From positions 1 through 64,000 of the forward strand of contig JAPEUD010000065.1 in assembly GCA_026026165.1 (NCBI GenBank): DNA of 64,000 bases. Direction: 5' to 3'. Shown one piece after another: positions 1 to 64,000 of the stretch. Position 1 is the stretch's first letter, and every line of letters begins with the position of its first letter. The position numbers and the translations under genes are program-made. Below the pieces are notes generated by a model. It was not told the origin of the DNA. It saw nothing but the letters and a program-made list of their open reading frames with translations, and made no database searches. This stretch comes from Sarea resinae (lineage: Eukaryota).

Positions 1-2850
1 TAGGAAGTTAATTTCTTAGGATTTGTAATTAGGACTAATAGAATTGTAATAGAGAAGAGCTAAGTAGACACTATTAGAGAATAGCTAGCCTCTAAGACCT
101 ACTATAACCTCTAGGTCTTCTTAGGATTTACAAATTTCTACTAAAGATTTATTAAGAAATACTTTATTAAGGCGCTGCTATTAACTAGCCTGCTTGCTAA
201 GAGTAAGAATAGTAAGAAAAGTAGTCTATTCTACTTCTTAGAAGAAGCTAGAGAAGCTTTTAAAGCCCTAAAAGAGGCGTTTACAACAGCGCTAATACTG
301 TGTTACTATAACCTAAAGAGGTAAATATATATAGAAATAAACGCTTCTAGATTTACTGTTATAGCAATTCTATTACAGCTAGTTAAGGATAAAGAGAGTG
401 TCCTAATAGCGTTATAGTAGCACCTAGTTATATACTAGTCTAGAAAGCTTACTAACACTAAATTAAGATATAAAGTGTATAATTTAGAGTTACTAGCTAT
501 TGTTATAGCTTTTAAGCAATAGCGCTACTACTTAGAAAGGGCTAATTACTCTATTAAGGTCTTAACTAACTATGTAAATTTACGCTACTTTATAACTATA
601 AAGGAATTAACCTATTACTAGGCTAGGTAGGCTAAGCAACTAGTAGCGTATAATTTTAAACTTATATATAGAGTAGAGAAAGCTAATCTAGCTAATAGGC
701 TGTTATAGCGCCCTAATTATAAGGTAAAGATATAGGGTCTAGAAGTAATACTTCTTACTCTATAGCAGAAGCTACAGAACCTATATATATTAAAGAGAGA
801 TAGCACTACACTAGTAATTTAAAACCTTCTTACTAGAACAAATAATAAGTATCTAGATAAAATAGGTGCTAATACACCTAAGGATAATATATATCTATAA
901 GAGATTAAAAACCTCTCTAGGCTAGAGAATAACACCTTACCTACTATTAATAAGCGATATAGTTAAGCTAGCTTAACACCTAGCCTAAACCCTATTTATA
1001 ACAATACTAATAAGCTAGTATTAAGAGATAAGTTTAAACACCTCTATATAAGATAAGTAGTGTATAAAGCAGCTGCTAATAAAAGAGTGTATAAGCTGCT
1101 AATAAGCTAGCTGCTTAACGTTATCCTTAGGACTTAGTAAAAAGATCACTTTACTAAGAAGAAGATTAAGAGCATTCCTACTAAAGAGGTTATAAGCTAG
1201 GAAAAGTAGAAAATTAACTCTACTAGCTTGCTGCGCTTAGAAAGTAAGGCTTATATACTGTGTGATACAGCTATTAGGTTAGAAATTATAAGGATAAACT
1301 ATAATAACTTATTTAGTAGCTACTTTAGCACTAAAAGAACAATAAAGGTAATCTAGTGTAAATACTAGTAGATAAATTTAGCTAAAGATATTAAGGAATA
1401 TATTAATAAGTGCAATATATACTAAAGAGTGCAAGTGCCTAGGCATTACTTATATAGCAAACTATAGTTGTTACCTATACTCTACTAGCTATTTAAAGAA
1501 ATTACTATAGATTTTATAATAGGCCTACTACTAAGTAATATAAGAGATTATAAGGCCTGCAATATAATAATAGTAGTAGTTAATCGCTATATAAAGATAG
1601 CGAAATATATTCTATACTAGATAAATCTAAATACTGCTATACTTACAGATATATTTGTTAACGTTATAATAACAGTGTATAGCAACCTAAAGCGTATTGT
1701 ATTAGATAGAGGCAATGTATTTACAAGTAAATTTTAGTTAGCTATATACTATTAAATGCAAATTAAGAACTAGCTTAGCACTACCTTCTACTTACAAATA
1801 GATAGGCAAACTAAGAGGTAAAACTAGATATTAGAACACTACTTACAGTGCTATATAAGCAGCTGCTAGGATAACTAGGCCTTGCTATTACCTATAGCTA
1901 AGTATATATATAATAATAGCATACATTTATCTATAGAAATATCACTCTTCTATACCTTATACAGCTATAACTTAGATCTACAACTTAATATTATAGATAA
2001 TACTATAGAGAGAGAGGTGCTAGTAGTAAATAAGCGCTTTAATATTCTTTAAAGAGTAAGATAAAGACTAGAAGAGGATCTTACTAAGGTATAGTAGTAC
2101 TAAGCTAAGTAGTATAATAAGAAATATAAGCTAATACAATATAAGATAAGTAATAGAGTTATGCTATTAGCGTGTAACCTTAGCACTATACACCTAAGTA
2201 AGAAGTTAAAGCACTACTATATAGGCCTATTTATAGTACTTAACTCTATAGACAAGCAAGCCTACTAGTTATAGTTGCCTAAGGCTTATAGATCTATCTA
2301 TCCTATGTTTTATATATTGCTACTTAAGCGCTACTATAGTAATAGTAATACCTTAGACTAGCACTTAGAGCTAGTTAATAGTTAGGTTAAGTAGATTATT
2401 AAGAAAATCCTAGGCTATAGAGTGCTTAAAAAAGAGTAGCAATATCTAGTTAAGTAGAAAAGAGCTCTAGTAGATAATACTAGCTAAGAACTAGTAGAGC
2501 ACCTAGTAAACGCTATAGACCTAGTATAGAAATATAAGTAGCACTTACTCTCTAACTAGTATAGAGGCCTAGTAAACAAAGAATAGAATGCTAGTATGCT
2601 GTTAACTAAGCCCTAAGGTTAGCTAAAGAAATAACTACTTAATAACAGCGTTATAAAGGCGCTAGCTAAGAGACTAAAAGGCTGCCTAAGAAAGAATCTA
2701 CTTCTTTAAAAGACACCTTTAAGTAGTGTAGAGGTGCTAGTAATAAAGCGCCTGCATAAGAGGCTATAAAAGTATAGGCTAAAGCTATAAGTAATTATAA
2801 AAAGAAGACCTTATAGCTGTCTAAGAAAGGACACGCTGTTATAGCACTAG
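1..2850 (+). pseudogene. Gypsy pol remnant (RT C-term, RNase H, integrase, GPY/F, chromodomain, AT-hook tail) with many RIP-generated stops
   Basis: The motifs lie in frame +1 in canonical order. Stops are TAA/TAG at positions expected to be CAA/CGA/CAG/CGG/TGG. The chromodomain reads ILG..V.K...YLVK*K......S*E..EHL.NA. Confidence 0.9.
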
Positions 2851-3205
2851 TAAAGAGCTGCTATTAGAACTCTTTCTACTTCTTTTACCTATAAAGGTTT
2901 TTAAGTAGTTTTAGTAAGCTAGTAAAGAGGTAAGCCTGTAATACTATAGCATGCTAATAGTGTATAGTCTCTATAAAAGGCTATTAGGTAATAGAGTAAT
3001 AAAGCTATATAGCTATAATACTACAGTTATAAGAGGAGATAAAGTTATAGAAAAGAAAAGTAAAATTAAACTCTAGCGCTATCCTAGCGCGTAGCCTACA
3101 CAATCTAGTATATAAATAGAAATAAAAAGACTACTATCTTATTACCTAACTACTTTGTCCTACCTAACTCTAAAGGCTCTAATTAGCTTAATTGCTAGTA
3201 TTCCT

Positions 3206-3825
3206 TTAAAGCATTATATTATTATTATTATCCTTATCTTTACTCTTCTCTATACAACAAATTAAGGGCAGATTATACTATTAACATAAGTTAGCGCATG
3301 TAATAAGCTAAGAGAGCGCTAGGTAAACTTATAGCAAAGCGTAGGATATTATTAAGCCTTTTAACCTTATTAGCTAAACGCTCTATTACTATTATAGTGT
3401 AAAGGGCTAGGTCTATTAAGTAGCAGTTTATAGCGTTAATATAGGCCTTAATATAGTGTGTATAACGCTTCTATTTAGCTTATAGAGCGCTTATAGCTAG
3501 CTCTTATACAGTGTTATTAGATACTATTACTACTACTATATTAGTAGCCTTTAAAAGCCTATTTAAGCGCTTAAAGAACTTAGTTAGCACCTTATAAAGC
3601 TATAGGTTAGAGCCTATAAAGCGCTAAGCATAAGCTACTATAACTTACCTTACTACACTTCTTATATAGTCTTAAACAACGCTTACACTTTGCTAAAGAG
3701 AAGGTGTATATATATATAATATTAGAAAAAGTCTTAATAGACTTAGAACAATATAGGTAAAGCTTTTAATTAAGCTTTAGCTACTCTTTTAAGCTAGAGT
3801 ACAACTTGTTTACCTTTAAAGGCAT
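3206..3825 (-). pseudogene. RIP-mutated three-exon accessory gene inside the retrotransposon, Cys6 zinc-cluster-like plus helical region plus acidic tail (~168 aa)
   Basis: ATG at 3825. Exons are 3825-3649, 3590-3333 and 3277-3206, each a multiple of 3. Introns read GTAAGT..CTAAC..AG (3648-3591) and ATAAGT(=RIP'd GTAAGT)..GCTAAC..TAG (3332-3278). Exon 1 reads Y-L-Y-C-SKS...-Y-...-K-C-K-R-C-L-R-L-Y-K-K-C. Confidence 0.7.
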
Positions 3826-4242
3826 AGTAGCTTAAGAGCGTAGTATATTTATAGTGTAAGAGAGGTAAGGTATATAGGTATATAAGTATATAGAATATAC
3901 TTAAAAATATAGTGCAAAAGGTTTAATTATATATATATATAGTAGATCACCTATGTTTTATACCTACACCTCTATAGCTAAGTAACCTCTAAGTAATAGA
4001 GAGAATACCTAATATAGATAGTTTAAAGTATTTACCTTATCTATTTATTGCTGCTACCTTAGTATAACGTTTAGTAAATAAAGCAAACTAGATAAAGAAC
4101 TCTCTTTATTATCTATACTAATTTACTAGTTGCAGCAAATAGCAACGCTACTAAGGCGCTAGCAAAATAAAGACTTAACACTATAACATTATATATTGTA
4201 AATAAAGGACTTAAAGAACTAGGCTCTAAAAGAGAAGGTAAT

Positions 4243-4545
4243 TATAAGGGCTACTATTAATAGAGGTGCTATATATAACTTAGTGTAGTATAGAGTAACT
4301 ACTTAGTGTAGTCTAGCAACGTTTAGGTAAGCTAAGTAAGGTTATTATTTATATAGATTAATAGAGGTGCTAGCTATTAGAGCTAGCGTTTAGTGCAATT
4401 ATAAAGTTAGTGCCTACTAGTAATATTAATTGTATTAGTTCTGTATTACTAGAGTAATACTAGTATGCTACAGTGTACTAGCCTATTTAATTGTGCTATT
4501 CCTACCTACTCTACTATAGCTAGAAGTCTAAGAGGTAACCTAACA
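4243..4545 (+). repeat. Putative 3' LTR of the Gypsy element, preceded by a polypurine tract (4228-4238)
   Basis: Purine run AAAAGAGAAGG, then TAAT, then TATAAGG (RIP'd TGTGAGG-like start). The segment ends CCTAACA at 4545, a TG...CA-type terminus. It contains the short internal direct repeat ATTAATAGAGGTGCTA twice. The 5' LTR is not in the window to confirm. Confidence 0.55.
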
Positions 4546-5138
4546 CTTATATACCTATATTTGCAAAAAATATTAAATATCTTAGATTTTTTAGGTGATC
4601 TAAAATTTAAAAATCTCTATATTAAAATAATATTATAGTTTCTATAGGTGCTAAAAATTAAGTAGTGTTAAACTTATAAGACTATTACACTATTCTAGTA
4701 CTATACTACAATCTTTAATACAGTTATAAGTGTTAAACTAGTGAACTAGTCTTAATTCTAATTTACTACAGTTATAGGATATACTCTTATAGCACTAAGG
4801 TAATTAGAAGTAGCTCTAGAGGTACTTAAGTACTTATTTAGCACCTTTCTCTACTTATCTATCTATTCTACTTTCTAATAGCAATTAAAAGGTTATTTAA
4901 TAATCTAGCTCTTAAAAGCACTAAGGAGAAGTACTAAGTAGAATATGTAACTAGATTTTACATAAGCTTTTACCTTAATATTAATTGATTTTTTATAATT
5001 ATTTAAAAAAGGATTATATTATAATTGTTGTTACTAGTACCTTATACTACCTACCTAGCTCTACAGCCTCTGTTTTCTATATTGCGTAAAGTAAAGCACG
5101 CCTTTGCTATATTCCACTGTACTGCCAGATTGCAATCC

Positions 5139-6038
5139 TTACTCAATATCGACCTTTTTGATCTCAACGTACTCCTTGTCTTGCTTTGGTATGCTGATGC
5201 GCAAAACACCATCTTCCATTTTTGCACCGATAGTGTCTGGATCTACAGCAGCTGGGTGTGCCCTGCTTCCCAACCTGACCTTCCTCTCAAAGGCGCCGAT
5301 TTTCCTTTCGTCCATAGCCAGCGTCTTCAAGAATTCCTCGTCGCCGGGTCGATAGATGACGCCTGCAACACTTAACTCACTCTTGTCGGCGTCCCAATTC
5401 ACTCCAACATCCTCCTTCTTTGCACCGGGAAGAGAGACGTGGACAATATATGTATCTTCGGTATCAAAAACGTCAACCGGAGGAGCAAAGTCCTTGCCAT
5501 CTTGATCGTGGATCTGATCGGCACGACCAGTGCTGTCCGCATTGCCCTCCTCTGCCGCGCCGTTGCGTAGGTACGACATGAAGAATTGTGCAAATGGATT
5601 CATGAATGGAGCCATCCCATTCCAACCGTTGTGATTCGTATCTCTGCCGCAGCCGCGGCCTCGATGAAAGGGCCGACCGCGTCGTCCCCCATGCGGCGGC
5701 TGTTCTCCACGATGACCGCCTTCGTATGGCGGGGGAACTTCTTGCCCAGGTGGCCCTTGAGGTGGCCCCTGAGGCCCGGAAAAGCCGTCACCAGGCGGTG
5801 GCGAACCTTCGTGGTGCGGCAAATCTCTAGGTGGTGGGGGACCAAATGGGAAGCCCTGGAAGGGAAACCCTCGTCCCTCTACAGGGCTATCGTGCCTCCC
5901 CCAAGAAAAGCTACTCGGCCCAGGGCGAGCTTGGGGACCGAAAGCGGCAAACATTGGGTGTGACGTTCCTTGATCCTCGATGCTGGCAACAAAGTCCCAG
6001 AAGGGTGCAGACTGATTGAAGTATTCAACAGAAGGCAT
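5139..6038 (-). CDS. HSP20/alpha-crystallin family small heat-shock protein with a Pro/Gly-rich N-terminus
   Basis: C-terminal alpha-crystallin domain: PPVDVFDTEDTYIVHVSLPGAKKEDVGV...ERKIGAFERKVRL...AKMEDGVLRISIPK. First ATG is at 6038 (the track's ORF starts at a TTG). Confidence 0.92.
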   Translation of the reverse strand: MPSVEYFNQSAPFWDFVASIEDQGTSHPMFAAFGPQARPGPSSFSWGRHDSPVEGRGFPFQGFPFGPPPPRDLPHHEGSPPPGDGFSGPQGPPQGPPGQEVPPPYEGGHRGEQPPHGGRRGRPFHRGRGCGRDTNHNGWNGMAPFMNPFAQFFMSYLRNGAAEEGNADSTGRADQIHDQDGKDFAPPVDVFDTEDTYIVHVSLPGAKKEDVGVNWDADKSELSVAGVIYRPGDEEFLKTLAMDERKIGAFERKVRLGSRAHPAAVDPDTIGAKMEDGVLRISIPKQDKEYVEIKKVDIE

Positions 6039-7438
6039 AGTGTTCAAAATCCAGAGATCGTTTTGATGACAAGATAAATGTAAAGTACGTTTGAGATTGC
6101 TTATGGGTAATGTTGGGATGAAGAATAGGACAGGCGAAATTGAAGCAGATTATATACATTAATTATTCCTTCAGGCAACATGGTCTACGTAGGCAAGCGC
6201 GTGGACAGTTTGCCACAACAGTAAAGAGAATGCCGGCAGAAGGTAACATAGAAGTGTGAAGAAGAGACTAGAAAGACAAAGAGTCACACACATAGACTCA
6301 TGACAGGTAGGCTGCCAGAGCCGCGCGTCAGGTTGTGACACGCGGAGACGAACATGGCGAAAATCAGGTTTGGGACTCAGAGTAGGGACTGCTCACGTAT
6401 TAGAATGCTATAGTGGTTGCATGTGATCGCAACTAAGAGGAAACATTAAGTGTCTGACTGCAAAATTGGTAAGGATCAGAATAAGCAAGGACTACTCCTT
6501 AGAGCTAGGGAATAGAGACATTTGAGGCAAACAACAAGGTAGAGTAATAATCAAAGATAGCGAAACAAGAAACAATAGAGAAGTAGGCAGGAGGCGAAAA
6601 CAATACGCAGTAATACTCAGTACGAATACTACTGTACTCTGTAAAATACCTACCTAACCACTACTGCGTACGAAGTACCTTAAGGTATCTTACCACTGTA
6701 TGTGAGGTAGCCTGTTTCGGTTAGCCCGCTTGTTTCGGGCACCCCGCTGTTGATGTTTACTTTAGCAGTACTATGAGTATAAGGTTGTGTGTGCCCTTTA
6801 AAGTGATAAGTCAACGGAAATAAGTGATATGTTCGCTTGATGACAAGTAATCAGTATTCTAGTGTATTCCTTCGGTCTATAGGCTAATAAAAGTCCCTTT
6901 CAGATATTTTATAAGGTTAATACTACTTGCTAAGGTATCTTATTGCTTTAGTTTAATACCTATCTATAAGGATTGTTTTTAGTATTCCTTTTTTACCGTC
7001 CCTCTTTGTCCCTGCTTTAATCTAGTTATGTACTTACCTTGCTCATCTACATACGCTAAGAATTGTGTCTACAGACGACTTCTATTTCTTGCCCTTCTAA
7101 TTGACCAAGGGCTCTTTACAGATAGCTAGAAAATGTGTACACATAGCTATCTATATTTATTGGAATACAACATGTAGACCAATTACAAGCAAGAACTCAA
7201 GGTCCCTTTTGGCTTGATGTCCGACAGTATTGCGATCACTACTTCGTAATTTGTTTACCGGTAGGTCCTTACTCCAGCGTCTGCGATTATCATGTAGCTA
7301 GTAAAGATGGAGCTTGTTCACGGGCCCGGCGCCAGAGATTCCAGGCCGATACGCCAACTTTCACGCGTTCGCAGCCAATTTCCATGACCAGCGCATTTCC
7401 GCACCAATCTCAAGTGGGCCATAGGAGCGCAACCTGAA

Positions 7439-7471
<33 letters not shown>
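7439..7471. repeat. Poly-G homopolymer (33 nt)
   Basis: Directly visible. Confidence 0.95.
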
Positions 7472-7472
<1 letters not shown>

Positions 7473-9324
7473 CCGCCAAGAAGAGCAGGGCAGTATCCGT
7501 GACGCTTACGTGCTAGCAGCAGCGCAGTGGATATTGTCGTATGCGCAGAGCCTGTTCAAGCAGGCCATACTTCTGATAGATGTTTTCTTTGCTCACTAGC
7601 AGCTTTCGAGACCAGGTCCGCTCTACGATGGCAAAGCATGCCTTTCTCTCCGTATATGGCATTTTCGGAGAGACGGTTTCAAGACTATTGCTTCCGGGGA
7701 GGAGAATAGGTTCAGTCAGGAGCGTAAAAAGTTGGCGGCGAAAGCGGCCGCGATGGACTCGTTGTAGAGAAATATGACGTTTTGACAAGTCCGACAGACG
7801 GGCTGTCTTTTCCTCTATTTCCCAGTCTTATGCAATTTAATGCGATGGGCTTTTTACCAGCGTCCTAGAGCTTTTCTTTTTTCCCCCATCCTCCTCCAAA
7901 CAGCTCAATCTGAATAGCAAATCGAGCAGCATGTACATGCGTTGACTATCGTGTCATGATTTGGCCAATGCCTTTCACTTGCGTCTCGAAAGACTGCTCA
8001 GGACTCGAGAAATTCTCTTCTGCCTATAGTTGAATATACAACCTAGGCACAGCTATCTCCGAGCAAGAGCTACTCTAATTTGGTATTAGAAAGGTTCGTG
8101 GAATTGGTGCGGTCAAAGTATCGTACCTTACTGCGCAGGAAGCAGGGGACAGAGTACCGCACCGCCAGCCAAGGAGACACGGTAATCTTATCTGATTTAT
8201 AGATATGATAAGTATCCTTGAGTCTTTCCCCACGGTACCGTACCTACCTTAGGCACCTACTAGGGGAGGTGCCTTAGTAAGTAGAGTATGGACTGGAGTT
8301 CAAGGTGCTTCTAGATCTACGGAGTGCCTAGTCGAGGTAATTTCCGCCAGGATTTTCAATCACATTTTCCTACCTGCCTAGGTACCTTAAAGCTACTGCG
8401 TATCCTGTACTTTCATGACTCCACATTTTTTCATAGATACTTTCGTCTCTCATTTTCTTCCATCACTGTTAGAAAGTCATCCAAACCAGTTCTGTTTTCG
8501 CCCTCTTCGTCGCACAGGTCTCTAATAGTAGATATCAGGCATTGACGTTTCTATCCTTCGGTATAAAGGCCGCTCTCTTTGAAAGCAGCTTCAAGAGGTA
8601 CGCTATCCCAATCTCAATACATCTACCCACTACTTCTGTCCTTTGATTCTTTGTTCTCTGCTGCTCTGTTTTGTCCGTGGACCTGCACCAGTATTGTGCT
8701 AAATGATGAATTCCAAATACTTCACAGACCTGTTCTGAACCTCAATGTAGAGATTCTTTGGATACATTCTGATTTATTGCGATTGTTCTCATTGTGAACG
8801 CTCGTCAATTACTAATATCTCATGAGCTAACAGCTTGCCCAGAGAAGCACGCCCTTGTTGTTGTTCGTTTGTTTGGAATTATCAAGCAAGGTCGATATGC
8901 TTTATCAAGCGCACGGATATAATTCTGTCCTAGCTTCTCGTTCCTTATCGCTCAGTTGTTGAACAAGATATTCTAAAATTTACTACACAGTATTTGGCGG
9001 CACACCTATCAGAGAGCTCATTCAATACTAATACTGTTTAAAAGAATAGCATTAGTGTCTTTGTTTAGATTCTGTGAAACTGATATGTTGTTCGCAAACA
9101 AGCAATCTTCACCAACGATGCCTTGTAGACAAGGCAAGCCATTGTCTGCTCGCAACAGGGCAAACCATGACAAAGAAGTGAACAATTCTAATACGCCTAT
9201 TGTTGTTGCTTTATCTAAATATCTCAAGAACGTTGTTTTCACAGCCTCGGATAGACTATATATTGGATTACGCTTCTGCATCCTGTGAGAGCTCTACCCA
9301 AAAGATTTTCCGTAGACAAACAAG

Positions 9325-11211
9325 ATGACTATAGAAGGAACAACAAATGAATTTTTCTTGGAGAAGAATGGTGAGCAGGTCTCCTTTTCCTCCGTTCGAT
9401 CTCCGGCGTATATCCATCCACCGACTTCGGCTGGGTTGGATAGCCTCTTTGGCGATTTTCTGTTTGAAGATAGCCCAACCAGGCAGCAGGCTCAAGTCGA
9501 TACTACTGCCAAAGGAAATCAGCGACGATGCCTGCAGTTTCCGCCCACGAGTGCGATAAGTGCGGAGGTGCCGACACATTCGTTCCCTTCCAGAACGTCC
9601 CGGATTGCCCCTCAGGATACTCGCACCCCTGGTGATACCGGTTCACCACATGCTTTTGATCTGGGTTGGTCCCCAACTCGCGGACAGAACTCTATATCAA
9701 ATACAGGAGATAAATGCTCAAGGTCAGAATCGGGTCATGGATATCTTCATCCACAAGCGGCAACAAGCGTACGCTCTGAAAACCCAAGCCTCGCTTCACC
9801 ATCTCATATCGACTGGAATCAGCTAGACCTGCCTGTCTTGGATGATTTTCTCTTCTCTCAGCCTTACTCTGTTGATAATATCTGGAGTCCGCAATCTCAA
9901 AAGCAATCCAAGGTGTCGTCTCCAATTGCTACAGCGAAGTTTGCAGAAGATGGAGCTGCTGGGAATTGCGGGCCTTTGTCAACCTTGACCGAGCTGCCTC
10001 TACAGACTCTAAAGGACACCCAGCCAATTCCGATTGATCCCAGGCTCTTGACTTCGAGCGCTCCCGGAAATTTCACAATACCACAGTCTGTCATTACAGG
10101 GCATGGTGTTGAGACATCGGGGTCAACACCTTCGGAAGTGCCAAGTATGCCCATTGAGAGCGGCCAGATTCTTGAAATACAAACCACGTCCCCAGAAAGC
10201 ATCATGGAACTAGACGAGCCGAAAAATGATTTGGAAGAAAGGGAAAAAGGCTGGATCAGAACGAACAAATCAAAGGGAAAATACTCGCGGGCAAAGAAAA
10301 TCGCCGAATTCGATCCTAAGAAGGTATATAATCCTCTCACGGTAGCTCCATTGCAATGGGGAGCTTTCAATTACACGTCCGAAGGTGAGCTTGAAGCAGG
10401 TAGGCCCTATACGGTCAAGCAGATCGAGACATTCCTCTATGAACATCCTTTACATCAGATTCGAGGCCCGAAAGAAAGTGGGCTACGCATCTGGATTCAG
10501 CGTGTCCCCGCCGATTCTGCTAGACGCTATCCTACACAATGGTCTTCCAAATGTCGCTTTAGCAATTGCTGCGAAACGACCAGGAAGATATCCGTTGGTC
10601 ATTTTCGTGTCGCCTTCGACGAGCAGAGCCACAAGAACCAAGGTACGGATCCCCTCATCAATGCAGGGTATGTTCATCTGTTTTGTTTGGAGAAGTACTT
10701 AAACTTACCTCAGTTGATATCTGACCTTAACGTACGTGTTGACAGCAGAATACTTACTGCGGAAGTCGATGGCGTCAATCGAATGAGTTTGGGCCATCGA
10801 CAAGTCAACGCGGAAGCAGTTCGATTCGTGCAAGAATGTGAAGAAGGCTGGATTCCACGTGGTTATGCCCTTCATCCTCGAGGATCAGGTACCACCAATC
10901 ACCAAGGATCGTTGACCTATAAACTTCATGTTGCGAAGATCGATGAAGAACCTCCAAGCAGGCAGAAGGTAAGAGAGAAGAGAGGTGATAAGACAACCTA
11001 CCACAATCATCATCTTGGAAACTTAGACCTCCTGGCTCAGGAGCGTGAGATTAACAAGAATGTAGGCTTCCTGGACATGCCAGAAAAGAGCCGACGCGCT
11101 GCACAAACGAAAGGGAAAAAGAGAAAAGCTCAAGATCTGGTAGAGTTAGACTGTGAGGAGTCGCTGAATAGTGGCCGCTCAGAGACCTCTAAGAAGCTTA
11201 GGAAGAGATAG
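9325..11211 (+). CDS. Uncharacterised 628-aa protein: disordered N-half, C-terminal Cys/His domain, basic NLS-like tail
   Basis: Long intact ORF. Ordered C-half WIQRVPADSARRYP..KCRF..C..GHFRVAFDE..AGYVHLFCLE; tail KGKKRK/KKLRKR. Upstream exons are possible. Confidence 0.8.
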   Translation: MTIEGTTNEFFLEKNGEQVSFSSVRSPAYIHPPTSAGLDSLFGDFLFEDSPTRQQAQVDTTAKGNQRRCLQFPPTSAISAEVPTHSFPSRTSRIAPQDTRTPGDTGSPHAFDLGWSPTRGQNSISNTGDKCSRSESGHGYLHPQAATSVRSENPSLASPSHIDWNQLDLPVLDDFLFSQPYSVDNIWSPQSQKQSKVSSPIATAKFAEDGAAGNCGPLSTLTELPLQTLKDTQPIPIDPRLLTSSAPGNFTIPQSVITGHGVETSGSTPSEVPSMPIESGQILEIQTTSPESIMELDEPKNDLEEREKGWIRTNKSKGKYSRAKKIAEFDPKKVYNPLTVAPLQWGAFNYTSEGELEAGRPYTVKQIETFLYEHPLHQIRGPKESGLRIWIQRVPADSARRYPTQWSSKCRFSNCCETTRKISVGHFRVAFDEQSHKNQGTDPLINAGYVHLFCLEKYLNLPQLISDLNVRVDSRILTAEVDGVNRMSLGHRQVNAEAVRFVQECEEGWIPRGYALHPRGSGTTNHQGSLTYKLHVAKIDEEPPSRQKVREKRGDKTTYHNHHLGNLDLLAQEREINKNVGFLDMPEKSRRAAQTKGKKRKAQDLVELDCEESLNSGRSETSKKLRKR

Positions 11212-11410
11212 TCTTACTCTTAGCTTCTAGGAAGGTGGTATATTTATCACATAGTTTGTTGTTGGCCTAATAGTTTGTATATCGATCTATAGAAGGTATT
11301 CTGAAAATAGCCAAACACTATTATTTCGAATGCTCATGATTTACGTGGCTTTGTACTTCTTCAGACTCAGAAATTGGCTTGAAAGGTTGTATCTATTAAT
11401 TGTGATATAC

Positions 11411-12935
11411 TTATTCAAGTCTTCTAGCCACCCAATGTGAAGCTATGTATGTATTTTGTAGCATGCTTCTTGGATCCTGTATGTAACCACTCTCCCCGCC
11501 GTGTGCCATATGCCTCTCTATCTTGAACCCACTACTTTCAATCAAGAGGATAACTTCTTCGTCGGTGAACTCTACACTGCCAGCACCCGCGATTCCTTTC
11601 TGCTGTCTGTTCCGTTTCGTCTCAGGCTGTTCCTCTCCAGCGGTTTCCTTTGGACCGAAATTGCTGTCTTCGAAGTGCCAAAGCAGAGGGCCAAAATTTA
11701 TCCAGATACCCTGAACCTTCAGACAATTTCGAATCGTAGATATATAATTCATCAGATTTGGTGCCGTGTCAACAAAAAACACTGTCGCCACAGCATCATA
11801 ATAACCTCGGTGTGACGTGTCGCTATAGAGTAGAGCAAAGTCGGCCGCAGACATGCTCAACCTTTGGGAAGCCGGCGTTATCGTATGACTTGAAGCTTCA
11901 CCTAGAGCTGTTCCTGGATGAATGTCTGGTATCATGACTCTTTGTAACTGATGTTCACGAGATACGTGGTTCGAAAAGCTGAGTGCCCAAGGAAAAAGTT
12001 CCATCCTTTCAGTGGCACTTGTACGATTAAGAACAAAATTACTGGCCATGAGCTGGTGGTATGAGATCTCGTTGCCTTCCGTCCAAAAGCCCGCTGCACA
12101 TATCTCGAAAACGAGCCTTCCTAGACCGGCTCCAGGCACCAGAACTTTGATTGCCCCTCTATCTTGACAGGAGAGAAATTCGTGCTCCAGATCGGTAAGT
12201 ATAGGGCCATAACAGGCTGCTCTCTCTTCAGCACCTTCTGCACTCCAATCACGATAGAACTGTCGAATCGTGGAGCGCGCCTTGTCGAGATCAGAAGGAG
12301 TGGCTGTTCCACGCCAGTCCCGTGATTCCTCTGTCGGGACTGCATCAAGTCCAAACCCCTCGAGACCAGCTTCAAGTATTGCAGAAGCGATGTCCGCGTT
12401 TTTGTCGATGGCGTCGTCAACCCGCTCGAATGTGTCCAGGATAGAAAAGGGAGGGGCCGCAAGTACTTGCCATTGTGCTGAAGGAAGGGCGTAGAAGTTT
12501 TGACGTCGCCGGTGAGTCACGTTCAAGTGGGCTACCTTGCGATATTGACTGCGAGCATGAAAACTTAAGCAGTGCAACCTATACTACCTGGTAGGTAGGA
12601 TTCCAAGTTGTGCAGGCTAATCAAAAATCCAGTAAGGAAACGACGGGCAAAAAGACTGTCTGATTCCGCCCTCAAGCACGAGCGGTCAATGCTATAGGTA
12701 CGGGACTAGGACCATCTTACTCGCTGAACAACAGCACACAAAGTGAACGTAGGAACGGTCGAGCTGAAACAAGGAGGAGACACATCGATTTGAGGTGACA
12801 CTGACAAGGAGATTTCACCTACCAGAACGAATCCAATGCAGCAAATACAACTCGCTTCTCCTCTGGATCCGAAAGCGGATCAAATTCTCCACTCCACTCT
12901 CCTTCTCCCTTCCCGCCTCCTTCTAGTAATGACAT
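11411..12935 (-). CDS. N2227-like SAM-dependent methyltransferase (carnosine N-methyltransferase family)
   Basis: Motifs IRQFYRDWSAEG, VLVPGAGLGRL, EGNEISYHQL, TVFFVDTAPN and WINFGPLLWHF. First exon MSLLEG...DPEEKRVVFAALDSF starts at ATG 12935, followed by a ~270-nt intron. Confidence 0.92.
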
Positions 12936-13194
12936 CCCGATGCACAAGTAGTACTCTTCAGGGTAGTTGAAGGGTGGGCTCGAGATCGATTGCCGAATGT
13001 CTACCTCTACTACTTTACCTACCTACCGTACCTACCTTAGGATCTGTCGGGACTAGGCCGGAGATAAGCTGCCGCGCGCTTCTTACCTTATCAATTTCGC
13101 TCCGGAAGAAGACGCATACTACTACTTCAAGGACCTCCGAGCCAGCAAAATTTGCCTTTTAGTCAACTAATATATTCCACGATACCTTTTGGAA

Positions 13195-13713
13195 ATGTCA
13201 TTCAACGCTCACAGCGACCGGCCAACGAAGCGATCAACTTCCATGCCACCAGTTCAGATTTCCTTCCCTCTTCCCAGTGCCCCCCACACGACGATTCACC
13301 TGCACCTCACTATTTTAACGAGCTGTGTATTGCTCTTCCTCACCACCGCTACAGGCGAATCAAGTGGTCCTTGTGCCTTAGGAAGTTTTGTATACTCGAT
13401 GCCTGATGTATGTCGCCGAGCCCGTCGACAATCACGTAAGGCTAATGTTCTACAGCGGACGTGTTCGACGAATGCTATCCACACGCCGTTATATGTCCGA
13501 GAGTCATCCCTCGACTTCACGACTCGCATAGCAAGGATACTAGCAAGCAGGGTTGGGAAGCCCATCTACGTGGGTAACAGCATCTCACTTTCGAGTACCG
13601 GTTTGGGGGGTACTGTAGAGGAAGAGATGGAGAGTCTGGGGAAAGTGGTTGAACTGACCCTCCGCGAGATCGAGAGGGCCAGCAATGGTGGCACTCCCTT
13701 GAAGAGCCAGTGA
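13195..13713 (+). CDS. Proteasome assembly chaperone 4 (PAC4/Poc4)-like protein
   Basis: FPLP..PHT.IHLHLT, LGSFVYSMP, HTPLY, DFTTRIARILA.R..KPIYVG and VEEEME match the fungal PAC4 pattern. One in-frame intron at ~13408-13455. Divergent from the N2227 gene by ~260 bp. Confidence 0.75.
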   Translation: MSFNAHSDRPTKRSTSMPPVQISFPLPSAPHTTIHLHLTILTSCVLLFLTTATGESSGPCALGSFVYSMPDVCRRARRQSRKANVLQRTCSTNAIHTPLYVRESSLDFTTRIARILASRVGKPIYVGNSISLSSTGLGGTVEEEMESLGKVVELTLREIERASNGGTPLKSQ

Positions 13714-13820
13714 TTCATCGCTCCCATTCTATCGTCCAGCACAAGCTTAAGCTTCATGTGTTCGAAGCGAGAAACATCCATACAAGAGCGCAACTTAGGG
13801 TGGACTCCAGATCTGGCAAA

Positions 13821-14794
13821 TTATAATTTGCTTCCAGCCAAATGTTTTCCACCGTCCAGAACGACGACAGCCCCGTTGACATGGCTGGCGGCCCTGCTAC
13901 ACAGGTAAACAACTGTGCCCGCAATATCCTCCCCCCTACCCAACCTCTTCGTTGGATTGGACGCAGCCATAGCTTCCTGGCCGCCTGTCAGCTCCAAGAG
14001 TCCGTTCGACATTTTGGATGGAAAAAAGCCAGGAGCTATAGCATTGCAGAGGATGTGTCGCGGTCCAAGCTCAACGGCAAGATTCTTAGTGAGATGTATC
14101 ACGGCTGCTTTTGAAGCTGAATAACCGAAAGTCGCATTCTCTCCCAAGGATCCGATCCCGATTCCGGCGACGGAAGCCGTAATGATCACACGGGAAGGAT
14201 CTTCTGCTGTTGCGTTCTTCTGCAATAATGGCGCAAACCTTTCCAATTACCATCAGCTTCGCTATGATATAAATCAAGCGGAGGGTATACATCATAAAGA
14301 AAGATCTCACAATCGTATTGTATTGAAGACACTCTTCACATTCAAGTCCATCACCTTCCCGAAAGCAGTGTCCGAGTGAGTGTCAAACTTCTCGCCCCAG
14401 GTAGCTCCTGCATTGGCGAAAAGAATATCGACATGATCGGTCGTTTGCTCTACTTCCGCCACCAATCTCTCCACTTCACTGAACTTTGCAATGTCCGCAG
14501 GTATAGGAATTGCCCGCGCGCCCTTGCGGATGTTCGGAAGGGCATTGAGGGCGGCGCAAGCTTCTTCGCATGCTTTGGCCTTGCGGGAAGTGATATAAAC
14601 CTTAGATGCGCCGGCTTGCAGGTAGCTATAAATTGAAGATCGAGTCAGTCCGCCGAGAACATTTGTAGTTTGCCCGTGGGAAGATACCCAGATGCCGCGT
14701 GTAAACCAAGTCCACGAGAGCCTCCCGTTACTACAATCACCTTGCCGTCAAGGGAGAAAATGCTTTCGAAATCCTTGAGCTCTGTCTCCGCCAT
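13821..14794 (-). CDS. Short-chain dehydrogenase/reductase (RhlG/FabG-like)
   Basis: VVTGGSRGLG Rossmann motif, FANAGATWG, YSASK catalytic motif, NAIAPGFFPSKM and VNGAVVVLDGG. Two introns. Confidence 0.93.
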
Positions 14795-15190
14795 GGTAAC
14801 GATGTAGATCAGAAGACAAAACACGTCCCAGTATAGCACGATGCTTCGAAATACGTCGCGGTGAGCTTCAGTCTTCCAGAAGGTTTGACTTGAAGCTCTA
14901 GCTCGCTCCTTTTCTGTTCACAAGCGCTTACTCACAACTACATTGCTGAAATGCATCAGCCTGCGAGCAATCCTACACCCACCAGATCGTGCCTCGGTCC
15001 GGAGTTACGTTCGGGCCAGTTGGCACCTTGTCCTTTACAGGGTAGGTACCTACAGTACCTACTGCTTAGTACGGAGTACTCCGGGGTAGGTAGGTACAGA
15101 GGTAATGCAAGGTACATGGTAGCCTGCTGAGGTACCTACAAGGAACTAAACTCGATCTGCAGATTAGTATTCTGACCTTCAAAATCTTCT

Positions 15191-15226
15191 AACGTGCCTG
15201 GAAAGCTGTGGCTTTCCAGGCACGTT
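15191..15226. repeat. Perfect 16-bp inverted repeat with a 4-nt loop
   Basis: AACGTGCCTGGAAAGC-tgtg-GCTTTCCAGGCACGTT. Confidence 0.9.
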
Positions 15227-16450
15227 GTCCTCAAACTACTGTACGATTCGAAGTGCAAAGTTCGTTTTTTCAATTGCGTCATTGTTTTAATATGTGAATT
15301 CCCTGTCTCATGACGGAATGGGGGCCTTCAGCTCTTCCTTATAAGTGGGCCAAACCCGACCTTCTTTTCAATTCTCGCTTTTAGGTACACTAGCAAACAT
15401 GTTTACCACAACAGCGGCTATCAGCATATGCTGATAAACATCCGAGAGGCTATAGAAGGAGATGTGAGGTAGCAGACTGCCTTTCTGGGCCCGAAGGAAT
15501 ATCTGGGTCTAATAATACGATACTCTTACATACGCAGTCACTGCGCTACTATCATCCGTGGAATTGCTTTGACAATGTCGAATGCGTCCGAGCCCCTGAG
15601 CTTGGGATTTGCTGAGCCGTACACCCTGGAAGTGACCACCATTTTAAAGCAAAGCTCAAGATTGAATGTTTCGGATTGGAGTCAAAGTCTGGGCTGGTTT
15701 GCATGGCTTGCCGCACCACACAACCGCCTTATTACTTCAGCTGGACTCAACAACAAATGATAATCAATCACCGGATCTACTAAGACCTATTTATATGGGA
15801 AGCTGGCTCAACCTCTTACGATCTCCGGCTGCCACTCCGATACGTCCTGACTGTATGTTAGCTCAAGGTTAACATATGCAATTCTAGGGTAAATAGGTAA
15901 TCTCACTTGCGTCTGCAACCACGCTCGGTGACATAGCGCTAGAGTAGTCTACAAATGCACGGTATAACATTACTCTAAAAGTTTTGGACTGCTATCTCAT
16001 GCACCAGAACCGGGATATGTGAAGACCATACCTCCTATACTGGGATTGTCACACATTGAATTCCACTAATCGATTCTATTAAGCCTAAGCTGTGCATTGC
16101 TGGATAAGCTGTATACTATAAGATAGCAGCTCCATCACAGTCTCCATATTTGAGTGTGTAAACAGGTCTTGCGGACTTCTGAGTACCTAATCAGCATATG
16201 TCATTGTCTCTGGCCCGAGCGAGATCCGGAGCAGGCATTAGAGCAAGAAACTCAGCTTACTTTAGCAATGGATTCTGGCTATCCATAGATCCGATAGGTT
16301 TTGATACTGCATCAGACTCCTCTGGTAACGCCCTCAAGCTATCCATGTAAGATCGTAGACTCTGCAGGAGCTCTGTACCATTGGCTTTATTCGGAGCAGT
16401 CTCGTTCTGCGCCTGGCACAGGCTCGTCGCGGTGTCTCGGAAGCAGCAGT

Positions 16451-17452
16451 CTACCCTGCACTCTGGATCACGTCATCTAAAAGTCCGCCTAACAGTCTCC
16501 AGCTTAATTGCCCACTGGCTAAATCCTGGTAATCGTCCTCTGCCGCTCTTCGGCACACCTCCCGTATCGCATGCTCATTGACCCTGACCACAAATCCTCT
16601 CTCCGTGATCATAGTCACAGATGCGCTCTGGGAGTCCCTTCCCACTAAGCCCTCTGCTCTCAAAAGCTTCACTAACCATTCGTCTGAGACTCCTCCCCCA
16701 ACCGCGTCGGTCACCTGGTGAATGTCTATCCAGGACTTGGAGCTTAGAGTTTCTCTCACGATTTCAAGGGCCATCTTTCGTCTTGTAAACTCTTCCTCCA
16801 CCAGTCTCTTCTCTTCGCCTCTTCTTTCCTCCCGCTCGATCAATTTTTTCCTCTCCAGCTGCCGTGCAAATTCCGCTCTCCGTCTCCTCTCTTCTAGTAT
16901 CTCACTTTGAAGAGCTTCCTCGACTTCCCTTTCTCGCGCTCTTTGCGCTTCACCTTGAGAACGAACAAATTCATGATAAGCCCGCCGTTGGTCGCGGCGG
17001 GCAAGAGATGCGGCTTTCTTTTTCCCAATCTCTCGAGCGCGAGCATTGATTCGAGGTTCTTGTGCTGGGTGTAAGAGACCTCGTTGAGGGTCTGCCGGAA
17101 CTGTACCAGGATCATTGACGGGGTCGAAGTTAACGTCCCCTCGGTTTTCTACCCAGTTGAGGGGCAGATCGTTCTCTCTAGTCGCCGGCCCTAGCTCGCC
17201 AACTTCCTCCAGATCCTCATCGTCAGCTTCAACTAGGTCCTCGGACTGATATTGTGGAGAGACGGTGTTTCCTTCTTGAAGTGAAGACTCGTCGGCCCTT
17301 TGCCGAAAGTAGCGGAGTGCTAGATAGAGAATAGAGCAGAGAACAATCGAACGAAAGACGTCCTGCGCCAGCGACGTTCCGGGTGATGCGAACGGTAATA
17401 GTAGGTTCAGGGCGTATTGAAAGCTCAGTAATGAGCTCTTAATTATCTCCAT
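16451..17452 (-). CDS. Membrane-anchored coiled-coil protein, DDRGK1/UFBP1-like
   Basis: N-terminal hydrophobic segments, an acidic linker, IGKKKA..LARRDQRRAY and an E/R coiled coil. The C-terminal winged-helix-like region ends TMITERGFVVRV, compared with the DDRGK motif GV.DDRGKFIY. Confidence 0.65.
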   Translation of the reverse strand: MEIIKSSLLSFQYALNLLLPFASPGTSLAQDVFRSIVLCSILYLALRYFRQRADESSLQEGNTVSPQYQSEDLVEADDEDLEEVGELGPATRENDLPLNWVENRGDVNFDPVNDPGTVPADPQRGLLHPAQEPRINARAREIGKKKAASLARRDQRRAYHEFVRSQGEAQRAREREVEEALQSEILEERRRRAEFARQLERKKLIEREERRGEEKRLVEEEFTRRKMALEIVRETLSSKSWIDIHQVTDAVGGGVSDEWLVKLLRAEGLVGRDSQSASVTMITERGFVVRVNEHAIREVCRRAAEDDYQDLASGQLSWRLLGGLLDDVIQSAG

Positions 17453-17775
17453 TACGATGCAAGATCAGGACGCAGTGAGAGCTCACTCCCACACTTGAAA
17501 GCTATCCGGCCATGTCAAGACCGTCGTTCTTGTTTTTGAAGCAGTGGGTGTTTGGAAGCCATATTCATCCGTGGGAAGGGAAATGGCCATCTGTACATAC
17601 AGCTTACGAGAATGCCCCTCGCACAAAATAAGCGCACGCCAATTGTTAATCTCGTCGCTTAAGGTGACGACATTAGTTGCCCGAGGTAGGTAGTCAGTCA
17701 CCTACTTCATATCTAAGGAAGACCAGACAGCTCAAGGTAAAGGACTTCCCACCATCATGCTGCTACAAGAACAAA

Positions 17776-18570
17776 ATGGCAATAGAGGGATCAAGTAAGC
17801 CACACTTCCCTCACTTATGTCGGCTCTCTAGTGTTAATGTTCATGATCTAGCAGAACACGTCATCCACTCTTCATTCGACCGAGTGATCACCCGCAAAGG
17901 CGATACCGCTGTCAAATCTGGACCAGACGTACGAGCTTCAGAAGCGATTACTCTGCAATTCATTGCTCAGAATACGGACATCCCAGTCCCGAGGATTCTC
18001 AGCGAGCCTGTAACTCGTGACGGTATTACTAGCTTCACAATGGAATATGTCGATGGTCAACCTCTACAGGATCTATGGCCTGATCTTACAGACGAGCATA
18101 AATTGACTATCCAAAGCCAGTTGAGGAAAATTGTCAATGAGCTCAGAGCAATCAAAGGGGCTTGCATCGGTGCCTTAAATCAGGGCACAGCGATTGATTG
18201 TCGAAGAACTATATATGAAGGCGGCCCGTTCCTAGACGAAAGCGAATTCAACAATTTTATTGTCTCGGACATGGTTACTGCAGTTCCAGAGATCTTCCGT
18301 GATATGGTCAGGCATAGATTACGCGCAGATCATGCCATTGTTTTCACACATGGTGACTTTACGCCACGCAACATAATGGTCAAGGATGGTCTTGTGGCCG
18401 CTGTCATCGACTGGGAATATGCCGGATTTTATCCAGAGTATTGGGAATACGTCAAGAGCCTCCGCTCATCTTTGGGGTTTCAAGACTTTATGCACAACGT
18501 CTTTCCGGAGTCATACGAGGAGGAATTTGTCACAGATCAATTTCTTTCTCGCTTTCGCCGTCATCAATAG
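17776..18570 (+). CDS. Aminoglycoside phosphotransferase (APH)/kinase-like protein, intronless
   Basis: EAITLQFIAQNTDIPVPR, MEYVDG, FTHGDFTPRNIMV, IDWEYAGFYPEYWEY. Confidence 0.9.
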   Translation: MAIEGSSKPHFPHLCRLSSVNVHDLAEHVIHSSFDRVITRKGDTAVKSGPDVRASEAITLQFIAQNTDIPVPRILSEPVTRDGITSFTMEYVDGQPLQDLWPDLTDEHKLTIQSQLRKIVNELRAIKGACIGALNQGTAIDCRRTIYEGGPFLDESEFNNFIVSDMVTAVPEIFRDMVRHRLRADHAIVFTHGDFTPRNIMVKDGLVAAVIDWEYAGFYPEYWEYVKSLRSSLGFQDFMHNVFPESYEEEFVTDQFLSRFRRHQ

Positions 18571-18585
18571 GTACAACGTGTCTTA

Positions 18586-19005
18586 TCACTCATCGGATGC
18601 TTCTGCGACTTTATCCACCATTCTGTCAACAGCGCTCTCAACTGCTTGCGGTGTGATCCATCCATATCTCTGCATAGCGGTCAGAGCATCGCCTATCCAA
18701 TTTTGACAGTTCCATGATCCCTCTCGGTTGTTTATATGAACGGCCTTGAGGCAAGCATCGATGTCTGCTTTTGATACCGCTCTTGGGATCGGTACCGGAA
18801 TCTCTCCATTGAAATGCTGACTAGCGTATGGAATCTGATTTCGGCGCTCGTCATACTCGAAGAATCCCGCTCCACCTACGGCATGGTAGAGGGATGACGA
18901 TTGGTCATTAAACTTGACGAAAAGAGCTGTATGCCGTGTAGCTTGTAAATCTACCGGATCGCCTGTGTACACGATGATGCTGAGGGCCGCGCTGGTGATA
19001 GACAT
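18586..19005 (-). CDS. Small permuted papain-like (PPPDE/DUF6540-type) protein
   Basis: RHTALFV..., YHAVGG and WNCQNWIGDAL give His followed by an NC catalytic-type motif. Intronless. Confidence 0.7.
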   Translation of the reverse strand: MSITSAALSIIVYTGDPVDLQATRHTALFVKFNDQSSSLYHAVGGAGFFEYDERRNQIPYASQHFNGEIPVPIPRAVSKADIDACLKAVHINNREGSWNCQNWIGDALTAMQRYGWITPQAVESAVDRMVDKVAEASDE

Positions 19006-20008
19006 CAAAAGTGATAGAAACGCTGGCAGCTGCCGACGATTAGACCAATCCTTGCACAAGAGACGAGGGCTTACCTAGATAGAGACCAGATCGAGATCGT
19101 GCTGAAATACTTTAGATGAAGTTTCCTAGATCTTATTTGCCGCAGTACAGAGAGGGGTTGTGCCAACCCATAGGCTAGGCCAACACCCCAGTGCAAATCC
19201 CGATCAGCCTTATCCATACTTGATGGTCGTGTATGAAGTACTCCGGAGGATATCGCATGAATCCCTGCAATCTTCATAGTAGATCATGTTTTCGCTTTGC
19301 GCCCGGATGTTGTTCCAGAGTACCGCTACCAAGGCTAAGCCTCACGCCAGCCACCTGCGGGTTTTTCCAGTCTCAAGCAAGAATTTCGACGATTCGATAC
19401 ATAGCTATGGCGGGTGACAAGAAGATTGAACACACCTCTAGACCCTTGCGCTCAGGTGGGTGTGTTCAAACTTTGAGCTAGGGACTGTAGATTGCTTGTG
19501 GGGAGCGCTGCGCTATAAAGTAGGCAAATAGGCATGACCTGGACGAGCCGGGCGGGTTCTAGTAGTCTTTTTGGCGCACGTAGGAACAGGTTTACCTAGT
19601 TATAGGACCTTATATTGCTTTAGCTCCTTATTTGCATGGCACTTTATAAACATGTTGTATGTATACTAGTAGCAAAGGTATCTAAGTACACTAGTATAGC
19701 ATAAGATGCAGAGAAGATATATATACATATATATATATCCAGAAGTAATAGTTTTATAAATGCAACAGTAAACCCCTTCTTCTCACGGCATAAGCAAACA
19801 TAGACAAACTTTTTATTGAGGGCCTAAGTATAATAATTGAGAGCTCCTTCTATGTTTAAATACTAGTTAGGAGTAGAAGCGAAGCTATAGGTAAGCGTTA
19901 TACGCCCAGAAGCACTGCAGATACAATAGCAGTTCTGCGTTATAGAAGCGAGGGCAGACGTATCTGTGTTGGGCCACCATACCACACTTTCTCAGAAAGT
20001 CTGGCTGC

Positions 20009-21401
20009 TCACATCCCGAAAACCCTCCAACCTTCAATTGCGATTGTTATAATCAAACTCCATGCGTTCAAAGTCTTCCTAGTCGATCTCCGGTCGCCAA
20101 CCGCAATGCTCTGGACAGCAATTTCGTTGATCGCTCCAGAATATGTGGAGTACACCCGGCTAGTATCAAATAAACGATGGAGCTCGGAGGACGATGTCGC
20201 GAGAATATCGGTGGATCGACCCTCAGGACAGAAGATAACGCCAAAACCACCTCCGGAAGGAATTATGAATGTCGAAGTTTGATCGTCAAAAGCTGTGGAA
20301 AGAGCATCAGCACCTATGCCGGAAATGAGTTCTCGGGACCGGCAAGGACGTACCATAGCTATAGGCATCAGGACAGACCATTTTAGCAGCCTGGCTATAG
20401 GCGCTCGGTTGGCAGGAGTTGGGGCTATCATATTCCCCAGTGCAGCAATCACTCGGTTGATCATATTTGGCGCAAGCGGAATAGCACGGATCAAAGCCTG
20501 GCCTCTCAATGCTGCTATCTGGATACGAGTAAACCCCATCTGATGGTTCGGTTGGTATTTCAAGCTGCAAATCCCACGGACACCACTGCGACACGTCGCT
20601 AAAGCTTATGCTATCGTCGAACGGGAGAGGGAAAGACGAATTGGTTCCCAACAAAGCAGCGAAGTCCGAATATCCGTCGTATGGATCCCAGTCCGTGCCC
20701 GCGAGGAGCCCAGCCGTACCGATACAGATGGGATTGGTAAGGTTGGGTGGTATATCTGCAATGGATGTGTTTCCAGCAGCTATAGAGACAATAGCTAAAG
20801 GAAGGTTGTAGCCGTCGACCAGAGAGATATCATAAAATGTTTGCCCAGTTGAGGAGGCAAGCGTGAACTCGGCCAATGTCACAGGCGTGTTGCCCTTGGA
20901 TGAGAATGGTCAGCGCTATATAACTAGCAGCATTCCTTGTCAATAGAGCAGGGACCTTACGGTGACCATGCAGTTCACGATCCCATTACAGTCTCCTGTC
21001 GCACACGCCTGGCCTCCACCGTTTATCCCACCATTGCCAAAAGGCCCAGTCCCATCCGTGTTAAAGCTGCAATTGGTTCTCCCCCAAACCCTGCCTTGCC
21101 AATCCGAACCCACTGTCAGAGACATATTTTCACCAGACTTTAGCTGAAAACCGCTCATTTCTGGAGCTGTTCCAGCGTCAGTTGTGATCCCAGGATAGAT
21201 GATTTCTCCACAGTTGTTCCAGATCTGAAGCGGTACAGTATTTGAATCTCTACCCTCTATACGTGAAGAGCGTGGCTTCGGTCCATCTCGAACGTCCAGA
21301 GCCAGGCTTAAATGTCCCAAAAGCAATGGAAAGGAATACAAAGCGTAGAAAAGTACAGGCCATCTCCGGCAATAATTAGAATAGGAATGTTTTATCGTCA
21401 T
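20009..21401 (-). CDS. Thaumatin/osmotin-like protein, secreted or membrane-anchored
   Basis: NNCGEIIYPG, WQGRVWGRTNCSF, CATGDC, TLAEF, FYDISLVDGYNLP and CPDAYSY/AFDDQTSTF. Hydrophobic N- and C-termini. Two introns. Confidence 0.93.
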
Positions 21402-22811
21402 TGTAGGAGAGTAAAGAGCGAAAAGTTGATGGTTGTTGACTAGAAAGACCCAGGACAATGATGACAGTGAACGCGTCAAGCGAAGTAACAACGAGCAAGC
21501 TTACAGTCAGAGTTAGAGTTACTACCCAATTAAGAATTCGATGCCCTAGCTATGTCCGCCTTTGCTTCGGCTTCAGCTTTGGCTACCAATTGCCGAGGAA
21601 ACATCAACATAGCCATATTAGAGATCTCCAGACGATGAAGAGGAGCCAGCAGATCATGTTTCCAGCCTTCAATGCAACGCTCTCCTACAGCCTCGAATTA
21701 GCTCTATGTTATCATTTGAACGTATTAGACTTAACTCGCCATAGTATGAATGTTTTCGGCTTTTGTTTGGTCACTACGGAGGTTAGTACGCTGTTTACTC
21801 TCAAGACAAGGCTCAAGTGCTTATTCCTCATATGCTCACTAAATATTCTCAGGAGCCGCGCACGAATATACAGAAACCCGGGAGGTAGGCTGAATATATC
21901 TAAAACGCCACGACTCTGAAAATGTTTTGAAGACCGGTCACAACGGCGTTAAAAACCGCTAGAGCCATCTCGTTTGTCAGCATTTCCACTCGGAATATGT
22001 ATGTGATTGGCGGAGACTGTAAGGCAGCACTTCAGTACTGGATTGTAAGACATGACCCATGTAAAGTTGTGACTGTTTGTGACGCTGGACTATCTTGTGG
22101 TGAGTGGAGTACAGGTAGGTAGATTATATGAAGTAGAACGATAGATAAAAGAACAAAACGCCAAGCGGAAAGTACATAGGGGTTCGAGAAGCTCCGTGCT
22201 TCCTTTTATCATGGAAATCACTTAGAGATTGATGACTCGTGCCTGCAATGGGAATCGCCACAGGAGGACACGAGAAGCTAGGCTGTGCAATAAGGTCAAT
22301 AAAGATATGTCACTGTTTCTCCTAAAGCCGAGGAAACAAGGCATTTTACCGCATTGCTATTGGTTTGATGCGAAGATGCAACGCAACGGTTAGCCATATT
22401 GCTGATTAAATGGATCCCTCGGTATTGCATTGCATGTGAAGAGACAGTTCATTTAGAGCTCCCACGTTTGGAAGTGGAAGTGATTAATCAGTAGGAATGG
22501 GATTTCTTCCCGAGTCTGTTCAGGTCGTTACGAGGAAGCGTGTTAATCATATGAAGACTATAGCAGAACGCAACGTTATGAGGCAATGAAGTGACAGAAT
22601 GCTAGAAGAGAGAACGCCCTGCACCGTCAGATGATCAACAATAGCACCGAGTCAAAGCCCAAATCTGTGAAATCAGCACAATGAAAGAAATCTTCCGCTG
22701 GGACATAAGTAGAGCATACTTGGTATAGAGAAAGCAATGGAATGCTACATGAGAGGTATCGAACTAGACCCCGCGTCTTAGGGAAATGCGCCATGCGAGA
22801 CATGAAGCAGC

Positions 22812-25230
22812 TTATCGAAATCGTGCCGTACAACGACCCATAACTTCACCTTGACAAACCAACTCGGCGTTGAATTCACTTCCATCTAGTGTAAGATAAA
22901 TATCAAAATAAACTTGGGGAAAGTCAGCTCCATATCTGTAAATGCCATGTCAAGGAATTTGGTAATTACCTCTATAGAAGGTTCCTTGAGGAGTGTCCAT
23001 TCTCTCGAAATCTTTCTCGAGATTTTTGCGAGAGAGATCCGAAGTAAGTGTTACCACCTCTTTGATGCCTGTATTGACACATTAATGAGTGGGCTAAGAG
23101 TGAAGACTCGGGGGACTAACGCGGATCTTTGGTGTACTCGGGGCATACATCGTCGTCACACGCGTAGAGGATATCCTCATACATCAACGTTGCACCGGGG
23201 GCGACCTGGCGGAAAAAGGAAACTTTGACAGGCTCTCCGATCTTGACTCTTTGCCCCTTCTGTACGAAAATTTGCCGAGTATATTTGCATCTGTCCTTGC
23301 CATCAAGTGAAGGCACTCTGAACTGCTCTGGATGATGGCCTTCCTTGAATGGCTGCAGCGTAGCCATGAGGTAGTGTCGACGAGCAACACGAGACGTAAC
23401 TAGGCGCTCACTGATTCCAGCAGTGACCGCACCTTTCACGATGGCCGCGACAGAGTCCATTGGTCGAACAACTTTCGACTGGTATTGTGGAGGTACGTGG
23501 AGTTTTATTTGTTGAAAAAGGTACTCTGAGGCGCCGAAACCTCCAACGACCAGGACATTCTGAGATACAAAGTTAGACAATTGGATATGATAGCATATTA
23601 CGCTTACCTGGAGAGCCCGATTTTGAGCTTGTATAGCAATAATTTGGTTTCGGACCAACTCCAAAATACGATTAACCACTGGCTCGAAGCATTGTAGGAT
23701 CTCTTCATTTGTGAACGTCATATACCCTTCCTCAATATCAGCTTCGGGAAACTCGGCCTCAATACCAACATCTACGGCCCACTTCTGACCGTTGTTCCGA
23801 AAGTCGGCTTTGATCCTGTTTTCAAAGTCCATGATGCACTTAGCATAGACTTTGCCGGCAGTCTTAGACCCGTCGGGCAACTTCATCTTCCTGATTTTGG
23901 CTCGAAGTATATTACTGAAATTTCGGTTCAATGCTGTTGATCCGCAGGAATCGCCGGAACCAGCTGTGCATTCTGCCACAGTAAAGGGCTCTTCTTCTTC
24001 GACCTCATAGGCGATAAGATCAACTGTTCCACCGCCACAGTCCACTATTAACACTGCATCGTGAATCTTGAGATTCAGGAGCCCAGTTTTAGAGCAGAAC
24101 ATTGCCGCGGCTTCGGGCTCCGTGACCAATGTAAGACGATTGTCATTTGCATCCCGCAAATAGCCAGCCTGGATAGCTGCAGCACGCGTTGCAGCTTTGC
24201 CTGCATCGTTCCAAATGGCAGGGACGGTAAGGAAGTACCGGATATTGCGCTCCTCGCGGTTGAACACTTCACCGAGCGTTTTCTGGAGCTGATTTCTTAT
24301 GGCCTGCCGTAGCATGTAGAGATAATCTGCAGCGACGTCGATTTCAGACTTCCCCGGAGGTAGAGGCGGGAGGTTAATTGGATCAATGTAGGTATTGCCC
24401 GAAAGCATCAGCTGCAGCTTGAACCACTCGACCTTCTGGACCCCTGGTTTAGGGTATCCGGTGGGTGCAAGAGCTTCAGCAATATCCGGCCCCCATCCAA
24501 CAACTTTTTGATACTTATCGTAGTAGAGGACCGTTGGTATCTAGTCGTTACGTTAGCTACTAGTCAAGGTAGGACGACGTAATTAATACCTTCTGTTTTG
24601 TGACGTTGCCGGCTCCCGGCCATTCTGTGATGATATCTTCTTTGGCTTGATCATTGCTCGCAAAAGCAAACGCAACGCCAGAGAACGTGGTACCCTGCGA
24701 TATAAACATTATTATTCATGTGTTCCCAAATACATGGGACAAAGACCAACAAAGTCAATTCCAACAATAAGCTGAGCCTTACTCCTGCCCGCACCCTCTA
24801 CCTCGACAGCAGGAGGTCCGTAAGCAGTTGTAGACGGAGGATAGCCATGGTGATAGCCGGGGGGAGGAGCTGGACCTGTTGCAGCCCCACCCCTGACTCC
24901 CTGATGCGTTGGAGAAGAGTATCCATATCCCGTCTGTACGGGGAGGGCCCCGCCGGATGGAGCGGGGCTCACAGGCCGTACATTATGGTGAGGAGCGGCG
25001 AGACCATTTGCATTATATGAAGGTGGCCGTCCGCTTGGTGAATTTGTACTGCTTGGGTTCATTGGCAAACTGGAGTTTGATGAGTTGACACCTGGCGGAG
25101 GTGGGGTACCTGCTGGTGGGGATGCGCTTGGCGATGGGATCTGGGAAATCTGAGCTGGTACGGTGGCTGAAGACTTCCGTTTGGGGCCGAACCCAAAGTT
25201 CTTAAGCCGTGAGTTCATCAAGCCGGCTTC
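22812..25230 (-). CDS. Atypical Hsp70 (HSPA12-like, actin-like ATPase) with a Pro-rich N-terminus
   Basis: LIVGIDF|GTTFSGVA, VEWFKL, TVPAIW, TEPEAAA, VDCGGGTVDL and LVVGGFGASEYL, ending MGRCTARFR*. Several introns. The first micro-exon/start codon is unresolved. Confidence 0.92.
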
Positions 25231-26299
25231 TAGATGCAGACAAGAGAAGAGCGTGAGATGTCGGCGAGCGAGAAATTGTGTTGATCACTGGTGAGACAAT
25301 TCGGACCCTGGGCAGGTAAGTAAGGTAAGGTAGGTAGGTACCTAGGTAAGGTACCTTAGGCAAGTGGGTAGCCCTGGTAATCTCGAATGACTGGGGCGGC
25401 TAATATTAGCGAACGAGGTTGCGCGGAAAGCCTAAGATAGAACCAGAGTCGACGCTGATGATGATCGAACGATTATATGTAACAGGATTTCCGGGCTCAA
25501 TCTGAAAGTTGGATCGCATAGGTTTGAAGGTGTAGTGTCGCTCAGAGGATTGTTTGCTGTATTATAAATTGGGGGGCCGGTAGGAGAGTCTCATCTGGGG
25601 GTGAATCGGGCCAGGAAGGCTGAGGATATTCCGGTACTGCAGTCATTCGCACTAATTGAGCCTAAGGTTGAAACTTCAGGTTTGTTTATTGACAGGAGGG
25701 CAACTAACCTGGGAACTATGAACAATAAGGTTGCCCGTATGTACTTCATATGAAGTACCAAGTCCCAAGCGGTAGGCGAGAATGCAGCATACCCTCAGGT
25801 AAAGATACTCCTATTGTAGGTACGGAATACGAAGTTCAGTTCCTGCTTGAGGCGCTCTCTACCACCAATACTACGATTGAAGAATTCCCAAAACTGAATC
25901 ATCAAGTACTACCTATCTTAGCAAGGTACAGTGATATCTTACTGTCGAAATTCTGGGTTCTACTTCTAATCATGGGTTTGTAACAAGGATAAAATGCCTG
26001 CGGTGAGAGAATGATAGGTACTTTCGTCTCAGATACTAGTGTAGAAGAAAGTATTCGTTTCTTTGTACATACGAAATTGCCTTTTGACCTACTGCGCAGT
26101 ATGTACCTAGTAGAATTAACAATGCCTACCCTCCTCTCGTACCTATCTTAGCACCCCACAATATCAGCATTAGAGCATAGCCCACTTGCAGTGATGCACT
26201 GCCCCACCAGCAGCATACCTACCTACCTACCTACTTATCTTACTTACCCTTACGTCAGTTACCTGTGGTGCGACAAGCACCTATAGCCGGAAGAACGAG

Positions 26300-26300
<1 letters not shown>

Positions 26301-26350
<50 letters not shown>
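26301..26350. repeat. (GAT)n microsatellite, ~17 units
   Basis: Directly visible. Confidence 0.95.
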
Positions 26351-26565
26351 CGATGGCTTCTATAAGACTTAGGTAGATGGTCGATGGCTTTGTTACGTAT
26401 TGCTCAACTTCCGAAGGTCCGACGGTAACAAAATTCACTAGAACTGCAGGGTACTAGGTATATTCGTAAGACATTGGATGCTATGATAGATAGCCCATTT
26501 GCCCCATTCATGTCTCGTTCGTTCGCTTTGTCTCCTGTGGAGGGGGGATACTCGAGCTAGCATGT

Positions 26566-27966
26566 TTATTCCTCCCCCTTTGATGTTAACACAATTCGAA
26601 GTTGCTCGTCTAGCCATTGCAAGTCTTTCTTGCTATCACCTGGTCCCCCCGCCCAATCTGGCGGCGTCAGCAATCATTACCTTCCTGTCGACTGGTGAAG
26701 ACTTACGACCCCAAATACTAGGAAATACTTTCATCTGTCCAATACCAGGTCTCATGTTTGCCACTTCAAGCGCCGAATCTTCTGGGCTATAACAGCATTA
26801 GCTAAGACTTTCGAGCTAACTTTCAAACTGGACAGCATACGGAAAATATAAATCAGTCTGGCTAGGCAGTACAAGCGCCTTTGCCTTGATGCTCTGCATG
26901 GCTTTCTCGAAATTCCCATCATATGGAGTCTGCTTTGAGCAATCCCCAGTCTGCCAGGTGTATAGCATGAGCAACATGTTATCAGGATCTATCCAACCCA
27001 ATCATCAGAACAGTACACTTTTCACAGAGACGGAAGCACAGACCTTTCGACAGCGCCCAGCCCTCCCACCACTCCTTCATAAACGACTCCAAGTCCCTGA
27101 AGCCCAGGGCTTTCTCATATAATTTCTCGCGGTAGAAAGCTTGACTGAGCCCCCAACTAATCGCAATTCAGTCCCATGCTCTGAAAAAGATCCTAAGTAC
27201 TATACCCTGCATATACCCTTCCTAATGCTCTCAACCCAATATCTCTCTCTTTACTCGTCCAAGGCCGGCAAGCCTCTTCTCCGAGTGATTGCTCATACTC
27301 TTCCGCACCAGCCGAAGGTACTCCCCTCGCAGCGAGGAGTGCGGATTTCACGCCTTCAAGGAATATTTGATTATGTAGCGAAGTCTTTGCTGAGCCGCAA
27401 AATGGTACGATCATATCCATGAATTCAGGAAATTGGGTGGCCCATTGATAAGTCTGTCTAACATGCAGGTGAGCTTTGGCTAATACTTAAATTCAGCCCG
27501 TCGACTTACCCAGCTCCCATCGACCATCCTAGAACTGCTCTAGCATGCTCTACCCTTAAGTGCTTTGTGACTAAGATATGCTGCGCCTTCACATTGTCAT
27601 AGAAGGTACATTTGGGAAATGGCTTCAACTGCGGGCTGTTCGAGGGAGATGAAGATTGGCCATTTCCGAACAATGCCGGAATGATGATAAAATATCTCTG
27701 AGGACTGAGTGCCTTGTCATCACCAACCAACCAGAAATTATCCGATATTCCTGTGGTGATATTAGCAAGACGGGCATTTCTAATCATCCGCTATACAAAC
27801 AAAGTAACCAGACACACGTACGACCTGAGTACCATGTTGGATATATGATAGCCGGTGATAGAGAATCTCCGAAAGTTTTGTAAGCAATGTGGGCATCTGG
27901 GATGACATGACCAGACTGCAATTTGAAATCGCCCAGCTTTAGAGTGTGATATTCCTCTGTAGACAT
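26566..27966 (-). CDS. Homoserine O-acetyltransferase-like alpha/beta hydrolase (MekB/CgHle-type)
   Basis: GDFKLQSG..IPDAHIAYKTFG, PTWYSG, GNGQSSSPSN, nucleophile GWSMGAG, LVLPSQTDLYFP and SIWGHWAGGP. About five introns. Confidence 0.88.
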
Positions 27967-28939
27967 TCTAGATGGCTCTCTTGACTTGTGCAATTAACTA
28001 TGGGCGTCAGCAGTGATTTGGTAGTGCGCATGTAGAGATGAGAGGCGTTGGCAAAGGATGAGCATAGGAATGAACCTACTTCCGAAGCATCCCGTTCCTT
28101 GCGTAAATGAATTACTGCCGTGAATCGCTGCTGCGGGCGTACATCCATAAGTCGCAAATGCTACATAGTAGTAGCTCACTCTTATCTTATCGATAAGCTG
28201 CTTTCCCCGCCTTCAGTCCGAGGTTGTACCCCACCACCCTACCTGGAATACAGCTGTAGAAAAGCAACATGTATTCGTACTCCGTAGCCGATCAGGATAC
28301 TTCACTTCTGAGACGCTCCCTTTTTTGGGTTCAGATGACAGCTGCTCTTATTCGCACTGCAACACTCATAATTGGACGGTACCGAATACCAATGTATGCC
28401 GAGTTAGGTAGATTAGAGGGCTACGATATCATTGATAACTGAATCACTTGGATTGCGCAAGCATCGTCTAATTTCGCCGCTTTCCCTATCTTAACTACCT
28501 ACCTACATATTAGACCTCACTTTGACTCGTAGAGTAAGAGCTACCGACTTCACTTAACAAGTAAGGTAAGGTACCTACTAGGTAGGTAAGATAGGTAGGT
28601 GGATATCCATGGTCGGGTTGTAACCTAGGTAGGTAGGTACCTAATCTGATGGAGATGACGTCTTCTATCGCAGGTACCTCCCTCCTTACCTACCTCTCCA
28701 TACATGCCCTTAGATGGTTGTTCTCCGCATTCTCGATCATAGACAAGGCGGCGAAGGTCGACGAAGCGCAAGTCGTCGTCAAGTTTGATTATTCTCATCA
28801 GCCAACGTCTCATGCGAGTACCGCGTGGGTATTGAAACGACGTCAATTGGCATCGAGTACGGTCCCTTTCAGATCCCTACCCACTTATTCGGCCGATTCT
28901 GCACTCATACTTGTCCGGCATCCATCGGATAGTCCCAAG

Positions 28940-30029
28940 ATGTCTACAAACTTCGGCGATCATGAGCAGCGAGAGCATGACTCCAAGGATCATGAGGAGC
29001 GCATGGATTCGGAGAAGACCGTGCAACGCAACCCGCATCCAGACTTTGGAAAAGTACAGGCCTCGCGACCAGACTGGGACGAGAAATCGGCCTGGAGCTA
29101 TCGGAAGACTCGCGATCCTGATTGGAAGCCTGGACAAGGCGGAAATGACGGGGGAGAATCTCTCAATGAGAACCATGTTGAGATTGATCCATATGAAGAG
29201 GGTAGACCTGCCGCGTTCAATTATAAGCTTCTGATATCAGGAATCGTACCTCGCCCTATTGGATTTATTAGCACCCAATCAAGTGACGGTACGCATCCTG
29301 GAAGCATAATAGCATTTCACGGCCGACTGACACTCTACAGGCAAGTCGACAAATCTCGCCCCCATGAGCTATACTCAGGTTGTGAACCATGATCCACCAA
29401 TATTCGTAGTTGGCTTTGCAGGTGGCATGGAGAATGCAAAAGACAGCCTTCGTAATCTTGTAGATACTCAAGAGTGTAAGTGGAATCCGCAAAGACTGTA
29501 CTAGCTGACTGAGATATAAGGCGTAATCAATATCATCTCCGAACACTTCATTGAAGCAGCCAACTTCACCTCTATAAACTCACCTTACGGCGTATCGGAG
29601 TGGGCTCTTTCCGGTTTACATCCCGCTACGTGTACTACTGTAAAGGCATCCCGTGTCAAGGAATCCGTCTTTTCGGTGGAGGGTAAATTAATGGAGACAA
29701 AAGAGTTCACTAGTCGTGCAAATCCGACGAAGAAAACGGGCGTTCTGGCGATCATCGAGGGTACTAGATTTTGGGTGAGAGACGATGCAATAAACGAGGA
29801 GAGGAACTTAATCGATCCTGCGGTAAGCTATACCTTTTCGTACCTGTTGCTATCACGAAGCCAATACCTGATGTGAGATTAGGTGCTCAAACCCATGGCC
29901 CGTTTAGGAGGTATCACTTATGGTCGGGTAACGGAAGGCTTCGAGCTGCCGCGTCCTGATTGGGACCAAACGGCTGCTTCAGATGATGTCAAACCTCTTA
30001 TAAAGCCGAAGATAGAAGACTTTCCATAG
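28940..30029 (+). CDS. Flavin-reductase-like FMN-binding split-barrel protein (flavoprotein oxygenase family)
   Basis: RNPHPDF..V..SRPDW, YKLLISGIVPRPIGFIST, NLAPMSY, KDSLRNL and PMARLGGITYGR. Three introns. Confidence 0.9.
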
Positions 30030-30883
30030 CATAGCAAATGAAGGTCAGAAAGACGATAGATATGAATTGTCAACCTTTTCAACCTTTTTGAGAATTTGGG
30101 CGAATTGATTATTTACGAAACATGATTTCTTTAAAGCACAGCATTTCGTTTCTTGAGAGCTGCCCCCTAACTTGAATCTTACTTGAATGTCTTTTGCACT
30201 AACGAATCTCCATTACTGAAAGGTTCTGATGCGCTGTGGTACCCCGTTAAGAAAGACGGCATTTATCTACCTTATCGTTTCATGTCATCATGTCATATAT
30301 GTACTAGTAAAGCAGAAGATCCATTATCACCTTGCGAAGTAACTACCTATCTACTGTAGGTATGCAGTGCTTTGGGAATACCGCAGGCGGGCTTCTCCCC
30401 ATAAGAGAGCGAGCTATCATTGGCCGCTGACTAAGTACGAAGTACGTTAAAGAACCTTTACTGAAGCTCAAGGGTACCGTACTTCGTACCTTACGTCGCC
30501 TTGTCTTCCTTACCATACCGTACCTACCTACCTACCTTGCCTTAGTAGGTTACCCGTTTGCCGCGCCATCCATACTGACCAGCCCAATTGACGCACCTAT
30601 CCTACGGCTACATATACTGGCCCGTCATCAGCTTGATGATCCCATGACAAGGTGTTCAGCAGAGCAGGAACGGCGCCTCCGATTTCTAATTTGCTTACCG
30701 TGAGGCTTTCAGTATCCGACAATAAAGCCCATGGCTGAGATCAACCAGGAATAAAGCAATCTTTTGCAAGAAACTCCCGATTGAATGGCGAGGCATTCCT
30801 CCATGGTTGAGCTGTGCAGCAACTTGGCATCGATTTCTACTCCATCTATTAGTCACTATTGAAGTGTCTATATGTCTCTATCA

Positions 30884-33189
<2,306 letters not shown>

Positions 33190-33892
33190 ATATATTGAAC
33201 CATGTCCTTGGTGAAACCAGATGCCCCTTGATTTAGGCATGGCTGCTGGCTTTGACGTCTCCTTTATCAACTGAAGCTCTGAAATTTAGGCCCGATCGGC
33301 TCCTCCCACCAGATCACACCTTCACTGAAACCACAGCGCTTCGGAAACGCTGCAACATTGCCGTTCGATCAGCTCAGGTCAAACATGGGATCTCGATAAT
33401 TTCGAAGTTTCTGAAAGATGGTCAACTTCACTAACTCACGAATCAGGAAGTTGTGAAACGAATTTGGTGCGCATATTTCCCGACTGTCTTCGACGGATCC
33501 CGAAATTTTGTCTAGATTCGTCTCATCTTACGAACGTGTCGAGGCCTCGCTTCCTACAATCTAATGCGGGTGGTTGCCATAACCATGTTCTCGCAATGTG
33601 AGATTTGATCGCAAGTCGCAGCAACAATCCATGGCGCGTAAGCTTCCTTATGGCTAGAAGGTATAAGCGAAATTACAGCAGCATCCTGTTTCTTTTCTCT
33701 GCTCTTTGATTGACCGACTATCCATGCTTGCTCAGCGAGACTTCACTGTAGACTAGACTGAGAATAAAACATGTTACTGAGTCTACGGACTTTGAAATCT
33801 AGTCGTCCGCCTTTCGCATAGATGTTCTAGCTTCGATGACAGGAACAGCGTTTCTGAAGTGGAATTCAGGGTCCCTTGAGTTCGAGAGCTGT

Positions 33893-34963
33893 CTATAATT
33901 TCGCCATGGGTATGAAATCTAATGTACTTTCCGGTGGCTGCCGCAGTAGAAAAGAGTCCAAGTACTGTATGTCGTCGGCGTCGGTGGTCTCGTTCACAAC
34001 ACGATTTATAGCGCCATCATCCCAGGCAAAACCATGCCAAAGCAGAACTCCAACGTGCTGCGCCAGTCTGACACCATTACGAAGGTTCAGATTTTTCTTT
34101 AAGGGAAGAATAAGGTGCTCTAGATGCTCCCAAAAGGCTCTGCGAAGTTCCTCGGATCGCTCATAATACACCCATCCCTGAGGTGTCATGAAGCCTAGTA
34201 GCTCCTCGAGTCCGTACAAGCAGGTGCCAAACGGAAGTGCTTCTGCTTCCGCCCAGTCAACCAGACCGTTCAAGCGACCGGTATCAGGATTTACCATGAT
34301 GTTCGAGGCAACGACATCTCCGTGATTGACGACTAAAGGGACGATGTCCAGCTGCTGGATACGCTCGAGGACCGCCTCGACCCATGGCTGGAAACGTATG
34401 TCTAACCCTCCAGCGAGCTGCTGGAGTTTGAAGGTAATAGCCGACCCGACCTTGCCATCGCACGCCAATGGGACATGAGAGCTCCTTTGGTGCCATGACT
34501 GCGCCAGAAATCCAGCAAAGTCTTGGCAGAGTTTGACCTGCTGCTTCCAAACGATCGGATCAACAATTGATCGTGCGTTGATCCTGTATTGTTGATATGT
34601 CACTCCTGGCAATCGCTCAATGATATAGATGAGGAGTCCGCACGACGCAACAGTCCCTTGATACGTGGTAGTTGGAGCGCAGCTGCCAAACACATATTTC
34701 GCTGCTGCAACGACATCAATGTCTAGTCGGTATTTCTCCTGTCGAAACTGGATAACATTGCTCTCTCCGGCAAACAGAGTATAACTACAGTAACCTTGGA
34801 TAGAGGATGGGACAATGACTTCTCGCGGAAAGAGCTTTCGAGCTTCGCTATCACAGTCCGCCCGGTCCTTGCAAGTAAGACCCTGTCGCAGGAAGAACGC
34901 TCTGACGGTGTTGACTTCGCTGGTAGCCATGCCTGCGATCCGGCTTTGGTCATGGAGGTTCAT
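33893..34963 (-). CDS. APH/choline-kinase-like phosphotransferase, intronless
   Basis: QGYCSYTL, IQFR, RLPGV, HGDVVASNIMV and GLVDWAEAEALPFG. Confidence 0.88.
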   Translation of the reverse strand: MNLHDQSRIAGMATSEVNTVRAFFLRQGLTCKDRADCDSEARKLFPREVIVPSSIQGYCSYTLFAGESNVIQFRQEKYRLDIDVVAAAKYVFGSCAPTTTYQGTVASCGLLIYIIERLPGVTYQQYRINARSIVDPIVWKQQVKLCQDFAGFLAQSWHQRSSHVPLACDGKVGSAITFKLQQLAGGLDIRFQPWVEAVLERIQQLDIVPLVVNHGDVVASNIMVNPDTGRLNGLVDWAEAEALPFGTCLYGLEELLGFMTPQGWVYYERSEELRRAFWEHLEHLILPLKKNLNLRNGVRLAQHVGVLLWHGFAWDDGAINRVVNETTDADDIQYLDSFLLRQPPESTLDFIPMAKL

Positions 34964-36029
34964 AGTATGGGGAAGATAACTTCAGCTGATGAAACATTTG
35001 GCATGAGGGGAAAGGTGGCTAGGGATACAAGGCGAGACATGGCATGGTCTCCCCACCCTACCATTTGCACTCGGGGCTATACTCTGGAGTAATGGATTGG
35101 ACTTTGTAATACCTACCTTACGGAGCGGGTTGGCTGTTAAGGCACGGAGACTGGGGTGGGTGGGGGTAACAATCACATGCTCAGCTCCACGACGATCGGG
35201 GTACCCATGGTACCTTATCGGAGATGATCGTGGACTCGTGGAGATCTTTAAAGGACGCCAAGGGCATGATCGGACGTGAATCAGGACTAAGGCGGTGATC
35301 CGGAGAGACTTGTTGGCTACGCCGTAAATCTTTGAAGGCTGCAGCGTGGTCGTCAGGTTGCTTCGTTCAAGATGTCCCATCCTGGCCGACTGACCTCCAT
35401 ACTCCGGGCGTACCATAACGTACGGAGTACTATGGAGTACTATCATCATATCATCGAGGCAGCCCAAGGCCACAGGTGTTGGTGACATGAATCGAGGCTG
35501 ATCGAGAGACTTACCCCCGAGTAGTGGCACTGCGCGATGACCTCGCTCAATTCACTCAGATCAGCCTTACGGATCATCTCAGCTTCAACGTCCCACTGGG
35601 GGACCGACGAATGCAACGTAGAGGTGGAATTATTGGGTTTAGCGTAATCTTCTGTCCTTCAAAGAAGCAAGCGCGATGCATGGCTTTTGGTCTTATATCT
35701 TGACAGTCTCCTTTCCAGCAAGAATGAAAAATTCCTTTATTTAGTCTATTCGCTGGCATCTCCAATTCGGAATCATCCAAATTCTTAGTCTCTGCCCTAT
35801 CGACCTCTATTTTCAACGTTCGATTCGCTCAAAGGATGTTTGGCCTTCACATACACGTCTCAACTCAAGAAGCTTGCTCTAGCCTACCTCATTCATCCTC
35901 TTATAGTTATTGTCCTGTTATGACTGTTGTTTTCATAAGAGAAATCTGCGTTCATATAAGGCTTCTGGTGAGCGAAACTGCATATCCGAAATCCAGAAGT
36001 CAGTGGCAGGGAACTGTCGAGATTCCTAA

Positions 36030-37700
36030 CCGAATCGGCTGATCGTCTGTTGTGACGGTACGGCCTCATCGTCTCCTATAGATCAGGTTTAATTAATCTT
36101 ATCAAATAGGGATCATGGATGGTACGTGGCTGCCAGTTGAAATGGCATTGATGTACGCGATCAGTGCAGAAGTTGTTGTGTGCTTCTAGCACTGCTTAAA
36201 TGTGCTTTAGAATAGTGCCAACGGCTCCGAGCCAGGCGCTTAGTCCCATGGATTTCGAAGGCCATCTCTCAATACCGTCCAACGTTACGCGTACCTCGCG
36301 GTCAGTACTGGTGTTTTGCAGATCGTCTATTGTCAAGCCGGTGTTGGTTCCGACGAACTCTGGGATCACGTTGTTGGCGGCCTCCCTGGAGTGGAACTAT
36401 TGGACCATATTCAGGAAGCCTATTCCGTAGTATGCAAGCAAAACAATTACTGCGAAGGGGATGGCGTGTTCTTACTAAGTTTGTCTAGGGGAGCCTTTAC
36501 TGCACGAAGCATCGCCAGCCTTATTACTTGAATTGACTTTCTCACGAGGATTGATTGGATGAATTTTATATCATCTTCAAGGATTTTGAGAATGATGCAA
36601 GTCCGACTTACAGGTCTCCATAGCCCGACAGACCGTTTCCAAACAGCCAAGCATCATGGATGGCTTATGCTCAGCAGCTCAAGTTTGTGAGCGAAGAAAA
36701 TCATACTAATATATGTGATGGACGATATGCTGACTCTTTGCTTAGTTTGGCCTTCCAAGACTGGACATGCCAATCAAAAGCGGTAGCCGCATAGTACAGT
36801 AGGTACATACGGTGCTTCTCATAATCCTATTCACTAGAAATAGACTGAAAATCATCTTGAGATGCTCTTGGTGTTCCTTACAATAGCTATTATACGACCC
36901 CAGAGAAATAGTCCGTCGAAGATGCTGAGGTGGACGCGGATGTTGAAACCGCCTTCCGAGCACTTACGCAGTACGCTCAACAAGAACGATAGAGCCTTTT
37001 CGCCTGCTATGTAGGAAAAGCCAAATAATCGGGAGAACGTAATTTGCTTCCCTCTACAAGGTGGGGGTTAGCCAATCTAATCTTCTCCTTAAAATTCAAA
37101 GCACATCTCGTTCTCTGGAGCACAATCAAATATCGGCGGCAGCTACGACGATACAGAAATCGCTGACATTACGCTTGCATTGAAGGTCTCTCAACTTGAC
37201 CCCCTTTTGAGTTTCATAGGGACTACGTTCTCAGACAGCACGAAGTGAACACCAAGTAATACAAGCAGTGCAGAATAGAATCAGGCCATCAATATGTTCC
37301 TAATCTATCTCATTATGACGAATGGACGTTATCTCAAAACCAAAGACTGTCTAACGTAGAAGAAATCTACCAATTTTCGAGGGGCATCACCAGCATCACG
37401 GGGTCTTCGACTCGTACGCCTGGTCGCTATTGTCCAGTCGATCCAATGACGGGCATGCCGGGCGATAAGCCACTCCAGAACACTGTTGAGTGAGCCCGAG
37501 CAATAGCATGACTATCAGCGACATAGCTCAGGAACATATCAGATGGGAATCTTGAGTCATGAAAGGAGAAAAGCCCGTCGTTGCCTTGCATGAGGACAAA
37601 CCCGAGATGTCGAGAAAACCCTTCTTTGCTTCTAGTGTCATCGTCTGCCTACGCAGAATGGATGATGGAGCTACACAAGCCCAGCTGCGAGGATCTTTTT
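36030..37700 (+). pseudogene. Degraded DUF2235 (Tle1-like alpha/beta hydrolase) gene
   Basis: Family motifs appear in order but broken by stops and frameshifts: RLIVCCDG (~36035), PSNVTR, QIVYCQAGVG, SRGAFTARSIA, RAFSPAM*EKP, GAQSNIGGSYDD..IADITL (~37120) and RTPGRY (~37415). Confidence 0.82.
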
Positions 37701-40247
37701 CAAGAAGATCTTGGGGTAGTCCCATAGGATGTGTATTTCCCGGTTCTCGACCTGCTTCTCAGAGCATAGAAGTCACGAAACAGCGGAGGCGCTGTGTCCC
37801 TGTAAACATAGAGAACGTGTTGACTGTGTCAGAGTAGTGCTGAGTTATCATGTGCCCTAGCAATCGCAATGCGGCGCATTGAGCTGAGGCATCATTATGA
37901 CTTGAAGAAATGAATCATGACTTGACTGTCAAAATGATTGTCTTACCACCTAAGTGTGGATTGGTACGCCACTGAAATCTTTGCCACAAACGACCGAGGC
38001 ATTTTCATTGACCTTGGCGTCAGAAGATTGGTGAAATGCTTGAAACTCCCCAAGCATCTAGAAGGCTGTCTATATGAGCAGCCATGAGAACGGACGAGCT
38101 CTTATTCGTTGTCGAGGCCTAGTTCGGAAGCTGAGGGAGGATTGTTCCTAATACCACGAAAACAATGCGGACTTGGAAGATAGAGAAGGAAGCTGGACAC
38201 CAAAGGCGGACCTCAACATCAGGCCAAGTGTATAGGGCATCCGAAGAAACAGCCAGGGAGACAGTCAGAAAAGACCCGGCTTTCCCATGTTCGAGGCCCC
38301 TTTGACTTCTGCATGGGTTGGCTCATGGTAATCGGAGGACAGAGCCTGGGGCCATGTCCAGGTTAATGGAGCTCGTAGAATGGCCACGTACGGATGAATT
38401 CGTGTACGAATGGGTCAAAATCAAGCATACTCGGAATACTCGTCAGGCAGCTATACTAAGCAGAATCGGACACAAAGTCGGGAGTTGTTCTACCACCCTG
38501 GCCTGACTCCCCAAGTGATGCATCTCGTCGAGACGACCCGAATGGCGTCGAAGCATGGAAGGACTAGTGAAATCCGGGGTCTCAACTGGCAGCAGGGTGC
38601 TCACACCGGAAGCCATGTCGACCGGAGTTGTAGCCCGAGAGACCGGACTTACTGCCGCTAGTATGGTAGTAGAAGGGGGCAGCCTTGGAGTGGATATGTA
38701 GTAGCAGTGGTACTACTCCGTATGTAATGGTCAGCCGTACCGTATGAGGAAATTACTTACTACATAGGTAGGCACATACCTACTACGTATTGCTCGTCAA
38801 CTCCAAGGGTCCACCGGCGACAGACGGGATCTGAGTCTGTTTATTTTCGCAGGTTGCTGCTAACCTTGAATCTGTGCCGGGTGGTATGATGCTGAAGCGG
38901 ACTGAGTGAGGCAGTGCCCCAGAAGGTCTCACCGCGATTGGACTCCAGCTCCGTGAGGCTGCGAGAGGAAGCGACAATAAAAGGCCTCAAGGCACAGGCG
39001 AAGGGTCATGGCGTAAACAAGTAGAAGGATATACTGCCGCTCATTTGATGATACCTGATTCCTTTCCCAGAAGGGCCATTCTTACTGATGGTGATGCTAG
39101 CTTTCCTCGGAAAATCACGTGTAGTGAGTCCTAAGAGGACGGGGTAGCTACGTTACCCGGACCATAACACGTAACCTCTGGACTCAGGGGAAAAGGAATG
39201 GGAAAAATAGATGTCGCTCTCGGTCACAAGATGCTTGTATTGCGCACCTAGTTTGGGAAATTTGGGATGCTGATGAGAGTGCGCGATTAAAAGGTCTCTA
39301 GGACTATCATTTCGTATACGGAGCACACCCGAGACGTGGGGGATGCTGAATACCTAGCAGGTAGTGAGATGGGAGCTCGTGGAGGTGTTTACGGAGTGCT
39401 AGGGGCGGCGCATCTCGCCTCGAGACAGGCAGAGCCGGAGACAAAGGCAAAACACGCAGGCTCGCAAGTCCGGTTCATCCATCTGGATCCTGGAAGATCA
39501 AATTTCGAGCCATGAGGTAAGGGTAAGAGTACTCCATAAAGACTATCCACGTCGATTCGGACCTCAAGGGGTGCTATTACTGCAAAGTACTTCCTGGTAT
39601 GAATACTAAGTAAGGACCCAGGTTGTGGGATTTGTTAGTCGTAGATTGGATCGATCGGCCGCCTCGGGCCAGACGGGACAAAGATACACGGAGATATCAT
39701 TGGGTAGAGCAGTCAAAAGGAGCCAGGAAAACCCTCGGTATTGGGCCCCTTATATTATTCGTATGGGGTCTGGCGGAAGAAAATCCCTACAGTATACATC
39801 TAGGCTCTGCTTCTGCGTCGACCTGTGTCACTGATCTCTCCATATGTCGTCGTCAATGTCGTCGATGCCCCGTTTGTATTGTTTCCTTGCCCGCACGGGT
39901 AGTGAACAGCATCGTTGTGCACACACGTTCAGATACTCTAGATGACGGTAATTCATGACGAACGATGTACTTCAGATGTTCCACTCTATCGCTGCCCCGT
40001 GCGCCACGAAAGCTGATTGCTTATGAGAGCCAGCCCATTATGCTTGCCGCTGGGTTCTCTCGGGCCAGTACAGTAGAATCTATCTATCCCGAGCTGAGAA
40101 CAAGGATCGAGAAGCTTGTTTCTCCAGTCGCAGCGCTCCGCCATGCAAAAGACCACCATGTCTGATGACTTGTTGGAACACGGGGACGTATAGCATCTAC
40201 GTGCATGGTATACCAACCTCTTGACCAAAGGTGAAGGATAGGCAAGC

Positions 40248-40285
40248 AGGTAGGTAGGTAGGTAGGTAGGTAGGTAGGTAGGTAG
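40248..40285. repeat. (TAGG)n microsatellite, ~9 units
   Basis: Directly visible. Longest instance of a motif that recurs across the intergenic DNA. Confidence 0.9.
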
Positions 40286-41118
40286 ATAGAGACACATGTG
40301 CCTAGGGATAGGGACAGGAATTGAAGGCGGAGCGAAGAAAGGGACAGAACGAGACCGAGGAGGTGATGGAATGGCGTACCCTTGCTGTTTCAGCACATTA
40401 TTCATCCACGCTCATGATAGGGAAAGATGTCACTGATTCATGGATCAGGCTTTCATGTTTCTCAATCAATCAATCATGTCGATTCTTGTGACACGGTGTC
40501 TGGATGCCACGATCAGACAGCTGGAGCACTCGCTGCCGCCCCCACAAAACCAACCCACACACATTGACTGGTCCCTTGTCTGAACACTGGCGCCCGAGCG
40601 GTCCCACGTCGTCAGGGATAGCCGCTGGTGCTGGGAACTTACATCACTGCCCTGTACTAACCCAAACCTGCTACTACCTACCCAGCCCTGACCATACCTT
40701 ACCTCCAGCTACCTACCTAAACTGTACGGTACGGCACGAAGCTTTCTGCCACACCAAGCCAGATATACTGGACATTGGCCTTCATTGACAGAGCAACGAA
40801 AAGAGCTTCCTCTTCATCTCACTAAAAGTCTCCTGAACTATTTACCTCACCCTATCTTGCCTCACCTTATTGTCTTATTCATCGCCATTCACCGCCCATC
40901 GCTTCTTCTATATCAACCGCAACCTCCTTCCTGCTCTCCGACTGCTGCCCCATCAGACCTACTTTGTTCTACTCTGCTTTCTCTTCGCCGGTCAGTCTCC
41001 AGCTTTGTCTTACGTGCAAAATCCTCTTTTTGGCTTCGAAACCTGTATCAGAAACACCGTCATCGTGGATTCATCCAAGCCACTCATTGTACCCTCCTCT
41101 AACCATAAATCAGCAGCC

Positions 41119-43084
41119 ATGGTCCACCTGGCTACTGTCCCCAATGATGACGACATCCAGAGTCCCACTGCCGACGGGCTCCCGGATGTCAAGTTCAACC
41201 TGCCGACAGAGGATGAGGTGACTACCGCCGTCTACGGCACACGCTTCGCCGTCGAGGATATACCCAAGCACGAGATGGCAGAGAAGGAAATGCCCAAGGA
41301 AGTGGCTTATCGGATGATCAAGTAAGCCTTTTCTCCTGTCAACCAAATATATCTAGCTTCATTATGCCCTTGACATCGGAATCTGAAGCTGACAGCAGTT
41401 AACCGGGTAGGGATGAACTGAGTTTGGACGGCAATCCAATGCTGAAGTAAGTAGCCACCCCAGTCCAAACTCCCGAGTTTGGAGCATTTCTCTGATAGTC
41501 TCTCAGCCTCGCAAGTTTCGTCACAACGTACATGGTAGCGTCTCCCGCCTCGATACGACCTCCCTGCCACAAGATGCTGACAGGACAAAGGAAGATGAGG
41601 CGGAGAAGCTCATGTCTGAGGCCTTCTCAAAGAACTTCATTGACTATGAAGAATATCCTCAGAGCGCCGAAATTCAAAATCGATGCGTATCAATGATCGC
41701 TAGGATGTTCAATATCCCGTCAGAAAAAGGCGAGCATGCCATGGGAACTAGCACTGTTGGGAGTTCCGAGGCCATCATGCTTGGCACTCTCGCTATGAAG
41801 AAGAAGTGGCAGAACAAGCGCAAGGCTGCTGGGTTGCCTTACGACAAGCCAAACATTGTCATGAACTCGGCAGTGCAGGTCTGCTGGGAGAAGGCTGCTC
41901 GCTACTTTGATGTGGAGGAGAGATATGTCTACTGCACAGCTGACCGCTACGTCATCGATCCCAAAGAGGCTGTTGATTTGGTAGATGAGAACACAATTGG
42001 TATCTGCGCCATCTTGGGAACAACCTATACTGGTGAATACGAAGATGTGAAGGCTATCAACGATCTCTTGGTGGAGCGAAACATCGATTGCGGGATTCAC
42101 GTTGACGCTGCTTCCGGCGGTTTCGTGGCGCCATTCGTCAATCCAGATTTAATCTGGGACTTCCGTCTCGAGAAAGTCATCAGCATCAATGTTTCCGGTC
42201 ATAAATATGGCTTGGTTCGTGCACGGTTTCCCTTCTATCAGTACTGCGCAAGCTAATTCGTGGTTGAAGGTTTACCCAGGAGTTGGCTGGGTTGTTTGGC
42301 GTTCCCCCGACTACCTGCCGCAAGAGCTCATCTTCAACATAAATTACTTGGGCGCTAACCAAGCCTCCTTTACCCTCAATTTCTCGAAGGGAGCATCACA
42401 TGTAATTGGGCAGTACTACCAGCTTATCCGTCTTGGCAAGCACGGCTACCGCGCAATCATGATGTAGTGTATCCTAGCTTTTTGGAAAGGAAGTTTTGCT
42501 AATCAGCTCACAGGAACTTGGTACGAACTGCAGAATATCTAGCAAACATGCTTGAGAGACTTGGCTTTATCATCCTATCCGATCGAGGTCTCAATGGCGT
42601 CCCGCTGGTTGCGTTCCGCCTCAACCCCGAGCGCAAACATCATTTCGACGAGTTCGCTGTTGCACATCAGCTGCGAGAACGCGGCTGGGTTGTTCCGGCC
42701 TACACGATGGCCCCGAACAGTGAGAAATTGAAGCTTATGCGTGTTGTCGTGCGCGAAGATTTCAGTCGTGCTCGATGTGACCAATTGTGAGATCATCGAG
42801 ACCGGTTCAAGTTAGACATAACATGCTAACTTTGGTCTAGGGTAATGGATATCAAATTTGCAGTTGACACTTTGGCAAGCATGAGCCCTAGACGTTTGTC
42901 AATGCACGTCGAGTAAGTTTCTCTCACTGTCGCTTCTGGACGTTTAGCTAACTTCTTCACTAGACATATCCGAAAACATAGCTTGACCTCGAGGAGGCTC
43001 AGCGCGAGCCTTACTCGTCCTGTTTTCTTCGACGAAGACCATTCCCTACAAGCTAAATCCGGAAAGACACATGCTGTTTGCTAA
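41119..43084 (+). CDS. GAD1: Glutamate decarboxylase (PLP-dependent)
   Basis: [62 protein letters not shown] and [11 protein letters not shown] (PLP lysine). Includes two micro-exons at ~41411-41446 and ~41508-41534. Confidence 0.97.
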
Positions 43085-43818
43085 GCTTGGCCGTTAATAC
43101 CTACTTCGACTAAGGGAGGGGAGCAGTCTCAGGATACGTCTAACGCAACCACACCACAAACCTAGCATTACACAGTCCGTTTGCTTCTTAGGTTTGACGT
43201 TCCCTCTTGCGTACGCCTGGGCTTGTACACTAGAGATTGGTGCGTCTTTTGAATCCGCATGGACTGGAATATGCCATTACAACTAGCCGTTTCTTAAATG
43301 CTTGAAATCCTATGACTTGTTTTCGCTGTCCAAAAAGCTGCCTCGAGGCCTGTGAAGTCTACTTTCTAGCAAGCAAGAAGGCTCCCTCCTGTGATTGGAG
43401 GATCGCGCTCATAGTCACTCATCTATGAGCGCTTGCATCTGGGGCTACGCCGGTCTCTGACAGTGGTGATTACCGCCTCCTGAGTAACGGCAAATGTAAC
43501 TGTGACAGACGTCTCCTTTTCGGGGCATTCAGCACACCTGACTAACCTGACCTATTAGTACTTACCTACCTTATGTAAGGTAAGGTGAGTTAAGTATGGT
43601 ATATTTAACGGACTTATCTATCAGTAGTATTTTATGGAGCGGCGCGCACCACTGCTACAGCACAATGCGCCAAAACTTCAGAGCAGGACCAACCCACGCA
43701 TATAACATCTATTGTAATTTTCATGTCTACAGGTCTACATGGGTATCTAGATAAGTGAAGTCTAACGAGGTGGCAGCTCTAGGCAACGTAGTTCTTGCGC
43801 ATCCTTGCAACCGCAGAC

Positions 43819-44880
43819 CTACTGCTCTTTGCGGAACATTCTTACAACCTCCTCTAGTCGCTCGAGCATCACGCTCTTCCTCTCTTCCGAGCACCAACTG
43901 CCTTCGATACTAGCGATCGCTATGCCCCTCCACTCGTCCACGCTAAGATCAAAAGCATCTTGCACGGCACAGTAATTGTCCAGAATATATCCACCAAAGT
44001 ACGCCGGGTCGTCGCTATTGATGCTGAAGCGAACGCCAGCATCTAACATCTTGCGTAGCGGTAAATCCTTGACGGCTTTGACAACACCCAGTCTCTGGTT
44101 TGAAAGTGGACAGACTGTTAGCAGCGTCTTGGACGCAGCCACTCGTTTCATCAGGTCTGGATCCTCCACGAGTCTCACCCCGTGGTCGATACGCTCGACG
44201 CCTAGAATATCAAGCGCATCACGCACGTACGAGGCGTCACCCTCCTCACCAGCATGTGCCGTCAGACGCAGGCCCGATTTCTTTGCCGAGGTATATATGG
44301 GCTCGAAAAGTTTGGGAGGAAAGTCCTTCTCGGAAGAGTCGAGGCCAATACCGCTGACATGGCCATTTTGAAAGTGAAGGAGAGCCGCGTCGAAAGTGTC
44401 CAGACCGCTGTGGACGGGCAAGTGTCGAAGAATGCAGAGTATCAGCTTTGTGGTGATTCCAAGGTCTTCCTGGGCGCGCTTGCAACCGCGGGTAAGTCCA
44501 TTCACCACGTCATTGTATGCGACGCCACGGGATGTGTGCGCCTGCGGATCGAAGAATATCTCCGCGTGCATGACGCCATCTGCATTGGCACGGCAGAGAT
44601 AGGCATATGCCAAGTCCTCAAAATCCGATGCATGAATGAGGACGGCCATGCCAATGTAGTAGTAGTGTAGGAAGTCATCCAGAGAAGTGAAGGCATTGTA
44701 GCGTTCCAGGAGCGCTGAAGGTGAGGCAAAGGCGGGGTCGGACTGCGGCGAAGGAAGGGTGATTTTGTTGCGAGCGGCGAGCTCGAAAAGCAGGTGGTGC
44801 GAGAGAGAACCTTCGATGTGAATATGATGCTCACATTTCGGGAGGCGGGCGAGGAAGCTGTGGAGGGGACCGCGGCACAT
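43819..44880 (-). CDS. AAH1: Adenine deaminase (adenosine deaminase family)
   Basis: LPKCEHHIHIEGSL, HAEIFFDPQAHTSRG, GLDSSE, TAHAGEEG, RIDHG, LTVCPLSN and SINSDDPAYFGGY. Intronless. Confidence 0.93.
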   Translation of the reverse strand: MCRGPLHSFLARLPKCEHHIHIEGSLSHHLLFELAARNKITLPSPQSDPAFASPSALLERYNAFTSLDDFLHYYYIGMAVLIHASDFEDLAYAYLCRANADGVMHAEIFFDPQAHTSRGVAYNDVVNGLTRGCKRAQEDLGITTKLILCILRHLPVHSGLDTFDAALLHFQNGHVSGIGLDSSEKDFPPKLFEPIYTSAKKSGLRLTAHAGEEGDASYVRDALDILGVERIDHGVRLVEDPDLMKRVAASKTLLTVCPLSNQRLGVVKAVKDLPLRKMLDAGVRFSINSDDPAYFGGYILDNYCAVQDAFDLSVDEWRGIAIASIEGSWCSEERKSVMLERLEEVVRMFRKEQ

Positions 44881-47800
44881 GACTGGTGATTTTGTCGTAA
44901 TCTGATTGATCGACACGGCTCAAATGTTTATTGGTGGATTGGCCGAGCAAACAACAGACGATGGTGATGGAGTAATATTTAATGAATTATTGCAATAACG
45001 GAGCGAAATGAGAAATATTCTTCGATTCCTCATGCAGTGAAGATTCTTGCCTTTGAGCTGTTTGGTCAGGATGCAGAATCCGCTTGATATCATGGGTTGG
45101 ACTTGATTTTTCACCTAAGCCATCACTATCCATAAAAACTGCATTGCTGTGCGCTTCGACTATCTGTCTGCCTTACCGTACTCTGGAGTCCAGTCGGTGT
45201 TCGGCCGTGTCCGCAACCTTACGGCTGACTCGCGCGGAAAGCGGGCGATTACATAAAGCCTCTTATGGCTGTCGATGATTTGAACATTATTCAATCGAGT
45301 TTCCTTTACGTATCCAGACCTCGGAAAAAGCAGGTGCTCCTCAGATAAAGACGAGATCGGCTAGTACCTTCCGGGTCGCAGAGATCTTGGGCCGCATAAC
45401 TCGGTCCGGCCTGCCAGCAGTACGGCCCGTTGGACCACAGACCATGGCCCATGACCCTTGCGAATGTTGACTGTTCAGTTTTGAATGGGAGTGAAGCCTG
45501 TCGGAGGTTGATGCTTGACAGGATGAGGGGGGCCGCCCCTCTCTGCCACGCTTCCCCTTTGTCCTTCCACCTTCATGGGGATCTACAATCTTCCATACTT
45601 CTCGTGGCGTCAGCGGCGCAGTCGACGGTCGAGATGTGTCGTGGAACATATCGTCAATCAATCCTTAGTACTCTAGTCCGAGGGGCCGAGGGGCCAACAC
45701 ACAAGCAAACGCTTCGACTTCCTTTACTCTTTGCCTCGGAATTAGGAAGAGCTATGGGCCGTCGAGAAACGGCGGGATCCAGTACCTACAGCTTTCCATT
45801 TGCGTTTTCTGCTCTACGGAACCTCGCAGTGCTCTAAGGAGATCCCAGATTTCAACAAAAGACTAGGCGACATTTATCTAAAACGATCGGATATATTATG
45901 CTACGTCGTTTGACAATAATATGCTGATGCTTTGTAGAGTACTCTAGAGCACGTGTAAATAGTAGGTACCGGGAAGGTAGGCAGGCCGGCATCGACAGCT
46001 CCAGAGATACGGCGACAAACAGGGACGAAGGATAGCACGCTTCAAACCAACGTGAAGGAGAAGCACAGCTCAGGGACATGGCCTGTCCAAGTGTTCGTTG
46101 GAAATGATGTGCTGTCTAGTTGTTTACATAGAGCACTCGATATGGTATCATCTCAATTCTCTTGGGTAATATATAATGGCCAGTGGGGTGAATTCCTTCT
46201 CCGGCAAGATCTTAGTCCGGCAGGGCACCCCGCAAATACCGCAGCTCCAAGCGGCAACTCTCTTTCAGGGATACTAGTCCGGTACTATCGTGCTGGATCT
46301 ACGGTAGATGTGCAAAGGATGGGCATTCAATGTCACAGTGATGATCTGTCAGTCATTATTAAGACAGAACGAACTGTGCCGAGCGTAGGACCGAAGCGGC
46401 CCCCGGACGAGTTCTTATTAGCGCCAGTAACGAAAAACAAACTCTACTGTGGAGTAGTTAGGTATCCAAGGTAGGTAGGCAAGGTGGTGTAATCAATATA
46501 GGGGGCTTTTAAGTCCGTTATTGACTATTAACATTGAGTAAGTAGTTCGAGCATAAATATGCTTTTACCTACCGAAAGGGGTCAGGACCCTGGAAATCCG
46601 TGCATTCATCCAAGCTAAAACACACAAAAGGGGAGGGGTTTGGCATCTTTGTGTTCTCTACGCTTTACTCATCGACATATTAGCATCCAATGGACTCAGT
46701 GCTCATAGGTAGTAAGTCAAGGCCAAGGTACCCTAGGTGTCTACCTAGCCGTGTTAGCGAAAGAATTGCACTCTACATGGATATAGAGAGGTATGTACTA
46801 TGTAGGAGTACTGCATAGTAGTACGTGGTAGTTAGTGGGCAGGGCACACTGAATCAAGGTCTCTGAGGCGGTCGCTGGACGCTGTCCCGTCGATCAGATG
46901 AATATCTAACAGGTATCTGCTCCGTAGATGACCGACGGACTGATTTACTCGCGGCTCACACAAGGCCCAAAACTGAGGCCGGCCACATCTTTTAGCGTCG
47001 GCTATAAGCACAGAGTCCGAGGCCGAGCTGTGGCTCCTCCTACCTAACGCCTGAGCGGGGCCAGGTTATTCTGTCGATCATACTACCGCGTAGGTGTAGT
47101 AGAATATCATACCTACCTGGGCAGTGAAACGCATATCAATTGTAGTCTGTCACCAGTACTCTACCTAGGGAGATCAACTCGAGAGACTTTCGCAGCTACC
47201 TGTCTTAACTCTTGAGTACTCCATCCCAGGGACTCGGCATCTTCTTCGCTTGAGAAAGCCCTAGCTGAGAAGTAAAGTGCGAGGTGCTAGAACATCAGAA
47301 GAAAGTGCCACTCTTGATTGGAAGCTTGTCAAGTACGGTCATAATATATGCATATGGAGGATACACGGCCTGCATAAGGTAAATGCGCATCTCGACCCTC
47401 ACAAATCAATTCGCTTTCCTGATCGGCAGGCCGCCTCGTATCGAAGGCTCACACCCTGCCAGTACCTACTCTGCGCCATGTAAATCCATTGCCGATAATC
47501 AGACATCCAACATGCTCGGCCTCGTACGGTACTGTCAATGACTACGTATTCATGTCTTTCGGAGGTCTCCATTTCCTGCAAACGATTAGTTACTGCGTCT
47601 CCGGGGCTGTCAGATGGTAAGTGAATAGAGTTTTTCTGCAGAACTAGCCCAAGCTACCCCTTGCTTGCGACAAACAATTTGCCATGTGAGGGCAGGAAAT
47701 GCATATTCCCGACGGTTCGGATAGAACGAAGACCAAACCATCCAATAGGGCCCATCGGTCAATTGCTGGCAAAGGCGACGAGCGATCGGTGGGTGTAGGG

Positions 47801-50800
47801 AGCCTTCTGTACAAAGCTATCCCTTTCTGATATCAGCCATGACGGCAAAAGACGAGGATTTGGATTTCGTAGGCGTGTATTCGTAGATGGATTGCGTTCG
47901 GTGCGCGGGACATGTAGCCGTGGCCCTGACGTTCGGGGCGTCTTGGCATCACTTGACATTGCCGGCCTGCACTGTCAGCCATGCGACCCGGACAGGCACG
48001 AGAAAAAGACGGTGCTGGTGTCACCAAGCACATACCATTGGACGTGACATTGGATGTTGCTCCGTAGTACTCCCTTCCAACCTTGGAAAGATCGGGTCGT
48101 GCCGTTTGAGATTGATGAAGACAGCAGCCTCAGCTGGTCCAACACAGCTTCTCGCCACCTCACCCCAAAATTACAACGACAATGATACTCAGAAGCTGAC
48201 AGCAATTGTCAAGCATTCCACTGTTGAATGCTCATTGATCGAGCGGTGTGCTCCGAATGAGGTGCTCATCTCAGTCAAGAGAACTCAGTTAGAGCCCCAT
48301 TTTAAGGCCCTCGAGTGCTCGTACGTGCCCTCTCTCCAGTACTAAGTGCAAAAAGATACGAGATACTGGTTGGGTACTTTACTTTCATATACGTGTAAGG
48401 TATCTGTAGTGGCCTGTGCTTTAGCAGATCGTCTGGGCCGAATGTTCCTGGAGGAGTAGAGTACCTGTAGATATCTTCTGTATCTTCGTATGGATCCTGG
48501 ATGTCCTCTGAGAAACTGGTAGGCATGGAAATACTCGCGGCACACAAATCAAGTGCTGGGCGCCGATGGTCCCTCGGTCCAAGGGTTCTCTCTCCACATT
48601 CATGCACTTTGCACCGTAATACCTTCTCCGGAGCACAGATGCTCTCCTGAAGAATACCTTAGGGTACCAGCTTAGGGCTCCCGACTGCGCAGTCGAACAT
48701 GCCATTGCTGTTGCCACTTACCTTCGCCATCATCTCTGACATGGCCCCGGAAACATTAGACTACGACCGATTTCTCTGCCGCCGTGTATCTCTGCTACAT
48801 TTGTAGTACGTGCTTCGCACAGAGCACCTACGGAGTACGCTACAGGGTGCGCACAAGGTACTAGGCAAGGTACGAAGTACTAGTCTTTTCCCCTCTAGAG
48901 AGGTAATCATAGTCCTAAACGGTCCAGAGCAACCCAACTTACCCAAACCATGCATGTGGAAACGAGTCAAGCCACACACAGCTCCACCTTTCGGCGGCAC
49001 ACGCGGAGCCCCCTAAACTCCCATACTTAAACCCACGCTGAAAGTGACTTCCATGGAAATCAGCTAGTTGGCAAAATCTTATGCATTCACTTTGGCTTGC
49101 ATAAAACAATGCAGAGAACACACGAATGAGGACCCTTGGAGACCTCGGTAGAGAGGTTTTGTGGAGAATTCGCGCAAATCATGAGTGGGATTGCTCTCGC
49201 GAGCCGTTTGGCAATGGCTCAACATAGATTTTCATAGCCTAGGGGCGGATGGGAGCAGCCCCCTCCCGCCCGACTCTGAGCATCGACTACTGTACGAGTA
49301 GTAAGCCACCAAGGCATGCCTAGCCATTCGCAAATTATTCTCGAAAGTACACGACAGCCTCGAAGCTCGAAGCCTCGAAGCTTCTATGCGCAAGGTCGGG
49401 CCCGTCCATCAACCGATACGGCCCGGACACCGTCAAGAACTATCAAAATAGTGTAGCGACTTGTATGCTGTAGGTAAGGTGTTGCACCTTGGATCAGAGA
49501 TCAATCATCCTCGAGATAGTATGTAGCTGGGAAGGACTTCAGGAATGCTACTCAAGTATTACTACTCGTACTGACTGGGGAGTGCAGAGTACCTACCTTA
49601 CTGTACCTTCAGACTCTGTACAAAGTATCACAGTCTAGTCGAGTCTGCTTCAAGGATGGCGACTGAAGCTTGAAATTTACATCGATCCCGGATCATCAGT
49701 TCGGCAAGAGGGCCGGTGCTGGCATCCTATCCCCTTTTCGCCTTCTTCCGAGCGAAAGATCGGAAGGAATCTTGACAGGGAGGCTACCGCCCTACTGACA
49801 TTACTACAACGGTATGAGATGATTTACCGCATCTCAATCACCTGTGTCTGCCATTGCCCCTCTTGCTTCAATGTAGCCCAGCTGCTCCCCTGTTTAGAAT
49901 GGACCCATAGGTGTGGTTCAGCATCAGGGATCGGGCCTCATGCCCTGCTCATTCCTCTATAGCGGACTGGATTGGCCCTGAGCCCAGCCCATATAAGGCC
50001 TTACAGGACGTGGTATCATCCGGAATGGCCTGCCGGACGAGACCAGCACCTTGTGGCGGGGAGCACTAGGAGCGAATGCACTCGCACCTGGGCCAGACAA
50101 GCAGCGCTCTGTACTAACATTTGCCATCATGGAACATTGTCTTCGTTCCCTCGCCTCCCCATCCCCATGGACATACCAGGACTTGAGTAGTCCAGGTTCA
50201 GTTACCTTCTTCTCCAAGCAAGCCTTGCCTTTGGCACAGATCCGGCTGCGAGATGCGAGGAATTCTTGCCAACATGGGATACATATCCACTGAGATGGTT
50301 GCTGGGGTGTCGTTATGAAAGGGAGTTTGACTGCATACCTCACTGGACCTTGATTATTACCATGATCATACCTCCTTGGCAGTTCTGCCACCCAAAGTGC
50401 CATCGTTCTCATTACTACTGTACTCCGGAGTATTGTTGACTCTCGTGTCAAGATGGCTTGCAACCCGGGCTTTCATTCGCTATTAGACTCGTACGAACGG
50501 AGGAAAGCGTCCGGGCGGCGAAGATCCTCGCCATGGCCCCTGCAATGGCCCCTGCAAGCCTCCTCTCGCCCATGTGTTGTGGCTGCACGTAGCCAGAACA
50601 CACATCCATACCTGGCCACCTTGCCTTGTCCATGGAGTGGTTTCATGCTGTTGCTGCTGCTTCTTCCCTTAGTAGCATTATTATTCATGATCCGTACTAC
50701 TGCTCTACTTACTAAGTGCATATACCGAGTACCCTGTCGACTGCTCGTACTGTTTATCCAGCAACTTGGAACAGCGAAAGGGCGAGTAAGAGAGAAGACG

Positions 50801-51512
50801 ATTGGCGTATTATCTGTCCGAGTTTCGACACATCTTCCAGCTCCTCGAGAGGTACGCTCGTACATATCGATCAGGGAATCTGCCAGGGATCGCCTGTTTG
50901 CCATCTAAACCTTTCTTCCCTCCCCCCTCCCCCGTCCCCCCTCCCCCCCCACCCTCTTTCCCTTGCCCCAAGTTCTCGCATGGCAGCTGCTGGAACCGGC
51001 GAGGCTGCATTCCTTGCAGCCACACTAAGACTAATTAAAGTAACCGCTGCGGAGCTTTTTGGGAGATCCGCCTCCGCGTCCTTTGGGGCAAACTATCGAT
51101 TCCCACCCCAGCTTTCTTACCTGTTGATGATGCCTATGCCACCATGTGTGCGTGAGTCCGCTCTGTTCAGATGATGAGCCAACATTCTCGGTCACCTCTG
51201 CCGCTGCCGTGCTGCCGAGGGCACATCCTACTGCAAGATGGCCTAGGCTCTTTCGACTGAGGTTATTTGACAAAGGTGCCCTTACAGTACTAGGCCTCTG
51301 TCTACGTATCTGATGCCCGGGGATACCTCCGCCCTCACGATCTCTCCTTCCCTGGGTCTGGCTTCCTTGTCCCACGATAGCGCTGTGCTTTCAATATTCG
51401 ATATCCGCAGCAGTTATCGACCGTCTCACGGAACAGCGAGTTCAGCTTTGGTCATCCAGATTCTGCGAGCTGCCTTGGCCCTGGCCTGCCCGCTCCTACT
51501 CTCGCGGCCACC

Positions 51513-54217
51513 ATGGCCGTCCACCTCCAAAATTCATACCAGCAGTCCTTCCCTCCACTTCAGACGACCCGTTCGTACGAGTCGTCTTCAATGTCCTCAA
51601 ATCACTCCCCGCAGGGAAATGTCCCTCATTTAGCAGACCAGTTAGCTACGGGTCCACCAAGCCGACCTTCCAGCGGCTTCAGTACCCCACACCCTCACCA
51701 TCTTTCAATGCCGCCAGGTCCCACGAGTTCGAGCAATTACGTTCATTCATATGAATCAAGCTCAGGGTCGCCAGGTGGGGGGCCATCAGGGTCGCAGGAC
51801 GCAATGATACTCAACGGATCCGCCATTGGGACACCTGGCATGTCGCCTACGCATTTCACGTCGGCAAGCTTGCAGGCACAAAAGAGAGCATACAGGCAAA
51901 GGAGGAAGGATCCGAGCTGTGACGCTTGCCGAGAGCGCAAGGTTAAGGTAAGAAGACGTTCTAGATCTCCTGTCTATACGTGCCTGTAGGCAGTGGCTTA
52001 CTGTGTATAGTGCGATGCGACCGATACGGCAAGCTGCTCGGAATGCTCGAGTCGTAATGTCAAATGCCAATTTACTAAGGAGACGAATCGCCGAATGTCA
52101 TCTATAAAGTACGTTGCCAGCTGGTCTTGAGTCGAATGCAATCTAACGTACGCAAGACAAGTTCAGGACCTTGAGAAACAGCTTGCTCAGGCAAAGCGAC
52201 AGCTGAACCACCTTAACTCGGTCATGAAGGAGAACGGTACTCTGATGGACATTGATTCTGACACTGCTCCACAGCCACAATTGAACTTGCCGGAAGTTGG
52301 ATCACATCCTCAACGTCGACAACGGCCACCAGCCATGATGAATTTCTCTGTCGTGAGATCAAATTTGCGTAATTATGGTCGAGGAATCTTCAAACCTCCA
52401 CCTCCATACCGGCAGGTTGGATCACAACCGTCATACGCCCCTCCTGCACCAGAGCTGCCGCCGAAGGAAGTTTCTGATCATCTAATAAGACAATACTATA
52501 CTACGCTCCACAAGATACTCCCTATTCTACATTGGCCGACTTTCTGTCAGGAATACGAGAGCGTCTACCGATCAGGTTCACTTCAAAATGTTTCTTTAGT
52601 TTGGAGATCGGTATTTTTTGCAGTATTGGCATGCGGCACACTTTATGCTGTGGATCCCTCGATTAGTAGGTCGCGTGAAGGGAGGACATACGTCGAGATA
52701 TCACGCATGTCGACGGATGTATGGTGCGACGAACTGGTCATTGATCATTCGAGGACGACGCTTTTGTTGAGTGTGTTCCTTTTTGAGATGAATCTCAAGT
52801 CTGCAGCATGGATATGGCTGGGAACCAGTCTACGAATTGCCCAGGATATTGGTCTTCATTGTGAAACTGGGCCTTGGCCAGTTGTGGAGGGCGAGATGCG
52901 TAAACGTCTTTGGTGGAGCATTTACGTCTGGGACAGGTTAGTAATGTAGGCATGCGTTCGTGCTGTTTCAGACTAACACTTCTTAGACTTCTCTCTCTCG
53001 AACTCGGACGCCCTCTCCTAATCGATGATCAAGACTGTGATATTGGCTTGCCCTGTCCTGTAGACGATCACTATATCAAAAGTAGTGGAATAAACGTCCC
53101 CCCTGGACCTTTGATCACGCCAAGTCCTTTGTCCGCCATTTTGCCCGTCATGCGCTCTATCGCACCCCTCACCAGAGCCTTAAAAGCGCCCATCATTGCA
53201 TCTGCTACCTTAGACGCTTTAGACATACATTTCGACACTTGCATGTCTGCCTTCCCTCCTCTTTACCATATCAACAATCCAGATTATCTCGAGCCAGCTA
53301 CTCTTCCAGCTATCCTGACTTTGCAGGCCGCACGTTTAGCCATGCATCGGCATAACCTTTCAACATCATGTCCGACCGAGGTGCGGAGAACAGCTCTAGG
53401 TAATTGTGTTTCTATAGCAAAGGACTCGGTCCAGCTGCTCTCTCGGAGCATGCAGTCTTCCCCAGAATCTTCAAGTCCTCGCGGCGATTGGCAGGCCCGT
53501 TTTGCCATTGCTGCCACCAGTGCGGTGTGTACGCACATGTGGCGTTGCTTGTTGTTCCTCTGTTTCTGCAGTGAGTACTCGGCCGCATCACTCTTCGTTC
53601 GCGCCTGCGCTGCCATTGGCGACAGACGCCCAGTCAACATAGCTTGTGGCAGAAACGTAGCGTTCTTTCTCCGATGTCTCTCAGACAAGCTGCAGCGGGG
53701 TGGACGGCATGAGTTGGAAAAGGATGAAGAAATGATGGCTTATGTGAGTGGAGATCTACAGCGTAGCGCAGAGAGCAGCTGGGTCTGGCATGGCAGCGAG
53801 ACGGGAATGGCTCTGAACAGCTCGCGCTTTAGTCCTACTTCAAACCGCAGCCGTCACATGGAAGTGGCTGGCGTTGCGAGCTCTCCAGGTCGTGGTGATA
53901 CCCGCGATAGCAGTAATTGTACCTCACTAACGGAGGATGAGGCCAAAGATTGGGGTGGCTGGGAGGGCGTCGAGTGGACGTTGCAAACGCTCATTAATGA
54001 TGAGCAGCAACGGCACATGCGGCAGCAACAGCAGAGCCATCACCACCAGCACCACCAACACCAAACGGATGATCTCTCCATGACTCCGGCTCCTCCTGCG
54101 AGAGACAACAACATCAATGGCGTATTTATCAAGCCGGTAGCTGGGCCGGGACCGCCTCCAGCTAATCGGGTCAACTCTCGTCCGGCGTCCAGAATCAGCA
54201 TCGCCAGTATCATCTAA
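51513..54217 (+). CDS. Zn(II)2Cys6 transcription factor with a fungal-specific TF domain
   Basis: [53 protein letters not shown] and [22 protein letters not shown], with a poly-Q/H tail. Three introns. Confidence 0.95.
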
Positions 54218-54605
54218 GGGCATCCAAGGGGGCGAAGGAGGCTCATCTCCCTATGCCAAAGGCTGAATCCAAAGATTCAGATGTCAAAGACTTTCTTCTT
54301 TCTCTCTTACAGCGATTCATAACCAGCATTGTATTCGGGACACGAACATCGATTTAGATGTAGCAAAAGGGGGTTTTCCCATCTCAAGGCAGGCCAGTGC
54401 ACGCAGGGCATTCTGGCAATTATCACCATAACTTTCAGAGAGTACTTTTATATCACCCATTATCCATCGCCCGATGCATCCATTTCCTGCATTTCATACA
54501 GACATATTTATATATCCACGACATATTTCCCGGAGGCACTTCTGTTTGGCTTTTGTGTTCTGTTCTCGTCTTCGGTTTGCTTTTCTTTCTCTCTTACTCT
54601 CCAAT

Positions 54606-54609
<4 letters not shown>

Positions 54610-54638
<29 letters not shown>
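54610..54638. repeat. (ATTG)n microsatellite
   Basis: Directly visible, in the convergent 3' region. Confidence 0.9.
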
Positions 54639-54639
<1 letters not shown>

Positions 54640-55269
54640 GCGTTGCCTTCCACTCTGCTTTGTGACATCAAAGGCGCATAGGGGGGCATATACATTCTAT
54701 ACCTTTTGTTCCCTCTCTTTCGTGGGCCACGGGATATATATATAGATAGATAGATACACGATACATGGGGAAAGAAGGGAGCAAGGTGGCGGCCGCTGTG
54801 TTGCATTTGCATTTACGGAAGAAAACAATATTCGTCTTCGTATACACACTGCAGTAAACTCATTCATCACTGTACTGGCCTGATTGATGTAGATGTATCG
54901 TCATGTAAAGGACGGATGATAAGTAGCCCACGGCCGTCGCTCTCGCAAAAGGGCATAAGTGGAGTAGAAGCCTGCCACATTCAGTATTTCAAAACTGCGG
55001 CCGATCAGTGAGTGTGGGTATTACAGATTTCAGATATGCACATTCAAATCTATCATTGCACGACATTGTGACCAAGAGCGCATGTCAAACGTAATAGTGG
55101 TATCTGATTAGAAGAAAAAAGGTTTTCAACATGAGCAGAGCTAAAGCTAGAGGATCATGAAGATTTTCCTCATCGTGACTAGGAAGCAGCAAGCATGCAG
55201 ATCAAGCATCGTGATGCATCCCAGAGTAGAGTAAGCGGCCGTTCAACCATATAGACTTCGTCACCGTAC

Positions 55270-58084
55270 TTAATAGCCACCGCTGTACGCACCACCCGTC
55301 GTCTGGTTAGGTGAAGATGTCTTGTTCAGACCGGTCGAGTCATGGTGACCGCCATGCTCGTGGTAGCCAGGGGCCGAACCGTTGTCGATGCCGCCCGCGC
55401 CAGAGGTACCGTACTTGTCGGGGTTGATAGGAAGACCAGTGTGGGGCTCAATGACCTGACCAGAAGTGCCTGTGGTATTGGTGCTGAACAGAAATGTCAG
55501 TTGAATTTCTTCGGTGAGAATGGGATTGCGGTCGCTGGGGGAGCTCACGTGTTATCAAGACCCTCGCCTTTGGTGTAGCCTGTTGGAGGATCCTTGTGAA
55601 GCTTATTGTGGCCATCGTGAGCGGCAGCTCCAGATCCAACGCCCGTGGCGATTCCCTCGCGCTCCTTGCGGGCGGCTTCTTCTTCCTTCAGGGATTCATC
55701 CGGCTTGTCACGGTGGAAAAGACCCAGGATCCCGCCGTGCTTCTTTCCACCCTTGTCCGCTTTCTCGGCGGCCTTCTCCTCTTTCTTTTCCTCTTTGATC
55801 GCCGCCTTCTCTTCCTTTTTCTCTTCCTTCTCCTCTTTCTTCTCCTCTTTGATCGCCGCCTTCTCTTCCTTTTTTTCTTCCTTCTCGACGGCCTTTTCAT
55901 GCTTCGATTCTTGCTTCTCGGCGCGTTTCAAGTCATGTTTCGACTCTCCTGGGTGTTCATTATGCTTGGAATATTCATGGCCAGCTCCGGCAGTGCCAGC
56001 GGCGAGGCCAGCATCACGACCATAACCATGGCCACTCGTCGTACCCGAAGTAGTACCAGCACTGGCTAGACCAGCATTTCTATCATGGTGATGATGCTCA
56101 CCCTCAAGCCCGGCGACACCAGCTCCCGCAAGGCCAGCGTCTCGGCCATAATGGTGGTCCTTCCCAGTCGTATTTGATGTAGTCCCAGAGCCGTCTAGAC
56201 CGGCGTTCTTGTCATGGCGATGACGTTCACCCTCGAGTCCAGCCACGCCCGCTCCGGCCAGACCAGCGTCTCGGCCGTAATGGTGGTCATTCCCAGTAGT
56301 AGCAGCTCCCGATCGAGGAGTGGAGTCGACGCGAGAGTCAACGCCAGACTTAGAGTACGGGTTATCATATTCGCTCGTTCCAGAAGCAGCCGGGTCATTG
56401 ACACCTGCATGTCGTCCCTTCATTTTCTCGGGGTCGGGTTGTACACGGGGGTCCAAGACGTTCATCACATTAGACTTGTGCTGTCCGATAGTCTTCGAAG
56501 CCGGACCGGTCGAAGTGCTCGGATCGGTTTGACCAGCCTCGTAGCTCCCACCGATGACGGCGGGATCAGCTCTGCCCGCATGGTGGCCATGCGAGGTTTG
56601 ACCAGTCGCTGTGGATGGATCGCGTTGATCGGTATCGTACGCTCCGCCAGCAACACCAGCACCAGCTCCAGTACTAGCAAGGTGTTCGCGGGCGCCATGA
56701 CCACTGCCCACTTCGGGATCCAAGCGGTTGGCAGTGAGAGTGGAATGTGGACCAGAAACGTGATCAGGCACTCCAGTTGGAGCGTCAGTACCATCACCGC
56801 AGGGATCACCGGCATATTTATGTCCATGACCTCCGTGCTCATGCTTCTCAAATGCGCCCAGGGCGCCGGCACCGACAGCGGCGTCACGGCCGACATGGTG
56901 ATCCTTATGATGACCAGCCTGGTGTGATGACGTTGCATCCGGATAAGTTCCAGACCCAGTGCCAAGACCAGAGCCTTCGTTCAGGGCATCCTCTTGACGG
57001 GCATGATGGCCGGCGTGATGGGAATGAGCAGGTGCTGTGGTATTAGCTCCGGAAGTCGTATCTAAGCCACTACCAAGCTGACCGGCATTAGTGGAAGACC
57101 CAAGTTGATGTTGCTGATTGTGGTGGTGGTGGGCAGACTCGGCGCCAATACCTGCGGCAGTACCAGTCGCAGCAACTTCACCAGCACCGTGGGCAGGACG
57201 ATGAGGAAGAGGTTTGTTTGTGTCCGAGCCGACAGTCGGATCAGCGGCGCCACGACCAGGAATTCCAGATTTAACGCTTGTAGTGCTAGCAGTACTGGGA
57301 TAGCCACCATCCGAGAAGGCTCCTGGCATAGAGGACCGAGGGCCAGTGGTACCTGACCCAATTCCGCCAGTCTGGTCTTCGCCAAAGCGCTCGTGCGTAC
57401 CCGGACCTACGCCGGCGTTCTGGCTGCCGAAACCTCGAGAACCATCAAGGTCTGAGTCGACTCTAGGATCTGCCTTGTTGGCAAGCCCAGAAGAGTGAGG
57501 ACCAGCGTTTGTGCTTGAGCTATAGGGCCCTTGCGTGCCTTGAGTGCCGTACTGTTGACCAGTAGTGCCGGTTGTCGATTGCCCTCCCAGCCCACGGGAG
57601 CCGTCAAGGTCTGAGTCGACTCTTGGGTCTGCCTTGTTGGCGAGTCCGGAAGAATGAGGACCAGCATTAGTGTTTGAGCCAATGGGCCCCTGATTGCCGT
57701 ATTGTTGACCAGTAGTACCGGTCGTCGACTGTCCGCCCAGTCCCCGAGAGCCGTCGAGATCTGAGTCAACTCTGGGGTCCGCTTTGTTGGCTACATTAGA
57801 AGAGTGAGGGCCAGCGGTAGTGCTAGAGTTGTTGTAGTCCGAGGTTGTAGACGGATCGGTTCGTGAGTTTCCGAAATGGCTTCCTTCACCAGTCAGAGTA
57901 CCGGTGGTACCGGAGGTGCCAGTAGTACCGGTTGATGTTGATGTCTGACCGGGGTTGCCGTCGCCGTAGAGGACCTCGTTGTCCTGCTTCGCGCCAGGAT
58001 TACTGCGAAGACTGGTTAGCTGGAGTACGCTGTAGAGAGTAAGGTGCTTCTCCAGACTTACAGAAGATTCTTGATCTTCTCCAT
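55270..58084 (-). CDS. Large hydrophilin / fungal dehydrin-like protein with DPR repeats
   Basis: Start MEKIKNL at ATG 58084, then an intron. Three AGPHSS..ANKADPRVDSDLDGSRG repeats plus degenerate DPE/DPR units, HHYGRDAGLAG repeats and KEEKKEEK repeats. Very Gly/Thr/His-rich. Last intron ~55548-55488. Confidence 0.88.
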
Positions 58085-59951
58085 ATTGAATCAAGATGAA
58101 GAGAGAAATGTGGAAGGATTCAACGTTCGGTAAAAGAAGACTTGAAGTACGAAAGATGACGAGAGGTGTTGGGGTATCGTTGAGGATAGAAAAGAGGAAG
58201 AAAGTGGATGAGAAGAAGAGGTTGTGGGTGAGGATAGATATAAGGTGTCAATGAAGTCGGGTGGTGAATTGGTGGAATGGATGAATGAGTGAACTTCCCA
58301 AGGATGACGACGGGAGATGAGGTGATGGTGGCACAGGAAGACGAGACAGGTTTTACGACTGAGCCCACTGAGACGAGTGAGGGGAGAACAGATGGGTGAG
58401 GTGCCAAACGGAGTGAGTCTACCGGTGTCGAATTGAACCTATGGAAGTGATCGTGGCCGTGAAGCTCTAGGGTCTGATGAGATCATGTGGCGTCAGCTGG
58501 GATGGGGGAATCATGAACCGAAAGACGAAAGACGACAGACGGGATTCTCAAACGACCGCAGCCACCATGGGCTAGGAGCTGTAGGAAGCCGCTGCATCGC
58601 TGCATCGCATTCAATGGATTCAATGGATTCAATGGTCTACGCTGTTAGCTCTGGGCTTGGCGAGGTCAATTCAAGGAATCGTGCCAGGTCAGGTACTATG
58701 AGGTAGGTCGGAGGTAATGAGGTGCAATGAGGTGCAATGATCAATCATCGATGGTGCGTCATGGATCGATGGCTGCCTGCTTTTGCTGCTTCCGGTCATG
58801 CAGTCGATGTCTCGGTTCGGACGGGGAGCACTGCAAACATCGTACGAAGGCCAACAATGGAAAGCACTCATTCTTGTTCACGATCGGTTGATTCTTCCAT
58901 GCTTTTCGCCGTCGAAACTTGTTCCATGCAGGTGACCACCACGGGGCACCTCTAGCGGGAGCGCTCTTCAACTTGCAAGCTGAGGTGGTCAGCTCAGGCA
59001 CCTGCAGCCCGAATGGCTACCCCGCAGCACCGCCACACCGCCACACCCTCCTGCCATGAGTACATACTATGAGTACTCCGGAGTAGTATGTCATCCAGAG
59101 AGGGCGCGATTCCCAAGACAGGTAGTCCCTACGTATATCCCCGTCGTTCAGCTACCTAGTACCAGACTACTCCGAGTAGGTCGGGAGATGTGACGATCGG
59201 TGATGACGATCGACCCCGATGGACATCCACAGTACTCGCTCGGCCGTGATGAGAGAGGTACCCGCCAAGCCGAGATCACCAGCTTCAGCCACACCCCTTT
59301 GCCATTGGATGATTGCATGCCCCACCACGGCCTCTCGAAGTTGGAACACAACGAGGTTGAGGTGCATCCCACTGCAGTTGACTACCGAAATAGGTACTTT
59401 GCTCGCTCATCATCACGACATCAAAAGGCTGGCTGGACTCTAGATGGTAGGTAGGGCTGTGGTAGCATCAATTGATCGAATGGGGGAGAATACCTTGTGC
59501 ATTCGCACTTGACAAAAGTCTCATCTTCCACGGCATGTACGAAGTAGACACCAGGCTCAAGCCCATTTGATCTTCTGATCCAGCCCAGTTCGCGATTCGC
59601 CGTGAAATTGAATCTCTCTCGACCCGACTTTCAAATCTGACGCCACGAGCAGTATAGGCTCTGGGCCTCACGTATCCCACATGGATGGAATATCAAAACA
59701 GTAAATAAACCGTACGAAGTACATGCCTGATGTTCGACTTCCCCCAACATACAGCCCCGACCACCCTGAAACATCCCCTACGATTCAATTAGAGCCAGCC
59801 CCTCGACGAATACAAGAAGATTTCGCAGGTTCACCATGTCTGCGTAGAAGCTAGTGGATGTCGGAGTGCATATTCCTTTGCCGTTACCACCCAACCCGTC
59901 CGCACTCATTACCCAACTCTATCTGTCCATCCAGCTCCAGAAGAAAGCGCG

Positions 59952-60362
59952 ATGCCATTCCGAGACCGTCTCCAGCGGGCCCTGCGTCGAACATCAGAGT
60001 CTTCGCCTCCGCCTCCACCACCACCAATCAAAACAGATACGGCGACCTCAAGCTCCCGAAACCCCCTTAAAAAACTAAAATCCTCTCAATCTTCTCGACA
60101 GCATGGTTCCCACGACTCGTTCCCGCCGCCAAAGTATAGCGGGGGCTACAACCCCGCACATCAAGCAAAGCTGCACGCTTTCTCGTGGAACGAAAAGCGC
60201 CGGAGACGGAAGAGTGAGGCTGAGGCGAGCCTCTACACTTATAGTCCGCTCGGGTCGAGGGTCGGGAGTTTGAGGGGAAGGGAAACTGGGATTGCAGTGG
60301 AGGAGCACGAAGGGAACCGGGACGGGGAGGATATGAGGGAGGGGCAAGAGAAGGATCGGTAA
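59952..60362 (+). CDS. Small basic hypothetical protein (136 aa)
   Basis: ATG-initiated ORF with PPPKYSGGYNPAHQAKLHAFSW..RRRKS..YSPLGSR, a pattern I recall from uncharacterised Pezizomycotina proteins (not verified). Confidence 0.65.
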   Translation: MPFRDRLQRALRRTSESSPPPPPPPIKTDTATSSSRNPLKKLKSSQSSRQHGSHDSFPPPKYSGGYNPAHQAKLHAFSWNEKRRRRKSEAEASLYTYSPLGSRVGSLRGRETGIAVEEHEGNRDGEDMREGQEKDR

Positions 60363-60719
60363 TATTGATCGACTTGCGGGTCAAAATTGTTTCGATATCT
60401 GGCTCGGAGGCACCCGACCGCTTGCTTGCCGTCCTCTCGAGACCTAATCACGAGCTCCAAGCGTTGAATGCCTGAAGCTGTCTTAAGGAAAATAAAAATA
60501 TGAGAAGGCGGTATGATCAGCGCCCCAGATCAGTCTATGTGATCGCGCAAGTTATTAAGATATTCTTTCTCACAGGGAGACAATTTGATTAAGATGTTAT
60601 CCAACCATGGGCGTTTTTCGCATCCTTTTGTGTCCCCCCGTCTCTCAATCTAAAAGCATCTTCCTCTTTTCCTGGACCTCTATAGATCCTACCTTTCACA
60701 CAAATCATCGACGGACTAT

Positions 60720-61291
60720 CTACACGTTCCTTTTGGCAGTCGCAGATGTGAGCGGCACCAGTATAGGTGTTGTGCGAGATACCACACTGCACTGCTCTCC
60801 TGCACTTGAACCGTTACCACTGCAAGTATAATTGGCACCCTTTGCAACGTCGGTTTGACCAAAGAATGTTATATCGCCTTCATCGCCGACCCTGTTTCCA
60901 ATGCTCGAATTAGATGGGGACAGTGGGAAAGAAGGTGAGGTGGGGAGACTCACGAGTCATCCTTGTATCTCTTCTCCAATTTCAGAGTAAAGCTTTCCAC
61001 GCTCTTAAAGCTGGCCAGCTCCCACGCGAAAGTGTTGTTTGAGCAGGGAAGATAGGTGCTGGGTGGGCTGGTAGCGGGGAACGAGGAAGAGCACCGCGCA
61101 GATGTGTTGGAATTCGGGTCCATGAAGACGAAGGAGATGGTTGTATTCGTCGAGTTGGCCGTGGAGGCCGGACCTAAGGCCGTGAGAGGGTAGACTTGCC
61201 AGGGATTCTGGGTCACTGTTGTGCTGGTTGGGAGAGCTAGCGATGGTGATAGGAGGACAGCTGCGAGGAGTAGAAAGAGTTGGAGAATCAT
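60720..61291 (-). CDS. Small secreted Cys-containing protein, Alt a 1 (AA1)-like
   Basis: Signal peptide MILQLFLLLAAVLLSPSLA, then W.V..L, ISFVFMDPN...C, PC.N..F.W and FTLKL, with four Cys. One intron at ~60953-60913. Confidence 0.7.
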
Positions 61292-63030
61292 TACTGCTGA
61301 GACTGTGGCGGGCTTCTGGTTCTCTGGGGCGTGATGGATCTTTGCTCGAGATTGAAGATGCCTGGGGACGTTTGACAATCTGAAGCCGAGTGGGACCGGT
61401 CTATCGATTGATATGGGTATATTGAGAGAACGGTGTCCGAATCGTGGAGAGAGAATAGTGGCGTCAAGCCCGTGATCAATATATCTCGCAGGACTAATAG
61501 CGAGTGAATGAGTTGATAACAACAACAATGTAGTCAATACATGGAACGAGCGAACGAATGGACGAAACCGAAAGAGACAAGGAAGCTGCACAACTTGAAT
61601 CTACAATTGTTCGTGAATGAGCGAGCGAAGTGACGTTAAATTAGTAGGATACGAGCAGTGGAGGAGAGAGGAGCAGGAAGGAATGTAAGATGACCGAAGA
61701 CTGATGACTACATCGGACGTAGAAGGGGCTGCCCATCATCGAGCATCCAGCATCCCACATCTTTTATCCTTGGCGCACTACGTTGGGGTGTGCTTGGCTC
61801 TTGACAACAGCGATCTATATTCGTGGAAAGGATTGAATGGATAAGGCATTGATGGTAGAGCGGGTACGGGAGCCTTTGGTCGTTTCGAAAGGAGCTGTCG
61901 ATGTCCGTCGTTGGCCTAGCCCTGGAGGTTGACGCGTTTCAGTCTCAGGGTCCAAGGGGGGCACCGAGGGGCATTGTGGGTCGATGACGGGTCTCGATAC
62001 CTTTGCGTCCACGGACTCTTACGGCCAGGCCGAGGTATCGATATGCCTGAAGGACTTCGGACTTCCCATCCCCACTGTTCTGCCTCGGTACCTCTGTACC
62101 TGCCTAGGTACGAGCGAGACGACCCTGCTAAGACCATCGACAACCGACAACTTCTCCTTTTCGACTCTACAGTCCCAGAATGTACTCCGAGTACGCAGGC
62201 GTTTCTATTAATAATGATCCCTCCTGGCTCTCCTTCTCCTTCCCCTTCTCCTGCTGCTTCTACTCTTCTACGGGAGTAACACGAGGAGACCCGGACAGCA
62301 CAGACAGATACTCTACAGCGTACTCCGGAGTACTGAAGTACAGATGCAGTTGTATGCTGTATGACATCAGATGGGAGATGGGCGGGACAAGGGGAGCCGA
62401 CTCGTGTCCTGTGTCTCTTGATATCATGTACCTCCGTCGGGATACTGCATTGCATGATCATCCTGTCGTTCTTTTGCACCGCCTGCGGTACGTGACTGAA
62501 AGAAGATGGATCTCCATCGATAGAGATATATTTTGATCATTTCATTGGCACCTCCTTCCGCCTTGAGCTCTCATCCTCATCTACGACCATGTAGCCGGCC
62601 GGTGTTGTAGACGTCTCGCGGGCAATTGAACCGGACTAGTATGGCAAAGGACAAATAATGAGCTTATTGCTGCATGTCCGCATCACTCACCAAGGCGCAG
62701 TCGGACCAGCATCAATGATCAGCCGACGGAGTACGCTTATTGTCAATCTTACCAGAGGAGTAAACTGTAGCCGCGCGGGCCCAACTCCAATCGGCAAGCC
62801 AATAAAGACCCTTCTTGACCATCTGAATGCGCGCGCTTCCAGACTGCGAGTAGAAGTAGAGGAGTCCTCGACTGCGGTCAGTAGTGTTCCAATCTGCATG
62901 CAGCATCACATCACGTCCCCACCACGACTGCGACGACACCCGTACAGGCCTCCGCCTCAAAGCCATTCTGGAAGCATACGAATTCCCCAATCCTCTTGCT
63001 GCCTTATAGAGGAGGCTCCGCCAGCCATCG

Positions 63031-64000
63031 ATGCCCTCATCAAATTCCTTTGTCGAATCTAATCGATCCTCCTCTTCGTTCGCCGTACGGCAGGATCAAC
63101 CTGACAGTCAACGTACACCGGCCCCGGTGCTGACGTCGCCTGGCTACCCCAGCGACGTCCCCCAATATACCCCGCCGGATTCCTTCGCAGGCCAGACGCA
63201 GGACGACTCTTACGATCATCAGTGGCGTCAGAGAAGCTCATCTTCGGGGTTACCTTCCCGATCGCAAAGCCAGAGATATCCTCGGACCTCATACTCAAAT
63301 CTGAGTGCTCCGGTCGAGAGATTAGCGGCCGTGCCGCAAGGACAAGACATCGCGGACAGCAGCAGTAGCACTCCTCAACACGCTTCCGCTGCTAAGAAGA
63401 CAAAACGCAGCTTCTTTGGTATTGGGCGTAAAGACCCACCGTCTCAGAGCGCACCGGAACCGGCTTCAACTAGTGAGCCTACCCATCACTCTCACGCAAC
63501 GGGATTTGGACGTGCTTTATCAGTCCGTCGCAAGGAACACTCTCGTCGCCATCAGCAATCCCCTCCTACCTCCCCGCCAATTCCCCAAGCACCTGATACC
63601 CAAGCACCGCCAGCGGCACTGGGCGAAAACCAGCAAGGCATTGGATTGGACACTTCCCCTGTTGGTTCGTTTCCCCCAGCTTCGTTACCAAGCGAAGATC
63701 AACGCCAGGGACCCCCTATTCGAATCGTGGAACAACACGCGTCGACGACTCAGATAGGAACCCCACCTGGATGGGAGCCTGCTGGGCGTCGTCCGCCATC
63801 TACACAAAGAGACAGCTTTCAAGGTCGTCCACCATATCAGCCAGCGCCCCAAAGTACACCACCACAGCCATCTGAGTATCAAGCTTTTGATCCCAACCGG
63901 CCTGCTAGACCCAGCAATCAAGACCACCTTCAGAGTTTGAATCCGTCAAACTACGCTCCTCCCTATTACCCACGACAAGAAGGCCATATTTTGCCCGTCT
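63031..64000 (+). CDS. 5' part of a Pro/Ser/Gln-rich hypothetical protein, open to the window end (absent from the ORF track)
   Basis: ATG 63031 gives MPSSNSFVESNRSSSSFAVRQDQ...LPSRSQSQRYP...KKTKRSFFGIGRK...GRALSVRRK. I saw no stop codon before 64000. Confidence 0.8.
   Translation, partial: MPSSNSFVESNRSSSSFAVRQDQPDSQRTPAPVLTSPGYPSDVPQYTPPDSFAGQTQDDSYDHQWRQRSSSSGLPSRSQSQRYPRTSYSNLSAPVERLAAVPQGQDIADSSSSTPQHASAAKKTKRSFFGIGRKDPPSQSAPEPASTSEPTHHSHATGFGRALSVRRKEHSRRHQQSPPTSPPIPQAPDTQAPPAALGENQQGIGLDTSPVGSFPPASLPSEDQRQGPPIRIVEQHASTTQIGTPPGWEPAGRRPPSTQRDSFQGRPPYQPAPQSTPPQPSEYQAFDPNRPARPSNQDHLQSLNPSNYAPPYYPRQEGHILPV

Follow-up and report, generated by a model that had tools for sequence, protein, structure and literature searches.

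A probable AT-hook array behind the integrase chromodomain of a RIP-inactivated Ty3/Gypsy chromovirus

Mark readers and AT-hooks in described systems

To our knowledge, the choice of insertion site has been worked out closely for just a handful of LTR retrotransposons, and the chromodomain is the single insertion-site determinant established for chromoviruses. In chromodomain-bearing Ty3/Gypsy chromoviruses, of which we take the fungal MAGGY group to be an example, pol encodes RT-RNaseH, the H2C2 zinc finger, the integrase core, SH3_Tf2-1 and a C-terminal chromodomain, in this order. The relic found in our window (the whole stretch of 64,000 nucleotides analysed in this work) follows the same order, with a probable chromodomain at the end. 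However, in about 10% of its relatives and, by our reading, in the ancestor of the relic itself, one to four AT-hooks follow the chromodomain. A full-text literature search returned no description of AT-hooks in LTR-retrotransposon integrases.

The chromodomain is described in an excerpt of PMC5053271 as a histone-mark reader directing integration, and the same excerpt, citing Gao et al. 2008, bears out the background on chromovirus chromodomains from which the original prediction started: they steer integration. A mark reader and hooks are combined in LEDGF/p75, a host protein that tethers lentiviral integrase, in which a PWWP domain and AT-hooks position the integrase on chromatin (figure legend in PMC5053271). 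The two-part logic of a mark reader plus minor-groove hooks is common to both cases, as an analogy of mechanism only. LEDGF/p75 is a separate host protein that possesses an integrase-binding domain and reads active-chromatin marks, whereas in the window element both modules would reside on the integrase and the reader is a chromodomain. A Pfam scan of the relic and of 12 relatives detected no PWWP or integrase-binding domain.

For CHAP, a member of the Neurospora HCHC deacetylase complex, direct binding of AT-rich heterochromatic DNA by AT-hooks has been proposed (excerpt of PMC10666030), in agreement with the background on which the original prediction drew. The likeness to CHAP and to HMGA-type proteins, namely several spaced RGRP hooks, is drawn here at the level of the motif. 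Unlike the window element, these are host chromatin proteins and not transposon-encoded, and the window tail lacks zinc fingers and an acidic tail. The spacing of the HMGA hooks resembles the 19–26 residues of the window. A GRPR-type AT-hook is also carried by Tc1/mariner-family transposases, including Sleeping Beauty and Dici of Diutina catenulata (excerpts of PMC13469147 and PMC7827188). These are likewise transposon-encoded recombinases with an AT-hook-like motif. However, their single hook lies between two helix-turn-helix halves and helps to bind the transposon's own ends, whereas the hook array of the window element would be situated at the integrase C-terminus, behind the chromodomain, in an LTR retrotransposon.

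The pol relic and its RIP-mutated setting

Up to about position 3100, the window consists of the 3′ half of a Ty3/Gypsy chromovirus from a filamentous fungus, inactivated by repeat-induced point mutation (RIP). Pfam and phmmer searches with the read-through translation of plus-strand frame 1 (X at stops) revealed a relic chromovirus pol at 1..2538 that is truncated by the window start. Here, RT_RNaseH (nt 241–651, 59 bits; RT_RNaseH_2, 66.4 bits) and SH3_Tf2-1 (2155–2334, 38.6 bits) scored above the Pfam cut-offs, while Integrase_H2C2 (1267–1434) reached 22.8 bits, slightly below its cut-off of 25.5. Together with the integrase core, located within 1..2538 by alignment to relatives, RT-RNase H is thus followed by an integrase with H2C2, DDE core and SH3-like C-terminal domain, as in chromoviruses. 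With the pol relic as the query, phmmer matched 13,161 proteins with E-values up to 0.001, the lowest being 9.1e-68, and the alignments extend across query residues 2–430. In pol, frame 1 contains 53 stops in 846 codons, while the two remaining frames contain 112 and 139. A probable, decayed integrase chromodomain follows in the same frame at 2395..2538 and is indicated by alignments to relatives that run through it and by a weak Pfam Chromo match on the RIP-damaged read-through (17.4 bits, E 0.0042; cut-off 25.1). The usual aromatic positions of the chromodomain are occupied by three stop codons, each of them, by eye, consistent with former Trp.

The relic forms part of an AT-rich block with RIP-type mutations (1..5040). 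Another 2 kb or so of AT-rich, non-coding DNA belongs to this block, which stops about 100 nt short of an HSP20 gene. GC content is 0.29–0.31 in this block and 0.49 elsewhere in the window. The usual thresholds of the RIP indices are about 0.89 for TpA/ApT and about 1.03 for (CpA+TpG)/(ApC+GpT). TpA/ApT is 2.03 for 1–4300 against 0.80 for 6000–64000, and (CpA+TpG)/(ApC+GpT) is 0.40 against 1.21. Besides this contrast in the indices with the remaining window, copies of the element differ mainly by C:G→T:A transitions. A Pfam search of 3001–5102 in six frames gave no match. No direct repeat of at least 60 nt was present in 1–5040; the window begins inside pol, so that the 5′ LTR and the 5′ side of the element lie outside. 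A purine-rich run at 3031..3060 (plus strand), read by eye only, is a possible polypurine tract before the 3′ LTR, and past about 3083 the other copies drop in summed depth from thousands to below 1,000.

These copies were found in public sequencing runs: many in run X1 (organism A), an estimated 50 or so copy-equivalents judging by summed depth, and one related copy in run X2 (a snow metagenome), while in runs X3 and X4 none aligned to the stretch. Transitions account for 77 of the 84 variant places in X1 and for all 26 in X2. Most of the X1 changes run towards G or C (A>G at 33 places, T>C at 25), with G>A at 12, C>T at 7 and transversions at 7. Reversals are seen at only 58 places, against an estimated 170 or so expected RIP sites.

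Hook-like motifs behind the chromodomain

Past the chromodomain, four codon strings stand exactly as the original prediction had quoted them, at 2608, 2668, 2746 and 2803. All are in plus-strand frame 1, the pol frame that also carries RT_RNaseH, Integrase_H2C2, SH3_Tf2-1 and the weak Chromo match. The first begins 23 codons after the chromodomain ends, and the spacing of 20, 26 and 19 codons agrees with the predicted range of about 19–26. In the present sequence, none of the four contains a literal AT-hook core, i.e., GRP flanked by Arg or Lys. Hook 1 (2608..2631, AAG CCC TAA GGT TAG CTA AAG AAA) reads KP*G*LKK and would fit KPRGRPKK with five transitions, while hook 2 (2668..2694, AAG AGA CTA AAA GGC TGC CTA AGA AAG) reads KRLKGCLRK and would fit KRP[KR]GRPRK with three. 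Hook 3 (2746..2772, AAG CGC CTG CAT AAG AGG CTA TAA AAG; KRLHKRL*K) would need as many as seven transitions to fit KRPRGRPRK, and a single codon takes two of these. Hook 4 (2803..2829, AGA AGA CCT TAT AGC TGT CTA AGA AAG; RRPYSCLRK) retains a literal Pro at position 3 and would fit RRP?GRPRK. The prediction that C>T/G>A reversals alone restore GRP thus holds in part: all four fit [RK]-G-R-P-[RK]-[RK], but motifs 1 and 3 need reversals that are rare or unseen at conserved pol codons.

The frequencies of such reversals were calibrated by comparing codons of the pol relic with 301 conserved pol columns. CTA stands for Pro in 13 of 26 cases, AGC for Gly in 6 of 7 and TGT for Arg in 1 of 2, whereas TAT for Arg (0/19) and AAG for Gly (0/11) were never seen, and TAA or TAG for Arg, both of which hook 1 requires, in only 2 of 18. 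By this calibration, motifs 2 and 4 count as solid and motif 1 as plausible, while motif 3, for which AAG would have to derive from Gly, is the weakest. The 20 reversals over the 34 hook codons match the damage of the copy in general, since 137 of the 301 conserved pol columns are changed in it.

Bare compatibility with GRP is frequent once T>C/A>G reversals are allowed: every frame shows it at 1.7–2.8% of codon positions. For the six-residue pattern [RK]GRP[RK][RK], which was chosen after the motifs had been seen, 5 compatible places occur in frame 1 of 1–4300, 4 of them within 74 tail codons, and 13 across all six frames. Across the tail, the pol frame holds four compatible sites and the other five frames hold one (2786). 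No random control reached four matches (0 of 20,000 Markov and 0 of 20,000 codon-resampled sequences of 120 codons). When 10,016 positions were scored with a matrix derived independently from 25 distinct hooks in relatives, motif 3 came first, motif 2 second and motif 4 14th, with motif 1 outside the top 15; scoring is permissive, and several out-of-frame positions come close (25–28 versus 24–31).

Frame 1 also has the fewest stops in the tail, 9 in 100 codons compared with 17 and 11 in 99 in the other frames. Its stop density rises from 9/100 in 2539–2838 to 13/64 in 2839–3030, and the pol frame probably ended at TAG CAC TAG TAA (2842..2853, plus strand), just past hook 4, judging from stop density and relatives. 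A fifth hook candidate, AGA GGT AAG CCT at 2926–2937, was rejected: the frame-1 stop density there is 0.20, and no basic residues follow the Pro. Tandem Repeats Finder reported no repeat corresponding to the four tail units. Their MAFFT alignment gave 57% mean column identity, which is not treated as significant in AT-rich DNA.

The other copies add some detail to the tail. They read AGA (Arg) at 2677–2679 in hook 2 (2678 A>G, AAA>AGA), Arg again in the codon preceding hook 4 (2801 A>G, AAA>AGA), and CGA at 2632–2634 in place of the TAA after hook 1. The visible changes in other copies make the tail more basic. Among the 40 of 90 variant places listed, no reversal fell on the core Pro and Arg codons of the hooks, and the changes listed for the X2 copy, which are all of its changes or all but one, leave the in-frame stops inside hook 1 as they are. 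The depth over 2608–2800 is only about 1,300–1,900, compared with 10,000–28,000 on both sides, which we read as a sign that this once GC-rich stretch has probably diverged more.

Intact hooks were found at the same position in relatives. A survey for chromodomains with AT-hook tails, as the original prediction had proposed, identified a basic-flanked [RKP]GRP after the chromodomain in 31 of 300 chromodomain-bearing relatives, and a further set gave hooks in 5 of 62. In the 300, hooks number 34 per 10,009 tail residues versus 2 per 270,791 upstream residues. Twelve of the best 150 matches, including the top match P0002, end in a basic-flanked RGRP, and all 12 hook-bearing relatives tested passed Pfam Chromo. 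The hook lies within a few residues of the C-terminus. The median tail of the relatives is 18 residues, and tails of 149 residues with several hooks exist; P0050 and P0282 carry three hooks each, and the Fusarium-labelled P0318 likewise has an intact tail. The C-terminus of P0017, ...RGRPKKDPLLSQS, compared with the window units ..LRKNLLL*, ..LRKDTLL* and ..LKK*LL, supports the view that the units share more than the hook core with this relative. With Pfam AT_hook (PF02178) on 12 intact-hook relatives, P0017 reached 11 bits against a cut-off of 17.4, and the other 11 were not listed. An ESM Atlas search with the three-hook tail of P0050 returned generic SH3/Chromo clusters only, all with scores below 0.9, and a cluster look-up of 10 matches gave 'hypothetical protein' as the sole name and no labels of taxa.

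Since intact relatives have canonical RGRP hooks at this position, the tail past the chromodomain is best read, from sequence comparison, as a decayed AT-hook array, and we consider it quite likely that a real ancestral array existed, although the window's nearest tree rows have plain Lys/Arg tails and no hooks. The AT-hook tail on the integrase appears to be a real feature, which would belong to the ancestral sequence only and not to the present one; the exact ancestral hook residues and the stop position given above are likewise reconstructions.

Alternative readings and possible function

The tail may instead have been an ordinary basic C-terminal extension that served mainly as a nuclear localisation signal or an unspecific DNA clamp, with GRP cores that are incidental or a de-RIP artefact and with any hooks used for import or general affinity. 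The C-terminal nuclear localisation signals of the yeast Ty1 integrase are known. Most relatives indeed end in only a short Lys/Arg run without GRP, e.g., KSRRRKA, AKRKRK or RKRKR, and the literal window tail contains 24 Lys/Arg per 100 codons. Hook presence is also patchy on the tree, with 20 changes, of which at least 14 gains or losses are forced, as would be expected if a few substitutions turn a basic tail into RGRP. However, of 65 [RK]GR occurrences in tails, 34 have Pro as the next residue, versus 5 of 101 upstream, which argues that GRP is selected for and is no by-product of basic composition. The three-hook arrays of P0050 and P0282 and the four evenly spaced window units also resemble multivalent DNA binders. 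We hold this explanation to be credible but unlikely; import and AT-hook binding are mutually compatible roles.

It is improbable that a genuine stop soon after the chromodomain (TAG at 2557 or 2584) left 2608–2829 as an untranslated spacer that separates pol from the polypurine tract, with hook-like codons arising by chance or as a remnant of an older and longer frame: a tail ending at 2557 would consist of six non-basic residues, unlike any relative seen, the hook-compatible sites of the tail concentrate in the pol frame, long multi-hook tails exist in relatives, and the sharp rise in frame-1 stops comes only past 2838. Such a stop would accord with the TAGs at 2557 and 2584, which appear common to most copies and show no reversal among the variant places listed despite many covering contigs, whereas the TAG at 2539 is CAG in nearly all contigs. 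The tail stop density of 0.09 is also slightly above that of pol (0.063). Moreover, P0002 ends 12 residues past its chromodomain, and from the EHL of the chromodomain to the end 29 residues are counted by eye both in P0002 and in the window up to 2584; this length match is weak, since frame 1 has a stop every 13 codons or so (83 in 1,100).

On the reading of a decayed array, the ancestral pol frame would have run about 100 codons beyond the chromodomain as four tandem units of 19–26 codons, each with one AT-hook of roughly [KR]-R-P-x-G-R-P-[RK]-K, and would have closed a few codons past the fourth hook. RIP would then have turned the codons for Arg, Gly and Pro, rich in GC, into stops and into codons for Leu, Cys, Ser and Tyr. 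Taken as a whole, this history of a hook-bearing chromovirus pol with a four-unit tail decayed by RIP seems to us probable, with modest confidence. The C-terminus of such an integrase would combine a histone-mark reader, the chromodomain, with an HMGA-like multivalent minor-groove binder. If the hooks bound AT-rich DNA, chromodomain-guided integration would gain a DNA-shape preference, or no more than additional affinity for DNA or help with nuclear import. That the array biased target choice towards AT-rich DNA is possible, if on the whole doubtful, and the steering into AT-rich, RIP-derived heterochromatin that the original prediction put forward stays hypothetical. A second DNA-reading module of this kind would predict more AT-rich insertion sites for hook-bearing than for hook-less sister families.

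An adaptation specific to RIP is unlikely, because hooks are patchy, most relatives have plain Lys/Arg tails and elements of cyprinid fish share the RGRP tail; we know of no RIP in fish. More speculatively, hook arrays might be a targeting module that chromoviruses, in hosts as far apart as fungi and fish, have acquired again and again, with a two-part address made up of an H3K9-methylated nucleosome and a narrow AT-rich minor groove, by which insertions in RIP-active fungi would be funnelled into RIP-made isochores. We regard this extension as rather unlikely. If true, the hook–chromodomain integrase would be an in-cis counterpart of LEDGF/p75 or CHAP, and host defence would build the element's safe harbour, helping to explain isochore growth and bearing on the growth of AT-rich, gene-poor compartments of fungal genomes. 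The window copy itself is dead, and its value lies in pointing to a wider pattern, with hooks in about one in ten relatives.

Of 71 related metagenome loci analysed, 49 have a chromodomain. By the strict rule, hooks occur only in L001, L002 and L030, and a QGRP hook was seen by eye in L028. L002, L028 and L030 are element-only contigs, each bounded at both ends by its own repeat of 107–155 nt and without insertion flanks; L001 has no repeat. The degenerate purine/pyrimidine pattern of hook 2 had no match in the metagenome contigs. The intact hook codons in L028 and L030 are CGA CCA CGA or CGA CCA CGC, and RIP acting on these would lead to the TAG/TGY CTA TAA/AGA pattern of the window.

A RIP-mutated chromovirus and four codon strings

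The first 5 kb of the window form an AT-rich block with a GC content of 0.29-0.31, compared with about 0.49 elsewhere. TpA/ApT is 2.03 and (CpA+TpG)/(ApC+GpT) 0.40 at 1-4300, versus 0.80 and 1.21 at 6000-64000; this is the dinucleotide signature of repeat-induced point mutation (RIP). When + frame 1 was translated through with X placed at each stop, Pfam identified RT_RNaseH_2, RT_RNaseH, Integrase_H2C2 and SH3_Tf2-1 and, below its cut-off, a weak Chromo match at nt 2395-2538 (17.4 bits, E 0.0042). A phmmer search with nt 1261-2910 against 1.84 billion representatives gave 13,161 matches at E<=0.001 (best 9.1e-68), all of them integrase-chromodomain proteins, with alignments stopping at the chromodomain. 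The named relatives are fungal (Lasallia, Aspergillus, Histoplasma, Fusarium, Hirsutella, Pseudozyma), the more distant ones from fish and plants. The relic, whose 5' side falls outside the window, represents the 3' half of an inactivated Ty3/Gypsy chromovirus, an assignment with which its pol domains agree, the chromodomain by a match under the cut-off. On its 3' side follow 2 kb more of RIP-type DNA with no Pfam match. A 299-residue ORF at 5139-6038 (-), Gly/Pro-rich in its N-terminal half and carrying an Hsp20/alpha-crystallin domain (47 bits) at its C-terminus, has its 3' end about 100 nt from the block edge, so the mutated DNA halts sharply at a gene.

The original prediction had placed four in-frame AT-hooks behind the integrase chromodomain. 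Their codon strings are present exactly as quoted in the pol frame at 2608-2631, 2668-2694, 2746-2772 and 2803-2829 (hooks 1-4, + strand), and are 20, 26 and 19 codons apart, in agreement with the expected spacing of about 19-26. Their identity as AT-hooks stands in part: all four are compatible after T>C/A>G changes only, while none is a literal AT-hook, the peptides reading KP*G*LKK, KRLKGCLRK, KRLHKRL*K and RRPYSCLRK.

With the same changes allowed, 1.7-2.8% of the codon positions of each frame could encode a bare G-R-P, which by itself says little. Thirteen positions across the six frames of 1-4300 could encode the longer [RK]GRP[RK][RK]; five are in frame 1, and four of these five fall inside the 74 codons spanned by the strings. 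Among the controls, as many as four matches occurred in no Markov sequence (20,000 drawn) and in no codon-resampled 120-codon sequence (20,000 drawn). Because this pattern was chosen with the motifs already known, a separate scoring matrix was built from 25 distinct hooks of relatives and applied to 1-5040 read in six frames (10,016 positions), taking the best ancestor per codon. Hook 3 ranked 1st, hook 2 2nd and hook 4 14th, with hook 1 outside the top 15, and several out-of-frame positions scored nearly as high. The codon-string observation is real and beyond chance, as is the clustering of hook-compatible codons, though the matrix scoring is permissive.

Intact hooks in related integrases

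Reading the decayed tail as AT-hooks is probably correct, and intact relatives are the main evidence for it. With the chromodomain placed by an HMM built from the protein set itself (found in 300 of 314), a survey bore out the combination of chromodomain and AT-hook tail: 31 of the 300 relatives carry at least one intact hook in the tail, a count that describes a sample sharing ancestry and containing near-copies rather than a frequency in nature. Among the 150 best representatives, 12 have a basic-flanked RGRP as their end, directly behind the chromodomain, including the top match P0002, which ends ...HPVRRRGRPSKAKA; three such hooks occur in P0050. Each of the 12 passes Pfam Chromo; Pfam AT_hook, a tiny model, is below cut-off in one (11 vs 17.4 bits) and unlisted in the other 11. 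Searches around P0002 gave further hook-bearers (7/116 and 10/44), among them P0282 with three hooks, as well as cyprinid fish elements ending ...RRRGRPRRR, and a search around another relative, P0152, added 5/62, one labelled Fusarium beomiforme. The chromodomain integrases P0285-P0290 and P0292 end ...R(R/G)RGRPRRR, and P0285-P0290 are labelled as cyprinid fish (Labeo, Cirrhinus), so this architecture extends past fungi.

Across the set, 34 hooks occur in 10,009 tail residues versus 2 in 270,791 upstream residues. In the tails, 34 of 65 occurrences of [RK]GR continue with Pro, compared with 5 of 101 upstream, which indicates that the hook is a specific feature rather than a consequence of basic composition. 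Proteins with a single hook mostly carry it in their last ~5-15 residues, with exceptions such as P0052, P0287 and P0290. The C-terminus of the relative P0017, RGRPKKDPLLSQS, resembles ..LRKNLLL*, ..LRKDTLL* and ..LKK*LL of the window outside the hook core too. At codon level, intact hooks in the related metagenome loci L028 and L030 read GGT CGA CCA CGA and GGG CGA CCA CGC, on which RIP would yield the patterns seen in the window. The hook-bearing metagenome contigs consist of the element alone.

Reversals, other copies and the end of the pol frame

To calibrate the reversals, the relic was aligned to its 60 best matches, giving 301 columns with >=60% agreement among them. The window retains the consensus residue in only 164 of these, and the 20 transitions over 34 hook codons therefore fit the damage of this copy. 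Where the window has CTA, the consensus is Pro in 13 columns and Leu in 13; AGC corresponds to Gly in 6/7, TGT to Arg (1) or Lys (1), TAG to Trp (8), Gln (5), Arg (1) or Met (1), and TAA to Arg, Gln and Trp once each. TAT never corresponds to Arg (0/19), nor AAG to Gly (0/11). Accordingly graded, hook 2 (three changes) and hook 4 (five, literal Pro retained) are well supported, hook 1, whose two stops must derive from Arg, is plausible, and hook 3, with seven changes including AAG from GGG, is the weakest.

Other copies were compared in a coded public run from organism A (X1), which holds many, and in a snow-metagenome run (X2), which holds one related copy. Transitions account for 77 of the 84 variant places in X1, most of them gains of G or C (33 A>G, 25 T>C vs 12 G>A, 7 C>T), and for all 26 in X2. 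The X2 contig pair on 2323-2748 is ~89-94% alike to the window element, with T>C/A>G at 25 of 26 places, and is a less-mutated copy of the same element family from an environmental sample. Three tail changes among the variant places listed increase basicity: 2678 A>G exchanges Lys for Arg within hook 2, 2801 A>G places Arg directly ahead of hook 4, and changes at 2632-2633 convert the TAA after hook 1 into CGA. None of the 40 variant places listed, out of 90, brings back a Pro or Arg codon in a hook core. This is weak evidence either way, since reversal is shown at only 58 places, while an estimated ~170 of 1,001 bases are expected as RIP changes if the ancestor had the GC of 0.49-0.53 assumed from intact relatives (0.323 now). 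The X2 changes listed (all 11 A>G, 13/14 T>C) touch neither the in-frame TAA nor the TAG of hook 1, so the X2 copy is itself mutated there, which further weakens the comparison. The summed depth of the X1 copies over 2608-2800 is ~1,300-1,900, compared with 10,000-28,000 over the chromodomain and 2846-2879, with no joints; either RIP has made the formerly GC-rich hook region diverge more, or this stretch differs in many copies.

Within pol, stops occur in frame 1 at a density of 0.063, versus 0.133 and 0.164 in the two other frames; at 2539-2838 the values are 0.09 versus 0.172 and 0.111, and frame 1 then climbs to 0.203 at 2839-3030. We infer that the pol frame passed through all four hooks and ended at ~2842-2853, a few codons past hook 4, in agreement with the C-terminal hook position in relatives. 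Less probably, pol may have had a genuine stop at 2557 or 2584, ahead of the hooks: the TAG at 2539 is CAG in almost all other copies, and no reversal at 2557 or 2584 is among the variant places listed. Beyond the end placed after hook 4, + frame 2 of 2839-3030 has 4 stops in 63 codons versus 13 in 64 in frame 1, which may reflect chance or a short shifted frame ahead of a purine-rich run. A candidate fifth decayed hook, AGA GGT AAG CCT (RGKP, preceded by TAG TAA) at 2926-2937, falls past the jump in frame-1 stop density.

Distribution and putative role of the hooks

A quick, unrooted FastTree of 285 rows was computed on 400-residue segments that end at the chromodomain, leaving out 16 proteins with too little sequence before it, one of them hook-bearing. 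The 30 hook-bearing rows need 20 state changes, at least 14 forced by well-supported branches, compared with a mean of 29.0 for shuffled labels (0/500 shuffles as low as 20). Hooks are thus clustered but were gained or lost many times, gains and losses not being separable on such a tree. The RIP-biased window row has an end branch of 1.41, and its placement is unreliable. In most relatives the tail is no more than a short Lys/Arg run, which looks like a nuclear import signal or general DNA clamp and is a few substitutions away from a hook.

The original prediction had the hooks steering integration into AT-rich, RIP-derived heterochromatin. A putative targeting role is a reasonable idea but less likely than not, and its RIP-specific form is less probable still. 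We know of no RIP in fish, and hooks in fish elements argue against a RIP-specific adaptation; they would fit with elements that favour AT-rich or satellite DNA in general. The window copy is dead, while the wider pattern of hook-bearing integrases is easy to test.

Chromodomain-guided integration is established (PMC5053271, citing Gao et al. 2008). In mechanism the nearest parallel is LEDGF/p75, described in the same paper as a host protein with a PWWP histone reader and AT-hooks that places lentiviral integrase. Next is Neurospora CHAP, whose AT-hooks are proposed to bind AT-rich heterochromatic DNA (PMC10666030). An AT-hook-like motif is also transposon-encoded in Tc1/mariner-type transposases, where GRPR is reported inside the paired DNA-binding domain (PMC13469147, PMC7827188). 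In a full-text literature set that covers few subscription journals, with most matches judged from listings, no account of AT-hooks in the integrase of an LTR retrotransposon was found. What appears new is a chromovirus integrase with a putative C-terminal AT-hook array, its four predicted units here being the largest number among the elements examined.

Elsewhere in the window, a small second RIP-like patch lies at 6501-7000 in otherwise normal DNA (TpA/ApT 1.78, (CpA+TpG)/(ApC+GpT) 0.64, GC 0.376), and a 628-residue ORF at 9325-11211 (+) gave no Pfam match that rises above noise (best E 0.069). Unrelated to the hooks, GC-rich DNA contains tandem direct repeats at 56038-56295 (2 copies of 129 nt, 78% identity) and 57379-57828 (3 copies of ~141 nt, 67-79% identity).

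Follow-up and report, generated by a model that had tools for sequence, protein, structure and literature searches.

Remnant of a spliced gene for a small cysteine-rich protein behind a RIP-degraded Ty3/gypsy pol in Sarea resinae

The window, a stretch of 64,000 nucleotides of Sarea resinae DNA, carries on its minus strand a real spliced gene of three phase-0 exons which coded for a small cysteine-rich protein and has been wrecked by mutation. This was confirmed by an intact database protein that aligns along the whole of the gene. The remnant lies behind the pol of a retrotransposon, in the opposite orientation to it. Our preferred reading of the locus, to which we would give a probability of about one half, is a one-off host-type gene killed by RIP.

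Reconstruction of the gene

The initial annotation, made from the sequence alone, placed an ATG at 3825 on the minus strand and followed it with exons of 177, 258 and 72 nt. The ATG is present at 3825-3823 in the window sequence. The exon 2 reading (stops as X), searched with phmmer against 1.84 billion representatives, matched a protein referred to here as P0003 at E 1e-12. P0003 is NCBI KAI9829878.1, 'MAG: hypothetical protein M1819_005976 [Sarea resinae]', of 194 aa. Using BLASTP, exon 1 aligned with P0003 residues 10-67 (40% identity, 0 gaps, E 2e-14) and exon 2 with residues 68-153 (43% identity, 0 gaps, E 2e-23). Exon 3 aligned from residue 154 onward, at E 9.8 taken alone. The reverse comparison of P0003 with the window by tblastn gave E 1.8e-25. 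The alignment is gap-free and contiguous over both introns, and the proposed exons were thereby upheld. The parts of the gene are as follows.

3649 to 3831, minus strand: exon 1 remnant, six-Cys module, from BLASTP and tblastn to P0003, with tblastn similarity from 3831
3591 to 3648, minus strand: intron 1, 58 nt, donor GTAAGT, CTAAC, acceptor AG; P0003 residues 67 and 68 contiguous across it
3333 to 3590, minus strand: exon 2 remnant, helical middle, 86 codons with 3 stops, from BLASTP and phmmer to P0003
3278 to 3332, minus strand: intron 2, 55 nt, donor now ATAAGT, branch-like CTAAC, acceptor AG; P0003 residues 153 and 154 contiguous across it
3155 to 3277, minus strand: exon 3 remnant, acidic then Gly/Gln-rich tail, from BLASTP to P0003 154 onward and codon register

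The exon 1 reading from the ATG, 3825-3649, has 59 codons and 2 stops. Fungal splice signals had been proposed for both introns. Those of intron 1 are intact and both introns have the CTAAC and AG, but the donor of intron 2 reads ATAAGT, so that one G>A reversal is needed. Intron-like sites with donor, CTAAC and AG were found four times in 10.2 kb (both strands), and two of the four are the proposed introns. Exon 3 as first proposed, 3277-3206, has 23 codons and a TAA. In codon register with P0003, 5 of these codons are identical, 14 can be reached by RIP-type changes and 4 cannot. It is unlikely that the ancestral frame ended at the TAA of 3208-3206, judging from the sequence beyond it, which stays in register with P0003 residues 177-194 down to ∼3155; these 18 further codons comprise 4 identical to P0003, 9 that C>T/G>A changes alone would explain and 5 that they would not. 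The homology thus runs on past the point at which the gene had been ended.

Over the 168 codons compared, 66 are identical to P0003; among the 102 mismatches, C>T/G>A changes alone could have produced 60. As a control, ten shifted registers gave 5–15 identical codons and 19–38 reachable codons among 153–163 mismatches. Identity to the Sarea protein before RIP may have been as high as 75% (126/168 codons identical or RIP-reachable). The remaining 42 codons differ beyond the reach of RIP, which indicates that P0003 is an orthologue or an old paralogue and not the same gene. P0003 is collinear with the whole of the window gene and shares its Cys spacing, junction residues, helical middle and acidic tail. 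P0003 itself is undamaged; in the window copy the frame is interrupted by five stops and the intron 2 donor is broken (ATAAGT). The gene copy in the window is dead.

A reading of this type might arise by chance in RIP-made AT-rich DNA through the free choice of introns and reversals, with no gene present at all. Allowing two free GT..AG introns and at most 5 stops in 168 codons, such readings were obtained in 24, 21 and 30 of 100 random 2250-nt sequences of the same composition at Markov orders 1, 2 and 3, respectively. A stop-free run of at least 59 codons occurred in 23–35% of 500 random sequences, and C-x2-C-x6-C was present in 2.5–9% of 200 random 5100-nt sequences. A Pfam search with the three exon readings and the six frames of 2851-5102 fits chance as well, its sole row being TCTP at E 0.067, which was taken as noise. 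The best path at the locus has 3 stops, a figure reached by 4, 0 and 2 of 100 random sequences at the same three orders. From the window alone the case for more than chance is therefore modest. However, an external protein match in order and in frame is decisive support for a gene, and the independent database protein aligns to the three exons without gaps and with its junctions exactly at the proposed splice sites. The chance reading is refuted by this, and hardly any probability remains with it.

Further relatives of P0003 were sought and none was found among 561 candidates of near length or 4,194 longer candidates sharing words with it. P0003 forms a singleton cluster on a single contig of 139,551 bases. 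It gave no Pfam family and no PDB sequence match at E up to 10. A word-based protein search with the exon 1 reading returned no candidate. The phmmer matches P0002 and P0004-P0006 (575–3,580 aa) were set aside as composition-driven; P0004-P0006 were matched in 3–4 stretches and look internally repetitive. Among metagenome contigs there were 593 pattern matches with 0 confirmed, and a degenerate 50-nt motif made from the conserved ERLA..LN.ILRFA stretch had 0 matches there. The Atlas feature neighbours of P0003 were unnamed ascomycete clusters only, at 0.86–0.90, the range also reached by shuffled proteins. The window gene and P0003 make up an orphan family of two, whose six-Cys module is undescribed and comes close to the fungal Zn2Cys6 cluster without matching it.

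The cysteine module and the encoded protein

The Cys pattern of exon 1 is C-x2-C-x11-C-x8-C-x2-C-x6-C and P0003 has the identical spacing. Four TGT codons, together with a TAC and a TAT taken to be lost cysteines, had been proposed for this pattern, and all six P0003 cysteines align to these codons, being in order TAC, TGT, TAT, TGT, TGT and TGT in the window. The residues predicted across intron 1 also agree: the window has KKCSK followed after the junction by VLTKFFKRLNRL, and P0003 has KKCSQ followed by VPTVFRKRLNRL. The helical middle and acidic tail foreseen for exons 2 and 3 are matched by the sequence and model of P0003. In an AlphaFold2 single-sequence model, which is poor (mean pLDDT 56), P0003 has helices at 68-92, 94-123 and 128-154. 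Foldseek with this model against PDB had nothing at or below E 0.001; what it listed were generic helical bundles, at E 0.43 and above. The ancestral protein would have had ∼170–195 residues in three parts corresponding to the three exons, namely an N-terminal six-Cys module that is probably zinc-binding, a three-helix middle and an acidic low-complexity tail. Its function may have been nuclear. The roles in DNA binding, dimerisation, activation, self-regulation and anti-silencing that the initial annotation proposed are speculative.

The initial annotation called the product a Zn2Cys6-like protein and suggested the PF00172 profile as a check. The canonical Zn2Cys6 spacing is C-x2-C-x6-C-x5-12-C-x2-C-x6-8-C. 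The profile check went against the claim. No PF00172 row was returned for exon 1 (E up to 1), for the six frames of 2851-5102 (E up to 10) or for intact P0003 (E up to 10), and the first loop is 11 residues, not 6. The canonical spacing was found in no frame of 1-5100. The C-x2-C-x6-C was also tried as the first half of a canonical cluster and this was rejected, there being no fitting C/Y pattern in any frame after 3649.

That the locus is nevertheless all or part of a gene for a canonical Gal4-type transcription factor (Zn2Cys6) is quite improbable. It would account for the 2+1 / 2+1 arrangement of the six cysteines and for the second triad, CTRCARLHKKC, which is basic like the first triad of Gal4-type clusters. 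It would also account for the predicted-structure neighbours of P0003 residues 24-72 in the Atlas, which are largely Zn(2)-C6. Of the ten neighbour rows listed, four align to a Zn_clus part (TM by query 0.57–0.66), and others belong to clusters that have the name Zn(2)-C6 or in part carry Zn_clus. Against it, a Gal4-type cluster has a fixed first loop of 6 residues, PF00172 and the PDB sequence search are blank, and the 194-residue protein is without the fungal transcription factor middle domain. The neighbour rows as a whole have TM by query 0.57–0.75 over 38–47 residues, where a TM over 0.5 means little for such short stretches, and all are rated by the Atlas 'under the bar: name no family'. 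The Zn(2)-C6 neighbours of the modelled module are thus a lead only. Compared with the PF00172 domain, the module has the same twofold C-x2-C-...-C, a basic C-x2-C-x6-C triad and predicted-structure neighbours that are mostly Zn(2)-C6, but the window gene and P0003 are without an HMM match, have x11 in place of x6 in the first loop, are small and lack the usual regulatory domain.

RIP decay, copy number and the neighbouring retrotransposon

The composition of the gene (GC 0.307, TA/AT 2.11) is close to that of the pol (GC 0.30, TA/AT 2.04). The ratio (CA+TG)/(AC+GT) is 0.43 in the gene; at 5101-6200 it is 1.38, with a TA/AT of 0.55. Three of the five stops are reachable from the aligned Arg or Gln. 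Together with the excess of C>T/G>A-only codon changes over the shifted registers, these values point to a RIP-inactivated copy. RIP spreading from neighbouring repeats is known to inactivate single-copy genes in AT-rich blocks of Neurospora and Leptosphaeria, and such spill-over is typically lighter than the mutation of the repeats themselves. The window gene resembles these cases in lying between repeats at single-contig depth with RIP-type composition and codon changes. It differs in being mutated as much as the repeats.

The surroundings of the gene contain the following features.

1 to 2850, plus strand: RIP-degraded Ty3/gypsy pol, 3' part (end of RT, RNase H, integrase, SH3-like, chromodomain-like, basic tail), from Pfam with stops as X
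2395 to 2538, plus strand: chromodomain-like end of pol, PF00385 Chromo at E 0.009, 16.3 bits (cut-off 25.1), profile positions 2-51 of 53
3049 to 3060, plus strand: purine run AGAAAAGAAAAG, alternative polypurine-tract candidate, disfavoured
3187 to 3894, no strand: segment at single-contig depth, own contig 3032-4154, depth 389.9, 0 differences
4228 to 4238, plus strand: purine run AAAAGAGAAGG, polypurine-tract-like, just before the high-depth repeat
4243 to 4545, plus strand: putative 3' LTR inside the highest-depth repeat of the region, with ends TA..CA and 7 of 14 terminal bases inverted-complementary
4957 to 5100, no strand: block edge at single-contig depth (371.6, equal to its own contig), equally AT-rich (GC 0.257, TA/AT 1.69), adjoining the first normal gene

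The pol begins off the window and its end at ∼2850 was judged by eye from rising stop density. RT_RNaseH_2 (2e-18), RT_RNaseH (4.7e-16) and SH3_Tf2-1 (9.4e-10) were all above cut-off. Integrase_H2C2 (8.2e-05, 23.1 bits against a cut-off of 25.5) and Chromo were below, as is expected of a RIP-degraded reading. The element is probably a Ty3/gypsy chromovirus, its chromodomain being weakly supported by the profile match. Pfam puts the pol on the plus strand and the P0003 alignments put the gene on the minus strand, in agreement with the position claimed for it, behind pol and on the opposite strand.

The number of copies was examined using the contigs of the one sequencing run that contains this DNA (X1, with 0.90 of the window's words), which is possibly the source of the window itself. 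The contigs are short, placement was at a likeness threshold of 80%, some records were filtered and summed depth is not a copy number. The contigs placed numbered 1,779, and with 1,478 of them alike at 90% or more, the 80% threshold should have let through any sister copy of the gene. The bins 3187-3363, 3364-3540, 3541-3717 and 3718-3894 had depths of 439, 389.9, 389.9 and 535. The pol bins had 6,394–17,487, the near left flank 2,752–11,098 and the near right flank 4,412–9,790. Over their full extent the flanks have 2,750–48,000, which is ∼7–125 times the depth of the gene segment. Sister depth was 7,323 at 3016 and 6,397 at 3983, and by interpolation within bins sister similarity would end at ∼3133 and resume at ∼3952. 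Given that the gene bins are at the depth of their own contig and the flanks are deep, sister copies appear to be without the gene, although no contig of X1 joins the two flanks directly. The gene had been claimed as element-encoded, with absence of the segment from sister copies named beforehand as the observation to count against this, and the single-contig depth of 389.9 over 3364-3717 indicates that it is apparently absent. Two runs from other organisms of the same study, X2 and X3, gave 4 and 0 contigs, short and partial, and are no evidence either way.

Six purine runs of at least 10 nt are present on the plus strand of 1-5100, one of which is 4228-4238. The bins behind that run, 4249-4425 and 4426-4602, reach depths of 48,278 and 31,422, compared with ∼380 for single-copy contigs. 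Nine contigs have unrelated GC-rich sequence before 4295. No pair that would define an LTR came out of scans of 1-7000 for repeats and tandem repeats, and the window has no second copy of 4243-4545 and no 5' LTR. A 3' LTR starting at 3061, behind the purine run 3049-3060, was considered and rejected since depth falls there and does not rise; after 3058 three sister contigs continue with closely similar sequence.

Origin of the gene and known antisense genes of LTR retrotransposons

In the preferred reading the locus would be what RIP has left of a small gene of cellular type that had two spliceosomal introns. A host gene would have been trapped between retrotransposon pieces, or taken up once at the DNA level by a single chromovirus copy, and then mutated by RIP jointly with, or spilling over from, the surrounding repeats. 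It would now be without function. The many sister copies of the flanking repeats without the gene are read as indicating a one-off event. P0003 looks like an ordinary single gene (singleton cluster, one contig), and RIP-like composition reaches DNA of single-contig depth at 4957-5100 (GC 0.257). Several points stand against this reading. The geometry suits an element-borne gene: it is antisense and behind pol, and beyond it come the purine run 4228-4238 and then, at the putative LTR, a depth that is 5-fold higher. Both near flanks are at depths similar to pol. The single-depth segment hugs the full coding region, by interpolation reaching ∼20 nt past the final codon of the alignment at one end and ∼120 nt before the ATG at the other, and such a tight fit is more like a cassette than a randomly trapped piece. 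Finally, the mutation load of the gene equals that of the repeats, which would be more readily understood had the gene itself been present in several copies at the time of RIP.

These points fit an antisense aORF, an accessory gene that a rare sub-lineage of chromoviruses would have between pol and 3' LTR, like brtn of Boty; the window would contain the only copy left in the genome, killed by RIP. We consider this possible, with the balance against it. Transcription would have started at a promoter of the gene itself and run towards pol. Being antisense to the genomic RNA, the introns would not have been lost in retrotransposition. In favour are the place and direction of the gene with respect to pol, along with the purine run, the LTR-like repeat at high depth, the complete coding region in a tight segment and the RIP as heavy as in the repeats. 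A pre-RIP identity of up to 75% to P0003 would also be a high figure for an orphan protein, provided that the two fungi are only distantly related. There is a fungal precedent: according to passages of PMC7264820 and PMC4227169, Boty-like elements of Botrytis and Sclerotinia that have a CHROMO domain carry brtn in antisense, in the interval from pol to the 3' LTR. Boty sub-families in Botrytis are described in part of PMC8365987 as differing in whether brtn is complete, so that a rare sub-lineage is compatible with absence from sister copies. On the other hand, at a likeness of at least 80% the gene is covered by its own contig only and the flanks by many. No paralogue or other relative was detected for P0003, which is a singleton on a long contig, nothing named BRTN surfaced in a weak, word-based comparison over lengths of 106–340, and 4243-4545 is a putative LTR only. 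The more specific proposal of a chromovirus sub-lineage in Sarea-related fungi with an antisense two-intron gene for a divergent zinc-cluster-like protein, of which the only copy here was killed by RIP, is rather unlikely.

If that proposal were true, it would be the second, independent fungal case after Boty brtn and the first gene of this accessory kind in which a DNA-binding-type module can be recognised, which would suggest transcriptional control encoded by the element. An element-borne gene would extend the little-studied antisense accessory genes of fungal LTR retrotransposons and offer a candidate DNA-binding function. A trapped host gene would be one more ordinary gene loss by RIP in a repeat-rich block. 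The introns, the two lost cysteines and the splice-junction residues were reconstructed from sequence alone through heavy RIP and were borne out almost residue-for-residue. RIP-scrambled blocks can thus still be mined for genes missed by ORF finders.

The primary paper on brtn is reportedly Zhao et al. 2011, Virology 417:248. In the literature searched, brtn was the only example found of a fungal antisense accessory gene. The statement in the initial annotation that standard Gypsy elements encode only gag-pol overlooks it, going by the passages cited above. A Monilinia transcript similar to a truncated Pol and BRTN is also mentioned in part of PMC5987419. An antisense aORF lies on the strand opposite to gag-pol and, going by the abstract of PMC7264820, is present in all or most copies of its family. 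The pol here is on the plus strand and the gene on the minus strand. In the one run, among contigs placed at 80% likeness or more, 3364-3717 is covered by its own contig only. As in Boty, going by the passages cited, a fungal chromovirus has a further gene that runs against pol and is placed between it and the 3' LTR, here a putative one. The locus differs in that brtn is a gene of an element family in several Sclerotiniaceae and here there is one copy. The plant aORFs treated in the same part of PMC7264820 belong to non-chromovirus lineages and are present in most copies of their families. The window gene shares with them the place behind pol, the orientation and hints of nuclear or DNA-binding roles.

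RIP-altered DNA and the remains of a retrotransposon

Positions 1 to ~5100 of the window form an AT-rich block (GC 0.25–0.34; TA/AT 1.55–2.78; (CA+TG)/(AC+GT) 0.28–0.58), and the remainder has a GC content of ~0.45–0.58, normal dinucleotide indices and, from 5139 onward, normal fungal genes. The block's composition bears the mark of repeat-induced point mutation (RIP) in the genome of a filamentous ascomycete. Another AT-richer patch, small in extent (6501–7000; GC 0.376, TA/AT 1.78), lies just past ORF 5139–6149, which by eye resembles a small heat-shock (alpha-crystallin-type, HSP20-like) protein. There are weak 22–26-nt matches to the pol region at 6490–6515 and 6540–6561, and the patch may represent a small piece of a repeat affected by RIP.

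From 1 to ~2850 on the + strand, one frame corresponds to the 3' portion of a Ty3/gypsy pol when stops are masked as X.

Pfam matches in the pol frame
RT_RNaseH_2, + strand, E 2e-18
RT_RNaseH, + strand, E 4.7e-16
SH3_Tf2-1, + strand, E 9.4e-10
Integrase_H2C2, + strand, E 8.2e-05, under its cut-off
Chromo, + strand, scanned alone, E 0.009, 16.3 bits, under cut-off, profile nearly full

On the basis of the weak chromodomain match, the element may reasonably be called a chromovirus. Past the chromodomain-like part the pol frame contains the basic stretches AKRLKGCLRKN (2670–2700, +) and KRRPYSCLRKD (2805–2835, +), neither giving a Pfam match, which judged by eye could be RIP-altered GRP-type AT-hook motifs. 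One antisense frame over 1–2700 (minus strand) has 5–11 stops per 100 codons as against 4–10 in the pol frame and, with free introns, 3–4 stops per 168 codons; low stop density alone is therefore no marker of a gene in RIP-affected DNA.

A spliced antisense gene and its homologue

The initial annotation had placed a three-exon gene on the minus strand at 3206–3825, and its ATG, exon and intron coordinates agree with the sequence.

Parts of the antisense gene
3825–3649, minus strand, exon 1, 2 stops in 59 codons
3648–3591, minus strand, intron 1, donor GTAAGT
3590–3333, minus strand, exon 2, 3 stops in 86 codons
3332–3278, minus strand, intron 2, donor today ATAAGT
3277–3206, minus strand, exon 3, open up to TAA

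Both introns contain CTAAC and end in AG. The copy is dead. When two GT..AG introns were freely chosen, a 168-codon reading with at most five stops arose in 21–30 of 100 composition-matched random sequences; the best path at the locus has three stops, equalled by 0–4 of 100 random sequences, and the genuine pol frame has 4–5 by this measure, as does part of its antisense strand. Stop-free runs of at least 59 codons were found in 23–35% of random sequences and a C-x2-C-x6-C triad in 2.5–9%. Intron-like sites (donor..CTAAC..AG) number four in 10.2 kb on both strands, two of them being the claimed introns, and this rarity is a better internal signal than stop counts or the cysteine triad. Taken by itself, the window sequence is only suggestive of a gene.

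The decisive evidence for the model is the alignment with P0003, a 194-aa protein found at E 1e-12 when exon 2, read with its stops as X, was searched by phmmer against 1.84 billion representative proteins. The four other matches were long proteins, three of them matched in 3–4 stretches and repetitive-looking, and were set aside. In BLASTP, exon 1 aligned gap-free with P0003 10–67 (E 2e-14, 40% identity) and exon 2 likewise with 68–153 (E 2e-23, 43% identity); exon 3 against 154–167 was insignificant alone (E 9.8) but exactly adjacent. A tblastn search of the entire window with P0003 gave E 1.8e-25 and no second copy. The P0003 junctions 67|68 and 153|154 coincide exactly with the two proposed splice sites, and with intron lengths of 58 and 55 nt the frame would be lost without splicing. 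Compared with P0003, 66 of the 168 codons are identical, 60 are derivable by C>T or G>A only and 42 are not, as against 5–15 identical and 19–38 reachable in ten shifted registers. A chance ORF is excluded, as P0003 matches the exons with its junctions on the splice sites, and the three-exon model was right apart from a small 3' extension: beyond the TAA the frame remains in register with P0003 177–194, to ~3155, so the ancestral gene ended ~50–60 nt further on. The locus demonstrates that RIP need not make genes unreadable.

P0003 corresponds to NCBI KAI9829878.1, 'MAG: hypothetical protein M1819_005976 [Sarea resinae]', which forms a singleton cluster and comes from a single contig of 139,551 bases. 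Neither a Pfam family nor a PDB sequence relative was found for it, word-sharing candidates of similar or larger size included no further relative, and two scans of metagenome contigs gave no match. P0003 and the antisense gene define a small orphan family.

The cysteine module

The six cysteines of P0003 (C-x2-C-x11-C-x8-C-x2-C-x6-C) align with the window codons TAC, TGT, TAT, TGT, TGT and TGT, and thus both reversals to Cys proposed earlier, at TAC and TAT, are borne out. An AlphaFold2 single-sequence model of P0003, poor at pLDDT 56 and without a Foldseek match, has a small helix-hairpin-helix Cys module at 28–65, long helices at 68–92, 94–123 and 128–154 and then a disordered tail, so that the three exons correspond to three modules. 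In the ESM Atlas model the nearest structural neighbours of residues 24–72 are mostly Zn(2)-C6 clusters (TM by query 0.57–0.75 over 38–47 residues), four of ten neighbour rows being aligned on the Zn_clus part and all rated below the service's own bar. These neighbours would favour a canonical Zn2Cys6 factor; however, PF00172 matches neither the window reading nor P0003, and the first Cys loop has 11 residues in both, against 6 in Zn2Cys6, making a canonical domain improbable. We therefore keep 'zinc-cluster-like' as a description and drop family membership, the module being filed outside PF00172. Any function of the protein can only be presumed.

Copy number and origin of the gene

Copy evidence came from X1, a DNA sequencing run which is the only public one containing the locus and possibly the window's own source; its contigs, which are short and with some records filtered out, were aligned to 1–5300 at ≥80% likeness. 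Summed contig depth, which the tool warns is no copy number, was 6,394–17,487 in the pol bins and 2,752, 11,098 and 5,210 after pol, against 372–390 for the locus's own contigs. It was 439, 389.9, 389.9 and 535 across 3187–3894, the two middle bins matching precisely what the own contig contributes by itself (record 6, 3032–4154, 0 differences), and 4,412 and 9,790 in the following bins. Judging from depths at 3016 and 3983, sister similarity probably ends at about 3133 and begins again at about 3952. With 1,478 of the 1,779 aligned contigs ≥90% alike, any sister copy of the gene would have been expected to show. No X1 contig connects the gene's two flanks; the sole reported joint, in two contigs, skips 4425–4504.

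Depth reaches the region's maximum at 4249–4602 (48,278 and 31,422, versus ~380 for single-copy contigs), is 2,245–2,705 up to 4956 and is single again from 4957. The rise at ~4249 and a purine run at 4228–4238 fit the LTR proposed at 4243–4545, which ends TA..CA with a weak inverted match (7/14); the element's 5' LTR lies off the window. Nine X1 contigs share a GC-rich, unrelated sequence immediately ahead of 4295, and 4249–4602 may be an LTR, a solo LTR or another short repeat also present in non-RIP contexts. An LTR start after the purine run 3049–3060 is unlikely because depth falls there. The run ahead of the LTR-like repeat (AAAAGAGAAGG, 4228–4238, +) is near-identical to one within exon 1 (AAAGAGAAGG, 3695–3704, +), probably by coincidence. 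The stretch 4957–5100 is at single-contig depth yet equals the repeats in AT-richness (GC 0.257); it directly abuts the 3' end of ORF 5139–6149, the block ending within ~40 nt of that ORF.

We give a probability of about one half to the antisense gene being a one-off host-type gene, because of its single-contig cover amid many-copy flanks, the intact singleton homologue on a long contig, the lack of other relatives and the extension of AT-rich composition into single-depth 4957–5100. By the counter-evidence named for it beforehand, absence from sister copies, the proposal that the chromovirus carries the gene as a regulator appears to be contradicted in this genome. A rare accessory gene of the chromovirus is a more tentative reading: the X1 depths speak against it, but it is favoured by where the gene lies and on which strand, by how closely the single-depth segment encloses the whole coding sequence, by RIP no lighter than that of the repeats and by the precedent of brtn, including sub-families differing in brtn. 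This more exciting, element-borne reading hinges on the Sarea P0003 locus and a copy census.

According to published accounts (PMC7264820, PMC8365987, PMC4227169, PMC5987419), Boty-like retrotransposons of Botrytis cinerea, which have a CHROMO domain, carry an extra gene, brtn, lying antisense between pol and the 3' LTR; Sclerotinia is reported to have this arrangement too, and a Monilinia transcript resembles truncated Pol and BRTN. The architecture of pol, antisense gene and LTR is thus already known in fungi, and the earlier statement that gypsy elements encode only gag-pol was too strong. Additional ORFs in one or few copies are regarded as transduction-like and those in most copies as conserved accessory genes, in the abstract of the review PMC7264820. 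Both brtn and the window gene are antisense to a fungal pol and lie downstream of it, the window gene ahead of a putative LTR.
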